From a virus, in IMG/VR virus record IMGVR_UViG_3300015063_000004, positions 327 to 64,326 of that record: a DNA stretch of 64,000 nt; one strand, 5' to 3'. How positions within the stretch are numbered: the first letter of the stretch is position 1; the number at the start of each line of letters is the position of its first letter. Shown in pieces: positions 1 to 64,000 of this stretch. The position numbers were made by a program, and so were the translations under genes. A model generated the notes under the pieces. It saw only the letters and a list, made by a program, of their open reading frames with translations, did not search any database and had not been told where the DNA came from.

Positions 1-30
1 TACGGGGACGGTGGCGGGCGTTTCGGTCAT
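1..30 (-). CDS. N-terminus of a leftward early gene (MTETPATVPV...), truncated by the window edge
   Basis: ATG at 30, SD AAGGAG at 39-44 on the minus strand, downstream of a -35/-10 pair. Confidence 0.45.
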   Translation of the reverse strand, partial: MTETPATVPV

Positions 31-58
31 CTGCGCGTCTCCTTGCTGCGTTGCCATT

Positions 59-87
59 CTCCTACGCGCCCCGCCGCCACAAGTCAA
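59..87 (-). promoter_or_regulatory. Leftward sigma70-like promoter PL1
   Basis: TTGACT (87-82), 17 bp, TAGGAG (64-59); same architecture as 8233-8261. Confidence 0.55.
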
Positions 88-114
88 GCAAATTAAGCGG
101 CGGGATAAAAAGAG

Positions 115-143
115 TTGCACGCACGCCAGACATAGGGTAGCGT
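115..143 (+). promoter_or_regulatory. Rightward promoter PR1, predicted leaderless transcript
   Basis: TTGCAC-17 bp-TAGCGT, ATG 7 nt later, no SD. Confidence 0.55.
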
Positions 144-150
144 CTCCGCC

Positions 151-387
151 ATGAACACGACCGACATTATCGACAGATTGGGCGGCCCTGCGCGAACAGC
201 GGAGATATGCGGGGTCTCGCGCCCTGCCGTCACGCTCTGGAAATCGCGGGGCATACCTATCGCGCACTGGCAGGTATTGGTGCGCTATGCCGAGGATGCC
301 CGGGTTCCGGGCATCACATACGATACGATCCAGGCTGCGCGAAAACACGACGCAGGAAATGGGATCGGCGGAACTGACTTAACCTAG
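151..387 (+). CDS. Cro-like HTH regulator
   Basis: IIDRLGGPARTAEICGVSRPAVTLWKSRGIP is a typical Cro/YdaS-like HTH; first gene after a divergent promoter. Confidence 0.8.
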   Translation: MNTTDIIDRLGGPARTAEICGVSRPAVTLWKSRGIPIAHWQVLVRYAEDARVPGITYDTIQAARKHDAGNGIGGTDLT

Positions 388-402
388 AAAGGACTAACCA
401 AA

Positions 403-627
403 ATGGCACTCATTCGAGTTGTTGCTGAAATCGAACTGCCGGCTGATCCGCGCGAACACGCGCAAGCCACGCTCCGGGCGCTGGACCTGATTGACCCGTT
501 CCTGGCCGCAATCGCGGCGCTGGGCGGCGAGGGGGCGCACAAGACGGTGCGGGAGCGGGTGAAGAAGGTTGTGCCGGCAAATCCGGCGGCTCCCGTCGCG
601 GCGGTCGCGCCTGTGCGGGCGGCGTAA
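403..627 (+). CDS. Hypothetical protein
   Basis: SD AAGGA upstream, operon position. Confidence 0.6.
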   Translation: MALIRVVAEIELPADPREHAQATLRALDLIDPFLAAIAALGGEGAHKTVRERVKKVVPANPAAPVAAVAPVRAA

Positions 628-651
628 ACAACAAACAGAAAGGACACCACA

Positions 652-942
652 ATGACCAATGAAGAACATCGTCGCTGGGCGCTGGAACAGGCGTTTCAGC
701 GTTCGGATGGCACAGCACCGATCCGCAATATCTTGCGCGATGCGGCGGCGCTTGTCTCTTTCGTGGAAGGAACGCCCCTCAAACTGCCGAAGGGCAGCGG
801 CGTGAAGCCGGGTAAGAATATGTGGAAGTCGCCCGAGACACGCGCCAAGGCGGTCGAACGGGGCCGGCAACTTCAGGCTCTTCTGCGGGCAAAGCGCGCC
901 AATGCAGCGGCCGTTCTCAATGGCAGTGCGCTGGCGCAGTGA
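652..942 (+). CDS. Hypothetical protein
   Basis: SD AAAGGA, operon position. Confidence 0.65.
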   Translation: MTNEEHRRWALEQAFQRSDGTAPIRNILRDAAALVSFVEGTPLKLPKGSGVKPGKNMWKSPETRAKAVERGRQLQALLRAKRANAAAVLNGSALAQ

Positions 943-1432
943 TATGGATGCAGAATGCCGCTCGATACAACAGTCAGTGCGCGCTGTGACGCGGCAGGTT
1001 GTTTCTATCGAGCGGTATCTTGCGTTCTTGAAGATCGGCGTCCCTAACGCCGTTGCGGCCCGGCGCGCTCCGGGAATGCGTGACTTGGACGTTTCCTCCC
1101 AACAAACTGGCGGCGGCTGGCGGTGCTGGCCGCCGCGCTTTTTCGGGGCAAATGGCATGACCCGCGTAGATATGGCGTCATCGTTCGATGTCAGCACGAC
1201 AATTCTTCCGTGCGCCGAATGCGGCGGTGAAGGCCGCATCTGGAAATCCAAGTATGGCGGCAATGATCCTGACGTGTGGGATGGTGGCCAGTGTGAGGCG
1301 TGCGATGGATCGGGCAATCAAACTTGCGAGCGCTGCGGCACGCATCCGGCCAACACAACGTGGAAAGTGCATGGCAAGCGGTATCTTGTGTGCCGACTTT
1401 GCCATGATGAATGGCTGGCCGATGAGTTGTAA
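902..1432 (+). CDS. Zinc-finger protein with DnaJ-type CxxCxGxG repeats (true start probably downstream)
   Basis: CAECGGEG, CEACDGSG, CERCG, CRLC. Confidence 0.6.
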   Translation: MQRPFSMAVRWRSDMDAECRSIQQSVRAVTRQVVSIERYLAFLKIGVPNAVAARRAPGMRDLDVSSQQTGGGWRCWPPRFFGANGMTRVDMASSFDVSTTILPCAECGGEGRIWKSKYGGNDPDVWDGGQCEACDGSGNQTCERCGTHPANTTWKVHGKRYLVCRLCHDEWLADEL

Positions 1433-1535
1433 CGCCGCCGTCGCGCTTGCCCGGATCTGCCACGCGCTGTCGGTGTATTTCCGGCGGCACGGCGACAGGT
1501 GGCGCGTGCGGGCTGTTAGGTGGAGGAAGGGATAG
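1422..1535 (+). CDS. Possible small basic protein
   Basis: Fills the gap between flanking genes, stop abuts the next ATG. Confidence 0.3.
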   Translation: MSCNAAVALARICHALSVYFRRHGDRWRVRAVRWRKG

Positions 1536-2024
1536 ATGGCAGTCCAGCGCGAAAAACTCCTGCAGTCGTCATGCTGCAAGTTCGCGGAACACTGCATCGA
1601 CGGTCCGAGCGATTTGATGGCGCACGACCGCAGCAAAGCCGCGACGCCGCAGGCCCATATGTGGGAAGCCCAGCGCGGAATCCGCAAGGGCACGCCGGAT
1701 ATGCAAATTCTTGTCCCGGGCCTTGCGGTGTTCTGCGAGCTAAAGGTGAAGGGCAACAAACCGACGCCAGCGCAAATCCAGCGCGGCGAGGCTATCGCTG
1801 CCGCTGGGCATTTCTGGTTTTGGGCAACATCCGTGACCGAGTTTGGGAAGGGCCTCGCGCGAGCCGGTGTTACCCTAACGCGCGCCGCTCCGATTGTGGC
1901 GGCGGATTACGACGCGAAACTAGAAGCGCGGGCGTTGCGTGTTCCGAAGGCCGCTCGTAAGGCGCGCGCCCCTCGCGCCACCAAGCGCGGGCTGCGGGTG
2001 GCGAGCGCGAGTTTAAGGCCGTGA
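1536..2024 (+). CDS. VRR-NUC-like PD-(D/E)XK nuclease
   Basis: GIRKGTPDMQIL...FCELKVKGNKPTPAQ motif. Confidence 0.8.
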   Translation: MAVQREKLLQSSCCKFAEHCIDGPSDLMAHDRSKAATPQAHMWEAQRGIRKGTPDMQILVPGLAVFCELKVKGNKPTPAQIQRGEAIAAAGHFWFWATSVTEFGKGLARAGVTLTRAAPIVAADYDAKLEARALRVPKAARKARAPRATKRGLRVASASLRP

Positions 2025-2419
2025 GCAAGGCAACCGTTTTCGAGCGGATTGCCGCGTCCGCGCCAATGAACAAAACGGCGGCGGTTGTTACCGGGAAGGG
2101 CATCCACTACGAGCCTGACGTTAACATCGTCAATGCGCATTGGGATGTGCCGCAGGCTACTATTCGCTGTCCGAAGCCGTCTGACGAACTGGCCGGGCGA
2201 CGGTTTGCGCGGTTTGTAGTCGTTGGTTTACTGCCGACAAAGATTAAAAATAGCAACGCAAACTGGCTCGTCCGTTGTGCATGTGGAGACTACGAAACAC
2301 GCAAGGCCAAGGCCATTCGCAATCCGGCTAACGTGGATGACTGCTGCACGAAATGCAAATACTTGCGGTATTTGAAGCGGCGCGAGGTGTTTTTGCGGGA
2401 GAAGAAATGGCCGTCCTAG
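2021..2419 (+). CDS. Cys-rich protein resembling the N-terminal module of phage HNH/AP2 endonucleases
   Basis: ELAGRRFARFVVVG...WLVRCACG; no HNH catalytic motif seen. Confidence 0.5.
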   Translation: MSKATVFERIAASAPMNKTAAVVTGKGIHYEPDVNIVNAHWDVPQATIRCPKPSDELAGRRFARFVVVGLLPTKIKNSNANWLVRCACGDYETRKAKAIRNPANVDDCCTKCKYLRYLKRREVFLREKKWPS

Positions 2420-2610
2420 GATCCTGCCTAATCGGCGCGACCGCTCCCGTCCGCCTCGCGCTCGCGTCGCCCGATGGCAGCGACCTGACGTGGCCGGTGC
2501 TGGTGGTGCCGAGCGTCGAGACGGTCGCAGGCGTGCGGATGCTGCGGTTGCGGTTTGAAGCCGTGCCGGTGGCGGAATGGGATAAGATGGAGGGGATGGA
2601 CGAATGCTAG
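2407..2610 (+). CDS. Hypothetical protein
   Basis: Overlaps both neighbours in an operon-like way. Confidence 0.5.
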   Translation: MAVLGSCLIGATAPVRLALASPDGSDLTWPVLVVPSVETVAGVRMLRLRFEAVPVAEWDKMEGMDEC

Positions 2611-3992
2611 ACGTGGCAGAACGGGATTACGCGGCATTCCTGGCGAGCAAGGCCCCGCGAGCGCAGGCGGTTGGCATTGAACCCACTGCGCTTGCATTGC
2701 ATCTTTTCGATTTCCAGAAAGATGCGACGGCATTCTGTTTGCGGCAGGGGCGGGCGGCGTTGTTCCTTGACACTGGCTTGGGAAAAACCGCGTGCGAATT
2801 GGAATGGTGCATGCAGGCTGCGGCTGCAACAAACGGCCGCGCTCTGATACTTACGCCCCTTGCTGTCGCGCGCCAGATTGAGCGCGAGGCGTTGCGGTTC
2901 GGATACGACGTGCGTGTTGTGCGCGATCAGTCCGAAGTGCGTGACGGCATAAACATATGTAACTACGACAGGCTCGATAAATTAGATACCGCTGCCTTTG
3001 GCGCTGTGGCGCTGGACGAGTCAAGCATTCTTAAGTCGTTCAATGGTGCTACCACGCGGGCGCTTATCCAGGGGTTTGCTGGGACTCGGTTTAAGTTAGC
3101 CGCCACCGCCACGCCAGCGCCAAACGATCACATGGAACTTGGGCAGCACGCGGAATTTCTTGGCATCATGCCGAGTAATGAAATGTTGATGCGCTGGTTC
3201 GTCGCCGATCAAACCCAAATGGGAAGATACCGCCTGAAAGGGCATGGCGAGGCGGATTTTTGGGATTGGATGGCGAGTTGGTCCCGCTGTGCCGAAACGC
3301 CCGCCGATCTTGGGTATGATGCCAGTCGCTATGTGCTGCCGGAATTACGAACCCACCGACATCGGGCAATGGGCGACGTGCGCGCTCCAGCGGGTGCTTT
3401 GTTTGTCGAGGATTTGTCTGCGACCAATATCCATTCGATCAAACGGCAAACGGCCGAGACGCGCGCCAGGACCGTCGCCGCTCTGATCGCTGCCGACCCC
3501 GGCGAAACGTGGGTTGTGTGGTGCGATACCGATTACGAATCCGATGCTTTGCGGGCGCTTCTGACTGGCGCTATTGAGGTTCGCGGCTCGCATCCTATTG
3601 AGCGGAAGGAAGCGGCGCTGACATCTTTTGCCGCTGGTGAAGCGAAGGTGATTATTACAAAGCCGAGCGTCGCAGGGATGGGGCTGAATTGGCAACACTG
3701 CGCCCGCGTGGCATTTGTAGGCCGAAGTTTCAGTTACGAGGCTTGGTATCAGGCTGTGCGCCGTTGCTGGCGGTTTGGACAAACGCGGGCGGTTGATGTG
3801 CATCTGATGGTTGCCGAAGGTGAAGATCAGATCGGCCGTGTGATCGCACGTAAGGCGGCCGATCATGTGACCATGAAGCGCGCCATGTCGGCTGCAATGC
3901 AACGCAGTCGCGTTGATGCTGCTGGACTCAAGGTTTCCTACAACCCGACGCATATTGGGAGATTGCCGGGATGGCTGAAATCCACTGTTTGA
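2604..3992 (+). CDS. SF2 (SNF2-like) DNA helicase
   Basis: LDTGLGKT, LDESS, ATATPAPND, GMGLNWQ, QAVRRCWRFGQ. Confidence 0.9.
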   Translation: MLDVAERDYAAFLASKAPRAQAVGIEPTALALHLFDFQKDATAFCLRQGRAALFLDTGLGKTACELEWCMQAAAATNGRALILTPLAVARQIEREALRFGYDVRVVRDQSEVRDGINICNYDRLDKLDTAAFGAVALDESSILKSFNGATTRALIQGFAGTRFKLAATATPAPNDHMELGQHAEFLGIMPSNEMLMRWFVADQTQMGRYRLKGHGEADFWDWMASWSRCAETPADLGYDASRYVLPELRTHRHRAMGDVRAPAGALFVEDLSATNIHSIKRQTAETRARTVAALIAADPGETWVVWCDTDYESDALRALLTGAIEVRGSHPIERKEAALTSFAAGEAKVIITKPSVAGMGLNWQHCARVAFVGRSFSYEAWYQAVRRCWRFGQTRAVDVHLMVAEGEDQIGRVIARKAADHVTMKRAMSAAMQRSRVDAAGLKVSYNPTHIGRLPGWLKSTV

Positions 3993-4864
3993 ACTCTGCG
4001 CAGGGTGATGATTGGGTAACGTATCACGGCGATTGTGTGGACGTGCTGCGACAGATGCCGGAAGCGTCGATTGGGTTTTCCGTGTTTTCTCCCCCATTTT
4101 CTGGCTTATATATTTACAACGACTCCGTTGCAGATATGGGGAACTGTGCCGATGATGCGGAGTTCTTAGAGCAATATCGGTTCTTTGTGCGTGAGTTATT
4201 CCGCGTGATGCAGCCCGGTCGCATCGTGGCTGTCCACTGCAAAGACCTCGTTTACTATAAGACGCAGCGCGGGACGGCTGGTCTGCGCGATCTGCCCGGG
4301 ATGCTAATCCGGGAGCATGTGGAAGCCGGTTTCGATTTCCATTCTCGCGTCACAATTTGGCGCGATCCAGTGCGGGAAATGACGAAAACCAAGGCGCACG
4401 GATTACTCTACAAGCAGCTCCGCGCCGATGCCAGTTTCAGCCGACAGGGGCTGCCCGAATACTTTGTGGTTTTCCGTAAATGGGCCGAGGAAGGCGAAGA
4501 AATCGCGCCGGTCACGCATACCCATGAATCGTTCCCGTTGCCCCAATGGCAGGAATGGGCATCCCCGGTTTGGATGTCCACGCGCGAAACTGACGTGCTA
4601 AACGCTCGCCGAGATCCGACCGACGAAAAACATATCTGCCCCATGCCTCTTGATCTAACGATGCGGGCGACGCTGCTGTGGAGCAATCCGGGTGACGTGG
4701 TGTTATCGCCGTTCATGGGGATCGGCTCCGAGGGATGGGTAGCGTTGAAACACAACCGCCGATTTGTGGGAATTGAATTAAAGGAAAGCTATTGGCGGCA
4801 GGCTTGCCGGCATTTGACTGACGCAAGCGCCAACGCGGTCGATCTGTTTTCGGCAGCCGACTGA
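3971..4864 (+). CDS. Beta-class DNA amino-methyltransferase (N4-mC or N6-mA)
   Basis: Motif IV SPPF precedes motif I SPFMGIGSEG; KHICPM. Confidence 0.88.
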   Translation: MAEIHCLNSAQGDDWVTYHGDCVDVLRQMPEASIGFSVFSPPFSGLYIYNDSVADMGNCADDAEFLEQYRFFVRELFRVMQPGRIVAVHCKDLVYYKTQRGTAGLRDLPGMLIREHVEAGFDFHSRVTIWRDPVREMTKTKAHGLLYKQLRADASFSRQGLPEYFVVFRKWAEEGEEIAPVTHTHESFPLPQWQEWASPVWMSTRETDVLNARRDPTDEKHICPMPLDLTMRATLLWSNPGDVVLSPFMGIGSEGWVALKHNRRFVGIELKESYWRQACRHLTDASANAVDLFSAAD

Positions 4865-5403
4865 TGGCCTTTCTCTCGCAGTGGTGGACGGCCGAGCAGG
4901 ACGCGCAGCTGGAGGCCGGATGGACCGAGGGCCTGACGTTGAACGTGATCGCCGAGCGGTTGCACTGCACGCGCAACGCGGTGGCTGGCCGGCGCAAGCG
5001 ACTGGGGCTGCCTGGGCGAGCGTCGCCCATTGTCCGCACCGCTACGCCCAAGCCGAAGCCGCCGCCGCGTGTGGTGGTAGCGGTCGCGCCCGTCCAGGCC
5101 GTAGTGCTGCCTGAAACGCGGCGGGGCGTTGGTGGTCGGGACATTCCCGCGACCTGGGGCGGCGCTGGGCCGGCGCGCGTGCCGATCCGGGGCGCTACCC
5201 TCGCCGGGGTGGACGCTGCCGCTGTGGCGGCGGCTGTGGGGCGTCCTGACGCGCCGGGGTGCCGGTATATCGCGGGCGAGCCGAGGCCGGTCAGGGCGGG
5301 GATGTTCTGCGATGCGCCTGTGTGGCGCGGCGTTTACTGCGCTGAGTGCTGGGCGAAATGCTACCAGCGCGTGAGCGTCGGGGATCGGGAGGCGGCGGAT
5401 TAG
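4864..5403 (+). CDS. gcrA: GcrA-like transcription regulator
   Basis: N-terminal WTAEQDAQLEAGWTEG...IAERLHCTRNAVAGRRKRLGL HTH and C-terminal CRYIAGEP...FCDAP...YCAEC. Confidence 0.78.
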   Translation: MAFLSQWWTAEQDAQLEAGWTEGLTLNVIAERLHCTRNAVAGRRKRLGLPGRASPIVRTATPKPKPPPRVVVAVAPVQAVVLPETRRGVGGRDIPATWGGAGPARVPIRGATLAGVDAAAVAAAVGRPDAPGCRYIAGEPRPVRAGMFCDAPVWRGVYCAECWAKCYQRVSVGDREAAD

Positions 5404-5406
5404 CTG

Positions 5407-6282
5407 CTACGGCCGGAACACCGCGCCGATATGGCGCGATAGCGGCAGCGGGATTTTGGCGATCATGGCCGAGGCAAACTTGCGTGCGGGCGACTTGCTT
5501 CCCGTTGTGCGTGAGATTGAGCCTTCATCGTGCCACCATGTTCCGCCTTGTTTCGTGCCCTCATTCAAATATCCCTGCGCCAAACCTCCGGGCGGAAATT
5601 TGCCGTGCTTCTGGTTAGTTAACTTCATACCATCCATAATGCGCTTCTGCGCCGTGCCATTGAACGCATCGGCTTTATAACCTGGCGTGCCATAGCCGTT
5701 GAAATCAATCCCTCCGACCTTCGTCCCTTCCACCGCTGCTGTCTGGAAAGAGCCGCCGTTACCGTCGAAGCGAAAACCTGGCACCTCCGGCACGCGAAAC
5801 GTAATCGGCATCAGCGCTGGCACGTCGCCCCACAAATGATACGATCCGAACGCCCAACGCGACCGCCCGACCCACTCGTTCGCGCCGCGCACGTTCTCCA
5901 CCACCATCGGAATGTGTCGCCCCGCTGCCTCGCAAGCCTCGCGCTGGATACGAAAGCACGCATTGAAAAGACGATTGAGGTCCGCGAGTGCCTGCCCGGT
6001 GGTATCGGCGCGGATCGCCGCTGCCTTGGCTTTCGCCCGTGACCACGGCATCGCCATATAGCTATATTCCTGACACGGCGGCGACGCCACTATCAGCGCC
6101 GCGTCACGAAACTGCGAACCGTGTAGCGTCGTCACATCCTGTATGACGAGTTGCCCCGGATACCGATGCTCGCCGTAAACGTGGCGTTCGATGTCGAAGC
6201 CCGCGACATAGTAGCCCTCGGCGAGCAGCCCTTCGGCCCAGCCACCGAGGCCGCAATAGAGGTCTATGGCGAGAGGCTTCAC
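5407..6282 (-). CDS. Atypical C5-cytosine DNA methyltransferase
   Basis: DLYCGLGG (I), ASPPCQ (IV), VENV (VI); Gly-rich, repetitive C-terminal half. Confidence 0.78.
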   Translation of the reverse strand: MKPLAIDLYCGLGGWAEGLLAEGYYVAGFDIERHVYGEHRYPGQLVIQDVTTLHGSQFRDAALIVASPPCQEYSYMAMPWSRAKAKAAAIRADTTGQALADLNRLFNACFRIQREACEAAGRHIPMVVENVRGANEWVGRSRWAFGSYHLWGDVPALMPITFRVPEVPGFRFDGNGGSFQTAAVEGTKVGGIDFNGYGTPGYKADAFNGTAQKRIMDGMKLTNQKHGKFPPGGLAQGYLNEGTKQGGTWWHDEGSISRTTGSKSPARKFASAMIAKIPLPLSRHIGAVFRP

Positions 6283-6605
6283 GTCTCGTTCGCCCTCGCA
6301 ATCGCCGCGTCGTAAACGCGCATGACGGCAGCGTGGCCGAGGGTGTCGTTGACATCATCCACGTCGATATAATCGGTCAGTTGACGGGCGCTGTCTCGCA
6401 GGGCCTTCCGCGCCGCGTAAAACGTCGCATTGCGGTGCCCTGATGATACATTTAACGCACCCACTGCGCACCAGCTCGCAGCATTCGGACTAGTAGCATC
6501 GCATCGCATCCCGGTTTCGTCGGTAGCTTCGACGGCCTGACACCACCGCGCCGGGTCCGCGATCCTGTCGCGCGCGCGGGTCAGTAGGGCGGCGAGCGGG
6601 GTCAT
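6279..6605 (-). CDS. Hypothetical protein
   Basis: ATGA coupling to upstream gene; WCQ...WCAVGAL. Confidence 0.6.
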   Translation of the reverse strand: MTPLAALLTRARDRIADPARWCQAVEATDETGMRCDATSPNAASWCAVGALNVSSGHRNATFYAARKALRDSARQLTDYIDVDDVNDTLGHAAVMRVYDAAIARANET

Positions 6606-6868
6606 GGGGTGGGTTCCTGATGCGTCCACATCCTGTTGCCGCGCAGTTCGGTCAACGCGCTCTCCACCAGCACCCAATTCCAATCAGGATGCGCCTTGGG
6701 CGGACGCGCGCCACGGGTTGCCGTGAAGTAGTCGTCATACACCGTATAGATCGGGACCGGCGTGCGCATCGGCTGATAGCGGCGACTGTCCATCTCGGCA
6801 ATGTCAAAGCCGAAATGCGACGCGACGGCAGACTTGGTAGATAGCGGCTTAAACGTCGGCATCTTCAT
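6602..6868 (-). CDS. Hypothetical protein
   Basis: SD AAGGGG, operon position. Confidence 0.65.
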   Translation of the reverse strand: MKMPTFKPLSTKSAVASHFGFDIAEMDSRRYQPMRTPVPIYTVYDDYFTATRGARPPKAHPDWNWVLVESALTELRGNRMWTHQEPTP

Positions 6869-6904
6869 TCCCCTTCTGCGCCCGCAGGCGCGGTTTGCGG
6901 TGTG

Positions 6905-7105
6905 TTAGGCGGTAGCCTTCCGATATCCAAGCGCGGCAAGCCACTCGCCTAGGCGTTCGCTGGTGTTCTGTTCGCTCCAAAAGTCTGGCACTTGGTCGCG
7001 GATTGCGGTCATGTGCGCGGCCCATGCGTCGAGGTCCGACGCAATCTGCGCAGCAACCTGTGGCGGGTATGGGAGAAGGTTCACCACGGCAGCGCACCTG
7101 GGCAA
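6905..7105 (-). CDS. Hypothetical protein (start uncertain)
   Basis: Operon position. Confidence 0.5.
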   Translation of the reverse strand: MPRCAAVVNLLPYPPQVAAQIASDLDAWAAHMTAIRDQVPDFWSEQNTSERLGEWLAALGYRKATA

Positions 7106-7290
7106 CTAACCCGTTCCGCCTGTCGTAGCATCAAGAGTTGCCGTTGTGTCGCCAGAAGATGCCCTAGAAAAAACCCGGCGCGCTCTGGTTCCGATCTGGT
7201 CCACTGCCGGTAACAAATCGCTTTGTAAAGCAGCGCCGAACGCGCGGCGCGATAAGTTGCAAGGCTGACCCGTTGGCGTGTTGCGCTCAC
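7081..7290 (-). CDS. Hypothetical protein
   Basis: GTG start with SD AAAGGGG. Confidence 0.45.
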   Translation of the reverse strand: MSATRQRVSLATYRAARSALLYKAICYRQWTRSEPERAGFFLGHLLATQRQLLMLRQAERVSCPGALPW

Positions 7291-7318
7291 AATCGTTCCC
7301 CTTTGTTGCGTTGCGGTT

Positions 7319-7588
7319 TCAGGCGCGGATACGAGCGGGCAGGCCGTTGCGCGAGCGAAGCACGGCCTCGCGCTCACGGTCGCGGTCGGTTGCGGTCGGC
7401 ATCGGCGGCAGGTTGGCGCGTGCCTTCTTTTCGGATGCGATCATCTTCGCCGCAGTCTCGCTCGGCCGCTTGGTCGCGGACGCGGCGTGAGACGATGACG
7501 GGTAGGCATAGGCAGAGATACCGGATACGAGGTCAACGGCGATGAAAGCGCCATCGGCATCGGTGCCGCAGAGGATGTTGATTGCCAT
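7319..7588 (-). CDS. Hypothetical protein
   Basis: ATG with SD GAAGGAA. Confidence 0.6.
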   Translation of the reverse strand: MAINILCGTDADGAFIAVDLVSGISAYAYPSSSHAASATKRPSETAAKMIASEKKARANLPPMPTATDRDREREAVLRSRNGLPARIRA

Positions 7589-7620
7589 CGTTTCGTTTCC
7601 TTCTGTCGCGGGTGGGAGGG

Positions 7621-7857
7621 TTAGGCGAGGTCGGCGATGCCGTCGCGCACGGTCCATTCGTCCTGTTCGCCCGCTTCCTCGTTGGCGATCAGCGCGGCCG
7701 TGGCGGGATAGACTTTGAACGCGCCGGGCTGGGCGATCATGCCGGCATCGCGCATGTCATCGCGGAAGTTGGCGTATGCCTCGGCCGAAGTCTCGCCCGT
7801 CGCATAGATGATGCCGTTGCTGGCGACGATGTAGCCGGCGGGAATGGTGTCGAGCAT
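7621..7857 (-). CDS. Hypothetical protein
   Basis: ATG with SD AAAGGA. Confidence 0.65.
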   Translation of the reverse strand: MLDTIPAGYIVASNGIIYATGETSAEAYANFRDDMRDAGMIAQPGAFKVYPATAALIANEEAGEQDEWTVRDGIADLA

Positions 7858-7909
7858 GGCGGTGTTCCTTTCGGTGGAGGGCCGGCGCTTTGTCTGCGCC
7901 GGGGTGGGG

Positions 7910-8206
7910 TTAGGCGTGCTGCGGCTCAAACCGCATCATGTCGCCGCACACATCCAGCAGCGTTGCGACTGAGCGGCGCGCGACAGGTTCACCGCGAAGC
8001 ATCCGAGTGACGGTCCAGCGATAGTCCCCCACCGGATTGCCAGGGATGCGCGATGCGCAGCCGATCTGGCGCTTGTCGGCATCGAAAAACCAGAGTGTCG
8101 TTTCGTCGATGCTTTCGTGCCGGCAGCGGTCCACAGTCAGCGTCGTGCAGGAAAGGTAGGTCGCCGCATCTTCAACGTCGTGGTCCATTTCGATTTGCGT
8201 TGCCAT
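7910..8206 (-). CDS. Hypothetical protein, first gene of the second leftward operon
   Basis: SD AGGAG, downstream of PL2. Confidence 0.65.
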   Translation of the reverse strand: MATQIEMDHDVEDAATYLSCTTLTVDRCRHESIDETTLWFFDADKRQIGCASRIPGNPVGDYRWTVTRMLRGEPVARRSVATLLDVCGDMMRFEPQHA

Positions 8207-8232
8207 CGTCCGTCTCCTGTTCCGATAACGCC

Positions 8233-8261
8233 AACCTACGCGCTGTCGCGTAGAGTGTCAA
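8233..8261 (-). promoter_or_regulatory. Leftward promoter PL2 overlapped by an operator-like palindrome
   Basis: TTGACA-17 bp-TAGGTT; CTACGCG-ctgt-CGCGTAG at 8236-8253. Confidence 0.65.
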
Positions 8262-8289
8262 CGGGTATTTTGGGGTGGAGGGAAAATAA

Positions 8290-8318
8290 TTGCACCGCCC
8301 CGCCTATGCGCGTATAAC
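8290..8318 (+). promoter_or_regulatory. Rightward promoter PR2, predicted leaderless transcript
   Basis: TTGCAC-17 bp-TATAAC, ATG 6 nt later. Confidence 0.65.
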
Positions 8319-8324
8319 GGGGAC

Positions 8325-8534
8325 ATGGGAAAAGACCTGACAACCGATGAAATCATGACCCTCCTGCGCCGCCGCGTTGCCGATGCCGGCACGCAAGCCG
8401 CGTGGTGTCGAATGCACGGCGTGTCCGTCCAATACCTGTGCGACGCGCTCGCAGGGCGGCGGGAAATCGGGCCGCTGATACTGGGCGCGCTCGGGTATGA
8501 GCGGCTGCCGGTGTTGCATCGGGCTGTGCGATAG
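8325..8534 (+). CDS. Small Cro-like HTH protein
   Basis: TQAAWCRMHGVSVQYLCDALAGRREIG HTH pattern. Confidence 0.75.
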   Translation: MGKDLTTDEIMTLLRRRVADAGTQAAWCRMHGVSVQYLCDALAGRREIGPLILGALGYERLPVLHRAVR

Positions 8535-8545
8535 GGGTAGAATGC

Positions 8546-8579
8546 GAACCGCCGCCGGGTTGGCCCCTGGCGGCGGTTC
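8546..8579 (+). terminator. Strong hairpin (terminator or attenuator candidate)
   Basis: Perfect 11-bp IR GAACCGCCGCC/GGCGGCGGTTC followed by ATTTT. Confidence 0.45.
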
Positions 8580-8628
8580 ATTTTCGCCCTGGCGAGGGGC
8601 TAACCATGCGGAGGAAGGGGAACACGCT

Positions 8629-9123
8629 ATGGCTTCCCAAGAAATAGGCAATCCGAGCCGAAAAGGCAAGCGGCAACCCGCGCCTTTGAGTGACACGCAA
8701 GTGAACTCAATCGCGGGGGAAATAGTGGCTCTTATCCATGACCGGAAAACCGCATCTGGCGTCCGCATGAACGAGTTAAAGCAGGTTCTTGCGGTCGAAT
8801 TTGGGCGACGGCACGGCTGGAAATGGTGCCCCGATAGTTACGGCGCGCAGCACCTATTCGGCAAGCGCCCTCAATACCATCGTCGCATCCGCCCTCCCCA
8901 TAACGACCACGCAAGCGGCTACCGCATCAGTCGGCTGCCCGTCGCTATCGTCAGCCAGCCTTATCCGGCAGGCAAACCCGGCGACAATGCGTGGATCGAC
9001 ACAATGCGTTTGTGGGCGGCGCAGCACGGCCTTGTCCTTTCCTTCCCCAATTTTCCCAGCTGGTGGTATCCGGGCTGGACGCGCCTTTGCGTGTTTACGC
9101 TGCCGGAGAACGCCGTTCGGTGA
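8629..9123 (+). CDS. Hypothetical protein
   Basis: SD AAGGGG, GTGA overlap with the primase gene. Confidence 0.6.
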   Translation: MASQEIGNPSRKGKRQPAPLSDTQVNSIAGEIVALIHDRKTASGVRMNELKQVLAVEFGRRHGWKWCPDSYGAQHLFGKRPQYHRRIRPPHNDHASGYRISRLPVAIVSQPYPAGKPGDNAWIDTMRLWAAQHGLVLSFPNFPSWWYPGWTRLCVFTLPENAVR

Positions 9124-11423
9124 CAGACCTTTCGTCCGACCCGGCCGCTATTGAGCAATTTGTCGCGTCGCTATTCCGCTACGCCGATCCCGAGACGTTC
9201 ATTTCCCTCCGCACGTTTGACCAGCATGAGCGCGGAGGCGCAGCGGTCGCAATCGAGGGTGTCCGCGTAGGATCGGACCCGCGTGCCTTGGCCGGCAGGA
9301 TCACCAAGGCAGCCACCAAGGCGGCCAATATCGCCCCGCCAACCGTATTCGCCCCGCCCGTCGCGACCTTTGCAGGTCCGACCAAGGCGGCCACGGCTGA
9401 CCTAGCCAACGGGGTCGCAATCAGCGTTGAAATCGACACAGGCGACACCGCTGCCAAACGCCGCCGCCTCGAACACCTTCTCGGCCCGGTTACGGTGGCC
9501 GTCCATTCCGGCGGGGAGTGGACCGATCCGCAAACCGGGGAAATCCACCCCAAAGCCCATCTGCACTGGCGTCTATCGGAACCAACGCGCGAACCGGCCG
9601 ATCACGAAAAGCTGCGGCTCGCCCGCAAACTCGCCGCGCTGTTGGTGGATGCGGACGCCACCGCAGCCCCGCCCGTCCACCCCCTCCGCTGGCCTGGGTC
9701 GTGGAACCTGAAAGCGTCGCCCCGGCTCGCCACCATCGCGGCCGGCAACCCCGCGTCGGAAGTCCATCTTGAGGACGTGCTAGAGCGGCTACAGGAGGCC
9801 GTGGAGGCTGCCGGGGTCGGTGGCGTCAGTTCCGCCCCAAGAACCCCGGGCACGCCGCAGGCTCCCGTCGCCGCCCTTGCCTCGGCCATCCTGGCAATCC
9901 CCAATCCCGACCTATCCTGGGACGATTGGAACCGGATGGGAATGGCGATGTGGCGTGCCAGCGATGGTTGCCTGGAAGGGCTGCACGCATGGCAGGAGTG
10001 GTCCGCGAAATCCGCCAAGCACCACGACGCAACCTGCGTAGACCGATGGCACCATTTCACCATCTCGCCCCCTACCAAGATCGGGGCCGGCACTATTTTC
10101 CTTGAGGCCGGGCGCAACGGGTGGGAGCGGCACAGCAGCGATCCCCCGCCGGATATTGACGATCCTGGCTACCATGCCGCCATCGACCAAGCGGCCATGT
10201 CGGCCGGGGAATGGGCCGAGTTAGAGCAACGGGAGACTGGCACAGCCATCCCCGCGTCGCCGGAAGCCAAGGCGCAAGCCGGCAAGAACCTGCTCTGGCG
10301 TATCGACCAGCCGTGGGCCGAACAAGACATCCCGCTGCGGCCGTGGATCGCACGCGGATACCTCATGCGCCGATCCATCACGGTGGTCTCCGGTGCCGGT
10401 TCCGCAGGCAAATCAAGCCTTATGGTGGCGTGGGCAACCGCGCTCGCAATCGGCTGTAAATTCCACGGCTTACGGTCCAATGATCCAGTTCGCGTCGCAA
10501 CATACAACGTAGAGGATGACGGCGATGAACAGAAACGCCGCTTCTCCGCGATGTTGCAGCAATTGGAATGTCGCCACGATGCGCTAGGTGGCCGATTGGT
10601 GATCCTAGGACCGTCCCGCGTCGGCACGCTCCTACACACAACCCGAGACGGCGCGTTGCTCGTAAATACCCCCGTCATGGATGAACTGGAACAGTTCACA
10701 ATTGACTTTAAGCCTGACGTGCTAATCCTTGACCCTTTTGTGGAATTGCACGCCGCAGAGGAAAACGACAATACCGCCGTGCGCGCTGTAATGGCACGGT
10801 TTCGCGCAATGGCAATCGACCATGACCTTGCGCTCGTCCTGCTCCACCATTCCCGCAAAGGCGGCACCGACCCGGGCGATCCTGACAGCCTGCGGGGGGC
10901 ATCGGCCATTGTCGGGGCTGCCAGGGTCGCGTTGACCCTCAACGTGATGACACCGGAGGAAGCCGATACCGCCGGTATCCACAAAGACAAGCGCCGCAAT
11001 TACTTCCGGCTCGACGGCGCGAAAAACAACTACGCGCCAATAGAAGAAGCCGAATGGTTTGAGCGGCTTGAACGAAAACTCTCAAACGGCACTGAAACTG
11101 ATGGGGATGGCGTGGCCGTGGTCTGGCCGTGGAAGCCAGCCTCGCCATTCCGTGATCTTCCTACGCACGACATAAACCAAATCCTGGACCAAATCGCAGC
11201 CGCCGCACCGGACAATCTCTACGCCCCGGTTCGCAAAGGCCGCGACAATACGCGCTGGTGCGGCAACCTGCTGGTGCAGCACTGTGGCCTGACGCCAGGA
11301 CAGGCGAAAACCATCATCGACCAGTGGCTCCGCTCGGGCTTGCTTGCCACCGTTGAGTTCCGAAACGCGCATCGGGAACAACGGGCCGGGGTCGTCGTCG
11401 TGGACACGCACCGACCAAAATGA
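9120..11423 (+). CDS. Primase-helicase (RepB-like primase, PriCT-2-like domain, RepA/AAA_25-type helicase)
   Basis: EIDTGD...HSGG...HLHWRL; WDDWNRMGMA...WQEWS; GAGSAGKSS, LILDPF, LHHSRK, LRGASAI. Confidence 0.85.
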   Translation: MTDLSSDPAAIEQFVASLFRYADPETFISLRTFDQHERGGAAVAIEGVRVGSDPRALAGRITKAATKAANIAPPTVFAPPVATFAGPTKAATADLANGVAISVEIDTGDTAAKRRRLEHLLGPVTVAVHSGGEWTDPQTGEIHPKAHLHWRLSEPTREPADHEKLRLARKLAALLVDADATAAPPVHPLRWPGSWNLKASPRLATIAAGNPASEVHLEDVLERLQEAVEAAGVGGVSSAPRTPGTPQAPVAALASAILAIPNPDLSWDDWNRMGMAMWRASDGCLEGLHAWQEWSAKSAKHHDATCVDRWHHFTISPPTKIGAGTIFLEAGRNGWERHSSDPPPDIDDPGYHAAIDQAAMSAGEWAELEQRETGTAIPASPEAKAQAGKNLLWRIDQPWAEQDIPLRPWIARGYLMRRSITVVSGAGSAGKSSLMVAWATALAIGCKFHGLRSNDPVRVATYNVEDDGDEQKRRFSAMLQQLECRHDALGGRLVILGPSRVGTLLHTTRDGALLVNTPVMDELEQFTIDFKPDVLILDPFVELHAAEENDNTAVRAVMARFRAMAIDHDLALVLLHHSRKGGTDPGDPDSLRGASAIVGAARVALTLNVMTPEEADTAGIHKDKRRNYFRLDGAKNNYAPIEEAEWFERLERKLSNGTETDGDGVAVVWPWKPASPFRDLPTHDINQILDQIAAAAPDNLYAPVRKGRDNTRWCGNLLVQHCGLTPGQAKTIIDQWLRSGLLATVEFRNAHREQRAGVVVVDTHRPK

Positions 11424-11438
11424 GGCAATTCTAGAAAA

Positions 11439-11602
11439 TGATATGCGGCGGAATGTGCGGCGTGATATACGGCGAACGGTTCGGCAACGGACCAATTGCC
11501 GTATATCACCCCCCCCCCTCTTAAGAGGGGGGAGGGGTGTATGATATACGGCAAGGTAATTGGTTCTTGCCGTGCCCGAGGCATGATGTGCGGCAATACG
11601 GC
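11439..11602. repeat. Iteron-like repeats around a homopolymer palindrome (putative replication origin)
   Basis: TGATATACGGC at 11463, 11498 (inverted) and 11542; variants at 11439, 11452, 11584; CCCCCCTCTTAAGAGGGGGG at 11513-11532. Confidence 0.6.
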
Positions 11603-11616
11603 AAAAGGAGCGTGCG

Positions 11617-11871
11617 GTGGAAATCAAAATTGAGTTCAAAGGCCAAACCTACCGGCTGACCAAGTCCGTCCCGTTCGTCTTCGGGATTGACCGCGAAAGC
11701 ATAGCCTGCGAGTGGACATCGAACTGTCCCGATTGTCAGGCCGAGTTCACGTTCAAAAATGGTCCGACACTGCAAATGGACCGGATCAGGCGACGATGCG
11801 ATGATTGCAAAGCGCCCGGCAAACGCGTCCCAAAAACGCGCCCCTTGCAAACCGCCCCGCGCTTCGGGTAG
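11617..11871 (+). CDS. Small zinc-finger protein
   Basis: CPDC and CDDC; SD AAGGAG. Confidence 0.65.
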   Translation: MEIKIEFKGQTYRLTKSVPFVFGIDRESIACEWTSNCPDCQAEFTFKNGPTLQMDRIRRRCDDCKAPGKRVPKTRPLQTAPRFG

Positions 11872-11874
11872 CGT
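11845..11874 (+). promoter_or_regulatory. Candidate terminase promoter, predicted leaderless
   Basis: TTGCAA-18 bp-TAGCGT, ATG 6 nt later, no SD. Confidence 0.45.
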
Positions 11875-11880
11875 CGGGGC

Positions 11881-12411
11881 ATGAGCGAGGTCGTGGAACG
11901 CGCAAGGCATCCTGGCGGGCGGCCAACGCTCTACCGCGACGTGTTCCCAGAACAGGCTTTCAAACTCGCGCTGCTCGGGGCTGATGATACCGAATTGGCA
12001 GATTTCTTCGGGGTGGTCGTCTCCACGATCTCGAATTGGAAAGTAGAGTATCCCGAGTTTATGGAAGCCATCGCGCGCGGAAAGGTTCAAGCCGACGCGG
12101 AAGTGGCTGAAAAGCTTTATCATCGCGCCAAGGGCTATTCGCATCCCGAGGTTCACGTTTCCAACTTTCAGGGCGATATCACGCTCACGCACCTGACCAA
12201 GCACTATCCGCCCGACACGCACGCTGCGTCGTTGTGGTTGCGTAATCGGCAGGGGTGGCGCTGGAAGGACAAGCAAAACGTTGAGACGGCCACGCTCGGC
12301 GCGGACGGGAAGCCGATTGACCCTCGGCCGCTGACTGCGGAGGAACGCGAGGCGCGGGCGCAGGCGCTGCTGAGCAAGGCGGCGCGGTTGCCGGCATCAA
12401 GTGTCGGCTGA
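11881..12411 (+). CDS. terS: Terminase small subunit
   Basis: GRPTLY...ELADFFGVVVSTISNWK...F.EAI.RGK; directly upstream of TerL. Confidence 0.88.
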   Translation: MSEVVERARHPGGRPTLYRDVFPEQAFKLALLGADDTELADFFGVVVSTISNWKVEYPEFMEAIARGKVQADAEVAEKLYHRAKGYSHPEVHVSNFQGDITLTHLTKHYPPDTHAASLWLRNRQGWRWKDKQNVETATLGADGKPIDPRPLTAEEREARAQALLSKAARLPASSVG

Positions 12412-13960
12412 CCCGTTCGCGGACGTGCTGCGGCAGTTTACGCCGCTGGTGATGCCAACGGCTGCGCAACTGGCGCAACTGCCCGAGCGCGAGTTTCTCG
12501 AAATCGAGGCGTATATCGAGGAGCGGGACCGGCTGGCTAAGGCGAGCAAGTTCTACCAGCTATACCCTGAGCATGGGCCGTTGCGGCGGGAGTTATACGC
12601 CAAGCACTGCCAGTTTTTCGCAGCGTCGGCCGATCACTCGGAACTGGCGCTAATAGCGGCGAACCGCTCCGGCAAGACAATGGCGGCGTGCTATGCGCTC
12701 GTTGCGCATTTGACCGGGCATTATCCGCCGTGGTGGACGGGGCGCCGGTTCAATCGTCCGATTATGGCCTGGGCGAGCGGCGTTGATACCAAGTCACTGC
12801 GCGAAAGCCTGCAGCCGCTGTTGCTGGGGCAGCCGGGCGCATTCGGGACGGGGTTGATACCGGGCAAGTTGCTGGTTGGCACGACGGCGCGTTCTGGTGT
12901 GCCGGAAGCGGTCGATACCGTGTCGATCATGCACGCGACGGGCGCGAAAAGCCGTCTCGTATTCAAAACGTATGACCAAGGGCGTGAAAGCTTCCAGGCG
13001 TCGCAGGTCGATGTGGTGATGTTCGATGAGGAACCACCGATTGCGATCTACAGCGAAGGCCTGACACGCACGATGTCCACGGTGCCGGGCGAGCCGTCCG
13101 GGCTGGTGCTGTGTTCGTTCACGCCGTTGCTTGGGCTGTCTGGCGTCGTGCTGTCGTTCATGCCGGGCAGCGAGCGGATCGAGGGCGGTCTGGCCGGCGG
13201 CAAGCATGTTACGTGGATCGAGTGGTCAGAGGTCGCGCATCTGTCCGATGCGGACAAGGAGCGGCTGTCGGCTGCCTATCTGCCGCATGAGCGCGAGGCC
13301 CGAACCAAAGGGATTCCGTCCCTTGGCGCTGGTGCGATCTATCCGGTGCCAGAGGATGATATTATTTGCGATCCGTTTGAGATACCGTCCTATTTCCGCC
13401 ACGTTTATGCTCTCGACGTTGGGTGGAACCGCACCGCGTGTCTGTGGGGCGCATACGATTACGAGACGGATTGCCTTTATTTGTATTCGGAATACTACCG
13501 TGGGCAGGCTGAGCCTGCGGTTCACGCGCAGGCGATCCAGTCGCGGGGTAAATGGATACCAGGGGTTGTCGATCCTGCGGCGCGGGGGCGTGCCTCGACC
13601 GACGGGGAGCAACTGTTGGCGACGTATAGCAGCCTCGGGTTGGTGCTGACGCCGGCCAATAACGCGGTCGAGATGGGTATTTACGAGGTATGGTCGCGGC
13701 TATCGACTGGGCGGATAAAGGTTTTCAAAACGTTGCAGAATTTCCGGCAGGAGTATCGGATTTACCGGCGCGACGAAAAGGGAAAGATCGTGAAGGAAAA
13801 CGATCATTTGATGGATGATTTGCGCTACCTGTGCATGTCGGGCATCGACCTATCCGCGCCGCGTCCGGCCGAGTTGTGGCCCGAACGGCGGCGCTTTCCG
13901 GCAACGCAGCGCGCGCAGGAGTATAGTCCGATGGCTGCGGCGTATGAGGTGGGGCGATGA
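12401..13960 (+). CDS. terL: Terminase large subunit (P22-like)
   Basis: AANRSGKT, MFDEEPP, ALDVGW, DPAA, DHLMDDLRY. Confidence 0.93.
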   Translation: MSADPFADVLRQFTPLVMPTAAQLAQLPEREFLEIEAYIEERDRLAKASKFYQLYPEHGPLRRELYAKHCQFFAASADHSELALIAANRSGKTMAACYALVAHLTGHYPPWWTGRRFNRPIMAWASGVDTKSLRESLQPLLLGQPGAFGTGLIPGKLLVGTTARSGVPEAVDTVSIMHATGAKSRLVFKTYDQGRESFQASQVDVVMFDEEPPIAIYSEGLTRTMSTVPGEPSGLVLCSFTPLLGLSGVVLSFMPGSERIEGGLAGGKHVTWIEWSEVAHLSDADKERLSAAYLPHEREARTKGIPSLGAGAIYPVPEDDIICDPFEIPSYFRHVYALDVGWNRTACLWGAYDYETDCLYLYSEYYRGQAEPAVHAQAIQSRGKWIPGVVDPAARGRASTDGEQLLATYSSLGLVLTPANNAVEMGIYEVWSRLSTGRIKVFKTLQNFRQEYRIYRRDEKGKIVKENDHLMDDLRYLCMSGIDLSAPRPAELWPERRRFPATQRAQEYSPMAAAYEVGR

Positions 13961-14163
13961 AACTGACGCACTGGAACGGTCGGCCGTTGGAGCAACTGCG
14001 GCACGTCGAGCTAATCGAAGCGGTGCAGGAGCTATCGGCGCAGCTTGGCGCGCACAAGGCCGGCGCGGTGCCTCTGGTGCGTGGGGCGCTGTCGTATGCG
14101 CCCGATCCTGCCGAGTATCAGCCGGGGCCTGCTGGCCGGATGCGGAAGGGAGCGCGGGTGTGA
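13957..14163 (+). CDS. Hypothetical protein
   Basis: ATGA coupling with terL. Confidence 0.55.
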   Translation: MKLTHWNGRPLEQLRHVELIEAVQELSAQLGAHKAGAVPLVRGALSYAPDPAEYQPGPAGRMRKGARV

Positions 14164-14165
14164 GC

Positions 14166-14408
14166 ATGTTCTGGCGTCCTGTGGCGTGCCGTTTTGGTGG
14201 CGGTGGTGGCGGCGCATCTCCGCCTCCGGTGCCGCCTGTGCCGCCCGCTGCACCGGCTCCCACGTTTGCGTCGTCGCAGGTGGGCGCGGCTGGGGCGACG
14301 CAGCGCGCCAAGGCGGGAGCGATTGCGGGCGGGTTTGGCGGGACGGATTTGACGGGGCCGGCTGGGCTGGTTGATCCGAACAAGGCCGGCAGGTCGCTGC
14401 TGGGATGA
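14166..14408 (+). CDS. Small Gly/Pro/Ala-rich pre-portal protein
   Basis: Low-complexity protein ending SLLG, typical of genes just before podovirus portals. Confidence 0.65.
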   Translation: MFWRPVACRFGGGGGGASPPPVPPVPPAAPAPTFASSQVGAAGATQRAKAGAIAGGFGGTDLTGPAGLVDPNKAGRSLLG

Positions 14409-14617
14409 GCGATTACCCAACTCTGGACCGTCTAGTAACCCGTATCATGCGAGGTGGCGGCGCCGATCCGGCGTTATGGCAGGTATCGCAGGAAGATTAC
14501 GAATTGGCCGACCGCGAACTGGCAGAACAGCGCAAACGGGCGGGAATGCCGGTGCTTCATAGCGGCGAGAATGGCGGTTTGATGCTGTGCGGTCGCGGGT
14601 TGGAAGTGGTGCGATGA
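14405..14617 (+). CDS. Hypothetical protein
   Basis: ATGA overlaps at both ends. Confidence 0.55.
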   Translation: MSDYPTLDRLVTRIMRGGGADPALWQVSQEDYELADRELAEQRKRAGMPVLHSGENGGLMLCGRGLEVVR

Positions 14618-16479
14618 GCGACGCGCCCGCCACCGACTACCAAGAGCGTCGCCGCAAGGGTTCGTCGCCGATCGACGGGTCATCGGCTGCTCGCCTAGCG
14701 CGGCAGCCGGCGCGGCCGAAGCCGGCGCGGCGTGCGGCTGACCCCGACTGGAAGCGCATGCGCGGCCACGTCGAGGCGCGGCTCAACATGCTGCGGTCGT
14801 GGCGACTGTCGTGGATGCAGCACTGGCAATTGCTAGAGGCGTATATCCTGCCGAGGCGCGGTGCGTTCATCAATACGTCGATGCCCACGCCAAACACGAT
14901 GATCCGTGGTGCGGTCATCAACCAAAACATCCTCGATCCGACCGGCACGCAGGCGATGCGGATTTGTGCGGCTGGGCTGATGAGCGGCCTCATGTCGCCG
15001 GGGCGGCCGTGGTTCAAGCTGAAGCCGGCGCTGTTTCCGCGCGATCAGGCCGACGCTGCGGCTGCTGCGTGGTTTGAGGAGGTCGAGGACCGGCTGTATC
15101 AGGTGATGGCGCGCAGCAATTTCTATGACGCTGGCGCGCAGATGTTTGAGGATTTGACGGTCTTTGGGACCGCGCCTGAGTTGATTTACGAGGATGATCG
15201 GGACGTTATCCGGTGCTATACGGCGTGCCCGGGCGAGTATTTCCTGGCGGTCGGGCCGGATGGCCGGATCAATGGGCTGTATCGGATGTTCGTGTGGACT
15301 GTCGCACAGATGGTGGAGTTCTTCGAGTTGGAGAACTGCCCGCGCGACGTGCAGGAATTGTGGAGGTCGAAGGGCGCGAGCCTTGAAATTGAGAAGATCG
15401 TTGCGCACGCGCTGGAACCTAATTTCCCGATAGCTGAGGGGAGTGGCAGCGAGGTCGGCGTTGTGCCGGGTGGGTTCGCGTGGCGCGAGTGCTATTGGGT
15501 GTGGGGTGCAGCGAGCGATTGGCCGCTGGCGATGTCGGGGTTCAATGAGCCGCCGCACGTTTGCCCGCGGTGGGCGACGACGAGCAATGATCCTTATGGG
15601 CGCTCGGCTGGAATGGACGTGCTGCAAGATATCATGCAGTTGCAGGTCGAGACCGGGCGCAAGGCTGAAGCGATCCAAAAGATGGTTCGGCCGCCGATGT
15701 TGGCCAGCATTGCGCTCAAGAACGAGCCTACGTCCACGATCCCGGGCGGCATTACGTTCGTGGCGCAACTTGGACCGGAGCAGGGGATGCGGCCGGTTTA
15801 CACGGTCAATCCTGAAATCCGTGAGATGATGGAGGATTTGAAGGAAATCCAGACGCGGATTAAGACCGGGTTTTTCAACGATCTGTTTCTGATGATCGCG
15901 GAAGCCGGGAAGGACATGACGGCGTATGAGGTCGCACAGCGGCAGCAGGAGAAGCTGCAAGTGCTGGGACCGATTACGGAGCGTTGGCAGAACGAATTTG
16001 GCTCGCCTGCGATCAAGCGCATTTTTCGCATCATGGAGCGGAAGGGGCTGTTGCCGCCGCTGCCGCAGTCGTTGCATGGGGTGCCGCTGGGGATTGAGTA
16101 TGTGTCGCTGCTGGCGATGGCGCAGCGTGTGGCGGCGACGGCGAGTATGGAGCGGTTTGCGCAGGTCACGGGCAACCTGGCTGGGATTTATCCCGAGGCT
16201 CGGGCGATGTTGAAGCCGGGGCCATTTCTGCGCGAATATGGGCAGTTGATCGGGGTTCCGTCGACGGTGATGGGGACGGACGATGATGTGATGGCGGCGA
16301 TGCAAGCCATCCAGAAGCAGCAGCAGATGGCGCAGGCGGCGCAGCTTGGGGCTACGGCGGTGCAGGGCGCGCAGCAGTTGTCGCAGACGGATGTGGGCGG
16401 GGGCGTCAATGCCTTGCAGGTGGCGTTGGGGCGTGGTGGCGGCGGTGGATCGCCGCCGGCTGCGGCGAACGCGGCATGA
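14614..16479 (+). CDS. Portal (head-to-tail connector), T7/BPP-1-like
   Basis: LAAGLMSG...PWF-type motif, DLTVFGT, PYGRS, MTAYEVAQRQQEKLQVLGP, IEYVSLLAMAQ. Confidence 0.93.
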   Translation: MSDAPATDYQERRRKGSSPIDGSSAARLARQPARPKPARRAADPDWKRMRGHVEARLNMLRSWRLSWMQHWQLLEAYILPRRGAFINTSMPTPNTMIRGAVINQNILDPTGTQAMRICAAGLMSGLMSPGRPWFKLKPALFPRDQADAAAAAWFEEVEDRLYQVMARSNFYDAGAQMFEDLTVFGTAPELIYEDDRDVIRCYTACPGEYFLAVGPDGRINGLYRMFVWTVAQMVEFFELENCPRDVQELWRSKGASLEIEKIVAHALEPNFPIAEGSGSEVGVVPGGFAWRECYWVWGAASDWPLAMSGFNEPPHVCPRWATTSNDPYGRSAGMDVLQDIMQLQVETGRKAEAIQKMVRPPMLASIALKNEPTSTIPGGITFVAQLGPEQGMRPVYTVNPEIREMMEDLKEIQTRIKTGFFNDLFLMIAEAGKDMTAYEVAQRQQEKLQVLGPITERWQNEFGSPAIKRIFRIMERKGLLPPLPQSLHGVPLGIEYVSLLAMAQRVAATASMERFAQVTGNLAGIYPEARAMLKPGPFLREYGQLIGVPSTVMGTDDDVMAAMQAIQKQQQMAQAAQLGATAVQGAQQLSQTDVGGGVNALQVALGRGGGGGSPPAAANAA

Positions 16480-16832
16480 GCATGGACCTGAGCGAACGCG
16501 AGGCTGCTGGTCATTGCGATCATTGGCTTGGCATGGCTGCGGACTGCGCGCGTGCTGCCGTGACGGACATGCGGGCGCCGTTGCGGGTTGTTCCGGCGCT
16601 GAAATGCGCGCAGGAGGCGGCGCGTGGGATTGGGCTGCTGCGTAGCGACGAGCGGTGGCTGTCGGTGGCGCGTGGGTTGCAGCCGCTGATTGATCTCGGG
16701 CAGCCGAAGGGGTGGCGGCCGTATGATCTACGGTGGGCGCAGATGGGGGCGCATCTGGATCGGGTGCGGGCGCTGGTGGTTAGGGAGTTTGGCGCGGCTC
16801 GGACTGGGGCGGTGCAGGTGGTATCTCGTTGA
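16476..16832 (+). CDS. Hypothetical protein
   Basis: ATGA coupling with portal. Confidence 0.65.
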   Translation: MSMDLSEREAAGHCDHWLGMAADCARAAVTDMRAPLRVVPALKCAQEAARGIGLLRSDERWLSVARGLQPLIDLGQPKGWRPYDLRWAQMGAHLDRVRALVVREFGAARTGAVQVVSR

Positions 16833-17068
16833 CATGTGAAGCACCTAAACTCCTGCGCGTGCCTAGGAGATTTACGAGCATCGGGGATGTATTGGGATGC
16901 GCTGGTCAGATGGACCTACCGAACGTGATGGTTCTGGCAGAACTCGAAGACGGCTCGGTGGTATTTCTGACATCATCTGACCATACTTTGGCATCGGCGA
17001 ATTGGCTTTTGGATCGCGCGAAGGGAGTGCTATCGTCTAGCGGTGGAGGTTTGGGGTTGGTCGAATGA
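16829..17068 (+). CDS. Hypothetical protein
   Basis: TTG start overlapping the upstream stop. Confidence 0.5.
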   Translation: MTCEAPKLLRVPRRFTSIGDVLGCAGQMDLPNVMVLAELEDGSVVFLTSSDHTLASANWLLDRAKGVLSSSGGGLGLVE

Positions 17069-17114
17069 AGATGTTTTATGCAGATAGGTGGGGAATGATC
17101 CAACGAATGACCTA

Positions 17115-17226
17115 GGGACATTCGCGCAAGGCTTGCCTCTCTAACTCGGACCTCCTGCGGTCTCTTGGGTCCGAGGGTGGGCAAACCCGCTTCCCGTAAA
17201 TACTCACGGGTAAGGCAAGCCATCCC
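17115..17226. ncRNA. Candidate structured RNA (four-way junction), unassigned
   Basis: Outer 9-bp stem 17130-38/17213-21 enclosing stems 17145-52/17168-75, 17177-81/17186-90 and 17193-97/17206-10. Confidence 0.45.
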
Positions 17227-17249
17227 TTTTTGGAATCATCGGGGGCTAC

Positions 17250-18848
17250 ATGACATCTGGAATACGTCTATCGGTCCTGCTGCCTACGTTGGGGCGGCCG
17301 GACAAGTTGCGTCGTGCCGTGGATAGCCTTGTGGGGACGGGGCTGCCTCCGGAAGTGGAAATCATCATCGGGTTGGACGCGGAAGATACCGCATCGCGGG
17401 GTGCGTGCCTGACGCTGGGCAAGCGTCGTGGTGTGCGGGTGGTCGAGGCGAGGGCTGCGGTCACGTTGGGACGGAAGGTAAACCAACTGGCAGCCAAGGC
17501 TCGGGGCGACATTCTGATGATGTTTGCCAACGACATGGCGGTTCGGGCGGATGATTGGCACGAGCGCGTGATTGCGGCGGTTGATTTGGGATCGGCGCGT
17601 GTGTTCTGCCTTGATGACCCGTTGAACGCGGGTTTTGCATCGTTTCCGGTATTGCGGCGTGATGTGGTGGACACCGTGGGCTTCATGGCGGCGCCGTGGT
17701 TTCCGTTCTGGTTTACCGATACCTGGTGGGATGAAATCGGGGAATTGTGCGGCGAGGTGCGGCCGATCGAGGTCGGGCTGGAATATCTCGACGGTCGCGG
17801 CGGCACGATGGCGATGCGTGATTTGAAGTTTTGGGCGGAGTTTTTCGAGGCGACGCGCGGGATGCGTGTTGATGCGGCTCGCAAGTTGGGCGCGGATGAG
17901 GGTGCGCTGGCGCGTCGAGCTGCGGAGTGTGAGGCCAAGGTGAGGCATTTGCGCGCGGATGCGTTTGTCACGCAGTGGGAGGCGAACGTGGAGGGCGAGC
18001 CGACTGAGCGATATCAGCAGGCTCGGAAGGATGCGGAGAAGTTCCTAGCGCAGATACAGCCTGAGCGTCTGCCGGGGCCGCGCGTGGCGGTGTGTGTGCC
18101 ATCTGTGGGGCAATGGCAGGCTCGGATGGCGACGTGCTTGGCCGGGCTGACGGCGTATTCGGCGCTGGCGGGGATCGGGGTGGGGATCATTGGTCTGGAA
18201 GGGTCGATGATCTCGAAGCAGCGGAACGATATCGTGGATATGGCGATGCGGACTGATGCGGATTACGTATTCTTTGTCGATAGCGATATGTGGTTTCCAC
18301 CGGATGCGCTGGTGCGGCTGTTGAAGCGCGAGAAGGATATCGTGGGGGCTACCTACTGCAAGCGCGTGCCGCCATATGAGACATTGGGGCGGATGCTTGG
18401 GGCGGTGCCGACTGATGCTGAGTTGGCGCAGGGTGGATTGTGGGAGGCGGAATGGCTGCCGGCTGGGCTATTGCTGGTGCGGATGGACGTGTTCCGCCGC
18501 ATGGCGTGGCCGTGGTGGCATGAAAGCTACCGCTGGCCTGGGGAAAGTGGGTGCGAGGTTGTGAAGTCGTTCCTGCGCGCCAATTTCTCCGATGTGCCGA
18601 GCGATGGGGTGCTGGCGTGTTTGGATGGGACGGAATTGGGGCTGTGGTTGGATGCGGTTTGGGATCGTGATAAGGGCGGCGAGTGGCGGTATGTGTCTGA
18701 GGATATCCGGTTTATGCGGAACGCTCGGAAGGCTGGTTATCAGATATGGTGCGACAGCGGACTGACGGCTGATAGTCGCCATATTGGCACGCAAGAGGTG
18801 ACATGCACGCTTCCGGTGCCGGAGGAGGAGAAGTTAGCGGCGGAGTAG
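17250..18848 (+). CDS. Tandem two-domain GT-A (family 2-like) glycosyltransferase
   Basis: LSVLLPTLGRP...FANDM; second domain VAVCVPS...YVFFVDSDMWFPPDALVRLL...DIVGATY. Confidence 0.8.
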   Translation: MTSGIRLSVLLPTLGRPDKLRRAVDSLVGTGLPPEVEIIIGLDAEDTASRGACLTLGKRRGVRVVEARAAVTLGRKVNQLAAKARGDILMMFANDMAVRADDWHERVIAAVDLGSARVFCLDDPLNAGFASFPVLRRDVVDTVGFMAAPWFPFWFTDTWWDEIGELCGEVRPIEVGLEYLDGRGGTMAMRDLKFWAEFFEATRGMRVDAARKLGADEGALARRAAECEAKVRHLRADAFVTQWEANVEGEPTERYQQARKDAEKFLAQIQPERLPGPRVAVCVPSVGQWQARMATCLAGLTAYSALAGIGVGIIGLEGSMISKQRNDIVDMAMRTDADYVFFVDSDMWFPPDALVRLLKREKDIVGATYCKRVPPYETLGRMLGAVPTDAELAQGGLWEAEWLPAGLLLVRMDVFRRMAWPWWHESYRWPGESGCEVVKSFLRANFSDVPSDGVLACLDGTELGLWLDAVWDRDKGGEWRYVSEDIRFMRNARKAGYQIWCDSGLTADSRHIGTQEVTCTLPVPEEEKLAAE

Positions 18849-19010
18849 TCGGCCTAGTTCGTAAGGGCTGGCAGCCCAGGAAAACCGAGTTGTTGGTTGT
18901 GTCGGTTTGGGGGAATCCGGTTTCGGCGCGGCATTAGCCGGATCGTATTCCAGGGCGGCGGCGATGCGCTCTAGGGCGTGGATCAGTCTCTCGGCTTGGG
19001 GTTCGGTCAT
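18834..19010 (-). CDS. Small hypothetical protein
   Basis: ATGA coupling with the lipoprotein gene. Confidence 0.5.
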   Translation of the reverse strand: MTEPQAERLIHALERIAAALEYDPANAAPKPDSPKPTQPTTRFSWAASPYELGRLLRR

Positions 19011-19243
19011 GTCGAAATCCACCCTTTCCCGCGCATGCATGTCTTGAAGATGCGTAGTGAAACTGCCGCGTCCATCAGCGTGACGATGCGACTGCCGTTG
19101 CTGCGCGATTGGCACTCGGACTGCGTTTCGTAAAAGTCTTGCTCGGTTTGGGTTGTATCGGGTGCGCCGTGCCTATCGACGTGGTGATAGACGGGCGTGC
19201 ATCCTGCGAGTGTGGTGGCAGCGATGATGGCGACGTATTTCAT
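19007..19243 (-). CDS. Small lipoprotein
   Basis: MKYVAIIAATT-LAGC lipobox; C-terminal C...CMRGKGW. Confidence 0.72.
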   Translation of the reverse strand: MKYVAIIAATTLAGCTPVYHHVDRHGAPDTTQTEQDFYETQSECQSRSNGSRIVTLMDAAVSLRIFKTCMRGKGWIST

Positions 19244-19971
19244 GGAACCCTCCAAAACATTCCCGCGCCGTCGATGTCGCGGATATCAGCCTCGATGCTG
19301 TTTGCGGCCCGGTAGTCTCTGACCGCAGCGCGGCAGGCCGGCAGGTTGTAGTCGTCCACGATCACGAAACCGCCGGGCGATACCTTTTGGTATAGGGCAG
19401 CGAGCGCGTCGGTCGTCGAGGCATACATATCGCCGTCGAGGCGCAGGACTGCCAGACGGTCTATCTTGGCTGCGGGGAGCGTGTCGGCGAACCATCCCTT
19501 GATGAGCCTAACCTGGCGATCGAGAAGGTCGAATTTCTCGAAATTGTCCAGAACGGTGTGCGACGTGACGGCGAGTTGCTTGTAGGTGTGGTGCTTGTCG
19601 CCGGCATCGCGGATGTCGGTTGGGGGAGGCAGGCCGGCGAAGCTGTCGGCCACCCATACGATGCGGTCGGTTATGCCGTAGGCTTTGAGAATGCCGCGCA
19701 TGTAGATGCACGCGCCGCCGCGCCAGACGCCGGTTTCGATCAGGTCGCCGGGGATGTTGTCGCGCAGGACGGTTTCGACGCAGTGGCGGATATTTGCCAT
19801 GCGCTTGTCGCCGATCATGGTCATGGCTTGGCTGGGCCAGTCTGCGCCAACGGCGCGTCGTTTGGCGTCAAAGGTTGGGGCTGACCACGGATCAAACGGG
19901 GCGTCGCCGTAGATTTGGTTTGTGAGGGTGGCGGCCAAGAGGTCGAGGTATAGGGTGCGGGTGCAGTTCAA
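19240..19971 (-). CDS. TylF/MycF/NovP-family O-methyltransferase
   Basis: GDLIETGVWRGG, WVADSFAGLP, IKGWFADTLP, LRLDGDMYAST, VIVDDY. Confidence 0.93.
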   Translation of the reverse strand: MNCTRTLYLDLLAATLTNQIYGDAPFDPWSAPTFDAKRRAVGADWPSQAMTMIGDKRMANIRHCVETVLRDNIPGDLIETGVWRGGACIYMRGILKAYGITDRIVWVADSFAGLPPPTDIRDAGDKHHTYKQLAVTSHTVLDNFEKFDLLDRQVRLIKGWFADTLPAAKIDRLAVLRLDGDMYASTTDALAALYQKVSPGGFVIVDDYNLPACRAAVRDYRAANSIEADIRDIDGAGMFWRVP

Positions 19972-20144
19972 CGCCGCACCGCTGCCATCTGACTGTCGAT
20001 AATCCGCCGCATGACATCGCTGCGGGTGATGGCCTGCTGCCGGCCCACGCGGTCAAGAAACTCGACGTGATGCGACCCGATATAGACGACGCAGCGGATG
20101 CTTTCGGGGTAGGTGCTGGCGGATAGGCTGGCGGTTTCAGACAT
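19968..20144 (-). CDS. Ribbon-helix-helix (CopG/Arc-like) regulator, 58 aa (not in the ORF track)
   Basis: RCVVYI strand, HHVEFLDRVGRQQ helix, TRSDVMRRIIDS helix; TGA overlaps the TylF start. Confidence 0.65.
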   Translation of the reverse strand: MSETASLSASTYPESIRCVVYIGSHHVEFLDRVGRQQAITRSDVMRRIIDSQMAAVRR

Positions 20145-20180
20145 TGGTTATTTGCCAGTTTGCAGCCAATTTAGCCCCCT

Positions 20181-20211
20181 TGGTGCCTGTGCCGGGCACA
20201 AGTTAGCACCA
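20181..20211. promoter_or_regulatory. Nested palindrome (operator candidate) in the divergent spacer
   Basis: TGGTGC..GCACCA enclosing TGTGCC-G-GGCACA. Confidence 0.4.
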
Positions 20212-20221
20212 TGCGCTAGTC

Positions 20222-20584
20222 GTGGTCAAATTTAGTGGTATCGCGGTTCCTGTGAGTGACCGCGCGCCGCATCCCGAACCGGAGCAGCCCTACGATTCCG
20301 CCGATCCTGAGCAAGTGGAAAGGCGGCAGATAGCGGCAGCAAGGCGGGAAAAGGCAAAGCTAGATGTGGTCGCAGCGTTGATGGCCTCGCCCGATGGTCG
20401 GGCATGGGTTTGGAGTGAACTGGTGGCGGCGAGCATTTTCACCACGACGTTTGTTCCGGGCGATCCGATGGCTTCCGCGTTTTCGGAAGGTGGTCGCAAC
20501 GCCGGGCTTCGGCTTCTGGCGCAGGTCATGCGAGCCGCGCCGGATGCCTATGTTCTGATGCAGCGAGAGGCCGGCAATGAGTGA
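20222..20584 (+). CDS. Conserved pre-scaffold protein (BPP-1 Bbp19-like)
   Basis: LMASPDGRAWVW...SAFSEGGRNAGLRLL; synteny. Confidence 0.7.
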   Translation: MVKFSGIAVPVSDRAPHPEPEQPYDSADPEQVERRQIAAARREKAKLDVVAALMASPDGRAWVWSELVAASIFTTTFVPGDPMASAFSEGGRNAGLRLLAQVMRAAPDAYVLMQREAGNE

Positions 20585-21302
20585 GACAGCGGCACCGCCG
20601 CCGGACCCGGTAGCTGCCGCCCCCGTTGCGGCGGCGCCCGCGCCTGAGCCGGCTGTTGTCCCCGCAGCGGCCGTTGAGCAGGCGCCTGCCGCCGCAACAC
20701 CTGAACCCGTTGCAGTTGCCCCGGCTATCCCGGAACAGTCGCTTCTTTCAACGCCGCCGGACCCAAACGCCGAACCGACTATCCCTGTCGGCCCTACGCC
20801 CGTCGCCTACGAGGCATTTACCGCTCCTGAAGGCGTCACGCTCGATCAGGATGCGGTCAAGCCATACGCGGAAATCCTCGGCCAAGCCGGGGTTCCGCAG
20901 GACGTAGCGCAGTCGCTGGTCAACAAATACATCGAACAGCAGCAGGCCGATCGGGCGCGCGCGCTGGATGCTTGGGCGCAGCAGCGTTCGACCTGGCGCG
21001 ATCAGTTCATCAAAGACCCTGAAATCGGCGGCAACCGGCAGGCAACCACGCTGGCGCGGGCGGCCGAGGCAATCGACCGTTTCTCGGGGTCGCCGGAGAA
21101 CGCCGCAGCGGTTCGCAAGGCGCTGAACGATACGGGCGCAGGGGACCATCCGGCCTTGATCCGGGTATTTGCCAACATGATGAAGGCGCTGAGCGAAGGG
21201 CGTCCGGTTCCGGCTGTGATGGCAAAGGCGCCGTCGCAGGTATCCGGGTCGCGCAGCCGATACAACAATTCCCCCTCCTTGCCACTGAACGGAGCCGCCT
21301 GA
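20577..21302 (+). CDS. Capsid scaffolding/assembly protein
   Basis: Pro/Ala-rich N-terminus, DPEIGG, LNDTGAGDHPALIRVF; upstream of the capsid gene. Confidence 0.82.
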   Translation: MSETAAPPPDPVAAAPVAAAPAPEPAVVPAAAVEQAPAAATPEPVAVAPAIPEQSLLSTPPDPNAEPTIPVGPTPVAYEAFTAPEGVTLDQDAVKPYAEILGQAGVPQDVAQSLVNKYIEQQQADRARALDAWAQQRSTWRDQFIKDPEIGGNRQATTLARAAEAIDRFSGSPENAAAVRKALNDTGAGDHPALIRVFANMMKALSEGRPVPAVMAKAPSQVSGSRSRYNNSPSLPLNGAA

Positions 21303-21303
21303 C

Positions 21304-22341
21304 ATGGCCTTTATCACCCTGCTAGATTGGGCACGCCGGGTTGGCCCGGACGGCAACATTGACGAAATCGCCGAGCTGCTGTCGCAGTGCAACGACATCT
21401 ACAAGGATATGTTGTGGGTGGAGTCGAACCTGCCGACCGGGCACAAGGCGACGATCCGCACCGGCCTACCGCAGGGCACGTGGCGCCTCGATTACCAGGG
21501 CGTCGGCTATACCAAGTCCACCACGGCGCAGATTACCGCCGGCTGGGGCCAGCTTACCGCCTTCAGTCAGATCGACAAGAAGGTGGCCGACATGAACGCG
21601 CAGACGGCGCGGCTTCGTGTGTCGGAAGACAACGCGCATCTTGAAGGCCTGTCGCAGCAGATGGCGACGGCGTTCTTCTACGCGAACGAGGCGACGAACC
21701 CGACGCAGTTCACCGGCTTCTCGCCGCTGTTCAACACGATTACCACCACCACGGCGCAGAACGCGGTCAACGTTCTGAACGGCGGCGGCACCGGGTCCAG
21801 CAACGCCTCGCTATGGCTTATCGGCTGGGGCGACCGCACCGTTTACTCGATCTTCCCGAAGGGCATGAAAGCCGGCCTCAGTTTCGAGGATCGCGGCGAC
21901 GTGGTGCCGGCCTATGACAGCGCGGGCAATCCGTATCTGGCCTATACGTCCTACTTCGAGTGGAACGCCGGCCTGATGGTGGAGGACTGGCGCTTCGTGT
22001 CGCGCCTTGCCAACATCGACACCACCACCGCTGGCCTTCAGGGGCCGACGCCGCCCGACCTGTTCGCCGCCATGTCGAAGATGGTCGTGCGTATGCCGAC
22101 CAGCACGCGGCGCCTCTCGGGCATCACCGAGACCGACGCGCCGGACGAGCCTTCGCCGGGAACGAGCCAGATTTTCTACTGCAACCGGTCGGTGCGCGAA
22201 TATTTGGATATTCAAGCAATTCGCGACAAGAACGTGCTGCTGAAGCCGACCGAGTATGCCGGCGAGCCGGTCCTGGAGTTCAGAGGCGCACCCATACGCG
22301 TTTGCGATGCGCTACTCAACACCGAGGCAACGCTTACCTGA
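21304..22341 (+). CDS. Major capsid protein (BPP-1-like)
   Basis: TLLDWARR...IAELLSQ.N...TGHKATIRTGLP.GTWR; FRGAPIRVCDALLNTEA. Confidence 0.92.
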   Translation: MAFITLLDWARRVGPDGNIDEIAELLSQCNDIYKDMLWVESNLPTGHKATIRTGLPQGTWRLDYQGVGYTKSTTAQITAGWGQLTAFSQIDKKVADMNAQTARLRVSEDNAHLEGLSQQMATAFFYANEATNPTQFTGFSPLFNTITTTTAQNAVNVLNGGGTGSSNASLWLIGWGDRTVYSIFPKGMKAGLSFEDRGDVVPAYDSAGNPYLAYTSYFEWNAGLMVEDWRFVSRLANIDTTTAGLQGPTPPDLFAAMSKMVVRMPTSTRRLSGITETDAPDEPSPGTSQIFYCNRSVREYLDIQAIRDKNVLLKPTEYAGEPVLEFRGAPIRVCDALLNTEATLT

Positions 22342-22376
22342 TCGCCGAAACACCGCTGTAACCGGAGGGTAATCCC

Positions 22377-22880
22377 TTGGCTATCTTCGACAAGACGCTT
22401 TTGTTCTTCGGCAACAGCCCGTATCAGTCGGTCAGCGACTATACCACGCTGGTTGGTGTGACCGCATCGGGCCTGGCGTCGGCGGTCATCGACCTGTCGG
22501 TGGCTCGTGACATGGGCATCGGCGATGGTGAGGCGGTTCCGAAGGTGGCGCTTTACACCGGGGCTGCGATTACCAGTTCGTCGGCGTCGCTCACGCTCAA
22601 CATTCAGTTTCAGGGGTCCACCGATTCGACCACCTGGACCACGTATGTTGAGACGGGGGCGAACACCACGGCGAGTTTCCCCGCCAATTCTAAGATTTTC
22701 GCCATTGACGTGCCGCATCGTTCGCAGGGCGCGGCGCTTCCGCGCTATTACCGGCTGAACGTGGCGCTTGGCACGGCGGCATCGGCTGGGCTGTCCACCG
22801 GGTCGCTGTTCGGCGGGATTGTGATCCAGCGGACGGATAATCCGGTGGGGCTTTATCCAAGTGGATTCAGTGTGGTCTGA
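22377..22880 (+). CDS. Capsid cement/decoration protein (Bbp16-like)
   Basis: IFDKTLLF, S.VIDL, LNIQFQGSTD, LPRYYRLN; follows MCP. Confidence 0.78.
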   Translation: MAIFDKTLLFFGNSPYQSVSDYTTLVGVTASGLASAVIDLSVARDMGIGDGEAVPKVALYTGAAITSSSASLTLNIQFQGSTDSTTWTTYVETGANTTASFPANSKIFAIDVPHRSQGAALPRYYRLNVALGTAASAGLSTGSLFGGIVIQRTDNPVGLYPSGFSVV

Positions 22881-22883
22881 GCC

Positions 22884-23372
22884 ATGTCTGACGTGATGGA
22901 ACATCCGCGCTACAAGCTGCTGGCGCCGTTCAACGCCGAGAACGATACGCTGTATCCCGAGGGAACGGTGATTACGTATCTCGGCGAGCCGAACGAGCAT
23001 ATGCAGCCGCTGAACGGTGCGGCTGAGGATCGGATGGCGGACTTTCTGCGCAAGCTGGACAAGTTTGCGGAACTGAAGGCTGCCATCGACGGCAAGGCGT
23101 TCGTGAAGCGGGCTGGCGACCTGGGCGACTTTGCCGAGGAAGCGATGCGCAGCCGGCCGCGTGAGCCGCGTGCGGTGCCTGGGTCTGACGGTGTGGCGCC
23201 TGTGCGGCCGGACCTGGAGACGAAGGCGATGCGTGAGGCGCGGCGTGCGCGCCGGGCGCAGGCGTTGCTGGGTGCGGATCTGCCGCTGCCGCCGAAGCGT
23301 GGTGAGGCGCAGGCTGCGCCCATTCCGATCCTGGGGTCAATTTCCCGTCCTGACCAGACGCGCGGGCTGTAA
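22884..23372 (+). CDS. Hypothetical virion-cluster protein
   Basis: ORF in the head cluster. Confidence 0.65.
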   Translation: MSDVMEHPRYKLLAPFNAENDTLYPEGTVITYLGEPNEHMQPLNGAAEDRMADFLRKLDKFAELKAAIDGKAFVKRAGDLGDFAEEAMRSRPREPRAVPGSDGVAPVRPDLETKAMREARRARRAQALLGADLPLPPKRGEAQAAPIPILGSISRPDQTRGL

Positions 23373-23384
23373 GGGCTTTTCGGC

Positions 23385-23891
23385 ATGGCAAGCGGCACGC
23401 AATACGTATCGGGCGTTCAGCAGCTTACGTCGCTGGCTGGGACGGAGAATGTCACGGTCGATGCTGGTGGCGCGGTCATTGCGGTTACGAGTGTGAACGT
23501 GATACTTGGGCAGGTAACGACGCTTGCTCTGAACTCTGTTGTTAACAATGCGACGGCTGCCTCCACCACGTTGCTGGCGACCGACTTGGGCAACCTGTCT
23601 GATTGCGTGTTGAACTTGACGGGGGGTGTTGGCGGTAGTGCAAATGCGCAGTTGCCTACGTTTGCCAGTGTTGCCGCCAATTTGAAAACCCCGATTGCGG
23701 GTCATACGTGGCGTCTGCGTATCCGTAATGTCAACAATAACGCAACGTGGACCGTTACCACGAATACGGGATGGTCTCTTGTCGGAACGATGACGATTGC
23801 GACCGGGACGTGGCGTGACTTTTTTGTCGAGGTCGCTACTGATGGCCAAAGCATTGGAATTATCAACATCGGCGGTGGGTCGATCCTCTAA
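23385..23891 (+). CDS. Putative minor head protein
   Basis: Thr/Gly/Val-rich, beta-rich composition. Confidence 0.6.
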
Positions 23892-24055
23892 TGCCGAGCA
23901 AGTCGCCCGCGCAACATCGGCTGATGGAAGCTGCGGCGCACACGCCGGGGGGCTTTGGTGGCGTGCCGCAGAAGGTTGGGAAAGAGTTTGCCGAGGCTGA
24001 CAAGGCGAATGGTCCGAAGTCAAAGCCGATGGACCGCTACGGGAAGAAGAAGTGA
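23891..24055 (+). CDS. Small basic protein, 54 aa (not in the ORF track)
   Basis: [17 protein letters not shown]...[14 protein letters not shown]; TAATG and TGATG coupling. Confidence 0.7.
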
Positions 24056-24285
24056 TGGCCGAGCGCAAGCACAAGTGGATTAAGGGGGCGATCAAGCACA
24101 AAGGTGCATTGCACCGCGAGTTGGGCGTTCCCGAAGGCGAGAAAATTCCCGCTGCCAAACTCGAAAAGGCCGAGCATTCATCGAACCCCACTGAGCGCAA
24201 GCGGGCTGATCTGGCAAAGACGCTCGAAGGTTTCCACCACAAGTCGCGTGATCGCTACGCGCATCGAACCGTCGTGAGGGGCTGA
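24055..24285 (+). CDS. Small basic protein
   Basis: KWIKGAIKHKGALHRELGVPEGEKIPAAKL. Confidence 0.72.
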   Translation: MAERKHKWIKGAIKHKGALHRELGVPEGEKIPAAKLEKAEHSSNPTERKRADLAKTLEGFHHKSRDRYAHRTVVRG

Positions 24286-24289
24286 ACCA

Positions 24290-24676
24290 ATGGCAGCAAA
24301 GAGCCGCTACGATAAGGGGCCGCGCATCGGTCAGTCCAAGGCCGAAGGAAAGCCGGAAGACAAGGGCACGGCGGCCGAGGGTGCTGCTCCCAAGAAGGTG
24401 AAGGCTGAACCCGACGAGGGGCAGGCCAAGCCGGCTACTGGTAGCGCCGAACCCAAGTCGGGCGATGAGACTGGCACCGAGGGCGTGCCGGTCAGCACCG
24501 ATCCGATGGGCCAGGAGCATGAAATGACCAGCGCCCGGCATGAGCGTGAGCATCGGGAAATGAACACTCGCCATGAGCGTGAGATGCGCGAGATGCGGGC
24601 GCGGCATGGCGGCTTGGATAGTGAGGCCGAGAAGCCTGCGGAAACCGAAAGCAAAGTCGGCGGCGAGAAGGTCTAG
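24290..24676 (+). CDS. Charged low-complexity protein with RHERE repeats
   Basis: RHEREHREMNTRHEREMREMRARH. Confidence 0.65.
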   Translation: MAAKSRYDKGPRIGQSKAEGKPEDKGTAAEGAAPKKVKAEPDEGQAKPATGSAEPKSGDETGTEGVPVSTDPMGQEHEMTSARHEREHREMNTRHEREMREMRARHGGLDSEAEKPAETESKVGGEKV

Positions 24677-24679
24677 GCT

Positions 24680-25426
24680 GTGGCGCTGACTGGTAACGAG
24701 CTTGTCGCGCTGTATGCGGTAGATGGGGCCGGTCGGCCTGCTGCGACGCAGGAGCTTGTCGCGGTTTCCACGATCGCTGGAACTCTGACTGCGCCGGTTG
24801 AGATTTTTGGGTCGCCGGCCAGCACGGGGACTTTGCCGACGCTGCCGGCGGGGACTGTCCTAGTTACCGTTTCCCCGAACGGCACGCGCACACTCAGCAC
24901 GGCGTTTACGTTCGGTGGTGGGCTTACGACTGCCTATCCCGGGTTTGCCGGCGTGCGCGCACTGGGGACGATGGCAGCGCCGACTACCGTTCTCAATACG
25001 ACGGTTTTGGTTGGGTTTACTGGCATCGGCTACGATGGGACGGCCTATTCTACTCCGGGGAATGGTGCTGCGGCTCAGTGGGCCTTGGCTGCGGCCGAGG
25101 ATTGGGCGGTTGGGGCGCACGGGACGCAGGCCACGCTGTCGTTGACGCCGGTTGGAACGGCATCGGTGGCGAGCGTTCTGATTGTCAGTTCGGCAAAGTT
25201 TCTTTCCACGTCGCCGATTGTGTTTGGAACCAATGTCGCTGTTGCTGACGCTTCGGCTGCTATTGACGTGCAAAGCACAACCAAGGGGGCTTTGTGGCCG
25301 CGCATGACGCAGACGCAGCGAGATGCCATCGTGGCACCTGCTGAAAGTCTGGTGATCTACAACCTGACGACGCACAAGCTGAACCTGCGCACTGCGGCGG
25401 CGTGGGAAGAGATTACGTCTGTCTGA
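24680..25426 (+). CDS. Putative head fibre/decoration protein
   Basis: C-terminal SAAIDVQSTTKGALWPRMTQTQRDAIVAPAESLVIYN fibre-type motif. Confidence 0.6.
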   Translation: MALTGNELVALYAVDGAGRPAATQELVAVSTIAGTLTAPVEIFGSPASTGTLPTLPAGTVLVTVSPNGTRTLSTAFTFGGGLTTAYPGFAGVRALGTMAAPTTVLNTTVLVGFTGIGYDGTAYSTPGNGAAAQWALAAAEDWAVGAHGTQATLSLTPVGTASVASVLIVSSAKFLSTSPIVFGTNVAVADASAAIDVQSTTKGALWPRMTQTQRDAIVAPAESLVIYNLTTHKLNLRTAAAWEEITSV

Positions 25427-25436
25427 TGGGAATGAT

Positions 25437-25736
25437 ATGCCCCGCAAGATGATCGACATGCGCCGGTCTCTGGCCGACAAGGTGGAGGCAATGGCGCCTT
25501 CCGCTTTGTCGGAAACGGCTGACTATCCGTATGGGTTGTGCATTTCTCTGGATCATTCCGATCTGGAAAAACTGGACCTTGATGGCGACTGCGAGGTCGG
25601 CGACATGATCCACATTTGGGCGATGTGCCGCGTGACGTCTTGTTCTTCGCGAGAAGTGAACGGAAACCCCGAATGCCGCGTTGAGTTGCAGATAACCCAT
25701 CTTGGGGTTGAAGACGAAGACGAGGAGGATGAGTAA
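25437..25736 (+). CDS. Small acidic head protein (capsid staple/cement-like)
   Basis: YPYGLCISLD..DLEKL...VGDMI...VELQIT. Confidence 0.6.
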   Translation: MPRKMIDMRRSLADKVEAMAPSALSETADYPYGLCISLDHSDLEKLDLDGDCEVGDMIHIWAMCRVTSCSSREVNGNPECRVELQITHLGVEDEDEEDE

Positions 25737-26332
25737 TGGGATGGTTTCGGTTTATCGCGCGCGGGTTCCACCAGGACCGCATCGTTGAGGCTGGCGAGAA
25801 GGTTCTTCTACCGGACAACGTGTTTCCCGGCGCGCACATGGTTGCGTGCGATCCTCCGGTTCCGGTCGAACCGTCGCTGGCGACGCTTTCTTTCGAGCAG
25901 CGCGAGCGCATCCGGTTGGGGCAGCCTGAGCCGACGCCCGGCCCGCTCGATACCGACGCGCTCGATCATCGCGACGGGCTGCTGACGCTGCGGCGTCCTG
26001 CGGACGAAACACCATCGCCGGATCACCATGCCTTTGCGACCGATCATGGCGGCACGTCGCCGGCGCCCTACACGCCAAACCATCCCGGGTTCCCAACTGG
26101 GCATCCGGGCGATCCGCCGACTTGGGCCGAACCGACGCACACGCCGGATCATCCAGGGTTCGCGTTGGGGCATCCTGGCAATCTGCCGTCCATTCCTGCA
26201 CCCTCGCCGGTTGGGCCTGGGGTCACGTCCGACCCTGCGCATTTTGTGCCTGCGCCGCCGGTTTACGTGCCGCCGACGCCCGATGCGGTATGGCCGAAGG
26301 TTCCTGCTGCGGGGACTGTCGAAGCCGGCTAA
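25736..26332 (+). CDS. Pro/His-rich hypothetical protein
   Basis: HPGFPTGHPG / HPGFALGHPG repeats. Confidence 0.6.
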   Translation: MGWFRFIARGFHQDRIVEAGEKVLLPDNVFPGAHMVACDPPVPVEPSLATLSFEQRERIRLGQPEPTPGPLDTDALDHRDGLLTLRRPADETPSPDHHAFATDHGGTSPAPYTPNHPGFPTGHPGDPPTWAEPTHTPDHPGFALGHPGNLPSIPAPSPVGPGVTSDPAHFVPAPPVYVPPTPDAVWPKVPAAGTVEAG

Positions 26333-26373
26333 GATGTAAACATCGCGGCGCCCCGCCGCCGTGAGGGGACGCG

Positions 26374-27183
26374 ATGACGAGCATTGTTGACGTCTGTAAT
26401 CTGGCGCTGGCCGAGATCGGAAACCGATCCTCGGTCAGTTCCGTTTTTCCTCCCGACAATAGTGCTCAGGCTCAGACGGCGGCGCTGTTCTTCCAGCCGA
26501 AGATGCAAATGTTGCTGCGGGCGGCAAACTGGGATTTTGCCCGCCGGCAATTGGTCGCCACGCAGCTCAAGGCGGTGATGATCAACGGGCAGGTTTCCGC
26601 CAATCCGCCTCCGCAGCCGTTTCTGTATGAGTATGCGTGGCCGGCGGATTGCCTGCGGGCGCGGTTCATCATGCCGACCATCCCGCCGCAGGCCGGGGGC
26701 GTGCCATTGACGACGGGGCAGGCGGTGGCGCCGTGGGCCGGCTACACGCCATCGACGCGAGTGCCGTTCGTGGTGTCGAGCGATCTGGACAATTCCAATC
26801 CGCCGGCACCGATCAAGGTGATCCTCACGAATTTGCCCAACGCAATGCTCGTATATACGGCCGATCTGTCGCTGCTGCCGGATATATGGGATGCGCAGTT
26901 CCTTGCCGCCGCGACGGCGACGCTGGCCTCGTATTTCATCCAGGCGCTATCCAGAAATAACGAGCAAATGAATGGGCAGATTGCGCTGGCAAAATCCGCC
27001 ATAGAGGCGGCGCGGGCGACGAATGGGAACGAGGGCTTGCAGACAAGTGACGCTGTTGTTGATTGGATGCAGGTCAGAAACTCTGGCTGGACTCCTGGAT
27101 GGGGAGCGACGCTTGGGCCAAATGGAACGCTCGGCGCCGTTGGGTGGGATCAAGCTGACCTCCCAGGTGGTCTGCGTTTCTAA
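26374..27183 (+). CDS. Tail tubular protein A / adaptor (T7 gp11-like)
   Basis: SIVDVCNLALAEIG...WDFARR...YEYAWPADCLR; WDAQF..A. Confidence 0.85.
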   Translation: MTSIVDVCNLALAEIGNRSSVSSVFPPDNSAQAQTAALFFQPKMQMLLRAANWDFARRQLVATQLKAVMINGQVSANPPPQPFLYEYAWPADCLRARFIMPTIPPQAGGVPLTTGQAVAPWAGYTPSTRVPFVVSSDLDNSNPPAPIKVILTNLPNAMLVYTADLSLLPDIWDAQFLAAATATLASYFIQALSRNNEQMNGQIALAKSAIEAARATNGNEGLQTSDAVVDWMQVRNSGWTPGWGATLGPNGTLGAVGWDQADLPGGLRF

Positions 27184-27281
27184 TGAACAATGAGTTAGCC
27201 GAAATTGGCGAACTCGCCATGAAAACGGATCGCGGCTTCTTTGTAGGCGGCGTGTGCTTCCTCTGGCGTATCAAAAAATGA
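27183..27281 (+). CDS. Possible 32-aa peptide between tail tubular A and B
   Basis: TAATG and ATGA overlaps exactly fill the gap. Confidence 0.35.
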   Translation: MNNELAEIGELAMKTDRGFFVGGVCFLWRIKK

Positions 27282-30200
27282 GCATTCCGAACCTGCAAGG
27301 GGCGTTCAACGCGGGCGAACTAAGCCCAGAATTGTTCGGCCGGGTCGATCTTGCCAAATACAAAACTGGCTGCTCCACGATGCGCAATATGTTTGTTTCG
27401 TATCGCGGGGGTGCCTATTCGCGCGCGGGGACGGCTTTTGTCGGGCAGTGCCTTAACTCCGGCGCCGACGCGCCGCCGGTCCTTATCACGTTCAAGTTTT
27501 CTGCGACGCAGGGCTACGCGATCGAGGGCGGGAATTTCTATTTTCGGTTCATTCAGAACGGCGCCTACATAACGGAAACGCCGAAGTCTGTAACAGCGAT
27601 AACCAACGCCAATCCGGGCGTTTTCACAGTGCCGTCGCATGGGTATTCTACCGATGATTGGGTGCAGTTGGTCGGGTGGTCGAACAACCCGAAGGTAAGT
27701 GGGCAGGTTTATCTTGTCGGGGTGCTGAGCGCCAACACGTTCTATCTTGCATCCACGTTGACGGGCGTTGCTGTTGATACATCGCTGCCGCCGGGGTATT
27801 CAGGCGGCGCAACCGTGGCGCGTATTTACACGCTGGCGACACCGTATGCCGCGACTGATTTGCCTGCGGTGAAATGGGCGCAGTCTGCCGACGTGATGAC
27901 GCTGACGCATCCGAATTACGCACCGCGCGATCTGGCGCGGCTTGGGGCGGCGAATTGGACTTTGCAGGTTACGACGTTTGGCACGTCACTGTTGCCGCCG
28001 GCTGCGACCTCGGCGACGGCCAGCAACACGACAACGACTAGCCCGACATCGTATCAGTATGTGGTGACGGCGGTTGATGGGGTGACGGGCGAGGAAAGCG
28101 TCGCGTCACCGATCGCGGCTATCACGGATTCCGTTGATACGGCGGTGGTGGCGGGGACCAATACCGTTTCGTGGAACGCGGTCACTGGGGCCACGTCTTA
28201 CAATATCTATCGGGCGCCCCCGGCCTATAATGCGTCGGTGCCTCCGGGTAGTTTGTTCGGCTTTGCCGGCTCGGCTTTTGGGCTGAGTTTTGCCGATACC
28301 AACATCGTGCCGGATGCAACGCGGGTTCCGCCGACGCATCAAAACCCGTTTGCCGTGTCGCCGATCGACAGCATCAGCATGTCGGCTTTTGGCAACAATT
28401 ACACTGGCCCTATCGTGACGCTGACCGATCCTACCGCATCGGGGTCTGGGGCTGTGTTGGTTCCGATCACGCTTGGCGGCCAGGTCCAGTATATCCAGGT
28501 GGTGAACGGGGGCCAGCAATACGGGGTTGGCACGTCAGTTTCTATCACGGATAGCGGGACCGGATCGGGGGCTGCTGCGGTTGTTTTGATTGGGGCAACA
28601 ACCGGAACGTGGCCGAGTTGTGTCGCATATTTCCAGCAGCGGCGGTTTTACGCCAATACCAACAACGCGCCGGATACATATTTCGCGTCGCAACCGGGCG
28701 CCTATACAAACATGGATTCGTCGGTTCCTACGCAGGACGATGATGCGATCATCGGAAGCCCGTGGGCAACGCAGGTTGACGGTATCCAGTCGATGGTGCC
28801 GATGCCTGGTGGTCTTGTGATTCTGACCGGCGGTGGTGCGTGGCAGCTTAGCGGTGGCGCGCAGGGGACGGCCATCACGCCGCAGAACCAGTTTGCGACG
28901 CCGCAGGCTTTCAATGGGTGCTCGCCTTTGATCCGGCCTCTGACGATCAATTACGATATCCTGTATGTGCAAGAAAAGGGGTCGATCGTCCGCGATTTGG
29001 CCTATAATTTCTTCGTAAATATCTACACCGGAACCGATATGACGGTGCTGAGCAACCATCTGTTTACCGACCATTTAATTGTTCGGTGGGACTGGGCGGA
29101 AGAACCGTTCAAGTTGGTTTACGCCGTGCGCGACGATGGTGTTTTGTTGAGCCTGACCTATCTCAAGGAACAGGACGTTTACGCATGGTCGCGGCATGAT
29201 ACCAACGGGCTGTTTCAGTCTGTGTGTTGCGTGTCTGAACCGCCGGTCAATGCGCCGTATTTTGTGGTCAAGCGGCTAATCCAGACATCGCCTGCGCCGA
29301 CATGGGCCTATTACGTCGAGCGGATGGACAACCGCATTTGGTCCGACCTCGATGACCTTTGGTGTGTGGATTGTGGGTTGCCGCTGCCGCAGCCTCAGCC
29401 GGCAGCAATACTTAGCGCGTCGTCGGCGACGGGGAATGGGAATATCTCCGGGTATCTGTTGGTTTATGGTGGCTCGGGCTACACGGCGCCTGTTGGCGTG
29501 GTGGAGGACGCGACGGGTGCCGGGGCGCAGATGGCGATCTTTGTGACCGGCGGGGTTATCACGAACATTCTCCCTACTGTGGAGGGGGCGAAGTATTCGC
29601 CTTCAGCAGTTTTGCGGATTAGCGACCCGACAGGAAGCGGGGCGGTGGCGCAGCCATTGGTGACGAATTATGCGACGTTTACGGCAAGTGCTGCGGTGTT
29701 TGGTTCGGCGCAGGCTGGCGACGTGATTTCGATTGGCAGCCGGGGGGATGGGACGCGGGTTGGCGGTGGGAACGCCACGATCGTCACGGTGACGGATAGC
29801 ACCCATGTCGTGGCGAATATTACCGATCCGATTACCAATGTGATCCCGGACGATCCACTGTTTACGCCGGTGCCAGTTGCTGCCGGGGACTGGACACTGA
29901 CGCGGCCGGTTTCGACGGTTTACGGGCTGAACCACCTTGAGGGCATGACGGTCTCGGTGCTGGCTGACGGCGGTGTGGTGGCGCCGCAGCCGGTGGTGAA
30001 CGGGACGGTGACGTTACCCACTGCGGCCACGTCGGTAGTCGTTGGACTGCCATTCACGGCGCAGTTGCAGACCCTTTATCTGGAAATGCCGGCGCAGGTT
30101 ACTGTGCAAACCAGGGCGAAAAACGTCAGTTACGTGGTTGCGCGCGTGTTCCAAAGCCGTGGGTGGGAGATTGGGACAGACCAGCCGGACGCTTCGACGG

Positions 30201-30433
30201 AGCCGAACGGTGCGACTGTTCCGTGGACTGGCATGGTTGAAGTGCCCCAGCGCGGACCTGATAACCTGCCAGGAAAGCCAATCCCGCTGTTTACGGGGGA
30301 TGTGCAGACAAACGTGCTTGGGCAATGGGACAGCAATGGGCAGATAGCCTTGCAGCAGACCGCACCGCTGCCGCTAAACCTGCTTGGGTTGGTTCCGTGG
30401 CTGACGCTGGGGGATACTCCGAGTGCCTCGTGA
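27278..30433 (+). CDS. Tail tubular protein B / nozzle (T7 gp12-like), enlarged
   Basis: FNAGELSPELFGRVDLAKY, FQQRRFYA, EQDVYAWSRH, LNHLEGMTV, TAPLPLNLL. Confidence 0.9.
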   Translation: MSIPNLQGAFNAGELSPELFGRVDLAKYKTGCSTMRNMFVSYRGGAYSRAGTAFVGQCLNSGADAPPVLITFKFSATQGYAIEGGNFYFRFIQNGAYITETPKSVTAITNANPGVFTVPSHGYSTDDWVQLVGWSNNPKVSGQVYLVGVLSANTFYLASTLTGVAVDTSLPPGYSGGATVARIYTLATPYAATDLPAVKWAQSADVMTLTHPNYAPRDLARLGAANWTLQVTTFGTSLLPPAATSATASNTTTTSPTSYQYVVTAVDGVTGEESVASPIAAITDSVDTAVVAGTNTVSWNAVTGATSYNIYRAPPAYNASVPPGSLFGFAGSAFGLSFADTNIVPDATRVPPTHQNPFAVSPIDSISMSAFGNNYTGPIVTLTDPTASGSGAVLVPITLGGQVQYIQVVNGGQQYGVGTSVSITDSGTGSGAAAVVLIGATTGTWPSCVAYFQQRRFYANTNNAPDTYFASQPGAYTNMDSSVPTQDDDAIIGSPWATQVDGIQSMVPMPGGLVILTGGGAWQLSGGAQGTAITPQNQFATPQAFNGCSPLIRPLTINYDILYVQEKGSIVRDLAYNFFVNIYTGTDMTVLSNHLFTDHLIVRWDWAEEPFKLVYAVRDDGVLLSLTYLKEQDVYAWSRHDTNGLFQSVCCVSEPPVNAPYFVVKRLIQTSPAPTWAYYVERMDNRIWSDLDDLWCVDCGLPLPQPQPAAILSASSATGNGNISGYLLVYGGSGYTAPVGVVEDATGAGAQMAIFVTGGVITNILPTVEGAKYSPSAVLRISDPTGSGAVAQPLVTNYATFTASAAVFGSAQAGDVISIGSRGDGTRVGGGNATIVTVTDSTHVVANITDPITNVIPDDPLFTPVPVAAGDWTLTRPVSTVYGLNHLEGMTVSVLADGGVVAPQPVVNGTVTLPTAATSVVVGLPFTAQLQTLYLEMPAQVTVQTRAKNVSYVVARVFQSRGWEIGTDQPDASTEPNGATVPWTGMVEVPQRGPDNLPGKPIPLFTGDVQTNVLGQWDSNGQIALQQTAPLPLNLLGLVPWLTLGDTPSAS

Positions 30434-30875
30434 TGTGACCGTGGTTGACGCGCAGGCTGCCCATATCGGGCCGCTGGCGGCCGACCTGCGGGCTGGGTAT
30501 GTGGTGGCGCTGCGGCGGGTGGGGCTGACGCCTGAGCGGGCTATCTGGCGCCGGTATCGGTCGAGCGTGCTGCGCCGGACGGGGCTGGTGGACGGGCGGG
30601 TTGCCGCCATGTGGGGGGTCGCGCCGGCAGGGGGTGATAGCCTTCTGGGCGGCGAGGGGGATGGGTGGCTGTTCACGGCCGAGGCGGTGCGGCTGGCGCC
30701 CAAGGCGGCGCTGCGCATCGGGCGGGGGGAGTTGGAACGGTTCCGTGCGGTATTTGGGCGGATGCGTGGTATCGTGTCGCTAGAGGATGAATGCGCCGAA
30801 CGGTTTGCGGAGCGGCTGGGGTGCCGGTTGCTGGGGGCCGAGGGTGCATTTTTCCGGCGGTATGAGGTGGATTAA
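30423..30875 (+). CDS. T7 gp13-like / GNAT-like protein
   Basis: Position between nozzle and ejection genes; AAMWGV...GWLF...RFAERLG. Confidence 0.65.
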   Translation: MPRDVTVVDAQAAHIGPLAADLRAGYVVALRRVGLTPERAIWRRYRSSVLRRTGLVDGRVAAMWGVAPAGGDSLLGGEGDGWLFTAEAVRLAPKAALRIGRGELERFRAVFGRMRGIVSLEDECAERFAERLGCRLLGAEGAFFRRYEVD

Positions 30876-31510
30876 TGTCCGGCATTGAGGAAATCGCCGT
30901 TGTTGTCTCTGCCGTTGCTGCGGTTGGCGGGGCTGCGGTCGGGGCGGTCGGGGCGGAAAAGTCCGCCGAGGCTAGTAAGGCGGCGGCAAATTACCAGGCG
31001 CAGGTTGCCTCGAACAACGCCATTATCCAGCAGCAGAACGCGACGCAGGCGCAGCAGAAGGGCGAGGCCGACGCTGCGGCGCAGGCTATGGCGACGCGCC
31101 AGCAGGCCGGCAAGATCAAGGCGGCAGAGGCGGCGAGCGGGGTGGATGTAAACAGCCCGTCGTCGCTGGACGTGCAATCGTCGGCGGCGCAGTTGGGGGA
31201 ACTGGATGCTCTGACGATCCGGTCCAACTACTCGAGGTCGGTTTATGGGTATGAGACTGCGGCCAATTCGCAAACAGCGCAGTCGCAATTGGATGTGATG
31301 GCAGGGAAGAACGCTTCAACGGCTGGGAACATCGGCGCGGCTACGTCGCTGTTGAGCGGGGCGACCTCGCTGGGGACGCAGTATTTGTCATGGCAGAAGG
31401 CGGGATTGTTTACGGGGGCCGGAACGGCTGCTGGGGCAGCGTCGGCTATGAGCGGTCTTTCTCCCAATGACGTTGGCGCCCGCAATCCCGTCTCGGCCAC
31501 GTTCTTCTAA
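30875..31510 (+). CDS. Small ejection (internal virion) protein
   Basis: Ala/Gln-rich; AASGVDVNSPSSLDVQ, DALTIRSN. Confidence 0.8.
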   Translation: MSGIEEIAVVVSAVAAVGGAAVGAVGAEKSAEASKAAANYQAQVASNNAIIQQQNATQAQQKGEADAAAQAMATRQQAGKIKAAEAASGVDVNSPSSLDVQSSAAQLGELDALTIRSNYSRSVYGYETAANSQTAQSQLDVMAGKNASTAGNIGAATSLLSGATSLGTQYLSWQKAGLFTGAGTAAGAASAMSGLSPNDVGARNPVSATFF

Positions 31511-33768
31511 TGCCCGAGCGCGTCCCATACACCGGGCTGCCGAGCGTCGCGGCGCAGGTATCGCCGACCGGCGACCAGCAGATACAGGCGACGCCGGCTG
31601 CGTTTGGGGCGCAGATTGGCGGGGCTGAACAACAGGCGGGTGCTGGTCTAGAGGGCGACGCGGCCAAACTGTCGCAGGCTGCGCTTGCGATGCAGGGCAT
31701 GAATAACGAGCGGGATGCCCGCAACGCGCAGGGGCTTTTTCAGGAGCAAATCGGGCAGGCGTGGGGGAAGTATTCTTCCTTGGAGGGAAAAAACGCGGCC
31801 GACGCATACCCTGAGTTTCAGAAGCAGATTGCCACCATTCGCGATGGCGTCGCCGGAACGCTGGGCAGTCCGCAGGCGAAAAATGACTTCCTGAACGCGG
31901 CTGGGTTCCTGATGAACCGGCTGACGCTGGGCGCTGCGACGCACGCGGCGAGTGAACAGAAAAAGTCGTGGGTGCAGTCGTATGCCTCCAATATCGAGAA
32001 CGCATCCAATTTTGCCGTGACGATGCAGAATGACCCGACGACGTTGGCGGCGCAGGCCAATTCGGTGCGAGATTCGGCGACGCAATTGGCGGCGCAGACC
32101 GGGCAGGACGAACAAGCCGCCAAGGCTACCATGTCGAACGCGATGGGGAAGTTCTATGGCAAGGTGATCCTGTCCAAGTTTGCCACCGATCCGGCCGGGG
32201 CGAAGCAACTGTTCGATAGCGTGCGCGGCGAGATGGACGCGGGAACGGTCGTTTCCTTGCAGCAGCATATGAAGGCGCAGGGGGATATTCAGGCCGGGGC
32301 TGCGGCGGCGAACAGTGCGTATTTCGGGACGGGTGGAAGCGTTGGCGGGGCTATTCAGGCGGCGGCGGCAAAGTATCCTGGCGTGAGTGCCGATACGTTG
32401 CAAAGGACGGCGCGGCTAGAAAACTCGCCCAATACGCCGAACGCGGTTTCTTCTACCGGCGCACGTGGGCCGTTTCAGTTTGTCAGCACGACGGCAAGGC
32501 AGTATGGCCTGACGAACCCCGAAGACCCGATGCAATCGGCAGATGCGGCTGCGCGACTGCAACTGGACAATAAGAAGGCTCTGACGGCATCGCTTGGTCG
32601 CGAGCCTACGGGGGCAGAACTGTATCTCGCGCACCAGCAGGGCGCGGCTGGGGCTGCGGCGCTGATTAAGAACCCGAATATTGCTGCGACGGCTGCGGTC
32701 GGAAATGACCGGGCGATCTTGGTGAATGGGGGCCGGGCCGGGCAGACTGCCAGCGATTTCGTGCAGCAGTGGACCAATAAGTTCAACGCCGCAGGGCCGC
32801 CGCCGGGCGCGACCAATGACGTGCAGGACCACACGCTAGACCGTGCGACGGCGTATGACCGGCTGACTGCGGACTATCAGGCCGGAAAACTGAATGACGC
32901 GCAGTATGACCTAGCCGTGAACCATCTTGCTCGGTTGCAGCAGATGGATAAGGCGGTAAAGGCTGACGCGGCGGAACAGGCGTTCAACGAATACATTCCC
33001 AAGGCTTTGAGTGCGCCTGGAACGTTTCCGATGGACGCGATGCTGGCCGATGCTCGGTTGCAGGGGACGCAGAAGAATACGATCTTCAACATCGTCAATC
33101 ATGCGCTCAAGGGCGACATAACCAAGCCCACGGAAATTTCGCAGGCCAAGCGGACAGAACTGCTCGATGGCATCCGCGACGGGACCGTAACCACGGCGGG
33201 GCAGCTTTACGATGCCGTGGCGCACGGTGGTCTTTCGACCGGAGATTACAGTTTCGTTCGGGCGCGGTTTGACGAATCGCAGACTGACAATGGGCGGTCG
33301 TTGAACAGGCAGACAACGGAACTGTTTGGGGCGATTGAAAAAGACTTGGAGAGCGGCATCAATCCGGGCACGCGCAGCTTTACGGCGGGGCAAGATTTCT
33401 ACAACTGGAAAAATTTTGCGTATTCCAAGATCGCGCAATACCAGCAGGAGAAGAAGCCGCTTGGTCCGCTGTTTACTCCGTCTAGTCCCGAGTTCTTGGG
33501 TTCGGATGCGATTATCAAGCAATTCCGCACGCCTATGGAAATTGGAATGCAGAGGCATTTTGGGCAGGTGATGGGGACGAGTGCTGATGCCAAGACGGCG
33601 CAACCGCCGACCGGAGCGAGCATCATAGCCGACTGGCGGGCGGGAAAGATTGATCGGGCAGAAATGAGCCGAAGGCTTCTGGTCGGTGGTTTTATTCGTG
33701 AGGATGCCCCGGCGGCAATGCCGCAGCCGCCAACGCCGTTTCGTCCTCAAGTGCCGACCGTAGATTAG
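31510..33768 (+). CDS. Ejection protein with lytic transglycosylase-like domain
   Basis: ARLENS...STGARGPFQF...YGL...ELYLAHQQGAAG at about 32340-32790. Confidence 0.8.
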   Translation: MPERVPYTGLPSVAAQVSPTGDQQIQATPAAFGAQIGGAEQQAGAGLEGDAAKLSQAALAMQGMNNERDARNAQGLFQEQIGQAWGKYSSLEGKNAADAYPEFQKQIATIRDGVAGTLGSPQAKNDFLNAAGFLMNRLTLGAATHAASEQKKSWVQSYASNIENASNFAVTMQNDPTTLAAQANSVRDSATQLAAQTGQDEQAAKATMSNAMGKFYGKVILSKFATDPAGAKQLFDSVRGEMDAGTVVSLQQHMKAQGDIQAGAAAANSAYFGTGGSVGGAIQAAAAKYPGVSADTLQRTARLENSPNTPNAVSSTGARGPFQFVSTTARQYGLTNPEDPMQSADAAARLQLDNKKALTASLGREPTGAELYLAHQQGAAGAAALIKNPNIAATAAVGNDRAILVNGGRAGQTASDFVQQWTNKFNAAGPPPGATNDVQDHTLDRATAYDRLTADYQAGKLNDAQYDLAVNHLARLQQMDKAVKADAAEQAFNEYIPKALSAPGTFPMDAMLADARLQGTQKNTIFNIVNHALKGDITKPTEISQAKRTELLDGIRDGTVTTAGQLYDAVAHGGLSTGDYSFVRARFDESQTDNGRSLNRQTTELFGAIEKDLESGINPGTRSFTAGQDFYNWKNFAYSKIAQYQQEKKPLGPLFTPSSPEFLGSDAIIKQFRTPMEIGMQRHFGQVMGTSADAKTAQPPTGASIIADWRAGKIDRAEMSRRLLVGGFIREDAPAAMPQPPTPFRPQVPTVD

Positions 33769-33770
33769 GT

Positions 33771-36700
33771 ATGTCGGAAACCCTTCCCACACTTGATGAG
33801 TTCTTGGCTTCCAACGAGAAGCAGGCCAAGAGCGCGCTGCCGACGATGGATGAGTTGGTGGCACGCACGCCATCATATCAGCCCTATGACCAGATGGCCG
33901 GCTTAATGAATATGTTCCCGGATGTAACTAAATCTGTCGGGCATATCATGGGTGCGGTTGGGCAAGGCGCGGCGGAAGGATATGGTGGTGCGCCGCGACT
34001 TGGCGATGAGTTGGAGAGAGTGCTTTCCAAAGCAGGCATTGGCGCGGACATAAACGGCAATTACACGTCGATCATGCAGGCATTCAACGGGGGGATTATC
34101 CGGCCGCTGGCTACGGGGTTGAACGCGGCTTCAGGGATCGCCGGGGCGGTTGCTGGCGCGGTTCCGCCGTTATTTGGGCAGACCGCTACGGAGCTGGCGA
34201 AGCCCATTTTTGGGGAGCAAGGGGCGCAGCAGTTTGGGCGCGCGATTGCGGGGATGGCCGAGGCGACGATGGCCGATCTCGGCAGCCGCATCCCGCCGCA
34301 TCCAGTAGTCGAAGCCAATCGCGCAACCCTGCCCGCCAACAGCCATCCGCTTTTCGAGGAAAACCTGGCGCGGTGGCAGGGGCAATTTGGGGTGGAATCA
34401 GCGTTCCGCGAGGGTCGCGCCAACGGCGTTCTTGGACCGGACGGAGAGGACGGCTGGAAATTCGGGACCAACTCCGAATTGCCGGCTAATGATGACTGGC
34501 AGCGTCCGTTTGAGGCGGCGAAGGCCACCGATCAGCCTCCGCCGGAAGCGCCAGTAAGCGAGCCTGCGCCGGACGTGCATACGATTGCCCGGCAAATCGC
34601 GCCGGACACGTTCCAGGAATACGATGGGCTATCGGCACGCGTGGACGAACTGCGTGGGCAGATTGCGGATGCGCAGGCTGAACTGCGGCGCGGCGCAGAA
34701 GCACAGGCACCGGGCGCTGCCGAGATTGCCGATTTGGAGGATCGCCTACAGGACACGACTCCGCGACTGGCGAAGAAGTATCAGGCGCGATTGGATGAAC
34801 TGCGGCCGGCGCATGACGAGTTCATGGCCGGCGATCACATGGCAGTGCTGACGCGCGATACCGAGGAAATCGCGGCGCTGCGGCAGCAGTTGCAGGCGGC
34901 CGATTACCGGATGCGGGATTTGGCGCCGGACGTGACGGCGGCATACCGGGAGGCGGTTTCGCGGGTGCCGGCGGTGGAGGAAGCGCCGCCTGCTGCGCCG
35001 GTAGAGGCTCCTGTGGCGGCTCCTGATCCTGCCGCCGCGCCGGTTGCTGCTGCGCCGCCCGCTGTGACGCCTGCTGCCGCTCCTGAGGCTCCCAAGCCGG
35101 TCCCGGTGTCCATTGCCGCCGACGTGTCGCGCAAGCTACTCGCCGCCGGTCGTCCTGCCGAGGAAGCCAACGCTGCCGCCGCGCTGGTGCAGGCGCACTA
35201 CGAGGCGCGGGCGGCACGGTTTGGTGGGGCGAAGGGGACGGCCGAGGAAATGTATGCCCGCGATGGGGCGGACATTCGGGCTGGGCGCGAGCGGGCGCGC
35301 ACGCCGGAGTATGCGCAGCGGGGGAAGGAGTATCAGCAGCCAGCCTATCACGGCTCGCCGCATATCTTTGACAAGTTCACGCTGGACCATATCGGCAGCG
35401 GCGAAGGCGCGCAGGCTTACGGCCATGGATTGTATTTCGCGGGCAACAAGGCGGTTGCGAAGTTCTATCGGGAGGAATTGTCCAGTCCAACACTGACCAT
35501 AGATGGTCACGACATTTTCGACAAAAAAAGCGCAAACGTCGGGCTTTCTGAAAACGATCGTGATGCGTTGGGTCGCATCGCTCTTTGGATGACGGATCGC
35601 GAGCGCGGGTCGTTCAAAGATGTAGATGCTCTTGTCGCTGCTTTGCGGAAAGCGGGGCAAGAGGGCCGGGCTGATCTTTTGGAAAGATACAAGGATCGGC
35701 TTGGGGTTCAAGGAGAGGGGCGGCTTTATCACGTCGATATTCCCGAGGATCATGAATATCTCGACTGGGATAAGCCTCTTTCAGAACAGCCCGCGAAAAT
35801 TCAGGAAGCGGTCGCTCCGTTCCTCAAGGAACGACGGGAAAACCTGATCCGGTCTGCGTCGAAGTGGGGAAACCCTTCGCCGGCTGAGTTGGCGAACTAC
35901 GGTCGGCAGGCGGATGAAATCATCCAGAAGATGACCGGTGAGAAAATCTACAAGGAGATAACCGACCAGAACGGACTGAGGCGCGAAGGTGCTGATGCCA
36001 AGGCATCTAAGGCGCTCAATGAGGCTGGTATCCCTGGCATTCGCTATCTGGACAATGGCAGTCGTCGCGTGGGCGAAGGAACCCATAACTACGTTCTTTT
36101 TGACGCCGATCTGGCTAACATCAAGGAATACGAGCAACAAGCCCGAGGCAAAATCCGCCTAGACGACGGCCGCGCGCTGATAACGCTGTTCAAGTCCGCG
36201 AACGCATCTACCTTCCTCCACGAAACAGGCCACGCATGGCTTGCGGAATTGCTAGACGATGCGAAGGACGCTGCCGCTCCTGCGGACCTGACGCGCGATG
36301 CCGAAACGGTGCGGTCGTGGCTGGGTGCCGCGAACGACGCGGAAATCACCACGAAGCAACACGAGAAGTTCGCCCGTGGTTTCGAGCGATACATGATGGA
36401 AGGCCGGGCGCCATCGTCGGCGCTGGCGGACGTATTTGCCAAGTTCAAATCGTGGCTGACGCAGATTTACGAGACTGTGACGCGGCTCAAGGCGCCGATC
36501 ACGGATGATATCCGCGACGTGTTTGACCGTCTGCTGGTTGCGAACCCCGATGCGCGGGCGGCAATCGTGCCGGAACGCGCCATGGATGTTTCACGGGAAA
36601 CTGGTGGGCAGTTGCCGGTTGCGCCGCCGCCGGAAAAGCCGTCCCCGCTGTTCCCCAAGCGCCCGAAAGAACCGACGCGGTTGGTGTCGTTCATCCGCAA

Positions 36701-39700
36701 GGCTGGCGGTATTCGGGACGTTGGCGGCGACGTGGATGCCATCATGGGCGGTCCTAAGTCGCGTCCAGGGTTGATTAACAACGCTACCGGCATCGACCTG
36801 GACGACATGACGCATATGGCGTGGGAAGCTGGGTATTTCCCCGATCATCAAGTGCGCCCGACGATCAATGAACTTATCGACGCGATCGGCGATGACCTGA
36901 AAGACACTCCGCGCTATTCCGAACATGACGTGGAGAAGGTGGCAGACTACCACGACGCCATCGCACGCAACAATGAAATCGCCAAGCTGGCGAATGACCA
37001 CGACATTGATACCACGGGCATGACGCGGCAGGACTTCTATGCCGCGCTGTCGGAAAAACTGTCGTTGATCGAGCAGGAAGAACGCATCCGCTCGCAAACC
37101 GAGGCGCATGAAGCCGAGTTTTCCGAGGCGACTGCGGAAGCGAAGGAATGGCTGGAAGGCGAAGGGCATCCCTGGGATTCGGATGCCTTCTACGGGCTGG
37201 AAGGGCCGCGCACTGAAACTGAATTGGAGGCAGAACATGGACAGGCGGATGCTGCTCGACCAGTGGAGCAAGGCGCGGATCGCGGCGCGGAACCCACTGC
37301 TTCCGGACGATCTGCGGGCGACGTTCAAGAAGGCGGAGGATCACGCGGACGTGGCGCTGGGGATGCAGGACGCGATGAAGGGAAAGGTGGAACCACCGGG
37401 CGCGGAGGAAGCACAGAAGGCGAACCCGAACCCAAACTTGATCCCATAGGTGGGGGCGTCGAAGCGCGGGACTTTCGGACGAAAGATGACCGCGACATTG
37501 AGAAGGCCGCGAATATCCGGTTGGACAAGATCAACGGGACCGATGACCTGAACGCGGCGCTGAAAGAGATTGCCGCGCAGAATGATGACTTTATGAACGC
37601 GCGCTATGGTGAGGCGGCGTATCGCAATGCGTTGGATATTCGCAGCACGCGGACGCTGCTTCGGCTGGCTACGTCGGAGGCGATGGAGGCTGCGGCCGAG
37701 GCGGCAAAGGGTGATCCTGCGGCTATTGCGGACTGGGCGACCAAGAACCAGCGGGCGGCGCTGGTGTTCCAGAAGCTATCGAGCCTGACGGCAGATTGGG
37801 CGCACGCCGGGCATGAACTGAACAAGGTGATGCCCGGGTGGGATGCAACCAAGGATATCGCCAAGCAGATACAGGACACGACGGGGAAAACGCTGTTCCA
37901 GATGCAGGAACAGGCGGCGGCAATGGCGGGGATGCAGACTGCCGAGCAGGCCGGCAAATTTGCGTCGGATATGACGCTGACATGGCGCGACAAGGCTAAG
38001 GCGTGGACGATTTCGTATTTCATTAACAACCTGATTTCAGGCCCGTTGACGCATGGTGCCTATATGGTCGGCAATGAGTTCATGGCGATTATGAAGGCAA
38101 CCGGGACAAGTGCGTTGCAGGCCACGTCTGGCGCAATCCGTGAGGCTATTGCGGGCGAACCGATTGACCGCGTGTATTTCGGGGAAATCGCGCCGCAGTT
38201 TCTAGGCATGATGCGCGGCGCCAAGTATGGTCTGCCGGCTGGGCTGGAAGCCTTCAAGACGGGTGTTCCGTTTATGAAGGGGCTGGAAGCGCAAGGGGCG
38301 CTTGATATCGGGACTGGCGCGCGTCCGCAGGTTATTCCTGGCAAGATCGGCTACGTGCTGGAAACTCCGGGGCGCGCTGTGACGATGATCCATACCGTTT
38401 TCTATTCGATGGGTTACGAGCAGGAATTGAGCCGGCTGGCGGCGCGGGATGCGATCAGCAAGGGGTTGGAGGGGACGGATAGGGACACGTTCATCGCAAA
38501 CGCGGTGCAGTCGCCTTCTGCTGAGATGATGGATGCAGCGCATAATGAGGCGCTGAAGATGGTTCTCATGGAGCGGCCGGTATATGGGTCGGCGCAGTCG
38601 AAGTGGGTATCGGCGGTCAACAGCACGTTTCTTGCCAAGTTGGCGATCCCGTTCATGCAAATCGGGACCAACATTCTCAAGCAAGGGCTGGTGGATCATA
38701 CGCCGCTGGCGCTGCTGACGCAGGCGGCCCGGGATGACCTGGCGGGGGTGAACGGCGGCGCTGCCCGTGATTTGCGGGTTGGCAAGATTTCGGTCGGCAC
38801 GATGGTTGCGGCCGGGACGGTCGGGCTGGCGGTCGAAGGGTTGATTACCGGCGGTGGGCCGCCGACCAATTCGGCCGAAGGTTTGGCGAAGCGTCGCGTC
38901 ATGGAGGATAGCGGATGGCATCCTTACAGCGTCAAGTTTGGGGACACATACATTCCGTTCCGCAAGTTCCTGGGGCCGCTGGGGGCGCTGGTGGCAGCGG
39001 CGGCGGATATCCATGAGGTCGCGCATGAAGGGGAGGAGCATGGTCTGACGCACGCCGTGGCGGCGCTGGCCTTTGGGTTTGGCGAGGTTGTGGCCGATGA
39101 AAGCTGGTTGTCCGGCTTGTCCAGTTTGATCGACGCTGCCCGGCACTGGGACACGAAAGGGGAACAGTATCTCCGCAACCTGTCCACGTCGTTCCTGCCG
39201 TTTTCGTCGCTGATGTCGCAGACGGCGCGGCTGGTGGACCCGTATCAGCGGGTGGCACGGAACGAGATTGACGCGATCCGCAACAAGATTCCGTTCGCGT
39301 CCGAGGGGTTGGAGCCGCAGATAGGCATTTGGGGGCAGCCCATTGCCAGCCATACCATGCTGACGCCGACCACGGATCGGCATGATCCTGTGGACGAGCG
39401 GTTGAAGGCGCTGGACATGGGCGTGGCGATGCCGGGGCGCACGGTGCGGGGGGTGAAGCTGACGGACGCGGAATACACCGATCTGGCGACCACGGGGGGC
39501 AAGTTGGCGCGGATGCAGTTGGAGGCGATCGTGGGAACGCGGGGGTTTGCTGCGCTGCCTCAGACATTCCAAACCGACGCGATCAAGAAGGTAATTAGCG
39601 GCGCGCATGAAGCGGCGCGGTCCATGCTGCTGGTGAAATACCCGCACATCATCATGGACGCCAACGAGGCTCGGCGTAAGCAGATGATGCTGGGCATGGC

Positions 39701-39716
39701 CCCGGCCGGCGAATAG
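33771..39716 (+). CDS. Large polyvalent ejection protein with ART-like and HExxH metallopeptidase-like domains
   Basis: YHGS...GEGAQAYGHGLYFA...NYVLFD (35346-36123); STFLHETGHAW (about 36210-36240). Confidence 0.8.
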   Translation: MSETLPTLDEFLASNEKQAKSALPTMDELVARTPSYQPYDQMAGLMNMFPDVTKSVGHIMGAVGQGAAEGYGGAPRLGDELERVLSKAGIGADINGNYTSIMQAFNGGIIRPLATGLNAASGIAGAVAGAVPPLFGQTATELAKPIFGEQGAQQFGRAIAGMAEATMADLGSRIPPHPVVEANRATLPANSHPLFEENLARWQGQFGVESAFREGRANGVLGPDGEDGWKFGTNSELPANDDWQRPFEAAKATDQPPPEAPVSEPAPDVHTIARQIAPDTFQEYDGLSARVDELRGQIADAQAELRRGAEAQAPGAAEIADLEDRLQDTTPRLAKKYQARLDELRPAHDEFMAGDHMAVLTRDTEEIAALRQQLQAADYRMRDLAPDVTAAYREAVSRVPAVEEAPPAAPVEAPVAAPDPAAAPVAAAPPAVTPAAAPEAPKPVPVSIAADVSRKLLAAGRPAEEANAAAALVQAHYEARAARFGGAKGTAEEMYARDGADIRAGRERARTPEYAQRGKEYQQPAYHGSPHIFDKFTLDHIGSGEGAQAYGHGLYFAGNKAVAKFYREELSSPTLTIDGHDIFDKKSANVGLSENDRDALGRIALWMTDRERGSFKDVDALVAALRKAGQEGRADLLERYKDRLGVQGEGRLYHVDIPEDHEYLDWDKPLSEQPAKIQEAVAPFLKERRENLIRSASKWGNPSPAELANYGRQADEIIQKMTGEKIYKEITDQNGLRREGADAKASKALNEAGIPGIRYLDNGSRRVGEGTHNYVLFDADLANIKEYEQQARGKIRLDDGRALITLFKSANASTFLHETGHAWLAELLDDAKDAAAPADLTRDAETVRSWLGAANDAEITTKQHEKFARGFERYMMEGRAPSSALADVFAKFKSWLTQIYETVTRLKAPITDDIRDVFDRLLVANPDARAAIVPERAMDVSRETGGQLPVAPPPEKPSPLFPKRPKEPTRLVSFIRKAGGIRDVGGDVDAIMGGPKSRPGLINNATGIDLDDMTHMAWEAGYFPDHQVRPTINELIDAIGDDLKDTPRYSEHDVEKVADYHDAIARNNEIAKLANDHDIDTTGMTRQDFYAALSEKLSLIEQEERIRSQTEAHEAEFSEATAEAKEWLEGEGHPWDSDAFYGLEGPRTETELEAEHGQADAARPVEQGADRGAEPTASGRSAGDVQEGGGSRGRGAGDAGRDEGKGGTTGRGGSTEGEPEPKLDPIGGGVEARDFRTKDDRDIEKAANIRLDKINGTDDLNAALKEIAAQNDDFMNARYGEAAYRNALDIRSTRTLLRLATSEAMEAAAEAAKGDPAAIADWATKNQRAALVFQKLSSLTADWAHAGHELNKVMPGWDATKDIAKQIQDTTGKTLFQMQEQAAAMAGMQTAEQAGKFASDMTLTWRDKAKAWTISYFINNLISGPLTHGAYMVGNEFMAIMKATGTSALQATSGAIREAIAGEPIDRVYFGEIAPQFLGMMRGAKYGLPAGLEAFKTGVPFMKGLEAQGALDIGTGARPQVIPGKIGYVLETPGRAVTMIHTVFYSMGYEQELSRLAARDAISKGLEGTDRDTFIANAVQSPSAEMMDAAHNEALKMVLMERPVYGSAQSKWVSAVNSTFLAKLAIPFMQIGTNILKQGLVDHTPLALLTQAARDDLAGVNGGAARDLRVGKISVGTMVAAGTVGLAVEGLITGGGPPTNSAEGLAKRRVMEDSGWHPYSVKFGDTYIPFRKFLGPLGALVAAAADIHEVAHEGEEHGLTHAVAALAFGFGEVVADESWLSGLSSLIDAARHWDTKGEQYLRNLSTSFLPFSSLMSQTARLVDPYQRVARNEIDAIRNKIPFASEGLEPQIGIWGQPIASHTMLTPTTDRHDPVDERLKALDMGVAMPGRTVRGVKLTDAEYTDLATTGGKLARMQLEAIVGTRGFAALPQTFQTDAIKKVISGAHEAARSMLLVKYPHIIMDANEARRKQMMLGMAPAGE

Positions 39717-39789
39717 TGCCCAAAATGTGCCCGCACCGGATGCGCCGGCCGCAGTCCGTGCTATCCGGTTCCGACCAGCGGAGCGCCGC

Positions 39790-41412
39790 ATGACTGTCTC
39801 GACCACTAGCTCTAGCACCACGGCGGAAGGCAACGGCGTCACAACGTCGTTTACTTACGGTTTCATCATGCCCAGCACGTCCGACGCGGTGGTGACGCTG
39901 CTGGACACGACTGTTTCGCCGGCTGTGGTGACGGTGATCCCTAACAGCCAATATGGCATAACCGGGGTTGGCGTGGCGACGGGTGGGACGGTGCTGTATC
40001 CGCTGAGTGGGCCGGCGCTGGTATCTGGGCAGTATCTGACCATCGCCCGTGTGCTGCCATTTCAGCAACTCGTATCCATTGCCAATCAGGGGGACTTTTA
40101 CCCGTTCGCCTTGGAGCAAATGGGCGACCTGCTGGAAATGCAAATTCAGCAGTTGAATAACTCGGTTCTGCGGACCATCCGCATGAACCCGGCCGATCCC
40201 GGCACGGTCAATCCGCTCCCGCCGTTCTCGGTGATCGCTGGGCAGCTTTTGGGCTTTGACAGCACCGGGCAGCCGATCGCGGCGCAGCCGTCCTCGGCGC
40301 TGGTGTCCGTGGCGATGCAGCCGGTGGTGAACGCATCGACCGTCCAGGCAGCCCTAGCTCTGATGACGGTTGGCAATCCGTCCATAGTAATTCCGACAAA
40401 CATCGGGCAGCCGTATGCTCAAACGGTTGTTGGCGACTTCAATGGCGCGGCGGCGTCGGCTACGGCATGGGAATCCATGCTGAGCGTCCAGATGACGAGC
40501 AATGTTGGGTTCGGGGGCGGAAACGCATTTAAGGTCGGAGCCTATATCGCCGTCCAAGCCGATCCCGGGAGCGGGCCGGTATGGGCGCTTAACGCGCTGG
40601 TGCTTGTTTCGCCCGGCGCCCTGACAACCGGGCTGGGGCAGATTGTTGAACTGGACCTTGCCAACAACTCACTGCCGTTCGGGGTTGGCATCGGTGTGTC
40701 TGGCTTGGCGCCACCGGCATTGATCGGGATGCAGATTTCTGGCGACGGGCTATTTACGGCGTCGTGCGCCATTGCGATCCTAGGCACGGTCTCCGGGCCG
40801 CTTGGGTTGTGGAACGCGGGCATCGTGTTTGCCAATAATTCGGTGAACGAGGTTTCCATCCTCGACGAAAACTCGTCGAACCTCGGCGGCCATCTCGATT
40901 CCTACATCATGCTTGGCAGCAAGCGGTATGGCATCGACACGCATCTCGCGTCGTTCTCTGCTGGGCCTATGCTGATTGGTAATACGCAGGCAATCCTGTC
41001 GCGTAACAATGCCGGCAATGCGAACCTTTCGCTAATCGCGGCCAACGCTTCGGATCAGGTTGTGTTGGGCAACGGCACGAGCAAAGTCATCGTGGCGGCT
41101 GGAACCGGGGCTAACCAAGCCGTCAATTTCTCGCAATTCCCGGCAACCGCTGCGGCAGTTGGCACATACACGCTGCCTAACGGCGTGATCGTCAAATGGG
41201 GCACAGGATCGACTACATCCGGGGTTGGGGCGGTGACGTTTGCCGCAGCCTTTCCTACCGCCTGCAACAATGCCACGGTGACGATTGCGGGAGGCACCAC
41301 TGCGACCACGCTCAATGCGCTGTTGTCTGGAACCCTGACGGCAAGCGGGTTTCCAGTCTATGGAGCTGCGGCGCAGTCGGTTTCGTTCTTCTGGCAGGCG
41401 ATAGGTCACTAG
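39790..41412 (+). CDS. Tail fibre protein with T7-like N-terminal anchor and gp53-like C-terminus
   Basis: GNGVTTSFTYGF...LTIARVLPFQQ...E..MGDL; TLPNGVIVKWG. Confidence 0.8.
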   Translation: MTVSTTSSSTTAEGNGVTTSFTYGFIMPSTSDAVVTLLDTTVSPAVVTVIPNSQYGITGVGVATGGTVLYPLSGPALVSGQYLTIARVLPFQQLVSIANQGDFYPFALEQMGDLLEMQIQQLNNSVLRTIRMNPADPGTVNPLPPFSVIAGQLLGFDSTGQPIAAQPSSALVSVAMQPVVNASTVQAALALMTVGNPSIVIPTNIGQPYAQTVVGDFNGAAASATAWESMLSVQMTSNVGFGGGNAFKVGAYIAVQADPGSGPVWALNALVLVSPGALTTGLGQIVELDLANNSLPFGVGIGVSGLAPPALIGMQISGDGLFTASCAIAILGTVSGPLGLWNAGIVFANNSVNEVSILDENSSNLGGHLDSYIMLGSKRYGIDTHLASFSAGPMLIGNTQAILSRNNAGNANLSLIAANASDQVVLGNGTSKVIVAAGTGANQAVNFSQFPATAAAVGTYTLPNGVIVKWGTGSTTSGVGAVTFAAAFPTACNNATVTIAGGTTATTLNALLSGTLTASGFPVYGAAAQSVSFFWQAIGH

Positions 41413-41415
41413 GCG

Positions 41416-44349
41416 ATGGCATGGCCCCCTGGTGACAACGAAACACAGGCTGCCAATGTCGGGCTTGGTCCCGGCAGTTCTGATTTTTCGACGGGGTTTG
41501 TCACGTCGCTTTCCGGCCAGCGGTTGACGCTGGCGCAGTGGGTAAGCGGTGGCCTGACGGGCTTTGTGCTGATTGTGAACGGCACGGCGCAGAACCTTAC
41601 CGTTGTAAGTGGGCTGACGGTTAGCGGCGGGATCGCGGTCAACACCGGCTCGGTGACAATCGGGGTATCGTCTTACAATCAGGTCGTTTTGGCTGGTGGC
41701 GTCCACAATGCTCCGGTCACGATTTCCGCGACTGGGACAGATAGTTCCGTCAATATCCAACTGGCCTCGAAAGGTAACAGTTCGGCTGTTGAAGTTACAA
41801 AAAACCTTTTGGTGGATGGCGCTGCGACCATTGGGAATGGACTTTCCAATACGCTGTTTTTAAGCGGCGCACCCGGCGGTAGTCAGGTGGCGATTTCCGC
41901 GTTTGGTTCCGACACGAATATTCCAATCCAGTATGCGTCGGCCGGGAGCGGGGCGCATAAGTTCTACACTGGGAACGGCATACAGTTTGAGGTTTTGGAT
42001 TCGGATGGCCCTAACTACGCCACCGCTTCCGGTGGGACGATCCCGCAAATTGGCGTAAACGGGTCGGCTGGCGATATTTCGATGAACCTTGTTCCGAAAG
42101 GAATTGGGAGCGTCATTCTGCCGACGGCGAGCCTGAAGATTACTACCGGAAACATGAACATCACGGCCGGCAATCTTACGGTCGGCGGCAATTTTAGTGT
42201 TGCAGGAACGGCTTCGTATGGCGGTAATATTCAGGTCGGAACCGCCGTTGCCAACAAAATGCTTCTGGCTGGCGGTTCTACTGGAACGTCCCCATCCATT
42301 GTCATCGGCGGAACTGATACAAACCCCGGCCTGAATTTCCTGACGCAAGGGATCGGGCCTTATGGGTTTTACACCGGCAACGGGCGACAGTTTGCGATCG
42401 GGGATGCTGGTGGCACCACTGTCAACTATGTGGCGGCCATCGGTGGTGTAGCGAGCCAGGCGCCGGGTTTTGTCGTGGCTGGGTCCGATACGAACATCGG
42501 CATCAGCATTGTCTCAAAAAATTCCGGCATCGTCGGGCTTTATACGGGGCACGGGTTGCAGGCGGCGGCGGTCGATAACACCGTCACTGCGGTTAATTAT
42601 GTCACGTTGACGGGTGCTGCGTCGGGTTTTTCTGTCAAGTTTGGTGCTGCCGGGGCCGATTCAAATATCGGCATCACATGGGTGCCCAAGGGCACTGGCG
42701 GCGCGACGCTGCAATCTGGTAGCTTACTCGTCGGAGCCGGCAATCTATCGGTTGCAGCGGGCTTGATCGCGCAAACGGTTACGCGGGTTCTGACTGGCAG
42801 CCCTGTTCCGAGCCTCAGCGCCACGACTTTCGTTTCCGGCACTTCATCGAACCCGGTTACGCCGATCAATGTGATTTACGCCGAAGACAATATCGCCGTC
42901 ACTGGGACGGCAATGGGTCTCTACATTGACCACATTGTTAACGGAGCGAGCGCCGCCGGTAGCCGAGCGGGTTTGCAGGTTGGTCTTACCGTTACATCGA
43001 ACCTGACCGGACCGGCCGGGCAATTCTACAGCAACATTTATACGACTACCACGGCGACGGCCAACGGCAACGCGGGAAACTTGTTCGGCTCGGCGGAAGA
43101 AGTTCATCTCAATACCGGCGCGTCTAACTGGAACTCCATCGTCGGTCGGGAAATCGACATTGCGGTTCAGACTGGGGTTACTGTTCCGTATAAGGCTGGG
43201 CTGCAAATCGTCCAGCTTTCCGACGATGCTGTTGCTGGCACGCTTCAGGATAGCGCGCTGTCGTTCGGAACGCAGTCTGCTGGGACGCCGCCTCGTTGGT
43301 TGAACCTTATCGGCATCGGTGGGCCTCAAGGGTGGTGGCCGGTTGCGGCAGCTGGAACGATCCTTGGGACGATAGCAACTCCGCTGGGTGGCCCTGCCTA
43401 CGCCGCCGCGCATGGCGTGGATTTCTCGGCAATTACGTTCAGTGCGGACGCATTCAAGTCTGCCGGTTTCGTGGTCGATAAATCGGGCAACATCGGGGTT
43501 TCCAACACGCTAACCGTGTCCGGCGCTGGCCAGCAGAATTTGAACGTGGCGGGCAGTTTTTCCGGCACCACGACGAACCCGGTTACGACGTTCAATTCGT
43601 TCTATATCGGGGCAGATAATGTCAACGTAAACGCCGGGGCTGGGTCGGCCTACGGTCTGTTCGTGGAACACATTACCGGCGGGGCGGCCGCGCAGGGCGG
43701 TAGGATCGCGCTGCTGTCGCAGATTACGGTGACGGACACCACGCACGGGTCGGCCTCCATTTTCTATCAAGGTGGGTCATGGTCTGCCCAAAGCAGTGCG
43801 ACGGGGCATAATTCAAATCTGTTTGGTGGGAGCCTTGACGCAACGCTTGTCAGCGGTGCAACCGGCTGGGGCCAACTTGTCGGGATGGAAATCGACGTTT
43901 CGATGGATGCCGGAACGGCCAGCGCATACAAGGTTGGCTTGCAAATCGTTCAACCGACAACGGACTTGACGGCAGGAACCACCGAAAACGTCGCTTTCCA
44001 GATTGTAAACCAGCCAGGGGCATCTCAGCCCAAGTGGCAGACTGGAATTTCCATAGGTTCGCCTTTTGGCGTGTGGCCTATTCAGGCCACTGGAACGCTG
44101 ATTGGGACGCGAGCGACTGGGTTTGGCGGGGCCTACTCTGCCGCTCATGGGATTGATTTTTCTGCGGTGACTTTCAGCGCGGATGCGTTCAAATCTACAG
44201 GGTTCTTCGTGGGGCCGGCAGGCATCATAAGTTCTACCGGGCTTTCCAGTTCTACGACTTACGCGAACGATGCGGCGGCGGCTGGCGGTGGCGTTGCCAT
44301 CGGCGGCTTCTACCGCAACGGGTCGGTCGTGCAGTGCCGGATCACGTAA
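41416..44349 (+). CDS. Long repetitive Gly/Thr-rich fibre protein
   Basis: Multiple GxD(T/S)NIxIxxxxKG repeats; two ~235-aa tandem units; C-terminal YANDAAAAGGGVAIGGFYRNG. Confidence 0.72.
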   Translation: MAWPPGDNETQAANVGLGPGSSDFSTGFVTSLSGQRLTLAQWVSGGLTGFVLIVNGTAQNLTVVSGLTVSGGIAVNTGSVTIGVSSYNQVVLAGGVHNAPVTISATGTDSSVNIQLASKGNSSAVEVTKNLLVDGAATIGNGLSNTLFLSGAPGGSQVAISAFGSDTNIPIQYASAGSGAHKFYTGNGIQFEVLDSDGPNYATASGGTIPQIGVNGSAGDISMNLVPKGIGSVILPTASLKITTGNMNITAGNLTVGGNFSVAGTASYGGNIQVGTAVANKMLLAGGSTGTSPSIVIGGTDTNPGLNFLTQGIGPYGFYTGNGRQFAIGDAGGTTVNYVAAIGGVASQAPGFVVAGSDTNIGISIVSKNSGIVGLYTGHGLQAAAVDNTVTAVNYVTLTGAASGFSVKFGAAGADSNIGITWVPKGTGGATLQSGSLLVGAGNLSVAAGLIAQTVTRVLTGSPVPSLSATTFVSGTSSNPVTPINVIYAEDNIAVTGTAMGLYIDHIVNGASAAGSRAGLQVGLTVTSNLTGPAGQFYSNIYTTTTATANGNAGNLFGSAEEVHLNTGASNWNSIVGREIDIAVQTGVTVPYKAGLQIVQLSDDAVAGTLQDSALSFGTQSAGTPPRWLNLIGIGGPQGWWPVAAAGTILGTIATPLGGPAYAAAHGVDFSAITFSADAFKSAGFVVDKSGNIGVSNTLTVSGAGQQNLNVAGSFSGTTTNPVTTFNSFYIGADNVNVNAGAGSAYGLFVEHITGGAAAQGGRIALLSQITVTDTTHGSASIFYQGGSWSAQSSATGHNSNLFGGSLDATLVSGATGWGQLVGMEIDVSMDAGTASAYKVGLQIVQPTTDLTAGTTENVAFQIVNQPGASQPKWQTGISIGSPFGVWPIQATGTLIGTRATGFGGAYSAAHGIDFSAVTFSADAFKSTGFFVGPAGIISSTGLSSSTTYANDAAAAGGGVAIGGFYRNGSVVQCRIT

Positions 44350-44366
44350 CAAACAAAGGAGACTTC

Positions 44367-44711
44367 ATGCGCTCGCTGCCTCTCGATACGATGCCGGCCA
44401 CTCCGGGGACGCCGGCCATCCCTTATGCCGAAATCTTCAAGACGATCCTGTTTTCCTCGCCGCCGAACAAGGGGCTTGGGACGGATGAACTTGTGCGCAG
44501 TTTCGAAGTGTGGGGCGTCATCAAGGCGGCTTCGGAATCGGCGCGGGATGCGGTCCTTCTGGAAGATGCTGATTGGGCGATTCTGACGCAACGGCTCGCG
44601 GGGTTCGTGTGGGGACCGTTGGCAACGACATCTCCTGCCGAGTGCATGGACGTAATTACGGCGATCCGTGACGCGCCGAAGGTTGATCCGAACAAGGAAG
44701 GTCCGACATGA
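44367..44711 (+). CDS. Hypothetical protein (possible fibre chaperone)
   Basis: SD AAAGGAG; directly follows the fibre gene. Confidence 0.55.
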   Translation: MRSLPLDTMPATPGTPAIPYAEIFKTILFSSPPNKGLGTDELVRSFEVWGVIKAASESARDAVLLEDADWAILTQRLAGFVWGPLATTSPAECMDVITAIRDAPKVDPNKEGPT

Positions 44712-45052
44712 GCACGATTGTTTCGCCGGCATCTGCGGCCCTTCCGGTTCTTCCTGGCTCGCTGGTTGCGAGCGGTGGCGGGGTGATTTTCCAGCCGGCC
44801 AGTTCCACGTCTCCGCTGCCGACTGCGGGGACGCCGATCAAATCTGCGGCGGCGCTTACGAATAACACCACGGCAACGGCTGGCGTTTCGTTTTTCATCA
44901 CCGTGTCTGTAACCGGCACGGTGACGCTTACGCTGTCGGACGCTTCGACCATCATCATCAACCCGCAGGTTGGCGATACGATGCTGCCGTTTGGTGTGAC
45001 GAAATACGTAACGGGGACAGCTACGGTGACCCGCGCCTATAATCTGTCGTAA
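44708..45052 (+). CDS. Possible head-spike base protein (RcGTA Rcc01079-like)
   Basis: ITVSVTGTVTLTLSD...GDTMLPFGVTKYVTGTA. Confidence 0.45.
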   Translation: MSTIVSPASAALPVLPGSLVASGGGVIFQPASSTSPLPTAGTPIKSAAALTNNTTATAGVSFFITVSVTGTVTLTLSDASTIIINPQVGDTMLPFGVTKYVTGTATVTRAYNLS

Positions 45053-45053
45053 C

Positions 45054-45257
45054 GTGGCGAACTCGATCTACACGATTGCGGTCGCGCCTAATGACGGGTT
45101 TTCGCACTCGCCGGAATCCAGCGGGTTGAAGCCGACCGGCTTTCAGCCGCGCGCGGGTGGTTCGGGGGCTTCGTTCCGTATCCTGTTGGAGAATGGAAGC
45201 GGCTACATTCAGTTAGAGAATGGCTCGGGCGATATTGAGTTGGAGGATGGGCCGTGA
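45054..45257 (+). CDS. Small protein with repeated LENG motif
   Basis: ILLENGSGYIQLENGSGDIELED. Confidence 0.55.
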   Translation: MANSIYTIAVAPNDGFSHSPESSGLKPTGFQPRAGGSGASFRILLENGSGYIQLENGSGDIELEDGP

Positions 45258-46141
45258 CTAGCTTCATGCAACCGCGCGTTACGGAAACGAAGGTCTATGA
45301 GGGCAACGCGCCTGGGAAGGATGGGCGCGATGGTCTTGACGGGAAAGATGGTCGGGATGGGGTTGACGGCAAGGATGGCCGTGATGGGGCCGTCGGGCCG
45401 CGCGGACTATCTGGTCCGGCCGGCAATCCTGGCGCGCAGGGGCCGGTAGGTGCAACAGGCGCGGACGGAACTCGTGGCGAGAAGGGCGACCGAGGGGATG
45501 TTGGGGAGCGAGGTCCGCAGGGCGTAGCGGGTGGTGTCGGGGGGCAGGGGAGGACTGGCACGGGTGGTCCGCAGGGTGATCCCGGGCCGCAAGGGGCGAC
45601 GGGCGCGGTTGGGGCTACGGGGCCTCAGGGTATGGCCGGCGATCGCGGCGAGAAGGGGGCGGCCGGGGACCGTGGGATTCAGGGACCGTCAGGGCGTATG
45701 GGCGATATTGGGCCGGGCGGGGCGGTCGGCGCGACGGGCGCTTCTGGGGTTGACGGCAAGGATGGTCTGCCGGGGGCGCCCGGCAAAATCCCCGGCATCC
45801 GCAAGACGCTGGTGGGCGTGTGCGACGGCACGCCGCGCCGGCTCACGACTGACGGCAACGCGCCGGGCGCGACGAACACCATGAACATCCCCGATGGCAG
45901 CACGTATCTGTGCCGCCTGTCGGCCGTAGCACGCGGTGCGGAAGGGATGGCGGCGTTCTGGCTGGCGGGGGTGCTGGACCGGCGCGGCGATGCGGTGGTG
46001 TGGACGGTGTTGGGGTCTGCGCTCGCCACCGGGGTCGGTCTTGACGTGGCGGCCGATGCGGCGAGCGGGGGCCTATCGGTGACGGCTACGTGGCCTGGGC
46101 GGTGGGTTTGCGATATCGAAGCGACGGTTTCGGGCGAGTAA
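45254..46141 (+). CDS. Collagen-like (Gly-X-Y) fibre protein
   Basis: Long uninterrupted GXY run, e.g. GKDGRDGLDGKDG...GPQGATG. Confidence 0.88.
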   Translation: MTSFMQPRVTETKVYEGNAPGKDGRDGLDGKDGRDGVDGKDGRDGAVGPRGLSGPAGNPGAQGPVGATGADGTRGEKGDRGDVGERGPQGVAGGVGGQGRTGTGGPQGDPGPQGATGAVGATGPQGMAGDRGEKGAAGDRGIQGPSGRMGDIGPGGAVGATGASGVDGKDGLPGAPGKIPGIRKTLVGVCDGTPRRLTTDGNAPGATNTMNIPDGSTYLCRLSAVARGAEGMAAFWLAGVLDRRGDAVVWTVLGSALATGVGLDVAADAASGGLSVTATWPGRWVCDIEATVSGE

Positions 46142-46147
46142 AAGCCT

Positions 46148-48067
46148 GTGGACATCAAAATCACGGGCATGGTGGACATCGTTACCCCGTTGGGTAGCGA
46201 TTTCATCCCGCTTGCGCGCGGTGCCGACACGACAAACTATTACGTCACGCCTGCGGAACTCAAGACCTACATCAACGCGGGCACCGGCACAGTCACCAGC
46301 GTTGCCCTAAGCGGCGGCACAACCGGCCTGACTATAGGCGGATCGCCCGTCACCACGGCCGGAACGCTTACGCTGAGCGGCGGCGTGCTTGTGCCCGCAA
46401 ATGGCGGCACTGGCGTTGCCAACACCGGCTCGATTACGCTTGGCGGAAACCTTACGACTAGCGGTGCGTTCTCCGCCACGTTCACGCTCACGGCCACAAC
46501 GTCGGTGACGCTGCCGACTAGCGGGACGCTCATCAACACGACGGCGCTTCCTAGCGCAACCGCATCGCAGCTTTACGGTGGCACTGGCGCGGCTGGGGCT
46601 GCGGCGGTTGTCGCTGTGGGGTCTAACCTGTCGATATCTGGCGGCACGCTCTCGGCGTCCGCTCCGGGCACTGGCACGGTTACGAGCGTAGCAGCGGCGT
46701 CTAGCGGCGTGTTCTCCTACACCGGATCACCCGTCACTACCGCCGGCACGCTGACCCTGGTGGCGACAGGCACGTCCGGCGGCATCATCGGGTTCACGGG
46801 CGTCACCACCACCGCATCGTCGGTTCTGTTGACAGCGAACGCCTTGGTGCTGGGCGGCGGCGCTGGTGCTACGCCCGTGCCGCTCGGTTCTCTCGGCACC
46901 ACAACCACACTGTTGCACGGCAACGCAGCGGGTGCGCCGACATTCGGGGCGGTGGCGCTGGCCGCCGACGTTTCCGGCAACCTACCGCTCGCGAACATGG
47001 CGACGATTGCCGACCTCACGGTTTTGGGCAATGTGTCGGGCGGCACCGCCGTGCCAGTGGCGTTGACCAAGACGCAGCTTACGACGCTGGTCAATGCGTT
47101 CTCGTCCACTCTGTCCGGTGCTGCGCCGTCATCTGGCGGCGGCACCGCGAATTATCTGCGCGCCGATGGGACATGGGCAGCGCCACCAGGCGCGACCAGC
47201 GGCACTGTCACCAGCATCAATGCCACCGGCAATGGCGTCTACTCCTTCACTGGCGGTCCCGTCACCACGGCTGGCACGCTCACGCTCGTTGCGACCGGCA
47301 CGTCGGGCGGCATTCCGTATTTCAGCGGCACCACGACGCTATCGACCTCGGCGCTATTGGCGGCAAACCAACTCATCATTGGCGGCGGTGCTGGCACAAC
47401 CCCCGCCACACTCGGCAGCCTCGGCACCACGACAACCGTTCTGCATGGCAACGCAGCGGGCGCACCTACGTTTGGCTCGGTGGTGCTGACAAGCGACGTG
47501 TCGGGCACCCTTCCTGTTGGGAATGGTGGTCTCGGTATCGCCAGCGGCACCAGCGGGGGTATTCTAGGATTTACCGGCACAGCGACAATCGCATCATCCG
47601 CGCTACTCACTACTCACGGCGTCATGCTGGGTGGCGGCGCTGGCGCGACCCCGACCGCGATATCGTCGCTGGGTGCAACGGGGCAGGTTCTTACCAGCCA
47701 AGGCGCGAGCGCCGATCCGATCTATGCGTCGCGCACAATTACGGTTGGGTATGCGGTTGACGTGGCGACGGCTATCCCGGCTGGGACTTATGATTGCGGG
47801 GTTTTCGTGCAAGGCGGCACGGTTCTCAACAGCTATGGGCACGTCGTTTCTGGCGGCACGATTACGACCACGGGCGCCATCGGGCAGACCGGAACCTACA
47901 CGTCTATCACAGGTCTTGCGTCCATCGCGGCGTCATCCACCGTCGATACAGTTGGCACAGCGACTGCTGCGCAGACCATCGCGGCGGGTTCGCATCTTTG
48001 GGCGATTGTAGCGATCACCAGCGTGCCTCTTGGAGGGTCGATTATGTTTTCAGTGAAGGTTCCCTAA
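46148..48067 (+). CDS. Gly/Thr/Ala-rich repetitive fibre protein
   Basis: Repeated GTVTSV...PVTTAGTLTL and LGSLGTTTT.LHGNAAGAPTFG units. Confidence 0.72.
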   Translation: MDIKITGMVDIVTPLGSDFIPLARGADTTNYYVTPAELKTYINAGTGTVTSVALSGGTTGLTIGGSPVTTAGTLTLSGGVLVPANGGTGVANTGSITLGGNLTTSGAFSATFTLTATTSVTLPTSGTLINTTALPSATASQLYGGTGAAGAAAVVAVGSNLSISGGTLSASAPGTGTVTSVAAASSGVFSYTGSPVTTAGTLTLVATGTSGGIIGFTGVTTTASSVLLTANALVLGGGAGATPVPLGSLGTTTTLLHGNAAGAPTFGAVALAADVSGNLPLANMATIADLTVLGNVSGGTAVPVALTKTQLTTLVNAFSSTLSGAAPSSGGGTANYLRADGTWAAPPGATSGTVTSINATGNGVYSFTGGPVTTAGTLTLVATGTSGGIPYFSGTTTLSTSALLAANQLIIGGGAGTTPATLGSLGTTTTVLHGNAAGAPTFGSVVLTSDVSGTLPVGNGGLGIASGTSGGILGFTGTATIASSALLTTHGVMLGGGAGATPTAISSLGATGQVLTSQGASADPIYASRTITVGYAVDVATAIPAGTYDCGVFVQGGTVLNSYGHVVSGGTITTTGAIGQTGTYTSITGLASIAASSTVDTVGTATAAQTIAAGSHLWAIVAITSVPLGGSIMFSVKVP

Positions 48068-48483
48068 TGGCCTACTACACCGCATTCGTCACGCAATGGG
48101 CGACGCTCACGCCCGGCACCACGGCGGCGAAGCTCGCGCAACTCAACGCGCAGACCGTGGCGGGTACGCCGCTGGCCAATGCCTATCTAACCGGCGCGCA
48201 GATATACAACGCGATCGTTCCTGCCGAATTTGTCGCGCTATCCGCTGCCAATCAGCAGATCGTGCGAGATATCGTCGGCCTTGGCGGCAACATCGACGTG
48301 AACGCAGGGACCAATGCGCGGACGGCGTTGCTAAATGCTTTTGGGGTTGCCACCACGACTCGGGCCAATCTGGCGTCGATTGTGACTGCGGCAATCGCCG
48401 CTCCCGCGGTCCTCTGGTGGAAGGCGAACGGTTATCCGGCGCCGTTCAACGATTCTGATTGCGCTGCGGCGGGGGTTTCGTAA
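48067..48483 (+). CDS. Hypothetical protein
   Basis: TAATG coupling on both sides. Confidence 0.65.
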   Translation: MAYYTAFVTQWATLTPGTTAAKLAQLNAQTVAGTPLANAYLTGAQIYNAIVPAEFVALSAANQQIVRDIVGLGGNIDVNAGTNARTALLNAFGVATTTRANLASIVTAAIAAPAVLWWKANGYPAPFNDSDCAAAGVS

Positions 48484-48950
48484 TGCCGACAAACTTTCTG
48501 TGGGGCACAGTCCCCTCCGTAATCAATCTGCTGACAACTGAGATGAACAGCCTCGCGTCTGGCAGCGGCACCGCGCTTGGGCCAGAAATCGACAATACGA
48601 CGAACGCGATGCAGATGGGGCGATTGCACCTGCACCTTGCGTCCAACTCTCTTGCGCTAGTCGCAGGCTCCTACTGCAAGGTCTTCTTTCTGCCGTCCAA
48701 CGCCGGCAGCACGTATCCGACCTATACGAGCGGCGCGAGCTATGCGCTGGCCGAAAGCAACTATCTGGTCGGCAACATTTTCCTCAATCCGAAAACGCAG
48801 TCAGCGAACGTGGTGGATGAATGGCTTGAGGGCGTCTTCATGCCGGCCGGAAAATTCAAGACCGTGCTGGTGTACGTCGGCGGGGGCGCCGGCACTCTGC
48901 CGGCCAGCGGCAACACGCTCGATATCTTCCCGACGCCTTCGCAGTATTAA
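48483..48950 (+). CDS. Hypothetical beta-rich virion-associated protein
   Basis: TAATG coupling; upstream of the LamG gene. Confidence 0.65.
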   Translation: MPTNFLWGTVPSVINLLTTEMNSLASGSGTALGPEIDNTTNAMQMGRLHLHLASNSLALVAGSYCKVFFLPSNAGSTYPTYTSGASYALAESNYLVGNIFLNPKTQSANVVDEWLEGVFMPAGKFKTVLVYVGGGAGTLPASGNTLDIFPTPSQY

Positions 48951-48953
48951 GCC

Positions 48954-49787
48954 GTGATCTACCCTGGTCGCAGGGGTTTACAGTCCCCGTCTCAGCTTGT
49001 TCCCGAAAGTCGCCTAAATCAAGCGATGCGGGGATATCCGCGTCTCGATCTCAACGATCGGATCAATCAAGGCTTGGTTGGATATTGGTCGATGGACGCG
49101 AGCACTCTGCAAGGTTCGCTGATTCGAGACTTGTCGGGCTTCGGCAATAACGGGACGTTGGTTGCCGCGCCGCTGCTGGTAAATGGGCGTGTTGGGAACG
49201 CGCTTTCGTTCAACGGCTCTACACAATATGTCTCTGTCGCGGATGCGGCGAGCCTGGACGTGTCATCAGGAACGTGGGCTTTTTGGATTAACCTGACCGC
49301 CGACCTCGGAGGAAGCGGCGCCGCGATAATGTATAAGACAGACACCGGCCCCTCGGCCAACGGCGTCCTTTGCATTCATATCGCACGTCAGGTAATTTTT
49401 GGGACGAGGACCGCGACGGGCGCCGGGCAATCCGAGTGGGATGGTCCAACAATTCCCACAGGAGAATGGCACCACTTCATTTTTACATGGATATCCGGCG
49501 GAGCGACCACTGGGTTCTATGATGGTATTCAGCAATTTTCAGGGTCGACAGCCGCATTCAGTTTTTCAACTCAGCCACTCTATATTGCTCAGACCGGCGA
49601 CGGCGCCCCAGTTTTCAAAACGCTGGATGGCCTCATGGATGATGTCCGGGTGTACAATCGCCCGGTGACGCCGGCTGAGGCGTGGCGCATGTTCTCCGAC
49701 ACCAGCGGAAATCTCGGTTTGATCGTGCCGACGCGACGGATCGTGGGATGTACTGGAAAGCGTCCATACCTGGTGAACTGGATATGA
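48954..49787 (+). CDS. LamG/concanavalin A-like lectin domain protein
   Basis: GLVGYWSMD...DLSGFGNNGTL...ALSFNG...WHHFIFT...LDGLMDDVRVYNR. Confidence 0.87.
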   Translation: MIYPGRRGLQSPSQLVPESRLNQAMRGYPRLDLNDRINQGLVGYWSMDASTLQGSLIRDLSGFGNNGTLVAAPLLVNGRVGNALSFNGSTQYVSVADAASLDVSSGTWAFWINLTADLGGSGAAIMYKTDTGPSANGVLCIHIARQVIFGTRTATGAGQSEWDGPTIPTGEWHHFIFTWISGGATTGFYDGIQQFSGSTAAFSFSTQPLYIAQTGDGAPVFKTLDGLMDDVRVYNRPVTPAEAWRMFSDTSGNLGLIVPTRRIVGCTGKRPYLVNWI

Positions 49788-49942
49788 CGATGGAATGCAG
49801 ACCGCATTGGCGCTGTGGAGATAGGTCCGCGAAAGTGATGGCAACAGCGATCGGTCTTAAGGCCACAGATGTGGATTTCATCCAATTCGTATAGCGGGCC
49901 GTGATGACCGTGGCGGCGTCTAACTAGGGGGTGGGTAAGCAT

Positions 49943-50209
49943 ATGACCGGCGCGGAAATCGTCACGGCTATTCCTGGTTTGGTGGCAGGCATTGTCTCGG
50001 CCGCAACGCTGGTGGTCTCTGTTCTAACGCATATCCGTGGCAAGCGGATCGAGGTGAATATCGACGGCAAGATGGAGGAGTTTTTACGGGCGACGCGCGC
50101 GCAGGGGTTTAACGAGGGCGTGCAGCACGCAGAACTCCGGTCGGACGATGTTACAAGCGCCACGGCCATCGCCGCTGCTGCGGTGTTGAAAACCGCAAAG
50201 GAAAAGTGA
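49943..50209 (+). CDS. Small membrane protein
   Basis: N-terminal hydrophobic helix. Confidence 0.6.
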   Translation: MTGAEIVTAIPGLVAGIVSAATLVVSVLTHIRGKRIEVNIDGKMEEFLRATRAQGFNEGVQHAELRSDDVTSATAIAAAAVLKTAKEK

Positions 50210-50308
50210 TGGCACCGATGCAACCTTTGCGCGTAGTATCTGGACGCGCCTTGTCACGCCAGATTCACGGCAGAATAACTGACGCTCTCACTAGGAGTTG
50301 ATGGTATT

Positions 50309-50572
50309 ATGCTTGTTCATCTCGCTGCCAAGGGAGCGTCGCCGATGGCTGGCCGTAGTGTGCCTGACGGGTTCGATGAAAGGCTGCGCGAAGTGGAAAC
50401 TTGGCAGGCTTCGCACGAAAGCGAATGCATCGGGAGGCATCGCGCGATTGAAATACGCATGGACTCGCAGAACAGACTGCTTCTGGCGGCGGTGCTGTTT
50501 CTGTCGCTGATGATCCTCGGGGCGCAGTCGCCGCTGGTGCAGGCATTTCTGCATCGGTTGGGGTTGGGCTAG
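50309..50572 (+). CDS. Small protein with C-terminal TM helix (holin or antiholin candidate; start uncertain)
   Basis: Coiled N-terminus then LLLAAVLFLSLMILG. Confidence 0.55.
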   Translation: MLVHLAAKGASPMAGRSVPDGFDERLREVETWQASHESECIGRHRAIEIRMDSQNRLLLAAVLFLSLMILGAQSPLVQAFLHRLGLG

Positions 50573-50827
50573 CGCCGGGCTTCCACCGGCTGCCGTCCGC
50601 TGCGCAGCGCCGTGGGCGCTGGCCGGAATGTCTGCGCCGATCGCGGGGCGTCCCCGGCGCGGGAGAACGGCTCAGACGCTTTGCGACTAACCGAGGTTGC
50701 TGCGGGCCTTTGGACTACGCAGGGAACCCTTAACCCCAAAAGTCCGTGCGGTTTCTGGGTGGTTGCTCTTCGCCACCGCAGCCCAAAACCCATAGCATCG
50801 CCGCACCGAATATGCTAGGGGAAATGC

Positions 50828-51931
50828 GTGGTAGTCCTCGCACCGAACGGCACACCCGATAACGGCACGGCAATTAGCGTCGCGCTACTGAGCGGCCCGG
50901 TGACGCTGGAACCGGGCGTGTTTCCGCTGCTGAACCCGATCATCCTGCCGCCGCTGGCGTCGCTACGTGGCGCTGGGCCGCAGTTCACGACGCTGATGCC
51001 CAGCACGGCTGGGATGACGGCGGTTCGGTATGCCGGCGCGGATGGCACGGACGATGCGGCGATCGCTCTGGCAGATTTCACGGTGCATCCGGTGGCGGCT
51101 GGCGTTACCGGCATCGCCATCAAGGGCAGCCTCGCGCCTAACTCCCTAGTTTCCGCCATGACGGTCGATAACGTCGGCCTGACGCTGTGCCAGGCGGGGA
51201 TGGCAGCGGAGAATGTTTGGAGTCCAATCATATCGAGGGTGATCGCCAAGGCTTGCACCGGCACGGCGCTATCGTTCCGCATGTGCGGGCAGGGGATTTT
51301 GTCGGCGAGCGTTGTGGAAAACGGCGGCACCGATCCAGGGGCGGCTGCGATCTTGGTGCAAGGGTCGCCGACCGATGCGCCAGCCGGCGAGGGGTTCGCC
51401 ATTTCCAACACCTACGTCAACACCGTCGCCGGCATGGGCTGCGTCCTGCGCGACGTGCATTTCGTGACGGTTGGCACTAGCTCGTTTACGTCCTGCGCCA
51501 AGGGGGCGCTTTGGGCCGCTGGCAATACGGCGGCGGTTAAGGTTGTCGGGACCGATCTAGGCGCGCAGCAGGACCAGGCCGCATGGGCGGTGTTCTTTGA
51601 TCCTACCACGTCCGGCTGCACCATCGCCGATTGCGAACTATTCGAGGCATACGGCGGTGTCTATGCCCAAGGCCGCGCGCACCGGATTAGCGGGTCTATG
51701 TTCCAGGGCATGAAGCAGTGCGACGCGGCTCTGGCCGGCGCGACCGATTGCATCGTAACCGGCAACACCGGGGATTCCGCTTGCGTGGCGCCGTGGAATT
51801 TTGGGGAAGCTAATACGCTGTGTCGGGGCAACCTGTTCTCGGGCAACATCGTGCGGCGTGGAATCGGCATTGCAACCGGCACGATTTCGTTCGCGGTGAA
51901 TAACCGGAAAATTGGCGGGGGCGGGGCATGA
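50828..51931 (+). CDS. Right-handed parallel beta-helix (pectin lyase-like) protein
   Basis: VTLEPGVF...SLRGAGP..TTL start motif and periodic C/I/N repeats (CIVTGN, FSGNI). Confidence 0.75.
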   Translation: MVVLAPNGTPDNGTAISVALLSGPVTLEPGVFPLLNPIILPPLASLRGAGPQFTTLMPSTAGMTAVRYAGADGTDDAAIALADFTVHPVAAGVTGIAIKGSLAPNSLVSAMTVDNVGLTLCQAGMAAENVWSPIISRVIAKACTGTALSFRMCGQGILSASVVENGGTDPGAAAILVQGSPTDAPAGEGFAISNTYVNTVAGMGCVLRDVHFVTVGTSSFTSCAKGALWAAGNTAAVKVVGTDLGAQQDQAAWAVFFDPTTSGCTIADCELFEAYGGVYAQGRAHRISGSMFQGMKQCDAALAGATDCIVTGNTGDSACVAPWNFGEANTLCRGNLFSGNIVRRGIGIATGTISFAVNNRKIGGGGA

Positions 51932-52629
51932 CGGTAACAACACTATCCCCCGCCGACTACGCCGCCGCTGCCACGGCGCTGGGCTGCGATCCTCCGGCTA
52001 TTCAGGCGCTCGAGGCGGTCGAAAGCGCGGGCAGCGGGTTCCTGCCGGATGGTCGGCCGCAGTTGCTATACGAGGCGCACCGCTTCGACGCACTGACGGG
52101 CGGCAAGTTTCGCGGCGCACTTGACCGCTTCGGCGTGTCGCTATCGGCTCGGGAATGGGATCGGTCATTGTATGGTGCTGGGGGCGCGCACCAGTGGATG
52201 CGACACGACGATGCCGCCAAGCTGGACGCGATGCGCGCGGATATGGCTTGCAGTTGGGGCATGTTCCAAATCCTGGGCGAAAACTTCCATATGTGTGGCT
52301 TTCGCACGGTGCCGGATTTTGTCACGGCGATGCGCGGGAGCGCCGTTCTGCATTTGGCGGCGTTTGTGGTTTTCATCAAAATGTCCAACCTCGCCGGCCC
52401 GCTTGCTCGGCATGATTGGGCGGTTGTCGCGCGCGGTTACAACGGTCCGGGTCAAGTGGATGCGTATGCGGCGAAACTGGCGGCGGCTTACAAGCGGATC
52501 AACGGCGCGGGGACGCTCGCGCACACGATCCAGTACATGCCGATTGGCGCTGATACCGTGCCGCCGGCGATGATGAGCGACGCGGACGTGCTTAACCAGA
52601 GGCAGATAGACAAGGGGACTATCGGATGA
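51928..52629 (+). CDS. Endolysin, N-acetylmuramidase (DUF3380-type)
   Basis: AVESAGSGF...[11 protein letters not shown]...[11 protein letters not shown]...ARGYNGPG. Confidence 0.9.
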
Positions 52630-53114
52630 GCGCCACAATGCCATTGCCGCCGGCATCGCCGTCGAAAACGGCCATCGCCACATGGGCCGCGCCGGTCATC
52701 TCGGTCATCACGCTTCTACTGTTCGGGCTGGCGTATTTCATCGCCTGGCAGACCTCGGACAAATCGACAACCCTGCTGCTGGCCGGCGCAATCATCTCAA
52801 TGGCAACCGGCACCGTCAATTTCTGGACCGGCGGCACGGCTGGCGGCCAGCGCAGCAATGAGACGATTTCCTCGATCGCAACGCAGAACTCGGCGCCGGT
52901 CACTCCGGTGGTGGTGGCGCCCGTCGCTCCGGTCGCGCCCATTGCACCGATTGCCCCCATCGCGCCGATCGCGCCTGTGATCCCCGGTGGCGAGCCTGCC
53001 GCGCCAGTGGCACCCGTCGCGCCAGTCGCGCCGATTATGCCCGTCGCGCAACCTTCCGCGCTCGCACCCGTTCCCTTCGTGCCGCCGGCAGCGCCGCCGG
53101 GTCCGCAACCCTAG
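52626..53114 (+). CDS. Two-TM protein with Pro-rich tail (holin candidate)
   Basis: Two hydrophobic helices, VNFWTGG, (V/I)AP repeats. Confidence 0.6.
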
Positions 53115-53123
53115 GAAAGTGCC

Positions 53124-53363
53124 ATGTGCTTCTCAGCCGGCGGAATAGAAAACTTCCTGATTTGGCTCGTCGTTGTCTGCGCCGTGATCGGGGTTCTGCG
53201 CATCCTTGTGCCGTGGATACTTTCGCTGGCCGGCATCGGCGTGGACGGCCAGATTATGAGGATTATCAACATCATCATCGTGGCGTTCGTGATCGTCGCG
53301 CTGATAATCTTCGCGTTCGGCGTGTTTCAATGTCTCGGGGGCGGTGTTCCCCGTTTGCGATGA
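53124..53363 (+). CDS. Small two-TM membrane protein
   Basis: Two strongly hydrophobic segments. Confidence 0.7.
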   Translation: MCFSAGGIENFLIWLVVVCAVIGVLRILVPWILSLAGIGVDGQIMRIINIIIVAFVIVALIIFAFGVFQCLGGGVPRLR

Positions 53364-53374
53364 AAGGACCACCC

Positions 53375-53749
53375 ATGACCCGCCTTTTCGTATGCGTGCT
53401 GATGATGACCTTGGCGTCATGCAACAACGTGCTGCCACCGGCCCCAAAGACGGCCGGACAGGCCGCTTTCGAGGTCACTGCCACCTATGCCGGCGCGCTC
53501 GCAATCGTCGTGGCCTACGACAAGTTGCCGACATGCACGAAGCCTGTCACGGCGCCGCTGTGCGCCACGCAGGTCAACCGCCATGCTGCGGCCGTTGCCG
53601 TGAACAAGGCCGACCCGGTGGTGCGGTCAATGACCGTCATCGCTCGCGCCACGAACCCCGACGCGACAGCCCTCGCCAACGCCGTATCTGCGGCTACAGC
53701 GGCGGTCGGCGAGCTTTCGGCCTTCGCCACAACCCTCAAGGTGAAATGA
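53375..53749 (+). CDS. Lipoprotein (spanin-like position)
   Basis: MTRLFVCVLMMT-LASC lipobox, SD AAAGGA. Confidence 0.7.
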   Translation: MTRLFVCVLMMTLASCNNVLPPAPKTAGQAAFEVTATYAGALAIVVAYDKLPTCTKPVTAPLCATQVNRHAAAVAVNKADPVVRSMTVIARATNPDATALANAVSAATAAVGELSAFATTLKVK

Positions 53750-53750
53750 C

Positions 53751-53960
53751 ATGGGCGGTGTTCTCACTCTCGCGATGACGGTGCTTTCGGAGCTTCCTGC
53801 GCTGATTTCGGCTGGGCGGGACGTTTACGGTCTCATTGTCTCCACCAACACCACGATCAAATCGGCGCAGGCAGCGGGGCGCGATCCGACCGATGACGAG
53901 TGGAACGCGCTGCTGGCACTGATCGCGGACGAGAAGGCGGCTATCGACGCGGCGGGTTAG
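53751..53960 (+). CDS. Small hypothetical protein, last late gene
   Basis: Follows the lipoprotein; converges with the early operon. Confidence 0.6.
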   Translation: MGGVLTLAMTVLSELPALISAGRDVYGLIVSTNTTIKSAQAAGRDPTDDEWNALLALIADEKAAIDAAG

Positions 53961-54193
53961 AGTTTCCAATTCCGCGCTTCTTCCGCCGCCATCAAATGCC
54001 ATAGCCTGTGGGCCTCAACCTCCACGGTTTCGGGCAGTTCTACCGATAGAACCTCGCCGCCGGGGTTGACGCCGCGTAGGTGTGATTCCCTGACGGCCTC
54101 GATAAAATCGTCGCCTTCCGCGACTAGCGCGCCGAGGAACTGCGTTCCTTTCGGTCGGTCTGGATCGCAGAAACTTAGCCAAAAATAGGGCAT
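53957..54193 (-). CDS. Hypothetical protein
   Basis: SD GAAGGAAG. Confidence 0.65.
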   Translation of the reverse strand: MPYFWLSFCDPDRPKGTQFLGALVAEGDDFIEAVRESHLRGVNPGGEVLSVELPETVEVEAHRLWHLMAAEEARNWKL

Positions 54194-54241
54194 CGCTGTT
54201 CTTCCTTCGCCCGCGACAGGCGGATGCGCTGGGGTGTGGGG

Positions 54242-54493
54242 TTAGGCATTGCGAACCCACCTTCTGACTGACAATTCGCAGCCCCAGCTTTTGAGACAAA
54301 TTCCGTTCGCCATACCCCGGTGCGTCGCCGCTCCTTTACATCCGCAACGGCACCGCTTGCGGCGATGCTCGGTGGGTTCGGCGTATCGGATATGCTCGGT
54401 TGCTGATGCTCGGGTTCCCCATTCCGCCGTGCCGCCCCTCATGGCTGCGGCAAGAGCGGCAGGCGACATCCGGTTAAAGTCGCTACTCCCCAT
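54242..54493 (-). CDS. Cys-rich hypothetical protein
   Basis: CRCGC, GICL.SWGC. Confidence 0.6.
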   Translation of the reverse strand: MGSSDFNRMSPAALAAAMRGGTAEWGTRASATEHIRYAEPTEHRRKRCRCGCKGAATHRGMANGICLKSWGCELSVRRWVRNA

Positions 54494-54815
54494 CGCGCGC
54501 CTCCTGCCGGGCGACGGCGGCGAGCATGGCGGTCCAGATGCGACGGCATATCCAATCGCTGGGCATATCGTCGCGTATCCATTCGGTGGCCGCTTCGAGC
54601 ATGCGTTCTGTCGGCTCCCGTGGCACCACCACGAAACCCGCCGCCTCGATGGCCGGTTGGATCGCGCGGAGTGCGGCGGTGGCGTCGGGCATGTATGGCA
54701 CCCACATTGGATCATCGTGGACACCTTCTATCCCGCTAGGGTCCATGCCATCAGCCACGCACAGCGCCCGCGCCGCAGCCTCGATCGCGGCGGGAAGGGT
54801 GGAGAGGACGGTCAT
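54483..54815 (-). CDS. Hypothetical protein, paralogue A of the MTVLSTLP family
   Basis: N-terminus identical to 56786-57430. Confidence 0.7.
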   Translation of the reverse strand: MTVLSTLPAAIEAAARALCVADGMDPSGIEGVHDDPMWVPYMPDATAALRAIQPAIEAAGFVVVPREPTERMLEAATEWIRDDMPSDWICRRIWTAMLAAVARQEARDGE

Positions 54816-54867
54816 GCAATGGCGCTCCCGGCGAAAGTCAGGTCCGTCTTTCCGTCAGGCCAAACCC
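54759..54867. repeat. R1 copy A (109-bp perfect direct repeat; copy B 57374-57482)
   Basis: Base-by-base comparison. Confidence 0.9.
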
Positions 54868-55027
54868 TTGCAATCATCACATCATCATCTAGGCGAATGA
54901 CGTGAACAACCTCGCCCGCCTGACTGGCGCGACGCTTGGCTGTTCCGATAGCGGTTTCAATGTCGTCCTTTTCCGATCCGACGCGAGTGTGGCCGCCGAC
55001 GCGAAGGATGAAAGCATCACCGCCCAT
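54812..55027 (-). CDS. Hypothetical protein
   Basis: SD GGGAGG; ATGA coupling. Confidence 0.55.
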   Translation of the reverse strand: MGGDAFILRVGGHTRVGSEKDDIETAIGTAKRRASQAGEVVHVIRLDDDVMIARVWPDGKTDLTFAGSAIA

Positions 55028-55238
55028 CGTCACCCTCCCGTGCCGGTGGGATCGCGGGGGCGACGTAGCGCCAGCCGTCTTCGCCAGCAAACGCCGGATA
55101 ATAGGGCGGGGGCAGTCCGGTGCGATACCATTTGGTAGCAATCCACTCCCATACTTCCATGCGTCCACCGCCGTCAGAAACCCAATGCCACCGCTTCCCC
55201 CGATGCTCGGCCGGCGGTTCGCAGCGCGGGGCGGTCAT
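55017..55238 (-). CDS. Hypothetical protein, paralogue A of the MTAPRCEPP family
   Basis: First 20 aa identical to 57571-57777. Confidence 0.65.
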   Translation of the reverse strand: MTAPRCEPPAEHRGKRWHWVSDGGGRMEVWEWIATKWYRTGLPPPYYPAFAGEDGWRYVAPAIPPAREGDDGR

Positions 55239-55239
55239 G
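55180..55239. repeat. R2 copy A (60-bp perfect direct repeat; copy B 57719-57778)
   Basis: Base-by-base comparison. Confidence 0.9.
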
Positions 55240-55423
55240 ACTTTGCGACCCTAACAAACAGGTGGCAGTTATATCCGATGCTGACCTGGGCAAACCGGCG
55301 ATGCGCGGCGTCGGTCGCGCCATATCCCTGGAAAATCTCAGGTTTGACTTCTGCGTCGTTGTAGAAGATCAGCCACACGACAGGATCATCCGGCGGCAGT
55401 TTGTCAAACGGATCGTCCGCCAT
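55235..55423 (-). CDS. Hypothetical protein
   Basis: TGATG coupling, SD GGAGGGG. Confidence 0.6.
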   Translation of the reverse strand: MADDPFDKLPPDDPVVWLIFYNDAEVKPEIFQGYGATDAAHRRFAQVSIGYNCHLFVRVAKS

Positions 55424-55602
55424 CACCCCCTCCCCATCGCCGCTTCGAGCGCAGCGCGCATGGCGTCGTGGCGAACCCAACTCTGGTAATCGTCAAACTT
55501 TATGCCAGTTGGAATGATGCGGTTCCGGGTGCGAGTCGCCTCTTTGCGGTGCGCCAGTAAAGCCAGTTCCACCATCCCGTCATCCACCACGCGCAGCCGC
55601 GC
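55420..55602. repeat. R3 copy A (imperfect 183-bp repeat; copy B 57947-58129)
   Basis: First ~90 bp near-identical, then scattered substitutions. Confidence 0.85.
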
Positions 55603-55725
55603 TACCTCGGCGCAGAGGCGGGCGAGTTCGGACAGAACGCTTTCAATGTCTCCGACTCTGACAAAAGGCGTCTCTTCGCGAACCAACATCCACAACCGCG
55701 CCTCGGCCTGCTGCAACGGGGTCAT
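55423..55725 (-). CDS. Hypothetical protein, paralogue A of the MTPLQQ family
   Basis: Both termini shared with 57950-58285. Confidence 0.65.
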   Translation of the reverse strand: MTPLQQAEARLWMLVREETPFVRVGDIESVLSELARLCAEVARLRVVDDGMVELALLAHRKEATRTRNRIIPTGIKFDDYQSWVRHDAMRAALEAAMGRG

Positions 55726-55921
55726 GGCGCGGGGTCCGGTATGGGAAACTTTGCAGGCGCCATCCATTCGTCCATCTCCTCGGCGCATCGGCATGTATCC
55801 TTGCCTTCGCACCGTTTTCCGAAATGAGTTTCAGGCGCGCACTCACTGTCGAACTGCATCATGCGAAACCATCCCGCCCGCAGCCGCTCCACTTCCGCCC
55901 GCGACGCAGCGAGGTCGGCGG
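55722..55921. repeat. R4 copy A (200-bp perfect direct repeat; copy B 58497-58696)
   Basis: Base-by-base comparison. Confidence 0.92.
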
Positions 55922-56120
55922 ATAGGGCGACGGCAGCCGCCTTGGCACCAGCGCTATATCCCGCGCACCATGTCAACTGCGCAAATGTCGGGATACCGTG
56001 GTTGCGCCCCCACTCGATTATGTCGGACGGGCATTGTTCGGCCGCGAGGCCAAGCCAATCGGTGCGTGTCGCACGCTCCCGCGCCTCGGCGGCGAGGGTG
56101 AGGGGGTTAGGTTGGGTCAT
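55722..56120 (-). CDS. Hypothetical protein, paralogue A of the LAAEARERA family
   Basis: C-terminal ~65 aa identical to 58497-58835. Confidence 0.65.
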   Translation of the reverse strand: MTQPNPLTLAAEARERATRTDWLGLAAEQCPSDIIEWGRNHGIPTFAQLTWCAGYSAGAKAAAVALSADLAASRAEVERLRAGWFRMMQFDSECAPETHFGKRCEGKDTCRCAEEMDEWMAPAKFPIPDPAP

Positions 56121-56344
56121 GGTGCAAATCTCCTGCATTGCCACCAAAAGTCTGCACCACCATCAAGGTAATGGTGCTTGCAAATCCGGCGCTTCCATAT
56201 GCGGCGCAACCACACTAAGCCGCCATCATATGTTTCGCGTGGCAACCACGCGAACGACTTGATCCAAGGGCCGCATGGATCGCCGAACACTGGAACGAAA
56301 TCACTTGCGCTCCGCGAGAATTTCGTAAACTGGTAGATACTCAT
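56117..56344 (-). CDS. Hypothetical protein
   Basis: ATGA coupling. Confidence 0.55.
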   Translation of the reverse strand: MSIYQFTKFSRSASDFVPVFGDPCGPWIKSFAWLPRETYDGGLVWLRRIWKRRICKHHYLDGGADFWWQCRRFAP

Positions 56345-56616
56345 CCCCCGTCTCCCCGCGCTGCGGCCAGTGCTGCGCGTGCTGCTTCCAATGCGCGCAG
56401 CCCTTGCGTTGGCATGGGCAGCATATCTTCGCAGTCGGTGACGAAGTTTTTCAGCAGCGTGAGCGCATCCACCAGCACCGCGAACGCATTATGCTCCCGC
56501 ACGATTTGGGCGGCTTCCGGCCAATTAGCGGCGGATGCAATCAACTCGTCTCGACAATATATCTCAGCCTTGTCCTCCCACTGCACAACGCGCCACTCGT
56601 CCCGCTGCTGGGTCAT
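56341..56616 (-). CDS. Hypothetical protein
   Basis: ATGA coupling, SD GGAGG. Confidence 0.6.
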   Translation of the reverse strand: MTQQRDEWRVVQWEDKAEIYCRDELIASAANWPEAAQIVREHNAFAVLVDALTLLKNFVTDCEDMLPMPTQGLRALEAARAALAAARGDGG

Positions 56617-56789
56617 GGCTTGCCTCCACGCGCAAGCCATCGTTCGGCAGCCCGCGCGTTATCCCGAAGCCAGTCCGCATAAGCCGGGAACATCTTCATT
56701 TGGCGCACACGGCTTTCTTCCTCGTGGCACGCTGATATTGTTTCCATCGCGGCTTCTTGTGCTTCGATTGTAAATCCGCGTTCGCTCAC
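56613..56789 (-). CDS. Hypothetical protein, 58 aa (not in the ORF track)
   Basis: GTGA and ATGA overlaps exactly fill the gap. Confidence 0.55.
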   Translation of the reverse strand: MSERGFTIEAQEAAMETISACHEEESRVRQMKMFPAYADWLRDNARAAERWLARGGKP

Positions 56790-57430
56790 GTCCGCCCCTC
56801 CCGCTCCATCGCATCGGCCATGCGGTCGAGTAGGGCGGCGACGGCCAAGTATCCTTTGTCGTTGTTTACCTCTGCATAGCGGCGCATAAACTTCGCGCTA
56901 CTATGCAAATCCTCCGCACTCGGCTCCTGCACTTTCGGCGGGTCGAGCGCGTCGGCGGCGGCGCGGAGGGCGGACCAGCAATCGCGCACGGCGGTAAAGC
57001 TGTGGAGTTGCTCAAAACCCGCATCCACCATCGCGGATGTGGGCCTGACTGGCACCAGCGCGTAGCCTGCGGGCACCGTGCGTGCCTGCTTCCCCGCCGC
57101 CTCCCTAATCGCCCCCTCCCGCCATTTCAGCACCGCCAGCACCGCGCGCATTTCGTCGGGGGACAACTCGCCGGCGGCGAGGCGGATTGCGCTCGGTGTC
57201 AGCACCAGCATATCCGCAGCGCCGTGCAGCGCGTGGCGGGCGGCGCGCTCGGTGGCGGCGTCCACGAACGGCTGGATGGCGGATAGGGCTGCGGTGGCAG
57301 CCGAAAGCATGGTTTCCCATAGCTGCTGGCCATCATCGTCGATGACAGTATCGGGGTCGTCGCCGCCATCGCTGCACAGCGCCCGCGCCGCAGCCTCGAT
57401 CGCGGCGGGAAGGGTGGAGAGGACGGTCAT
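56786..57430 (-). CDS. Hypothetical protein, paralogue B of the MTVLSTLP family
   Basis: Shared N-terminus; C-terminus LDRMADAMEREGRT resembles 58832-59221. Confidence 0.7.
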   Translation of the reverse strand: MTVLSTLPAAIEAAARALCSDGGDDPDTVIDDDGQQLWETMLSAATAALSAIQPFVDAATERAARHALHGAADMLVLTPSAIRLAAGELSPDEMRAVLAVLKWREGAIREAAGKQARTVPAGYALVPVRPTSAMVDAGFEQLHSFTAVRDCWSALRAAADALDPPKVQEPSAEDLHSSAKFMRRYAEVNNDKGYLAVAALLDRMADAMEREGRT

Positions 57431-57469
57431 GCAATGGCGCTCCCGGCGAAAGTCAGGTCCGTCTTTCCG

Positions 57470-57574
57470 TCAGGCCAAACCCGCGACTGCTTCGATGCGC
57501 GCGGCAAGTCGGCCGCTCTTGGCGATGATGCGGGCGAGCCTTTCGGCGGCGCTGTTGTCAGATAGGGCGGTCAT
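57470..57574 (-). CDS. 34-aa ORF ending inside repeat R1 in a shifted frame (possible remnant)
   Basis: ATGA coupling upstream; its stop falls in DNA that codes WPDGKT... in copy A. Confidence 0.4.
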   Translation of the reverse strand: MTALSDNSAAERLARIIAKSGRLAARIEAVAGLA

Positions 57575-57777
57575 GGCTGCGTCTCCTGCCTCGGCGGCTC
57601 GCACGGGGCGACGTAGCGGTAGCCGAGTTCATACGCCTTTTTGGGTTCGACCCACTCGCTGCCCCAACACCCTTCCTGTCGCCATTCAGCCGGCCCAGGT
57701 TCCTCGCCCCGGAACGACACCCAATGCCACCGCTTCCCCCGATGCTCGGCCGGCGGTTCGCAGCGCGGGGCGGTCAT
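57571..57777 (-). CDS. Hypothetical protein, paralogue B of the MTAPRCEPP family
   Basis: Shared first 20 aa. Confidence 0.65.
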   Translation of the reverse strand: MTAPRCEPPAEHRGKRWHWVSFRGEEPGPAEWRQEGCWGSEWVEPKKAYELGYRYVAPCEPPRQETQP

Positions 57778-57950
57778 GGCTTGGGCATCGGCGGAACAAT
57801 TCCGCCGTAATCATTTGGAGCATAGAACTCCACCCGCTTAATCGTTCCGTCCTGGTGATATTCGTAGGACTTCACCAGTGGGCATTTGCCCGGATGTTCC
57901 TTGCCGCAGTAGGCACAATGCCTGTTCGACGTGGCCGCCGTGACTTCCAT
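57774..57950 (-). CDS. Small zinc-binding protein
   Basis: CAYCGKEH...CP. Confidence 0.6.
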   Translation of the reverse strand: MEVTAATSNRHCAYCGKEHPGKCPLVKSYEYHQDGTIKRVEFYAPNDYGGIVPPMPKP

Positions 57951-58285
57951 CACCCTCTCCCCATCGCCGCTTCGAGCGCAGCGCGCATGGCGTCGTGGCG
58001 AACCCAACTCTGGTAATCGTCAAACTTTATGCCAATTGGCATGATGCTGTTCCGGGTTCGAGTCGCTTCTTTGCGGTGTGCCAGCAAAGCCCTCTCCACC
58101 ATCGCATCATCCACCACCCGCAGCCGCGCGATCTCCGCAACCGCTGCGGCGTGCGCGGCGCGGAGGCGGACGAGTTCGGTGAGTAACAGCAACACGTCGC
58201 TTTCCAGCAGTGGAACGTCGCCTGCGCTTTCGCACTCAGCGACGTGTTCACGCAACCGCGCCTCAGCCTGCTGCAACGGGGTCAC
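57950..58285 (-). CDS. Hypothetical protein, paralogue B of the MTPLQQ family
   Basis: Shared termini with 55423-55725. Confidence 0.65.
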   Translation of the reverse strand: MTPLQQAEARLREHVAECESAGDVPLLESDVLLLLTELVRLRAAHAAAVAEIARLRVVDDAMVERALLAHRKEATRTRNSIMPIGIKFDDYQSWVRHDAMRAALEAAMGRG

Positions 58286-58500
58286 GTCTCATCCTCCACC
58301 CTCTTGTTCCACTCAATCGCAGCATCCTCGCACCAGTCCGCAACCGGCCCATATCCGGTGCGAACGTCGCCCGACTGCGCGCCGCAGTTGGTGCATTGAA
58401 CCATTCCCCACTTGGGGCGGCTGATTTCGTCGATGCCGCGATAGCACTGCGGTTGCTGGGGGATGCCGCCACAGAATGGACACGGCTTGAGGACAATCAT
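58282..58500 (-). CDS. lar: Lar-family restriction alleviation-like zinc-ribbon protein
   Basis: LKPCPFCGG...VQCTNCGAQ...AAIEWNKR. Confidence 0.72.
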   Translation of the reverse strand: MIVLKPCPFCGGIPQQPQCYRGIDEISRPKWGMVQCTNCGAQSGDVRTGYGPVADWCEDAAIEWNKRVEDET

Positions 58501-58835
58501 GGCGCGGGGTCCGGTATGGGAAACTTTGCAGGCGCCATCCATTCGTCCATCTCCTCGGCGCATCGGCATGTATCCTTGCCTTCGCACCGTTTTCCGAAAT
58601 GAGTTTCAGGCGCGCACTCACTGTCGAACTGCATCATGCGAAACCATCCCGCCCGCAGCCGCTCCACTTCCGCCCGCGACGCAGCGAGGTCGGCGGTAAG
58701 GGTGGTGATGGCGGTGGCGCATCGCTCAAAACTGGCGGCGGCGTATGGGTTTTTCGCCATGCCCAGCCAACCGTCGCGCAGTGCTTCCGCACGCTCCCGC
58801 GCCTCGGCGGCGAGGGCGGTGGGGTCAGGGGTCAT
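58497..58835 (-). CDS. Hypothetical protein, paralogue B of the LAAEARERA family
   Basis: C-terminus identical to 55722-56120. Confidence 0.65.
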   Translation of the reverse strand: MTPDPTALAAEARERAEALRDGWLGMAKNPYAAASFERCATAITTLTADLAASRAEVERLRAGWFRMMQFDSECAPETHFGKRCEGKDTCRCAEEMDEWMAPAKFPIPDPAP

Positions 58836-59221
58836 GTCCGCCCCTCCCGCTCCTTCGCCTCGGCCATGCGGTCGAGGGCGGCGCGGGCAAGTCGCATTGA
58901 CAGGTTATGGTGAACAGGACCAAGTTTGTTGATCTCGATATAGTTGGCGGTCTCATTGTAAAGAACTCGAAGGGCCGTTCGTAATTGCTGCGCTTCCTCC
59001 CGCAGCCGCGCCACCTCCGCCGTTAGCTGCTGCACCGCTGCGTGGTCGGCGACGATGGTGGCGTGCGCAAAGTCTGCCATCCACACTGCAATGTCATTGC
59101 TAAGCGATGTGCCGTCGATAAATCGCTTCCACGTTGGCTTGGCTTCCACGATCTGCTGCGCAGCGTCGAGTAGGTGCGGCCACTCCGCGCTCGCGGGCTG
59201 CGGTTGGGTGGGGGCGGTCAT
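58832..59221 (-). CDS. Hypothetical protein
   Basis: ATGA coupling; coiled-coil segment. Confidence 0.6.
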   Translation of the reverse strand: MTAPTQPQPASAEWPHLLDAAQQIVEAKPTWKRFIDGTSLSNDIAVWMADFAHATIVADHAAVQQLTAEVARLREEAQQLRTALRVLYNETANYIEINKLGPVHHNLSMRLARAALDRMAEAKEREGRT

Positions 59222-59225
59222 GGGT

Positions 59226-59876
59226 TCAGTCTTTCACGACAAGGGAGGCGGCGAGCGCGTCAGAAAGGCGCTTCTTCTCGGCTGCTAGAATTGCGTTGTG
59301 TTGCGCCTGGATGCCAGCGCGGATGGAAACGATTGCCGCTGTGGTAGCTTTTTCAATCTCCATCTTGAAGCGACCATCCAAGGCTTTCGCGACAAGATAT
59401 TCAATGCGAGGCACCGCGTTGTTGTAATAATCCCTCTTGGCCGGCTTGCCATCATTGCTCACCGTAGCTGTTAGGTATTCCCGCCCATAAAGCCCGATGA
59501 ACTCGCGCATTGTGACTGGCGCCTTATCACCGAAGCTTGGCGCAATCGGCGCGTCGATGATCTCGGTTGTCACGGAGTCCAGCGCGGCGGTCGCCTTTGC
59601 GTCGATCAGCTCAATACACTTGTCCTCAATCGCCTGGGCGATCTGAGCATCACGATGATTGCCTACGATCAGCCGCGCAGCCGCCTCGACAACGAGGTTT
59701 TCCATCTCGTTCATCGTGAAGCCGCGCATCTGGACGTGGAACTCAAATGGCGTTCGCTCCGGGCCGTCAGTAGCGGAAATCATGGACGGGACATCACCCG
59801 GCTCGCTCTGCTCATCCCATTCAGCTTCGGCAATCTCGTGCGTATCAACGATAGTCTTAGGTATGGCCTTGCTCAT
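59226..59876 (-). CDS. Hypothetical protein
   Basis: 216-aa ORF in operon orientation. Confidence 0.7.
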   Translation of the reverse strand: MSKAIPKTIVDTHEIAEAEWDEQSEPGDVPSMISATDGPERTPFEFHVQMRGFTMNEMENLVVEAAARLIVGNHRDAQIAQAIEDKCIELIDAKATAALDSVTTEIIDAPIAPSFGDKAPVTMREFIGLYGREYLTATVSNDGKPAKRDYYNNAVPRIEYLVAKALDGRFKMEIEKATTAAIVSIRAGIQAQHNAILAAEKKRLSDALAASLVVKD

Positions 59877-59938
59877 ATTATTTGTGCCTCACAACTAGAT
59901 TTGATTGCCCATTCGACAACACAGCCCAGGCCATCCCC

Positions 59939-60388
59939 TCACTCCCCATCCGCGATGTGTCGGAGGTAGACGGCGACGCGGTGCTGACGTTCATACGCGC
60001 CCGTTTCCGGCCAGTAGTTGTCGAGGCTTTGCGCAGTGAGTAGCAAATCCTCCTTGCTCGGCTTCACTGGCGCGGGCGGGTCGATGCGGTCGGCTTCGGC
60101 ACGGAGGGCATCGGCAACCCTCCGTGCAGGCTCGCCACTGATGCGCGTGTATATTGCGGTTGCAACGCCCCGGAGTTCCGACGCGCTTATGCCGCCAAAC
60201 TCCGACGCCCACGCCCGCCCCGGCAGCAGGCCCTGGCGCTCTAGCTCGGGCAGATGACGGATAGCAACCGAAGCAGCAACATCGCACGTTTCCAAAGCCC
60301 ATCTAACTGTGCGGAACTCGCGCGCAAGACTCTTCACGGCGCGCGGGTCGGGCTGCTGGCTGTCGCGGGCTGCGGTGGGGTGGGTCAT
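59939..60388 (-). CDS. Hypothetical protein
   Basis: SD GAGG before ATG at 60388. Confidence 0.55.
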   Translation of the reverse strand: MTHPTAARDSQQPDPRAVKSLAREFRTVRWALETCDVAASVAIRHLPELERQGLLPGRAWASEFGGISASELRGVATAIYTRISGEPARRVADALRAEADRIDPPAPVKPSKEDLLLTAQSLDNYWPETGAYERQHRVAVYLRHIADGE

Positions 60389-60395
60389 GTCAACC

Positions 60396-60755
60396 TCAAA
60401 GGTCCGGCGCCAAGCCAGCGCCATTGCGTGCCAAGTCGATTGCTTCCTCGGTATCGCCGGGCCGCAAGTTGCGCACAGCCTTCCACATCGCGCGTTGCTC
60501 CCGGCGACGGCGCTTCCGCTCCACCAGCCGCCGCGCAATCGACTCTGCATCGGTTGTGGCAAGAGCCGCCATGATCTGGTTGTAAGTGCAGTTCCGCAGG
60601 GACAGCAGGAACGTGCTGGACGTCGCCGATACTGCCTCGGGATACATGCGCTCGATATAGGCGGCGACCTCTTTGCCGATGTCCATTGCGATCTCTTTCA
60701 CCAGATCGCGCGGGATTGGTTGCGGCGGCAGAGCGGGCAGGTTATCCCCCATCAC
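60396..60755 (-). CDS. Hypothetical protein
   Basis: GTGA coupling with the RecT-like gene. Confidence 0.65.
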   Translation of the reverse strand: MMGDNLPALPPQPIPRDLVKEIAMDIGKEVAAYIERMYPEAVSATSSTFLLSLRNCTYNQIMAALATTDAESIARRLVERKRRRREQRAMWKAVRNLRPGDTEEAIDLARNGAGLAPDL

Positions 60756-61678
60756 GCCGCCGCCCGATCTTCGCCATCGACGGGCGGGGTGTCGTCGCCG
60801 GGCGGTGCCACGGTAGCCGCCGCCACCATCCGCTCAACGTCCGCCGCCGCCGCCGGGTCGAACTCCCGCACCGCCTCGATTTGCGCGACGTTCAGCCCGT
60901 GGGCACTGACGATCTTCTCGGGGACGCCGGCCTTCTGGCACTGGTCGATAAGGCTGCGCCATTTGGCGATCCACTCGCTGCCAGTGCGCAAGATAACGCC
61001 GCCGTTGCGCGTGGCGAACGGGTATTCGGGGCCGGTGGGTTCGTCCGCAAGCGGCACGCTGGCGTTGATCGCGTCGCGGGTGCCGACGCTCTCGCCAGTA
61101 TCCACAACGCGCTCGCCTTCGATCACGCCAAACTCGGGATCGTCCAGTTCTTCCTTCGTGTAAACGCCAAGGATCACGCCCGGCGTCCAGCGCCGCGCCC
61201 AAACCCGGGCCGAGTGATAGACCAACATTTGATCCGGCGACTTCTTCCAATGCTCGTTGTCGGTCTTGGCGTCCTTCCAAACAACCGACACTTCGCGCGG
61301 CTCTTTCTCGCCGCGACGGGTTGCCGACGCGATGACGCACCGATCCGGCCCGGTTCCTTCAAAGCGGTAATCCATCAGGCCGGTAATCGCGTGGCTGTTT
61401 TCCACAGCCGCCGCCACAAGCTTGCCCTCATACCCGAGTCGCCCTTTGTAAACGAATGTTGCCTGGGCGACGGCAATCGGCGACATTTCCCAGCGCATCG
61501 CTTGGTCAATGACCAGCAAGCACGCGCCGGGATCGTTGGCGAAGTGTGCAGGCAACATACTCTTGGCGCGCGACATCATATCCGCGAGTTTGATGGCTTG
61601 GTCCATGTTCTGCGGGATCATCACGCCAGTTGCCGTGGTAGCGACAGCGGTGCGCGGTGCGGAAGTGGTGACAGACAT
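60752..61678 (-). CDS. recT: RecT-like single-strand annealing protein
   Basis: A.MMS...LPAHF..DPG.C...AMRWEMSP.AVAQ...GRLGYEGKL...WK..PDQML.Y...R.WAR. Confidence 0.8.
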   Translation of the reverse strand: MSVTTSAPRTAVATTATGVMIPQNMDQAIKLADMMSRAKSMLPAHFANDPGACLLVIDQAMRWEMSPIAVAQATFVYKGRLGYEGKLVAAAVENSHAITGLMDYRFEGTGPDRCVIASATRRGEKEPREVSVVWKDAKTDNEHWKKSPDQMLVYHSARVWARRWTPGVILGVYTKEELDDPEFGVIEGERVVDTGESVGTRDAINASVPLADEPTGPEYPFATRNGGVILRTGSEWIAKWRSLIDQCQKAGVPEKIVSAHGLNVAQIEAVREFDPAAAADVERMVAAATVAPPGDDTPPVDGEDRAAA

Positions 61679-61679
61679 T

Positions 61680-62186
61680 TTAGCGGCTCCTGATAGAGAT
61701 TGAAGGCATTCCGTTGCTAATCTCAGCCCCTGGCACCACGACACCTTGCTTGATCGCTTCGGTTACGGCGGTTTTGTCTACGGATCGCACGCTGCGCCAG
61801 TATTCGTCAGGGATCGAGTTTTCGTCTGTGACAAGCAGCGATGGCTTTCCCTTTGCAATCGAAGCGGTCAGGTCTGGTGCTTCGATGCGCTTTTTGTCGA
61901 GTGCGTCCATCGCGGCGAAGGCAATGCCGCGCAGTCGATCCCGGCGGCGCTTGTAGCGGTCGGCGCGGTCCTTTGTGTTAGCGGCCATCGTGGCTGCCAT
62001 GTCGGCCATTGCGTCGGCCATTTGGGCAGCGCGCAGGACCGCCAACAACGCCGTTTCCACGTCTGCCGCTTCGTCGGGCAGCAGCGCATCCACGTCGATA
62101 TTCAAGTCGCCATCTTCTCCGCGCAGGGACGTGATGCCGCCGTGGAGAGCCGCTAGGGCTTGGGACAGGCGGTATGCTTCGCTCAC
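61680..62186 (-). CDS. Siphovirus Gp157-like protein
   Basis: Helical N-terminus, IAKGKPSLLVTDENSIPDEY...VDKTAV.EAIKQG..VPGA. Confidence 0.78.
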   Translation of the reverse strand: MSEAYRLSQALAALHGGITSLRGEDGDLNIDVDALLPDEAADVETALLAVLRAAQMADAMADMAATMAANTKDRADRYKRRRDRLRGIAFAAMDALDKKRIEAPDLTASIAKGKPSLLVTDENSIPDEYWRSVRSVDKTAVTEAIKQGVVVPGAEISNGMPSISIRSR

Positions 62187-62359
62187 AGCACCACCCTCAC
62201 AACCTGCGTTCCCGCGTCCACCGCCCATTCCCCGCCGCCGACCCACAGCAGCACGCCGCCCGCGATGGGGCGTGTGGCGCGAACCTGGGCGGTGCTATCC
62301 CCCCAGCGGATCGTGTCGCCGGGGCGTAGCTGCGCGGCGGGGATGGGCGTGTAGGTCAT
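62183..62359 (-). CDS. Small protein, 58 aa (not in the ORF track)
   Basis: MTYTPIPAAQLRPGDTIRW; overlaps fill the gap. Confidence 0.55.
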   Translation of the reverse strand: MTYTPIPAAQLRPGDTIRWGDSTAQVRATRPIAGGVLLWVGGGEWAVDAGTQVVRVVL

Positions 62360-62781
62360 GGCTTCTTCCCCCTCGCGGCTTCAACGGCGGCTATGGCGGC
62401 GTTGAACTCGCTCCATTCAACTGGCCCGGATCGCCCGGCGGAAACTATCTTTGCCTGCCGCAGCAGCTCCGCAACCGGGTCAGCCGGCTCGCGGGCAGCG
62501 CGGAGGGCTAGAACGGCCGACGTTAACTCGTAGGCAACCGGCGACAGTCCACTGGTCAACACGCCGCCCAATGCTAAAGCGTAGGCCTCTCCCGCCTCCA
62601 CCACGCGCCGCTCAAAAGCGGTCAGGGGCGCGGGTTTGGTGTAAGGGGTGATGGATGCAAGCACAAGAATGCGGCCAGTGCCTGCGGGCCAATCGGGAAT
62701 ATTGAGATACCCGGCAACATTTGGCCCATTTACGGAACTTTCAATCTCCACCACCCACTTCTCGCCCGGCTGCGGGGTCAT
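62356..62781 (-). CDS. Hypothetical protein
   Basis: SD GGAG. Confidence 0.6.
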   Translation of the reverse strand: MTPQPGEKWVVEIESSVNGPNVAGYLNIPDWPAGTGRILVLASITPYTKPAPLTAFERRVVEAGEAYALALGGVLTSGLSPVAYELTSAVLALRAAREPADPVAELLRQAKIVSAGRSGPVEWSEFNAAIAAVEAARGKKP

Positions 62782-62819
62782 GGCTTGATCTCCAACATCG
62801 CTTCTTCACGGCCCAGCTG

Positions 62820-63092
62820 TCAGCCCTCCACGATTGCGTCAGCAGGCACCGGCAGCGAATTAGCCCGCAATTCCGGCCAAATCCCCCGCCCCGCCAGATA
62901 CGCCCGAAACCGCCCCGCGCGCTGCCGTTCCGCGTATTTGCGGTGCCAGTTGGCCTCTGCGTATTCCAGCAGCAAATCCGAGTTGCACGGCCCGCGCGTT
63001 TCCCGCCATTCGGCGATCAGGTCGCGCATTTTCCATACCCAATGCGTGGCGGTCTCGGATAGGTGGGCCTGCTGGCGGGCGTGAGGGGTCAT
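62820..63092 (-). CDS. Hypothetical protein
   Basis: ATGA coupling. Confidence 0.55.
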   Translation of the reverse strand: MTPHARQQAHLSETATHWVWKMRDLIAEWRETRGPCNSDLLLEYAEANWHRKYAERQRAGRFRAYLAGRGIWPELRANSLPVPADAIVEG

Positions 63093-63433
63093 GGCTCCAA
63101 CTCCAATGCCGCCGCCGCTTCGCGAACGCAAACTTGGCAGAACGTCTTGCCCTCATATTCGCCAATCTGGACGGCACGCTCAACATCGTCATTGCAACCA
63201 TTGCAAGAGATATACGTCCATGACTTGTTGCCGATCACCTTGGCCGCGTCGGCAATGGACGGATTTTCTCCAAGCGCAACAAGTCGGTCGTAGGTGTCTT
63301 TCGATGAGCCGCTAACCGTATTGCGCCATTCTCCACCGCGCCCATACTGCTCATGCCACCGCTCGGCGACACCGCGTGCGGATGCGCGAACGATTGTCAC
63401 ATACTTTGCGCGCATGCGGATGCAGTCAGTCAT
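63089..63433 (-). CDS. Zinc-finger hypothetical protein
   Basis: CNGC...FCQVC. Confidence 0.6.
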   Translation of the reverse strand: MTDCIRMRAKYVTIVRASARGVAERWHEQYGRGGEWRNTVSGSSKDTYDRLVALGENPSIADAAKVIGNKSWTYISCNGCNDDVERAVQIGEYEGKTFCQVCVREAAAALELEP

Positions 63434-63630
63434 GACGCCACCCGCGCGATCATCGGCACCCGAAACAGCCACGCGGCCGCAGCCTCGTAACTGCCGAACG
63501 TCTCAACTTCGTCGCCCCGACGCGCCCGGTAGGTGCAGATAGGCACGCCGTCCATGTCCGTGCCGGGACACGCCATGACGCTGCCGCCGATCACGGCGGG
63601 GTGCGGGGTGCGGGGCGTTTCGGGGGTCAT
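63430..63630 (-). CDS. Hypothetical protein
   Basis: ATGA coupling. Confidence 0.5.
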   Translation of the reverse strand: MTPETPRTPHPAVIGGSVMACPGTDMDGVPICTYRARRGDEVETFGSYEAAAAWLFRVPMIARVAS

Positions 63631-64000
63631 TCCGACGCTCCCTGACGGATGTTGTCGCGGATCGCAATGGCCTCGTTCGTCCAGTCCAGCGCCAGCTTCG
63701 CCGCGATATGCGTTTCCGGCTTGTGGCCGGGGCGGATCATCGTGAACCAGTTCTCGCGAGGCGATGACGATGCGGCGTGGAACGTCACGCCGTTGATGAT
63801 GTCGGCGCCATTGTAGCCGTCCAGGCCGCGCGCCTTCGCCAGCGTGCCTGCGAGGCAGGCGCAATCTCCGCTGTAGGTCGAGCCGTCGATGCGGCCTTCC
63901 GTGATCGCCGCGCGCAATGCCTCTAATTCCTCGGGCATCCGCAAGATTTCCGCGATCATGTCCTGCTTGAAGTGGTCGAGGCTGGCTCCGTCGAGGCTGG
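63627..64000 (-). CDS. Pentapeptide-repeat protein, C-terminal part (truncated by the window edge)
   Basis: (A)SLDG-ASLD at 63975-64000, then GRIDGSTYSGDCACLAGT. Confidence 0.6.
   Translation of the reverse strand, partial: SLDGASLDHFKQDMIAEILRMPEELEALRAAITEGRIDGSTYSGDCACLAGTLAKARGLDGYNGADIINGVTFHAASSSPRENWFTMIRPGHKPETHIAAKLALDWTNEAIAIRDNIRQGASE

Follow-up and report, generated by a model that had tools for sequence, protein, structure and literature searches.

Morons are segments of extra DNA with a deviant GC content that lie between genes adjacent in related phages and that carry their own promoter and terminator (PMC3594210). The segment described here (positions 16829–17249 of the DNA analysed) resembles the morons of temperate phages, such as HK97 gene 15, in that it is extra DNA between genes that adjoin one another in related phages, it deviates from its flanks in GC content, and its small accessory gene precedes a structured region that has a U-run. 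In contrast to a moron, it has no sigma-70-like promoter near positions 16700–17250 (simple consensus scan), the start of its gene overlaps the stop codon of the gene upstream, and its downstream structure is a branched four-way junction that fails the canonical criteria, rather than a simple hairpin terminator. This cassette appears not to be a complete moron, because no promoter was found for it.

Structured RNAs provide another point of comparison. The manA and wcaG motifs are structured leaders that reside upstream of phage sugar-metabolism genes. Like manA (RF01745), wcaG (RF01761) and the twister-sister and hairpin four-way-junction ribozymes, the structured part of the cassette (hereafter the element) is predicted to form a compact phage junction RNA, and like the manA and wcaG leaders it lies directly upstream of a carbohydrate-modifying gene. 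However, a 201-nt query yields no covariance-model match to any of these RNAs at E ≤ 10. Unlike manA/wcaG-type leaders, moreover, the element does not recur in the other genomes searched, and relatives with the same downstream gene lack it.

Gene context and the inserted cassette

The window (the whole stretch of 64,000 nucleotides that was analysed) covers nearly all of a 64.5-kb IMG/VR virus record and has a GC content of roughly 62%. All genes flanking the element are on the plus strand, and its setting is defined by the following features.

14587–16479: T7-type portal gene (PF12236), upstream of the 118-aa gene
16476–16832, plus strand: 118-aa gene, orthologue of a 124/125-aa gene of relatives and left edge of the putative insertion
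16829–17068, plus strand: 79-aa accessory gene, first part of the putative lineage-specific, low-GC insertion
17065–17115, plus strand: 16-codon mini-ORF MKMFYADRWGMIQRMT, read from the sequence, with an ATG that shares bases with the 79-aa gene's stop (ATGA)
17250–18848, plus strand: glycosyltransferase family 2 gene, 532 aa (Pfam PF00535), downstream of the element

Alignment with the N termini of homologues places the glycosyltransferase start at ATG 17250. The database gene call for this protein (519 aa) begins 13 codons too late, and the homologue alignment backs a length of 532 aa. With the start at ATG 17250 confirmed, the gap that extends from the stop of the 79-aa gene to this codon spans positions 17069–17249 and measures 181 nt, in agreement with the non-coding gap of about 180 nt in the original prediction. 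No credible ORF is present in the gap, as assessed by ORF listing, by tblastx against all fetched loci and by a Pfam search of shadow ORFs. The mini-ORF at 17065–17115, which has its stop in the loop of a hairpin (17104–17124) just upstream of the four-way junction, may be a coupled leader peptide or may have arisen by chance. The glycosyltransferase gene is the last gene on the plus strand, and a converging minus-strand unit lies beyond it.

Because the relatives carry Bbp16-, Bbp19- and GP7-type head genes, the phage group can be identified as BPP-1-like podophages. The closest portal in a cellular genome, at 63% identity, belongs to a Micropepsaceae metagenome-assembled genome (MAG). Elsewhere in the window, positions 54739–58702 contain direct repeats of roughly 130–200 nt that are 91–99% identical and 2.5–2.8 kb apart (pairs 54739/57354, 55177/57716, 55420/57947 and 55722/58497), which indicates a putative tandem duplication of a gene block of at least about 1.2 kb near the right end of the genome.

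The 118-aa gene has a clear counterpart in related phages (50% identity to L032:3627–4004, E value of 1e-35). In the two closest relatives (L031 and L032), whose glycosyltransferases are 57% identical to the one encoded here, the corresponding 124/125-aa gene overlaps the glycosyltransferase start codon. Five further relatives, with glycosyltransferases that are 39–50% identical, likewise carry no non-coding gap at this point, and the 79-aa gene is not found at this position in relatives. Because seven of seven relatives lack a non-coding gap between the two orthologues, positions 16829–17249 are best explained as a lineage-specific insertion between two genes whose translation is coupled in every relative sampled. 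These seven relatives have no gap there, which excludes a conserved leader of the glycosyltransferase gene.

Between the portal cluster and the glycosyltransferase gene, L031:2810–4001 holds extra genes of 210 aa and 63 aa, L094:1695–1994 an uncalled 99-aa ORF, and the window, at 16829–17249, the 79-aa cassette. The L094 ORF takes up what would otherwise appear as a gap, and the region is unstructured (z = −1.4).

The composition of the inserted DNA also sets it apart. GC content is 0.53 in the 79-aa gene and 0.54 in the gap, versus 0.62–0.67 in neighbouring genes, and the GC3 value of the 79-aa gene is 0.53, versus 0.72–0.78 for its neighbours. The 79-aa gene and the gap therefore have a common signature, and probably arrived together from a donor with lower GC content.

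The 79-aa ORF itself is, to judge from its sequence, a real gene. Its protein product has homologues at 68–69% identity that are conserved from residue 5 onward, and relatives of this protein are encoded at 13 further loci. The gene starts at a TTG that shares bases with the TGA stop of the 118-aa gene. The proteins form a small uncharacterized family with a conserved core, LPNV...LASANW.LDR.K, whose members come from soil metagenome and viral contigs and are usually encoded in early-type operons after an HTH_3 regulator gene; the gene in the window is a low-GC insert within a structural operon (loci compared: L033–L035, L080–L091 and L107).

Downstream of the 79-aa homologues are mostly coupled ORFs, and structure in that position is not consistent. 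In one 36.9-kb viral contig (L035:856–1800 and L107:959–1992), a 75-aa homologue immediately follows a Y1 (IS200-type, PF01797) transposase gene and is itself followed by a 240-nt non-coding stretch with a z-score of −3.6 and a folding energy of −121 kcal/mol, although its sequence is unrelated to that of the element. The gap after another homologue (L083) is unstructured. At a third locus, L086:1714–1785 is a tRNA gene (47.5 bits with Rfam; ARAGORN reports an odd anticodon loop), which begins just before the stop codon (1726–1728) of a homologue with 39% identity, giving an overlap of roughly 15 nt.

Predicted fold and strand of the element

The structural features predicted within the gap, or read directly from it, are as follows.

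17104–17124, plus strand: upstream hairpin CGAATG/CATTCG with a 9-nt loop (MFE fold; pair probability of about 0.6)
17130–17221, plus strand: four-way-junction core of 92 nt (MFE = centroid)
17130–17138 (GGCTTGCCT) with 17213–17221 (AGGCAAGCC), plus strand: P1, the closing stem of 9 perfect bp
17145–17153 with 17167–17175, plus strand: P2, 8 perfect bp between CTCGGACC (17145–17152) and GGTCCGAG (17168–17175) and one U-G pair
17176–17181 with 17186–17191, plus strand: P3, GGTGGG-CAAA-CCCGCT, with a CAAA loop and two G-U pairs
17193–17197 with 17206–17210, plus strand: P4, CCCGT-AAATACTC-ACGGG, with an 8-nt loop
17224–17245, plus strand: weak hairpin between CCCUU (17224–17228) and GGGGG (17241–17245) (MFE fold; pair probabilities of about 0.6)
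17227–17231, plus strand: TTTTT run, read from the sequence

P1 closes 74 nt that hold three hairpins with loops of 13, 4 and 8 nt, and the strands at the junction are 6 and 2 nt long. The MFE and centroid structures computed with ViennaRNA both correspond exactly to the four-way junction formed by P1 to P4. All helices of the original prediction are present in the sequence, its 9-bp stem around three hairpins being the MFE and centroid fold, and the TTTTT run that it described is found at 17227–17231. A GGGA/TCCC extension that had also been proposed fares less well, with a pairing probability near 0 in the context of the gap and a cost of 6.2 kcal/mol when enforced.

According to the thermodynamic model, the fold is real, well defined and better than those of shuffled sequences. 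P1 has a pair probability of 0.997–0.999 in the whole-gap context, and the 92-nt core has an MFE frequency of 0.21, an ensemble diversity of 3.4 and no competing fold. Its folding energy is −45.1 kcal/mol (z = −4.9), and none of 3,000 dinucleotide shuffles is as stable, although the boundaries of the core were picked after the stems had been seen and the significance of its z-scores is thus overstated. The best local structure in the gap has an RNALfold z-score of −5.35, which is matched by 2 of 1,500 shuffled gaps (0.13%). Because the z-score of the complete 181-nt gap is only −1.5, the strong values depend on post hoc boundaries. Paired positions of the core are 74% GC and unpaired positions 38% GC, with G at just 3 of the 34; by analogy, such GC-rich stems and G-poor, AT-rich loops are typical of evolved RNA structures.

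A whole-window RNALfold scan places the element (17114–17228, plus strand) at a z-score of −4.09. Approximately 25 plus-strand structures from about 17 loci, mostly within genes, exceed this value, and stability alone does not single out the element in this GC-rich genome. An earlier claim that it constitutes the densest base-pairing in the window must therefore be withdrawn, since about 17 loci score as well or better and positions 11455–11598 reach a z-score near −10. The latter region is the strongest local structure of the window on both strands, with up to −70.9 kcal/mol over 112 nt, and is a long palindrome just after an 810-aa gene that ends at 11423. Local structures at 8534–8591, 26379–26468, 20625–20699 and 946–1028 also surpass the element, with z-scores of −5.5 to −5.9. 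Among these, 8534–8591 is a hairpin on both strands, 26379–26468 has a T5 run at 26444, and 20625–20699 (−56.7 kcal/mol over 75 nt) resides near the 5′ end of an ORF (20577–21302) upstream of the head genes.

Several features bear on which strand, and which type of molecule, might carry the structure. Three G-U pairs (one in P2, two in P3) are specific to plus-strand RNA: on the minus strand they turn into A-C mismatches, and P3 is reduced to 3 bp. RNALfold z-scores are −4.09 for the plus strand versus −3.46 for the minus strand, and MFE frequencies for a 146-nt stretch are 0.096 versus 0.018, respectively. The fold is also significant when computed as single-stranded DNA (z = −5.7). These models modestly favour a plus-strand RNA over a DNA-level element, because the flanking genes are on the plus strand, the G-U pairs form only there and the plus-strand fold is better defined.

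Like a Rho-independent terminator, the element presents a GC-rich stem on the coding strand past the end of a gene, with a U5 run nearby. It differs from such terminators in that its stem closes three more hairpins (74 nt) and the U-run is 5 nt away, and a terminator consensus scan finds no site in 17069–17249. A canonical intrinsic terminator is unlikely on two counts: P1 closes 74 nt rather than a loop of 3–8 nt, and a 5-nt spacer (AUCCC) separates the end of P1 at 17221 from the start of the U5 run at 17227, where 0–2 nt would be expected. Pairing between AGGGA and UCCCU that would bridge this spacer has a probability of about 0. Runs of T5 occur 31 times on the plus strand of the window, mostly within genes. 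A simple consensus scan of the gap also finds no sigma-70-like promoter for a stand-alone small RNA.

At its 3′ edge, the element approaches the SD sequence of the glycosyltransferase gene (GGGGG, 17241–17245), which has a mean unpaired probability of 0.26. The hairpin that masks this site is weak, and the model predicts that the SD sequence is occluded to about 60–75% at equilibrium. This arrangement resembles FourU-type RNA thermometers and other SD-masking hairpins, in that CCCUU pairs with the purine SD sequence of the next gene at a probability of roughly 0.6. However, there are only five pairs here, two of them U-G, the hairpin is weak and of doubtful relevance, and it is not conserved. 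Any link between the CCCUU:GGGGG hairpin and the junction domain is speculative.

Comparison with known RNA classes and search for homologues

The original prediction held that the element matches no RNA class that could be recognised, and a scan with 4,227 Rfam families bears this out. No gathering-level match to Rfam 15 is found in the whole window. Even at E ≤ 10, queries of 1.3 kb and 201 nt return no family, with only chance snoRNA-like hits of at most 13 bits over the gap. An Rfam scan of three loci that encode relatives of the 79-aa protein (L035, L083 and L086) likewise reveals nothing that matches the element.

The arrangement of helices recalls the tRNA cloverleaf, in which four helices likewise meet at a junction, one of them a closing ‘acceptor’ stem that is followed by three hairpin arms in matching order. 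In contrast to a tRNA, with its 7-bp acceptor and 7-nt anticodon loop, the element has a closing stem of 9 bp, junction strands of 6 and 2 nt and loops of 13, 4 and 8 nt, and it lacks T-loop and anticodon-loop geometry. ARAGORN reports no tRNA genes in the window, and Rfam yields no match to RF00005 or to any other member of the tRNA clan.

Searches for copies of the element were conducted with blastn, sequence patterns, exact words and a covariance model, called R1, that covers positions 17126–17232 and was built from the single sequence of the element. Phages in GenBank (blastn) do not match the element. Five IUPAC or exact patterns used against IMG/VR, of which one fixes the stems, three fix loops or exact words and one describes the P2 hairpin, give no real match; the 18 and 44 matches to palindromic patterns were rejected because they failed R1. 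An exact 23-mer of the element is absent from 185,579 species genomes. R1 was applied to 79 sources (the window and 78 loci), 12 metagenome loci, L092–L095, L107 and four related viral records. It matched nothing but the window, and no copy was detected at the 13 loci with 79-aa homologues. Among 151 genomes from the order of the Micropepsaceae MAG, the best R1 match (23 bits, with helices missing) is at chance level and was rejected. A BLAST search of 401 genomes of the class recovers only chance words of 15–25 nt. Recurring half-sites were also considered as operator sites and rejected, given that they occur in the window at chance level.

The element is therefore known from one phage, with no homologue in the viral and genome collections searched, in 552 alphaproteobacterial genomes or in the source metagenome. 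Among sequencing runs, the stretch is found only in its probable source, a soil DNA metagenome, where it is represented by one contig at 13× coverage with no variants or joints. No RNA sequencing run is listed as containing it. The element belongs to no known RNA family and forms no family of its own in current data.

Possible roles of the element

The original prediction offered a novel small RNA, a cis-regulatory leader or a structured terminator as candidates. We tentatively favour the view that the element is a plus-strand, cis-acting mRNA punctuation structure at the 3′ boundary of a cassette that resembles a moron, where an adjacent hairpin would partly mask the glycosyltransferase SD sequence. 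The cassette (the 79-aa gene and the 181-nt spacer) would have been acquired horizontally, with the element in its 3′ non-coding tail, and the element would break or replace the translational coupling seen in relatives. What the analysis shows is the fold and the fact that it is unique, the insertion, and the contrasts in composition and between strands; transcription of the element only within the plus-strand late polycistronic mRNA, and each step of its activity, are inferred. Specifically, the compact junction could bring the inserted gene's message to an end or insulate it, serving as a 3′-exonuclease barrier, a processing site or a weak attenuator aided by the nearby U-run. The CCCUU:GGGGG hairpin would partly mask the glycosyltransferase ribosome-binding site and thereby set expression below that of the portal cluster. 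Damped expression at the element would affect only the glycosyltransferase, because this is the last plus-strand gene before the converging minus-strand unit.

Several observations weigh against a cis-acting role in the mRNA. In the absence of homologues there is no covariation, and nothing indicates that the fold is under selection. About 17 loci have comparable or better z-scores, the structure is not a canonical intrinsic terminator and the SD hairpin is weak. In addition, 79-aa homologues are not consistently trailed by structure, the exception (L035/L107) being unlike the element.

The chief competitor is that the element is functionless, a fortuitous fold in junk spacer DNA that remained after illegitimate recombination had introduced the 79-aa gene. 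This explanation, although rather unlikely in itself, is nearly as likely as a cis-acting role. It agrees with the singleton status of the element in the collections searched, with the ability of relatives to manage without it, with the folding (by RNALfold z) of about 17 mostly coding loci that equals or betters its own, and with a whole-gap z-score of −1.5 that leaves the high core value to boundaries set after the stems were seen. A mere by-product is harder to reconcile with a local structure of a quality seen in just 0.13% of dinucleotide shuffles of the gap, or with four nested helices that have no competing fold (MFE frequency 0.21, ensemble diversity 3.4). AT-rich, G-poor loops combined with GC-rich stems, as in evolved RNAs, also point away from it, and phage genomes rarely retain 181 nt of useless DNA. 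Alternatively, the branched structure and UUUUU could act as a factor-independent terminator or attenuator that ends transcription of the inserted gene and lowers that of the glycosyltransferase gene. The location just downstream of an acquired gene follows the moron pattern (PMC3594210), U5 lies on the coding strand within 5 nt of the GC-rich 9-bp closing stem, and attenuation would harm no later gene, as the glycosyltransferase gene is the last on the plus strand before the converging unit. We nevertheless consider this improbable: the scan finds no site in the gap, the stem closes a branched structure of 74 nt rather than a loop of 3–8 nt, the AUCCC spacer precedes the U-run, the AGGGA/UCCCU pairing that would close this spacer has a probability near 0 and costs 6.2 kcal/mol, and a T5 run is nothing unusual in the window, whose plus strand has 31, mostly within genes.

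More doubtful still is a DNA-level element: a miniature transposable repeat or one of the REP type, a switch that works by inversion, or nested palindromes to which a regulator would bind. Perfect 9-bp inverted repeats around 74 bp, a fold that loses little in quality on the minus strand or as single-stranded DNA (z = −5.7), and the Y1 (IS200-type) transposase gene adjoining one 79-aa homologue are all consistent with it. However, the segment is present in a single copy in the 64.5-kb phage record, and no MITE or REP copy was found in 401 class genomes (BLAST), 151 order genomes (covariance model) or 185,579 species genomes (exact word), a set that may not include the host genome. Furthermore, no direct repeat that could mark a target-site duplication was seen beside the 9-bp inverted repeats, half-sites recur in the window only at chance level, neither orientation of the segment contains a promoter, no recombinase gene is nearby, and P3 needs G-U pairs that make it weaker as DNA or on the other strand. 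The sole contig presents one orientation, although contigs cannot show rare inversions. An independent RNA of a new class, whether a leader that combines a riboswitch-like aptamer with the SD-masking hairpin to sense a ligand or temperature and control the glycosyltransferase, a small ribozyme that cleaves itself or a free-standing small RNA, is very unlikely. In its favour, the multi-stem junction is compact and well defined and immediately precedes a hairpin that masks the SD sequence, none of 4,227 Rfam families is matched, and structured leaders (the manA and wcaG motifs) exist before phage sugar-metabolism genes. Real riboswitch and ribozyme classes all recur, though, whereas this element is in no other entry of the collections searched, and seven relatives express the same glycosyltransferase without a leader. 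On inspection, the sequence shows neither internal loops that look conserved nor complementarity for a pseudoknot. No promoter or canonical terminator bounds a separate transcript, and the alternative pairing needed for switching is not populated. Least probable of all is a new, single-member regulatory RNA that arrived with the cassette and has the four-way junction as its sensor; ligand- or temperature-responsive or self-processing, it would gate translation of the virion-glycosylation glycosyltransferase by way of the SD hairpin.

The structure is genuine, but it is an orphan that belongs to a mini-cassette of horizontal origin. As of now it amounts to one orphan sequence from one soil metagenome, whose value is mainly as a query against future soil-virome data, in the form of R1 or the 92-nt core. 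The comparative anatomy of the slot is the most informative result of the analysis and is valid by itself: across this phage group, the slot that separates the portal cluster from the glycosyltransferase gene appears to be a hot spot of recombination at which small accessory genes are inserted. If the element is functional, it would show a phage re-balancing expression in a tightly coupled structural operon after the uptake of a foreign gene, with a structured RNA spacer that replaces translational coupling and tunes a virion-glycosylation enzyme.

What the first reader, a model, noticed from the sequence alone, without database searches (positions are those of the whole stretch)
17250..20211. 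Double glycosyltransferase and antisense TylF O-methyltransferase operon embedded between portal and scaffold
Seen: a two-domain GT-A protein in the late direction, convergent with a translationally coupled RHH-TylF-lipoprotein-58 aa operon that has its own palindromic site. Established: TylF/MycF/NovP enzymes O-methylate sugar hydroxyls (macrolides, novobiocin, mycobacterial glycopeptidolipids), and some mycobacteriophages glycosylate their virions using GT genes in structural operons. Inference: a phage pathway building a methylated glycan, either on the virion or on the host surface for superinfection exclusion. Opposite orientations suggest the glycosylation and methylation steps are separately timed.
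Basis: partly seen in the sequence, partly recalled or inferred. Interest (0 to 1): 0.8.

Follow-up and report, generated by a model that had tools for sequence, protein, structure and literature searches.

The report
Phage head-operon sugar-and-methyl cassette
An uncultured 64-kb phage, probably of alphaproteobacteria, carries a fused double sugar-transferase and a sugar-methylating enzyme between its portal and capsid genes; they most likely coat the virus particle with a methylated glycan, as shown so far only for mycobacteriophages, but the target is inferred, not shown.

Summary
At 17250-18848 (+) lies a 532-aa protein with two GT-A glycosyltransferase domains. Converging on it are four translationally coupled minus-strand genes: RHH-like, TylF O-methyltransferase, lipoprotein and a 58-aa ORF. 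All sit in a 3.7-kb island between the portal and the Bbp19/scaffold/capsid genes of an epsilon15/BPP-1-type podovirus with no integrase.

The double GT always occupies this slot in about 11 related lineages. TylF lies next to it in 4 of them and in none of about 42 relatives without the double GT. In one lineage TylF is co-directional. In an unrelated P22-coat phage a homologue of the N-domain is fused to TylF. The four TylFs are not one clade (AU p 0.019). A glycan-plus-methylation pathway is therefore well supported.

The palindrome is not conserved. "Separate timing" is not a general feature.

The closest known system is mycobacteriophage Corndog gp35-38, with the same portal-to-protease placement; its methyltransferase also matches TylF. 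The GTs are not detectably homologous.

The target (virion protein, about 0.5) is inferred from late-operon placement, the lack of an integrase and the lack of enzymes that make hydroxylated bases. This scan has noted similar head-operon GT/MT cassettes on other DNA. I rate it a new variant of a known kind, of moderate interest.

The parts
14587..16479 (+). Portal (head-to-tail connector); left border of the island
   Evidence: PF12236, 440 bits; phrog_332
16476..16832 (+). 118-aa ORF of unknown function, conserved upstream of the double GT in some relatives
   Evidence: tblastn: 50% identity in L002, 42% in L189; no Pfam hit
16829..17068 (+). 79-aa ORF of unknown function
   Evidence: Listed as an ORF; no Pfam hit; no relatives found
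17069..17249 (+). 181-nt non-coding gap before the GT gene; it folds into a multibranch structure ending in a T5 run
   Evidence: MFE -64.4 kcal/mol, z -1.59, 12 of 200 shuffles fold as well; no Rfam match; relatives such as L002 have no gap here
17250..18044 (+). Double GT, N-terminal GT-A (GT2) domain, aa 1 to about 265, with the invariant FPxWxxDTW motif
   Evidence: PF00535, 50.4 bits; invariant D95, D123, P152, W154, D157-T158-W159; model pLDDT above 90 over most of the domain; Foldseek hits to TarP, RmlT, AvpGT and the first domains of PmHS2/K4CP
18057..18809 (+). Double GT, C-terminal GT-A domain, aa about 270-520, with an invariant DSD motif
   Evidence: phrog_1574, E 9e-21; invariant D344, D346, S483-E484-D485, H511; domain model pLDDT 87.7, pTM 0.83; Foldseek hits to ColGalT1, LH3, STIV A197, mimivirus R699, Mnn9 and PBCV-1 A64R
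18810..18848 (+). Disordered C-terminal tail of the GT ending in KLAAE, then the stop codon
   Evidence: pLDDT below 50 at aa 515-532; most two-domain homologues end in AAE or AAD, and C-domain-only homologues end in xAxM
18834..19010 (-). 58-aa ORF, last gene of the antisense cassette; overlaps the GT 3' end by 15 nt
   Evidence: ATGA overlap with the lipoprotein stop; weak phrog_5355 match, E 3.5e-5; no relatives in the loci
19007..19243 (-). 78-aa predicted lipoprotein (signal peptide with lipobox LAGC)
   Evidence: Sequence read; ATGA overlap with the TylF stop and GGAGGG upstream; no Pfam or PHROG hit; not found in relatives
19240..19971 (-). TylF/MycF/NovP-family SAM-dependent sugar O-methyltransferase, 243 aa, TTG start
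   Evidence: PF05711, 341.7 bits, profile positions 41-263 of 264; E 7.5e-81 to PDB 4cdz, 3e-76 to MycF, 2.4e-74 to NovP, with LRLDGDxY and VDDY conserved
19968..20144 (-). 58-aa RHH-like protein, first gene of the antisense cassette and positional homologue of RHH_1 genes in relatives
   Evidence: No Pfam hit of its own; 3 of 7 aligned positional homologues match RHH_1, best E 1.5e-6; present at this position in relatives with or without TylF
20188..20200 (.). 13-bp palindrome in the 77-nt divergent intergenic region
   Evidence: One exact match in the window; 23 of 100 shuffles have at least one; not conserved in relatives
20222..20584 (+). Bbp19-like head-module protein; right border of the island
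   Evidence: PF25181, 36.6 bits; phrog_528
20577..21302 (+). Scaffold-like protein (the Bbp18 position; the PHROG is annotated 'protease')
   Evidence: phrog_458, E 1e-32; synteny with BPP-1 bbp18
21304..22341 (+). Major capsid protein (epsilon15 gp7 type); candidate glycan acceptor
   Evidence: PF20911, 368.7 bits
22377..22880 (+). Bbp16-like capsid cement protein, rich in Ser/Thr; candidate glycan acceptor
   Evidence: PF21190, 27.3 bits; sequence

Best explanation
This is a phage-encoded glycan-building cassette carried in the head-morphogenesis operon of a probably virulent epsilon15/BPP-1-type podovirus.

The 532-aa protein is a soluble bifunctional enzyme with two GT-A domains that both look catalytically competent. 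Each domain adds a sugar from a nucleotide-sugar donor, making at least a disaccharide and possibly a repeating chain. This is the way dual-GT-A enzymes such as PmHS2, K4CP and PBCV-1 A064R work.

TylF then O-methylates a sugar hydroxyl with SAM. The substrate is probably a deoxyhexose such as rhamnose, either on the glycan (possibly as a terminal cap) or on the nucleotide sugar beforehand.

The most likely acceptor is a virion protein made at the same time (capsid protein, Bbp16-like cement protein or a tail protein), giving a methylated glycan coat like that of mycobacteriophage Corndog.

The RHH-led antisense cassette is a swappable accessory slot. In this lineage it often holds glycan-tailoring genes. 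The lipoprotein and the 58-aa ORF are unrelated cargo of that slot.

Shown here: the enzyme families, the intact motifs, the placement and the GT-TylF linkage across phages. Inferred: donor sugars, order of steps, acceptor and timing.
For: Enzymes:
- Family assignments and invariant catalytic motifs.
- Two confident GT-A domains in the models.
- Dual-GT-A structural neighbours, both polymerising and protein-glycosylating: PmHS2, K4CP, LARGE1, LH3/ColGalT1, mimivirus R699, PBCV-1 A64R.

Linkage of GT and TylF:
- Adjacent in the window, L002, L003 and L102.
- Never seen in about 42 clade members without the double GT.
- A 492-aa fusion of a GT N-domain homologue with TylF, followed by another GT2, lies 2 kb downstream of a P22-type coat gene in L013.
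- The four TylFs are not monophyletic (AU p 0.019), which implies repeated recruitment.
- In L189 the same antisense slot holds a DegT aminotransferase, a class I methyltransferase, a GT61 and a sulfotransferase-like gene.
- L004 and L009 carry sugar-nucleotide synthesis genes nearby.
- The best viral structural match of the C-domain is a phage FkbM-methyltransferase fusion protein.

Virion as target:
- The GT is co-oriented with and embedded in the portal-scaffold-capsid operon in every relative, including a Burkholderia prophage.
- There is no integrase in a record rated complete.
- There is no thymidylate-synthase homologue and no TET/JBP. Known DNA glycosylation starts from hydroxylated bases made by thymidylate-synthase homologues (PMC13326640).
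- Corndog carries an O-methyltransferase plus three GTs in the same portal-to-protease position (PMC4351075). Its gp35 matches PF05711 at 48.7 bits and its gp38 matches GT25. Its virions are reported to be glycosylated (Freeman et al. 2023, as cited in PMC12363180).
Against: - No direct evidence for any acceptor.
- The GT domains show no detectable sequence homology to Corndog gp36-38.
- A capsid-protein loop that looked GT-specific is also present in GT-less relatives.
- The complex prediction for GT plus capsid protein gave no verdict.
- The double GT is accessory in the wider clade: about 30 relatives have none in this slot.
- A distant C-domain homologue in Pelagibacter phage HTVC027P lies between primase and helicase, not among head genes.
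- In the window TylF is antisense and shares an operon with a lipoprotein, a layout typical of morons that act on the host.
- The same slot carries an Acb2/Tad1-like gene in L008, so it is not restricted to glycan genes.
Confidence: 0.5

Rival explanations
1. Host-envelope modification. The GT and TylF act at the cytoplasmic face on a lipid-linked host glycan (O-antigen, core, EPS or CPS). They alter the receptor so that infected cells or debris no longer adsorb phage (superinfection exclusion or progeny protection). The co-transcribed lipoprotein would be a second exclusion factor.
For: - Epsilon15 and phiV10-type phages are known, from general knowledge, for O-antigen conversion.
- TylF lies in an antisense, RHH-led, moron-like cassette together with a lipoprotein.
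- The N-domain's structural neighbours include enzymes that act on wall teichoic acid and on undecaprenol-linked glycans: TarP, RmlT and a PglI-like enzyme.
- The closest cellular TylFs are in Alphaproteobacteria such as Rhodomicrobium, at 66% identity.
Against: - No integrase is present, so there is no lysogen to convert.
- The GT sits inside the late head operon in all relatives, including a prophage, where that operon would be silent in the lysogen.
- No flippase, GtrA or other membrane component is present. The only hydrophobic stretch of the GT (aa 296-314) is a core helix and strand in the model.
- In L013 the GT-TylF fusion also lies in a structural module.
Confidence: 0.2
2. Two unrelated functions. 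The double GT modifies the virion (or something else). TylF is independent moron cargo that methylates a host glycan or a small molecule and does not act on the GT's product.
For: - TylF is on the opposite strand, in a hypervariable slot that holds an Acb2/Tad1-like anti-defence gene and an HNH in L008, and only small ORFs in L101, L005 and L009.
- Most double-GT lineages (7 of about 11) lack TylF.
Against: - A GT N-domain-TylF fusion protein exists in L013.
- TylF is co-directional and immediately downstream of the GT in L102.
- TylF occurs only beside the double GT within the clade.
- TylF is polyphyletic, which implies repeated recruitment to the same neighbour.
Confidence: 0.12
3. DNA hypermodification. 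The GT glycosylates a modified base in phage DNA just before packaging, and TylF methylates that sugar.
For: - DNA sugar transfer is reported to occur late, before packaging (abstract of PMC13326640).
- A distant C-domain homologue lies between primase and helicase in HTVC027P.
- The phage encodes a C5-methylase-like gene and an N6/N4 methylase.
- A weak viral structural hit is named a TET-associated GT (rank 48).
Against: - No thymidylate-synthase homologue and no TET/JBP in the complete record.
- No nucleotide-metabolism genes were found among the ORFs scanned.
- The placement is in the head module, not the replication module.
Confidence: 0.05
4. Small-molecule inactivation. The enzymes glycosylate and methylate an anti-phage natural product or nucleoside analogue.
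For: - The characterised TylF, MycF and NovP enzymes act on glycosylated antibiotics (by the depositors' names).
- One structural neighbour of the N-domain (AvpGT, 9jn3) glucosylates nucleoside analogues (PMC11959488).
Against: - Placement in the head operon.
- The dual-GT architecture is typical of glycan builders.
- The companions in relatives are sugar-nucleotide synthesis and glycan-tailoring genes.
Confidence: 0.03

Closest known systems
Mycobacteriophage Corndog (cluster O) gp35-gp38 virion-glycosylation cassette
   Same: - Same genomic slot: methyltransferase plus glycosyltransferase genes between the portal and the protease/scaffold-capsid genes (PMC4351075).
- Corndog gp35 matches the same Pfam family, TylF PF05711 (48.7 bits), and aligns with the window's TylF over the LDxDxY...D motif region (32% over 69 aa).
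- Corndog gp38 matches GT25, the family of the best solved structural neighbours of the window's C-domain.
- Corndog virions are reported to be glycosylated (Freeman et al. 2023, as cited in PMC12363180).
   Different: - The GTs are not detectably homologous.
- Here two GT domains are fused in one protein instead of three separate GTs.
- TylF here is full length (243 aa against 194 aa), antisense, and in an RHH-led cassette.
- The phage is a podovirus with an epsilon15/BPP-1 head module and a probably alphaproteobacterial (Gram-negative) host, not an actinobacterial siphovirus.
- There is no experimental evidence here.
Chlorovirus PBCV-1 A064R (capsid-protein glycan synthesis)
   Same: The enzyme logic is two glycosyltransferase activities plus a sugar O-methyltransferase working on one glycan of the virus's own capsid protein. 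A064R has two rhamnosyltransferase domains and a domain that methylates O-2 of the terminal rhamnose (PMC7019647). The L013 GT-TylF fusion followed by a GT2 mirrors this. The PBCV-1 A64R domain is a weak structural neighbour of the C-domain (ranks 31-39).
   Different: A064R belongs to a eukaryotic giant virus and acts on N-linked glycans. Its methyltransferase domain is fused and was not compared with TylF here. In the window TylF is a separate gene. No sequence homology was shown.
Bifunctional dual-GT-A glycan polymerases (Pasteurella PmHS2, E. coli K4CP, LARGE1)
   Same: Two GT-A domains in one soluble polypeptide of about 530-600 aa. These are the top Foldseek matches to the whole model (E 1e-12 to 1e-10).
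   Different: Identity is only 10-12% and TM scores are about 0.3, because the domain arrangement differs. Polymerising activity is not shown here. Those enzymes make capsular or matrix polysaccharides, not virion glycans.
TylF/MycF/NovP sugar O-methyltransferases (PDB 4cdz, 4x7u, 2wk1; mycobacterial MtfC)
   Same: Full-length homology: E 7.5e-81 to 2.4e-74 against solved structures, and 54% identity to M. avium MtfC. The conserved acidic motifs are kept.
   Different: Those enzymes act in antibiotic or glycopeptidolipid pathways of Actinobacteria. This one is phage-encoded. tblastn found no TylF in 50,697 deposited phage records at E 1e-5, apart from a misfiled M. avium record.

Membership tests
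GT2 / GT-A glycosyltransferase (N-terminal domain) | Match to PF00535 above the curated cut-off | tested here: met
   50.4 bits against 23.3, aa 8-120
GT2 / GT-A glycosyltransferase (N-terminal domain) | GT-A fold | tested here: met
   Model pLDDT above 90 over most of aa 10-150; Foldseek probability 1.0 to TarP, RmlT, SpsA-type enzymes and the first domains of PmHS2/K4CP
GT2 / GT-A glycosyltransferase (N-terminal domain) | DXD metal / nucleotide-sugar motif | tested here: inconclusive
   The window has N94-D95-M, and so do its three closest homologues. Most homologues have D-D-Y. D95 is invariant, and the acidic D43/D46 cluster is nearly invariant
GT-A glycosyltransferase (C-terminal domain) | GT-A fold with DXD and a C-terminal metal-binding His | tested here: met
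   D344-S-D346, S483-E484-D485 and H511 are invariant in 21 sequences; domain model pLDDT 87.7, pTM 0.83; Foldseek probability 1.0 to ColGalT1, LH3, STIV A197 and Mnn9. The role of each residue is inferred from family knowledge
GT62 / Anp1-Mnn9 mannosyltransferases (C-terminal domain) | Match to PF03452 above the curated cut-off | tested here: not met
   17.8 bits against 28.8, only aa 319-368. It is not filed as GT62
TylF/MycF/NovP O-methyltransferase family | Full-length match to PF05711 and to solved family members | tested here: met
   341.7 bits, profile positions 41-263 of 264; E 7.5e-81 to 2.4e-74 to 4cdz, MycF and NovP
TylF/MycF/NovP O-methyltransferase family | Conserved acidic motifs (LDGDxY and DDY) used for metal binding and catalysis | tested here: met
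   D179, D181, D206 and D207 are invariant in 22 homologues and aligned in 4cdz. Their role as metal ligands is from family knowledge
TylF/MycF/NovP O-methyltransferase family | The substrate is a sugar hydroxyl | not testable with these tools
   Needs an enzyme assay
Corndog-type phage virion-glycosylation cassette | GT and methyltransferase genes between the portal and the protease/scaffold-capsid genes | tested here: met
   Window layout; Corndog layout (PMC4351075)
Corndog-type phage virion-glycosylation cassette | Methyltransferase of the same family | tested here: met
   Corndog gp35 matches PF05711 at 48.7 bits; BLASTP E 4e-10 to the window's TylF
Corndog-type phage virion-glycosylation cassette | GTs homologous to Corndog gp36-38 | tested here: not met
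   hhalign probability at most 3.4% (the templates were single sequences, so this is a weak test)
Corndog-type phage virion-glycosylation cassette | Virion proteins carry GT-dependent glycans | not testable with these tools
   Needs virions and mass spectrometry
Serotype-converting (lysogenic conversion) glycosylation modules | Temperate phage with an integrase; membrane components of the GtrA/GtrB or flippase type | tested here: not met
   No PF00589 or PF00239 match in the complete record. Only one GT gene in the genome. The one hydrophobic stretch of the GT is a core helix and strand in the model
Phage DNA glycosylation systems | An enzyme that makes a hydroxylated base (thymidylate-synthase homologue or TET/JBP) | tested here: not met
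   No PF00303 and no PF12851 match at E 0.1 or better
Ribbon-helix-helix (CopG/Arc) regulators (19968-20144) | Match to an RHH Pfam model | tested here: inconclusive
   The window protein has no hit at E 1 or better. 3 of 7 aligned positional homologues match RHH_1 (best E 1.5e-6), and the strand-helix-helix pattern aligns
Bacterial lipoprotein (19007-19243) | Signal peptide followed by a lipobox with an invariant Cys | tested here: met
   The first 15 residues run MKY, then a hydrophobic stretch, then L-A-G-C. No dedicated predictor was available

The most novel reading that the evidence does not exclude
A whole lineage of roughly 60-kb podoviruses, probably of Alphaproteobacteria, coats its capsid with a phage-made glycan. 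The chain is built by a single bifunctional (possibly polymerising) dual-GT-A enzyme and is diversified between close relatives by a swappable antisense tailoring cassette: TylF methylation, or amino-sugar, GT61 and sulfotransferase-like genes. This would be a viral equivalent of O-antigen diversification. The enzyme's conserved disordered C-terminal peptide (AAE in two-domain forms, xAxM in one-domain forms) would dock it onto the assembling head.
Probability: 0.2. Interest if true: 0.8.

Novelty: new variant of a known kind. Interest (0 to 1): 0.55.

Why it matters
Virion glycosylation by phage-encoded enzymes has been shown experimentally only for a few mycobacteriophages, where it shields particles from antibodies.

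If this cassette does the same, the trait extends to podoviruses of Gram-negative hosts in the environment. The enzymes are largely unrelated, and the neighbouring tailoring genes vary in a patchy, exchangeable way between relatives. That would point to selection on the particle surface for stability, adhesion, or escape from recognition.

It also gives:
- a compact two-gene system (dual GT plus TylF) for making methylated glycans on a defined protein;
- a cultivable entry point, the Burkholderia sp. Ax-1724 prophage, which carries the one-domain form.

TylF-family enzymes were not found in 50,697 deposited phage genomes by tblastn (apart from a misfiled M. avium record), so their repeated recruitment next to phage GTs is a new observation for that family.

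Tried and rejected
1. Capsid-protein acceptor loop. A 15-17-aa Ser/Thr/Pro-rich insertion (window capsid protein, about aa 272-290) and a Thr-rich 3-aa insertion looked specific to GT-bearing phages when compared with BPP-1, phiV10 and DC33. With 80 more clade members, both are present in relatives without a GT in the slot as well. Rejected as evidence.

2. Complex prediction of GT-GT with the capsid protein: score 0.00, no verdict. It counts neither for nor against.

3. Homology of the GT domains to Corndog gp36-38: none found by hhalign.

4. Palindrome as a conserved operator: single copy, frequent by chance, absent in relatives. A recurring TTAGCAC-like word in the intergenic regions of several relatives was seen but not tested.

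5. Collagen-like tail protein (45254-46141) as a BclA-like Gly-x-Thr acceptor: its repeats are GKDGRDG-type with few Thr. Not supported.

6. DNA-modification enzymes (ThyA-like, TET/JBP) and integrases: none.

7. Near-identical or protein-level relatives in deposited phages: no megablast hit. Only distant hits to the C-domain, at 24-29%.

8. Rfam scan of 16400-20700: nothing. Promoter/terminator scan: nothing useful.

9. The Freeman et al. 2023 paper itself is not held. Its result is cited second-hand.

Full report
**What the record is**

The window is nearly all of a 64,552-bp IMG/VR virus record that CheckV rates 100% complete. It has an epsilon15/BPP-1-type head module:
- large terminase at 12401-13960;
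- T7-type portal at 14587-16479 (PF12236);
- Bbp19-like protein at 20222-20584;
- scaffold-like protein at 20577-21302;
- gp7-type major capsid protein at 21304-22341;
- Bbp16-like cement protein at 22377-22880.

It encodes a GcrA-like protein, an N6/N4 DNA methylase, a PriCT/AAA_25 primase-helicase and RecT. No tyrosine or serine recombinase was found, so it is probably virulent.

The host is probably an alphaproteobacterium. The evidence is the GcrA gene, the closest cellular TylF homologues in Rhodomicrobium (66% identity), and the fact that relatives' contigs were binned with Beijerinckiaceae, Stellaceae, Rhodospirillales and Ancalomicrobiaceae MAGs. No deposited phage is close: megablast found nothing, and the best capsid-protein identity is 45%.

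**Checking the observation**

The 532-aa ORF at 17250-18848 has two GT-A domains.
- The N-terminal domain matches GT2 (PF00535, 50.4 bits).
- The second domain, aa 270-520, matches phrog_1574 (E 9e-21) and, below threshold, Anp1.
- In an alignment of 21 homologues the second domain keeps an invariant D-S-D, S-E-D and a late His.
- The first domain keeps D95 and the motif FPxWxxDTW. The window and its three nearest homologues read N-D-M where the others read D-D-Y.
- The AlphaFold model (pLDDT 83.7) and a separate model of the second domain (pLDDT 87.7, pTM 0.83) both give GT-A folds.

On the other strand, four genes are translationally coupled, as read directly from the sequence.
- The stop of the 58-aa first gene overlaps the TTG start of TylF (TTGA).
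- The TylF stop overlaps the lipoprotein ATG (ATGA, with GGAGGG upstream).
- The lipoprotein stop overlaps the ATG of a 58-aa ORF (ATGA).
- That last ORF overlaps the 3' end of the GT gene by 15 nt.

TylF is a full-length family member (PF05711, 341.7 bits; E about 1e-80 to solved family members), and its acidic motifs are conserved.

The first gene has no Pfam hit of its own. It aligns with positional homologues in relatives, 3 of 7 of which match RHH_1.

The 13-bp palindrome at 20188-20200 is real. However, it is single, 23 of 100 shuffles give such a match, and relatives lack it.

BPP-1 has one small gene between the portal and bbp19, and phiV10 has none. The 3.7-kb block is therefore an insertion in the head operon.

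**Relatives**

The double GT is rare: 32 clusters among 5.8 billion. Wherever context is available it lies between the portal and the Bbp19/scaffold/capsid genes of roughly 60-kb phages (L002, L003, L004, L005-7, L008, L009, L101, L102, L113, L186, L189).

Among 80 further members of the capsid-protein clade (58-74% identity), the slot takes one of four states:
- empty, about 30 loci;
- the second GT domain alone, about 12 loci;
- the fused double GT, about 11 lineages;
- the double GT plus TylF, 4 lineages.

The one-domain form also sits in this slot in a prophage on a 384-kb contig of Burkholderia sp. Ax-1724. The GT is thus an accessory gene of the head operon, not a core assembly gene.

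**Is TylF linked to the GT?**

Five lines of evidence say yes.
- TylF lies immediately beside the double GT in the window, L002 and L003 (antisense) and in L102 (co-directional, directly downstream).
- TylF was not found in any locus of the clade that lacks the double GT: 4 of 11 against 0 of 42. Fisher p is 0.001, but the lineages are related, so this is indicative only.
- In L013/L014, a phage with a P22-type coat protein, one 492-aa ORF fuses a homologue of the N-domain (33% identity over aa 3-266, PF00535) to a TylF domain (302.6 bits). Another GT2 follows it, and the block lies about 2 kb downstream of the coat gene.
- The TylFs of the four double-GT phages do not form one clade. Window and L002 group together, L003 groups with the fusion protein's clade, and L102 lies elsewhere. 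Forcing them together costs 32 log-likelihood units (AU p 0.019). TylF was therefore recruited or replaced next to this GT more than once.
- Neighbouring cargo in other relatives is also glycan chemistry. L189's antisense cassette holds a DegT aminotransferase, a class I methyltransferase, a GT61 and a sulfotransferase-like gene. L004 and L009 carry TPP-enzyme, epimerase/dehydratase, SDR and DegT genes. The best viral structural match of the second domain is a phage protein annotated as an FkbM methyltransferase fusion.

The slot is not exclusively glycan-related. L008 holds an Acb2/Tad1-like gene and an HNH there, and L101, L005 and L009 hold only small ORFs. The RHH-like gene heads the cassette whether or not TylF is present. 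The lipoprotein and the 58-aa ORF have no counterparts in relatives.

**What it most likely does**

Both GT domains look active, and the whole protein resembles bifunctional dual-GT-A enzymes. The matches include polymerases (PmHS2, K4CP, LARGE1) and protein-glycosylating enzymes (LH3/ColGalT1, mimivirus R699, PBCV-1 A64R), but only at the level of the generic GT-A fold: 10-15% identity and TM scores of 0.3-0.6.

The simplest mechanism has two steps. Each domain adds one sugar, building a disaccharide or a repeating chain. TylF then methylates a sugar hydroxyl. This could happen on the finished glycan, perhaps as a terminal cap as in PBCV-1 A064R (PMC7019647). From general knowledge of the family, it could also happen on the nucleotide sugar beforehand.

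The acceptor is not shown. I favour a virion protein for four reasons.
- The GT is co-oriented with and embedded in the late head operon in every relative, including a prophage, where that operon would be silent in the lysogen.
- The phage has no integrase.
- The genome lacks the thymidylate-synthase homologue or TET enzyme that makes the hydroxylated bases on which known DNA glycosylation starts (PMC13326640).
- The one experimentally supported precedent has the same layout.

**Comparison with what is known**

Mycobacteriophage Corndog carries an O-methyltransferase (gp35), two GTs and an N-acetylglucosaminyltransferase (gp36-38) between its portal and capsid-protease genes. Its authors proposed methyl and glycan modification of the capsid (PMC4351075). 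Virion glycosylation of Che8, Corndog and Myrna was later reported (Freeman et al. 2023, cited in PMC12363180; the paper itself is not held).

I found that Corndog gp35 matches the TylF Pfam model (48.7 bits) and aligns with the window's TylF around the LDxDxY motif. I also found that gp38 matches GT25. The GTs themselves are not detectably homologous to the window's domains.

So the window works like the Corndog cassette and shares its placement and its methyltransferase family. It differs in several ways:
- different GTs, fused into one protein;
- a full-length TylF in an antisense RHH-led cassette;
- a podovirus with an epsilon15/BPP-1 head module;
- a probably Gram-negative host.

This scan has already noted several head-operon GT/MT cassettes on other DNA, and those notes reach the same reading.

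**Rivals**

Host-envelope modification is the main rival, at about 0.2. Evidence for it: the TylF cassette looks like a moron, includes a lipoprotein, and belongs to a phage type known for O-antigen conversion. Evidence against it: the missing integrase, the late-operon placement of the GT, and the fusion protein and co-directional arrangements.

The other rivals and my estimates are:
- TylF is functionally independent of the GT, about 0.12;
- DNA glycosylation, about 0.05;
- small-molecule inactivation, about 0.03.

A caution for the main reading is that a distant homologue of the second domain in Pelagibacter phage HTVC027P lies between primase and helicase. Another distant homologue, in Microcystis phage Mel-JY34, lies directly after the capsid gene.

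**Ideas that failed**

- A Ser/Thr/Pro-rich capsid-protein loop that seemed GT-specific turned out to be clade-wide.
- The complex prediction for GT plus capsid protein gave no verdict.
- The collagen-like tail protein is not of the Gly-x-Thr type.
It remains untested for the window itself.

**Verdict**

- A phage glycan-plus-methylation pathway is well supported by comparative evidence.
- The virion as target is the best-supported inference, at about 0.5.
- This is a new variant of a known kind, and moderately interesting. It extends the Corndog-type arrangement to a very different phage and host, documents repeated GT-TylF recruitment including a fusion protein, and points to a cultivable prophage for testing.

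Noticed in passing
window 18810-18845; homologues P0001-P0032: After a variable Pro-rich linker, the disordered C-terminus of the GT ends in a conserved short peptide. Most two-domain proteins end in (E)AAE or AAD, and C-domain-only proteins end in xAxM. The conservation holds across different downstream gene contexts, which suggests a docking motif.
   Followed up: partly
L013 5221-6699 (also L014): A single 492-aa ORF fuses a GT2 domain, homologous to the window's N-domain, to a full TylF domain. A second GT2 follows at 6684-7775. The block lies about 2 kb downstream of a P22-type coat gene (1995-3203).
   Followed up: yes
L189 8416-13121 (minus strand): In a relative binned with a Stellaceae MAG, the antisense slot next to the double GT holds five genes: a DegT aminotransferase, a class I methyltransferase, a GT61, an unknown and a weak sulfotransferase-like protein.
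   Followed up: partly
L008 9253-9609 (minus strand): The same antisense slot in another relative holds an Acb2/Tad1-hairpin-family (anti-CBASS/Thoeris sponge-like) gene and an HNH endonuclease. The slot is therefore a general accessory-gene hot spot headed by an RHH gene.
   Followed up: no
L196 (Burkholderia sp. Ax-1724, NZ_VWWL01000003.1) 5646-10850: A chromosomal BPP-1-like prophage of a cultured Burkholderia carries the one-domain GT (36% identity to the window's C-domain) between portal and Bbp19. This is a possible experimental system.
   Followed up: partly
window 17069-17249: The 181-nt non-coding gap before the GT gene folds into a multibranch structure followed by a T5 run (MFE -64.4 kcal/mol, z -1.59). 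There is no Rfam match, and the closest relatives have no gap here.
   Followed up: partly
L005 2295-4356; L008 1493-3057; L101 433-1982: In several relatives the large terminase is called as two ORFs (Terminase_6N and Terminase_6C). In L005 an HNH/NUMOD4 endonuclease gene lies between them. The window has a single 519-aa gene.
   Followed up: no
window 21304-22341 (capsid protein, about aa 272-290 and 146-150): The whole roughly 60-kb clade has a conserved 15-17-aa insertion (consensus S-G-I-T-E-T-D-A-P-D-E-P-x-P-G) and a Thr-rich 3-aa insertion in the capsid protein. Both are absent from BPP-1, phiV10 and DC33. They are not correlated with GT presence.
   Followed up: yes
L102 1388-3403: A 671-aa protein with a YadA_head adhesin domain lies between the terminase and portal genes of a relative.
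   Followed up: no
L208 3493-4200 (Pelagibacter phage HTVC027P gp05); L209 4965-5660 (Microcystis phage Mel-JY34): Distant homologues of the C-domain (24-27% identity) lie in different contexts: between primase and helicase in HTVC027P, and directly after the major capsid gene in Mel-JY34.
   Followed up: partly
window 20145-20221 and the equivalent intergenic regions of L002, L003, L005, L008, L101: A TTAGCAC-like word (twice as AGCACCCATC in L005) recurs in the divergent RHH/Bbp19 intergenic regions of several relatives. It could be a shared promoter or operator element.
   Followed up: no
window 17529-17537 (GT aa 94-96): The window and its three nearest homologues read N-D-M at the DXD position of the N-domain, where the other 17 homologues read D-D-Y. 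This does not track TylF presence: L101 has N-D-M without TylF, and L102 has D-D-Y with TylF.
   Followed up: partly

Follow-up and report, generated by a model that had tools for sequence, protein, structure and literature searches.

The distal end of an early operon in the 64-kb stretch of viral DNA analyzed here (the window) carries a six-gene cassette twice in tandem, as two units (A and B) with letter-identical modules amid diverged interiors. This locus is probably a two-allele tandem duplication that became patchily identical through homologous exchange at modules located on the gene junctions, with the phage-encoded RecT as the probable catalyst. The two units would hold different alleles of the same slots rather than copies that drifted apart.

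Organization of the duplicated early cassette

All cassette genes are encoded on the minus strand of a tightly coupled early operon that consists of a Gp157/Mu Gam-like gene (61680-62246; PHROG and Pfam profiles), the gene next to it for a RecT-family single-strand annealing protein (60752..61744, minus strand), and then about 20 short ORFs with ATGA, GTGA, or TGATG overlaps, with the cassette at the distal end. A nearby RecT-like gene had been noted in the first-pass annotation and is indeed present 2-6 kb upstream of the duplicated cassette in the same operon, with matches to PF03837 (E=2.1e-12; 47.4 bits versus a cut-off of 24) and phrog_561 (E=4.4e-65). Judging from position and family, RecT is probably the recombinase acting on this locus, and recombinases of the RecT and Red-beta class are efficient on short and diverged homology in experiments (PMC3945230). 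No exonuclease family was detected among the RecT neighbors tested, and four ORFs further upstream have no PHROG match.

Unit A comprises W149, a member of the "156 family" (59939..60388; here and below, all genes lie on the minus strand), followed by W216, A0 (129 aa; 58832..59221), gene 1 copy A (112 aa; 58497..58835), a Lar-family gene, gene 3 copy A (111 aa with a GTG start; 57950..58285), gene 4 allele A (58 aa; 57774..57950), gene 5 copy A (68 aa; 57571..57777), gene 5b, and the N-terminal part of gene 6, which belongs to the 214-aa joint gene A6 (56786..57430). A0 overlaps gene 1 by an ATGA, and over its final ~45 nt it shares about 93% identity with the end of A6. Unit B starts with the C-terminal third of a W149-family gene and continues with three spacer genes between the two cassettes, X0 (56613-56789), X1 (56341-56616), and X2 (56117-56344; phrog_18133 match at 9e-18), which are joined by GTGA/ATGA overlaps (56117..56789). 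It then holds gene 1 copy B (132 aa; 55722..56120), gene 3 copy B (100 aa; 55423..55725), gene 4 allele B (62 aa; 55235..55423), gene 5 copy B (73 aa; 55017..55238), gene 5b allele B (71 aa; 54812..55027), and gene 6 copy B or B6 (110 aa; 54483..54815; phrog_5913 at 1.5e-8).

The earlier description of chimeric paralogs with identical N- or C-termini is borne out by these genes. Both copies of gene 1 have the same N-terminal LAAEARERA module and the same C-terminal 66 aa, the first 21 aa of gene 5 are identical between the copies, and gene 3 shows 67% amino acid identity with a variable middle. Allele A of gene 4 is unrelated both to allele B and to the allele of R, a second phage described below, and the swap is exact from start codon to stop codon. 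The C-terminal domain of gene 1 is also kept in a few other proteins.

A6 is itself a composite gene. Its residues 1 to ~150 represent a gene 6 allele, with the N-terminal 19 aa identical to B6 and blastp matches to B6 over residues 1-59 and 121-158, and residues ~150-214 represent the C-terminus of a 156-family gene. In codon view, the two parts are fused in frame near 56975-56985. The tail (56802-56972) is 86% identical at the amino acid level and 86.5% at the nucleotide level to a 156-aa gene of R, and an exact 35-nt match to R begins at the joint. Because a gene 6 allele is fused here to the 3' third of a W149-family gene, A6 marks the duplication joint; by its composition, this in-frame fusion is the novel joint of the tandem duplication. 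W149 is the upstream counterpart of the A6 C-terminal third (41% amino acid identity over 54 aa; W149 also shows 37% identity to R's 156-aa gene across 121 aa) and likely the true start of unit A. The two colinear blocks delineated at first therefore stand, but not their extent, since the repeat unit is larger and reaches upstream to about 60388, with the joint inside the 214-aa gene.

The Lar-family restriction-alleviation gene of unit A (72 aa; 58282..58500) had been recognized from the outset as an insertion into one of the blocks. Profile matches to PF14354 (30.8 bits versus a gathering score of 28.6; E=3.5e-7) and phrog_599 "Lar-like" (2.2e-10) agree with this assignment, and the protein has two CxxC pairs (CPFC and CTNC). 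Homologs at 49-60% identity bear PF14354, and the genes around Lar homologs elsewhere are unrelated. By profile, the gene is a member of the Lar family with a predicted function in alleviating type I restriction. Its insertion site is exact, with the ATGA junction of genes 1 and 3 on one side and a GTGA junction on the other, and both unit B and R lack the gene. The "anti-host" label that had been given to the cassette can be kept for this family member only; the remaining cassette genes are orphans.

Conserved modules at the gene junctions

A repeat search, an exact-match scan, and whole-window self-blastn agree on seven matches that connect 54.5-56.1 kb with 56.8-58.9 kb in colinear order, at unit-to-unit offsets of 2527-2775 bp. 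These repeats are far beyond chance because they are the sole ones in the 64-kb window, and self-blastn returned no further repeats at E<1e-6 anywhere else in it. The three scans thus confirm the previously claimed tandem duplication with perfect repeats of 109, 60, and 200 bp and a 32-bp match. The gene order with discrete repeats also holds, with the imperfect repeat corrected from 183 bp to 192 bp at 91% identity and the shortest one from 28 bp to 29 bp.

Module M1 (56070-56098 / 58788-58816; 29 bp, perfect) lies in the 5' part of gene 1, and M2 (55722-55921 / 58497-58696; 200 bp, perfect) covers the 3' 66 codons of this gene up to the ATGA junction. After the 32-bp match with 1 mismatch (55693 / 58253), M4 (55420-55611 / 57947-58138; 192 bp, 91%) extends from the 3' end of gene 3 to the start codon of gene 4 around a perfect 78-bp core (55430-55507). 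M5 (55180-55239 / 57719-57778; 60 bp, perfect) contains the stop codon of gene 4 along with the first 20 codons of gene 5, and M6 (54759-54867 / 57374-57482; 109 bp, perfect) contains 52 nt upstream of gene 6 and its first 19 codons. The 3' ends of A0 (58832-59221) and A6 (56786-57430) are linked by a seventh module, which is 65 bp long and 88% identical. The perfect tracts between the two units (109, 60, 78, 200, and 29 bp) straddle gene junctions, each of which has a start/stop overlap of 1-4 nt throughout the cassette, and the interiors are diverged alleles or unrelated ORFs that reach 34-48% identity in forced DNA alignments. It had been claimed that these fillers are unrelated, which is correct at the DNA level but not for the proteins of genes 5 and 6, whose variable parts are diverged homologs (p<=0.001 versus shuffles). 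For genes 1 and 3, protein homology of the variable parts is marginal (p about 0.03 versus shuffles), and the gene 4 alleles are unrelated as proteins (p=0.84 versus shuffles).

Synonymous sites differ sharply between the perfect and imperfect stretches, with zero differences in ~140 codons of the perfect tracts and 8 in the 34 codons of the imperfect part of M4 (P about 5e-15 at the M4 rate). The upstream 52 nt of M6 are protein-coding in unit B, where they include the last 17 codons of gene 5b, and follow the stop codon of a short, unrelated ORF (57470-57604) in unit A, so that protein-level selection cannot account for the identity of this module.

A second phage with the same junctions

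The sole relative located in several very large collections is R, a phage contig that stems from the same soil study but is otherwise unrelated, with DNA in common with the window only in this cassette. Its modules match at the same boundaries (about 56070, 55925, 55420, and 55180/55239), and the order of A6 tail, X1, X2, and gene 1 is common to both phages. Since R is otherwise unrelated and has these modules with the same boundaries, the junction modules are conserved across phages, a population-level claim that comes from the comparison with a single relative. Across M1, M2, and M5, units A and B have 0/289 mismatches to each other and 14/289 each to R; M5 of R matches copy B at 57/57 positions by blastn and has 2/60 mismatches over the full 60 bp.

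The kinship of the three sequences changes from segment to segment. In X2, the 5' end of gene 1, and the middle of gene 3, unit B is 97-98% identical to R, whereas unit A is unalignable. X2 is even 100% identical in R at the amino acid level, and the N-terminal and middle part of gene 3 copy B have 97% nucleotide identity to R. The linkage of X2 and the gene 1 5' end to M2 and a B-type gene 3 is the same in R as in unit B, whereas one gene 1 patch of R is A-like and groups A and R against B. Recombination is shown by this change of tree, which upholds the homology-guided segment swapping postulated earlier. Intergenic PeSL-like repeats of 75 nt were found in R and not in this phage.

Assembly of the locus

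All DNA evidence comes from one soil sample, with unit A in the probable source run only. A second assembler (Logan, k=31) breaks the locus only at the four repeats of at least 31 bp and, as both occurrences of these follow the same order, any single path that traverses the graph yields a colinear tandem duplication. One Logan contig of 1512 bp (55892-57403) bridges gene 1 copy B, X2, X1, and A6. Contig depths, for which per-contig k-mer depth is a rough measure, are 9.8-11.4x for the unique pieces of unit A, 10.8-14.7x for unit B, 15.7x for the bridge, and 13.3 and 14.3x for the flanks. The bridging contig, the similar depths, and the graph argue for both units lying on one DNA molecule, while the phase of variable segments to units across the 200-bp repeat rests on short-read contigs and the matching linkage in R.

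Origin of the cassette and alternative explanations

Letter-identical modules amid diverged interiors and the shifting tree both require homologous exchange with end points inside the modules. The joint itself may have formed when sister genomes, or two related phages co-infecting a cell, recombined unequally at short GC-rich homology, and the latter origin, raised already in the first-pass annotation, is still a live option. Recent gene conversion or crossing-over between the units, starting and ending only in homology islands and probably catalyzed by the phage's own RecT, would then have restored identity. As perfect direct repeats of 60-200 bp at a distance of 2.5-2.8 kb, the modules are predicted to keep giving deletions to one chimeric unit as well as triplications and swaps of variable segments, with cassette proteins whose N-terminal, middle, and C-terminal parts are newly combined as the predicted outcome.

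Unlikely, though by no means far-fetched, is a recent exact tandem duplication followed by separate imports from other phages via double crossovers in the modules, so that the perfect modules would be remnants of the original identity and the interiors of one copy would have been replaced one by one. This scenario predicts the same mosaic picture, and a recent common origin is expected to leave A and B identical in their modules and equally far from R (14/289 each). The imperfect part of M4 might mark where an imported tract ends, and the Lar ORF between modules M2 and M3 resembles an import. However, at least 4 or 5 independent double crossovers would be needed that each time left the 29-200 bp modules in between untouched, together with donors that have a diverged allele in every slot, while a single relative was found in very large collections. 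The mechanism would be unchanged, homologous exchange at junction modules, and the order of events alone would differ: the data fit conversion of a pair that had diverged beforehand as well as imports into a recent exact duplication. That the modules are identical by functional constraint without any recombination, be it on interaction peptides, translational-coupling signals, or an overlapping RNA element, is hardly tenable. Modules do coincide with start/stop overlaps, where coupling signals lie, and a few other proteins have also conserved the C-terminal domain of gene 1, but the synonymous-site pattern (0 differences in about 140 codons versus 8/34 in the adjacent conserved part) already contradicts such constraint, which fits neither the 109-bp module that is partly non-coding in one unit nor the incongruent trees of neighboring segments.

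We also consider it improbable that the locus is an assembly artifact in which two strain variants, or the genome and a small circular by-product, were threaded via the perfect repeats. The record is a contig from a single-sample metagenome, short-read graphs are tangled by repeats of 60-200 bp, and small circles are excised between nearby repeats in T4-type phages (PMC2839356). Contigs cannot exclude such mixtures because recombinants at perfect repeats create no new k-mers. Yet alternatives at one site should sum to the flank depth, and here each unit is about flank-deep. Moreover, the 1512-bp contig ties the end of unit A (A6) via X0-X1-X2 to the start of unit B through unique sequence, in the same order of A6 tail, X1, X2, and gene 1 as in R. 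At the outer borders, the only homology covers 65 bp at 88% identity, with a longest exact run of <20 nt, which is too little to cause a misjoin by k-mers, and all Eulerian graph paths are tandem. The co-assembly of strain variants initially considered is thus disfavored by the contig layout and depth of the second assembler.

Beyond the favored two-allele duplication with exchange at the modules, the locus might be a self-shuffling cassette in which two allelic sets of host-directed proteins are recombined at the modules as RecT crossover points for bet-hedging, which we find doubtful. If true, each burst would mix deletion, triplication, and swap recombinants in up to 2^3 phase combinations, together with single chimeric units and circles of 2.5-2.8 kb cut out between the units, and would present a library of chimeric proteins against variable host defenses. 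The logic would be analogous to the shuffling of hsdS domains, though spread over a multi-gene operon.

Comparison with known systems

PeSL-type cassettes resemble this locus in that a hyperplastic early region has small non-essential ORFs bordered by short repeats and that recombination inserts, deletes, or replaces ORFs and can excise circles. PeSLs, however, are intergenic promoter-terminator units, while the modules described here are coding gene junctions. A regulatory cassette of this type was ruled out, because the modules lie inside coding sequence and the cassette has no promoter or terminator signal above chance (0 promoter-like sites versus 2.0 expected, and terminator-like sites at chance level).

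Gene accordions are known from poxvirus K3L. Segmental amplification of counter-defense genes has similarly been described for T4 and T6 (PMC9391042, PMC13096335). As in these cases, extra tandem copies in an early or accessory region seem to have been generated by recombination, and the region includes a gene of an anti-restriction family. Accordions nevertheless consist of near-identical copies whose number changes under selection, whereas our phage has two units with deeply diverged contents. The gene accordion proposed at first is therefore not supported, given the presence of two units only, their interior identity of 34-48%, and unit-specific contig depths close to those of the flanks, with no sign of a change in copy number.

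The lpl tandem paralog cluster of Staphylococcus aureus has a conserved stretch that serves as homologous recombination site (Tsuru and Kobayashi 2008, PMC2568036). Tandem paralogs with shuffled variable parts and an evolutionary unit that spans two adjacent genes are common to both systems. In lpl, the center of the ORF is conserved and the 3'-intergenic-5' part variable, while here the junction is conserved and the interior variable; besides, the duplicated unit in lpl is one gene on a bacterial island rather than a six-gene cassette of a phage.

Also close to our observations is the modular theory of phage genomes with its mosaic joints at gene boundaries in lambdoid and other temperate phages. 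These mosaics share with our locus the short conserved border stretches flanked by unrelated or highly diverged alleles, the stretches common to two otherwise different phages, and an encoded RecT-class recombinase. By sequence comparison, the locus falls among conserved gene-junction recombination modules, with border stretches common to different phages and differing trees of the neighboring segments. Relaxed homologous recombination by Rad52-like/RecT proteins likewise exchanges tracts of about 100 bp within genes, and phage genomes are usually without repeats (PMC3945230), which sets apart the four perfect direct repeats of 60-200 bp in this one. What differs from lambdoid and other temperate mosaics is that the recombining alleles are in tandem in one genome instead of two phages or a phage and a prophage, and that the modules are 100% identical within this genome.

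We therefore regard the locus as a clear example of phage mosaicism by recombination at conserved junctions, with a mechanism that is not fundamentally new. It illustrates the origin of proteins that share an N- or C-terminus and differ in the remainder and, if the tandem form is true on single molecules, it would offer a natural readout of how often, and between which end points, short homologies recombine in a soil phage that is uncultured. An old question is whether mosaics arise by homologous exchange at conserved junctions or by illegitimate joins that form at random and are then sorted by selection. Evidence on mosaicism has mostly come from different phages compared long after the event, whereas here both partners are found in one genome with RecT adjacent and with traces of the events preserved in the letter-perfect modules, the in-frame fusion joint, and the Lar gene placed exactly in a start/stop overlap.

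Genomic setting of the cassette

The window covers nearly the whole of a linear 64,552-bp IMG/VR record from a soil metagenome that CheckV rates as 100% complete. A run of minus-strand genes, which extends from ca. 64 kb to 53.96 kb and converges with the end of the plus-strand late genes (among them an endolysin gene at 51928-52629), contains the duplicated cassette. The same operon carries minus-strand genes for a Gp157/Mu Gam-like protein (61680-62246) and a RecT (60752-61744; PF03837, 2e-12; phrog_561, 4e-65), and ca. 20 short ORFs follow downstream of RecT. Start/stop overlaps of the ATGA, GTGA or TGATG type join nearly all of these, and the GC3 of the short operon ORFs is 0.53-0.80. No promoter-like sites were found, and terminator-like sites occur at chance level; together with the coupled overlaps, this suggests that the region reads as one translationally coupled early transcript.

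Repeat modules lie at gene junctions

A repeat finder, an exact-match scan, a 31-mer scan and self-blastn of the whole window agree that the 64 kb contains no repeats besides seven direct matches, all colinear, between 54.5-56.1 kb and 56.8-58.9 kb. These scans bear out the repeats listed in the first-pass annotation, with coordinates and lengths correct to within a few bases. The modules are M0 (56786 and 58832; 65 bp at 88%), M1 (56070 and 58788; 29 bp, perfect), M2 (55722 and 58497; 200 bp, perfect, the final 66 codons of gene 1 as far as the ATGA overlap), M3 (55693 and 58253; 32 bp, one mismatch, at codons 1-11 of gene 3), M4 (55420 and 57947; 192 bp at 91% around a perfect core of 78 bp, ending at the gene 4 start codon), M5 (55180 and 57719; 60 bp, perfect, from the gene 4 stop onward and including the first 20 codons of gene 5) and M6 (54759 and 57374; 109 bp, perfect, made up of 19 codons from the start of gene 6 and the 52 nt that precede them). 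All seven lie across a gene junction or directly beside one. The initial 52 nt of M6 are coding in unit B, where they form the C-terminus of 5b; in unit A they come after the stop codon of an unrelated short ORF.

The imperfect part of M4 shows 16/104 mismatches; of its 34 codons, 8 differ synonymously and 5 non-synonymously. At this synonymous rate the probability of finding no difference in the ca. 140 codons of the perfect tracts is ca. 5e-15, so these tracts are far more recent than the divergence seen in the background of the conserved stretches. Selection on proteins alone is excluded as the cause of module identity by the synonymous sites and by the M6 tract, part of which is non-coding in unit A.

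A 26-nt family, D4 (window positions 55587, 55874, 58114, 58649 and 58996; 73-100% DNA identity), encodes an AEV/IxRLR coiled-coil-like motif in A0 (58832-59221), in both copies of gene 1 and in both copies of gene 3. The A0, gene 1 and gene 3 types may be old paralogues of one another.

The two units are deeply diverged

All cassette genes lie on the minus strand. Unit A consists of gene 1 (58497-58835), a Lar gene (58282-58500), gene 3 (57950-58285), gene 4 (57774-57950), gene 5 (57571-57777), the doubtful short ORF 5b (57470-57604) and its gene 6, A6 (56786-57430). Next in transcription order come the spacer genes X0, X1 and X2 (56117-56789) and then unit B with gene 1 (55722-56120), gene 3 (55423-55725), gene 4 (55235-55423), gene 5 (55017-55238), 5b (54812-55027) and gene 6 (54483-54815).

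The stretches between modules had been described as unrelated fillers, which holds for the DNA (34-48% identity with 40-50% gaps in forced global alignments, that is, no similarity) but not for all proteins. When the variable protein parts were compared with their shared termini cut off (Smith-Waterman scores against 2000 shuffles), those of genes 5 (p ~0.001) and 6 (p ~0.0005) were diverged homologues, genes 1 (p 0.036) and 3 (p 0.028) were marginal and gene 4 was unrelated (p 0.84). In some slots the units thus carry alleles of old and deep divergence, in others different genes; they are not two copies of a recent duplication that have since drifted. Gene 4 is swapped between the units precisely from start codon to stop codon, and the same slot in R, a relative phage contig, holds a third gene that is unrelated again. 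The Lar ORF sits exactly between an ATGA and a GTGA junction and separates M2 from M3 in unit A, while in unit B and in R the two modules adjoin. Since Lar homologues in other phage contigs have neighbors unrelated to the present cassette, Lar appears to behave as a separate movable ORF.

Among the spacer genes, X0 is a 58-aa ORF (56613-56789, minus strand) of low GC3 (0.53) that matches no family and lacks a counterpart in R; its GTGA overlap on the A6 stop and its ATGA overlap on the X1 start make it likely to be a real coupled gene. A previously unlisted ORF of ca. 74 aa (54242-54466, minus strand) lies between gene 6 of unit B and a 78-aa gene (53957-54193). Over 28 nt it agrees with the start module of gene 5 at 23 positions (EPTEHRRKR versus EPPAEHRGKR), and this ORF could be a relic of a third, older unit. 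Protein-level tests are weak both for this ORF (p ~0.05-0.07) and for the 78-aa gene against gene 6 (p 0.007 against 0.2), and a third, degenerate unit downstream of gene 6 is not claimed.

A relative phage with incongruent module trees

Two contigs of R, one in IMG/VR and one in Logan, come from the same soil study and are identical over 10,175 bp. Against the last 20 kb of the window, DNA shared with R is confined to the cassette, and the shared stretches end where the modules of units A and B end. No relatives beyond R were found in the phage GenBank collection (blastn) or in IMG/VR (protein and three exact module patterns), and the public runs searched gave R or nothing. An index of 5.8 billion proteins returned only the window's two copies and that of R for genes 1 and 3, and no homologues of genes 5 and 6 were found in the scanned metagenome and genome contigs.

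The closest pair changes from one segment to the next. In M1, M2 and M5, units A and B are identical (0/289 mismatches) and R differs from both at the same 14 sites. In X2 with the 5' end of gene 1, and again in the N-terminal and middle part of gene 3, unit B and R are closest (97-98%) and unit A is unalignable; in a patch just upstream of M2, the closest pair is unit A and R. Such tree changes between adjacent segments can only be explained by recombination with end points in the modules.

X2 (75 aa, phrog_18133; 56117-56344 in the window, L005:7398-7625 in R) is the best-conserved piece of the whole cassette between two phages otherwise without shared DNA, at 100% protein and 98% DNA identity.

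A6 preserves the duplication joint

Residues 1-59 and 121-158 of the 214-aa A6 protein match gene 6 of unit B. The last ca. 60 residues of A6 instead match the C-terminus of a 156-aa gene of R (86% aa; 86.5% nt over 56802-56972) and, at 41% over 54 aa, the product of a gene upstream of unit A (59939-60388); the last 45 nt match the end of A0. Around codon 150, A6 switches from gene-6-like sequence (TGG xCC GCC) to an exact 35-nt match with the 156-aa gene of R, and the switch point falls across a short GCC-rich homology. In R, the 156-aa gene is followed by an X1-like gene, X2 and genes 1, 3, 4 and 5, the order found in the window from the A6 tail onward. Given these chimeric matches and the gene order of R, A6 is the novel joint that unequal recombination would produce: one reading frame leads from the end of a unit into the interior of the gene that opens the following unit. 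The first-pass annotation had seen two blocks as a tandem duplication; this is supported, but the unit is larger, its joint is preserved in A6, and unit 1 probably starts at ca. 60388.

Mechanism and alternatives

An assembly artefact, in which the units are alternative alleles of two co-assembled strains, had been raised as an alternative reading. We compared the window with Logan contigs (k=31) of the probable source run, a second assembler applied to the same data. These contigs match the window at >=99% and break only at the four repeats of >=31 bp, and one of them (1512 bp; 55892-57403) bridges the units, linking gene 1 of unit B to A6 by way of X2 and X1; across the 200-bp repeat, R has the same linkage as the contig. 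In terms of k-mer depth per contig, a rough measure, the unique pieces of unit A (9.8 and 11.4x) and unit B (12.7, 10.8 and 14.7x) do not sum to the depth of the flanks (13.3 and 14.3x) as strain alternatives should, and the bridge contig stands at 15.7x. The four repeats also occur twice in the same order and nowhere else, so that any single graph path using each unique piece once is a colinear tandem duplication, with the phase of the three inner variable segments free. Recombinants at perfect repeats give no new k-mers and all of this evidence comes from one sample, yet contig layout, depths and graph order together make co-assembly of strains improbable.

The locus is best read as two allelic cassettes in tandem, joined by a fusion gene, and its junction modules are shown to be common to another phage, identical within the genome and linked to incongruent trees. 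The duplication would have arisen by unequal recombination at short homology between the gene 6 slot and a gene of the family of R's 156-aa gene, with sister genomes or two related phages in the same cell as the partners. Conversion or crossing-over that starts and ends only in islands of homology would later have homogenized the modules. In an alternative order, an exact duplication took place recently and four or five separate imports came afterwards, which would be less economical. Under either order of events the operon's own RecT is the likely catalyst of exchange, considering that RecT of Rac and phi80, Red-beta and Erf were shown to recombine short and diverged sequences far more efficiently than RecA in lytic growth (PMC3945230). 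No RecT was found in R, a 51%-complete fragment. The first-pass interpretation stands in part, with support for tandem duplication and, from the incongruent trees, for homology-guided exchange, and without its accordion and anti-host components.

Perfect direct repeats of 60-200 bp, 2.5-2.8 kb apart, are predicted to give rise to single units of chimeric makeup, to triplications and swaps, and possibly to excised circles. Such products have been seen for the PeSL repeats of T4-type phages (PMC2839356).

Functions of cassette genes

Lar is the sole cassette gene with a family assignment. Gene 6 matches phrog_5913, X2 phrog_18133 and the gene upstream of A0 phrog_26090, all of unknown function, and the other orphan cassette genes have no Pfam or PHROGs match. 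Atlas look-alikes of the cassette proteins all score <0.9, below the useful range, and the AlphaFold2 model of gene 1 (mean pLDDT 60) is too poor for a fold search. The previous label of anti-host genes is therefore a guess from position and from Lar.

An exhaustive profile search with gene 1 returned only a few further proteins, which share its Cys-rich C-terminal domain (55722-55921; ERLRAGW, then C-x9-C-x5-C-x-C, then EM-EW). This putative small, undescribed domain recurs in proteins of 60 and 102 aa (P0018 and P0019) from other metagenomes that have different N-termini, one of them a CPEC zinc-ribbon-like start.

Comparison with known systems

Repeats are usually absent from phage genomes (PMC3945230), and the locus, as seen in one metagenome sample and one relative, is a neat natural example of junction-guided recombination caught within one genome. 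Among known kinds it comes closest to the mosaicism at gene boundaries in temperate phages, but here both partners reside in one genome and the modules are perfect. The PeSL cassettes of T4-type phages act alike but are intergenic promoter-terminator units, and a PeSL-like regulatory identity of the window modules was rejected as no promoter or terminator signal was found. In R itself, a 75-nt intergenic element that resembles the PeSL regulatory cassettes occurs at least four times in the gaps between small early genes (L004:3186-3260, 3478-3552, 4044-4118 and 4728-4802). Every copy combines a TTGACA-like box with a GC-rich hairpin and a GGGGAA ribosome site, two of the copies are 99% alike, and nothing like them was found in the window. 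The nearest analogue among tandem paralogues is the lpl cluster of S. aureus (PMC2568036), in which the arrangement of conserved and variable parts is opposite to that of the window. Segmental amplifications in T4 and T6 (PMC9391042, PMC13096335) involve like copies and changing copy number, whereas the window shows neither, with its two units of diverged contents, so that the proposed accordion is not what we see here.
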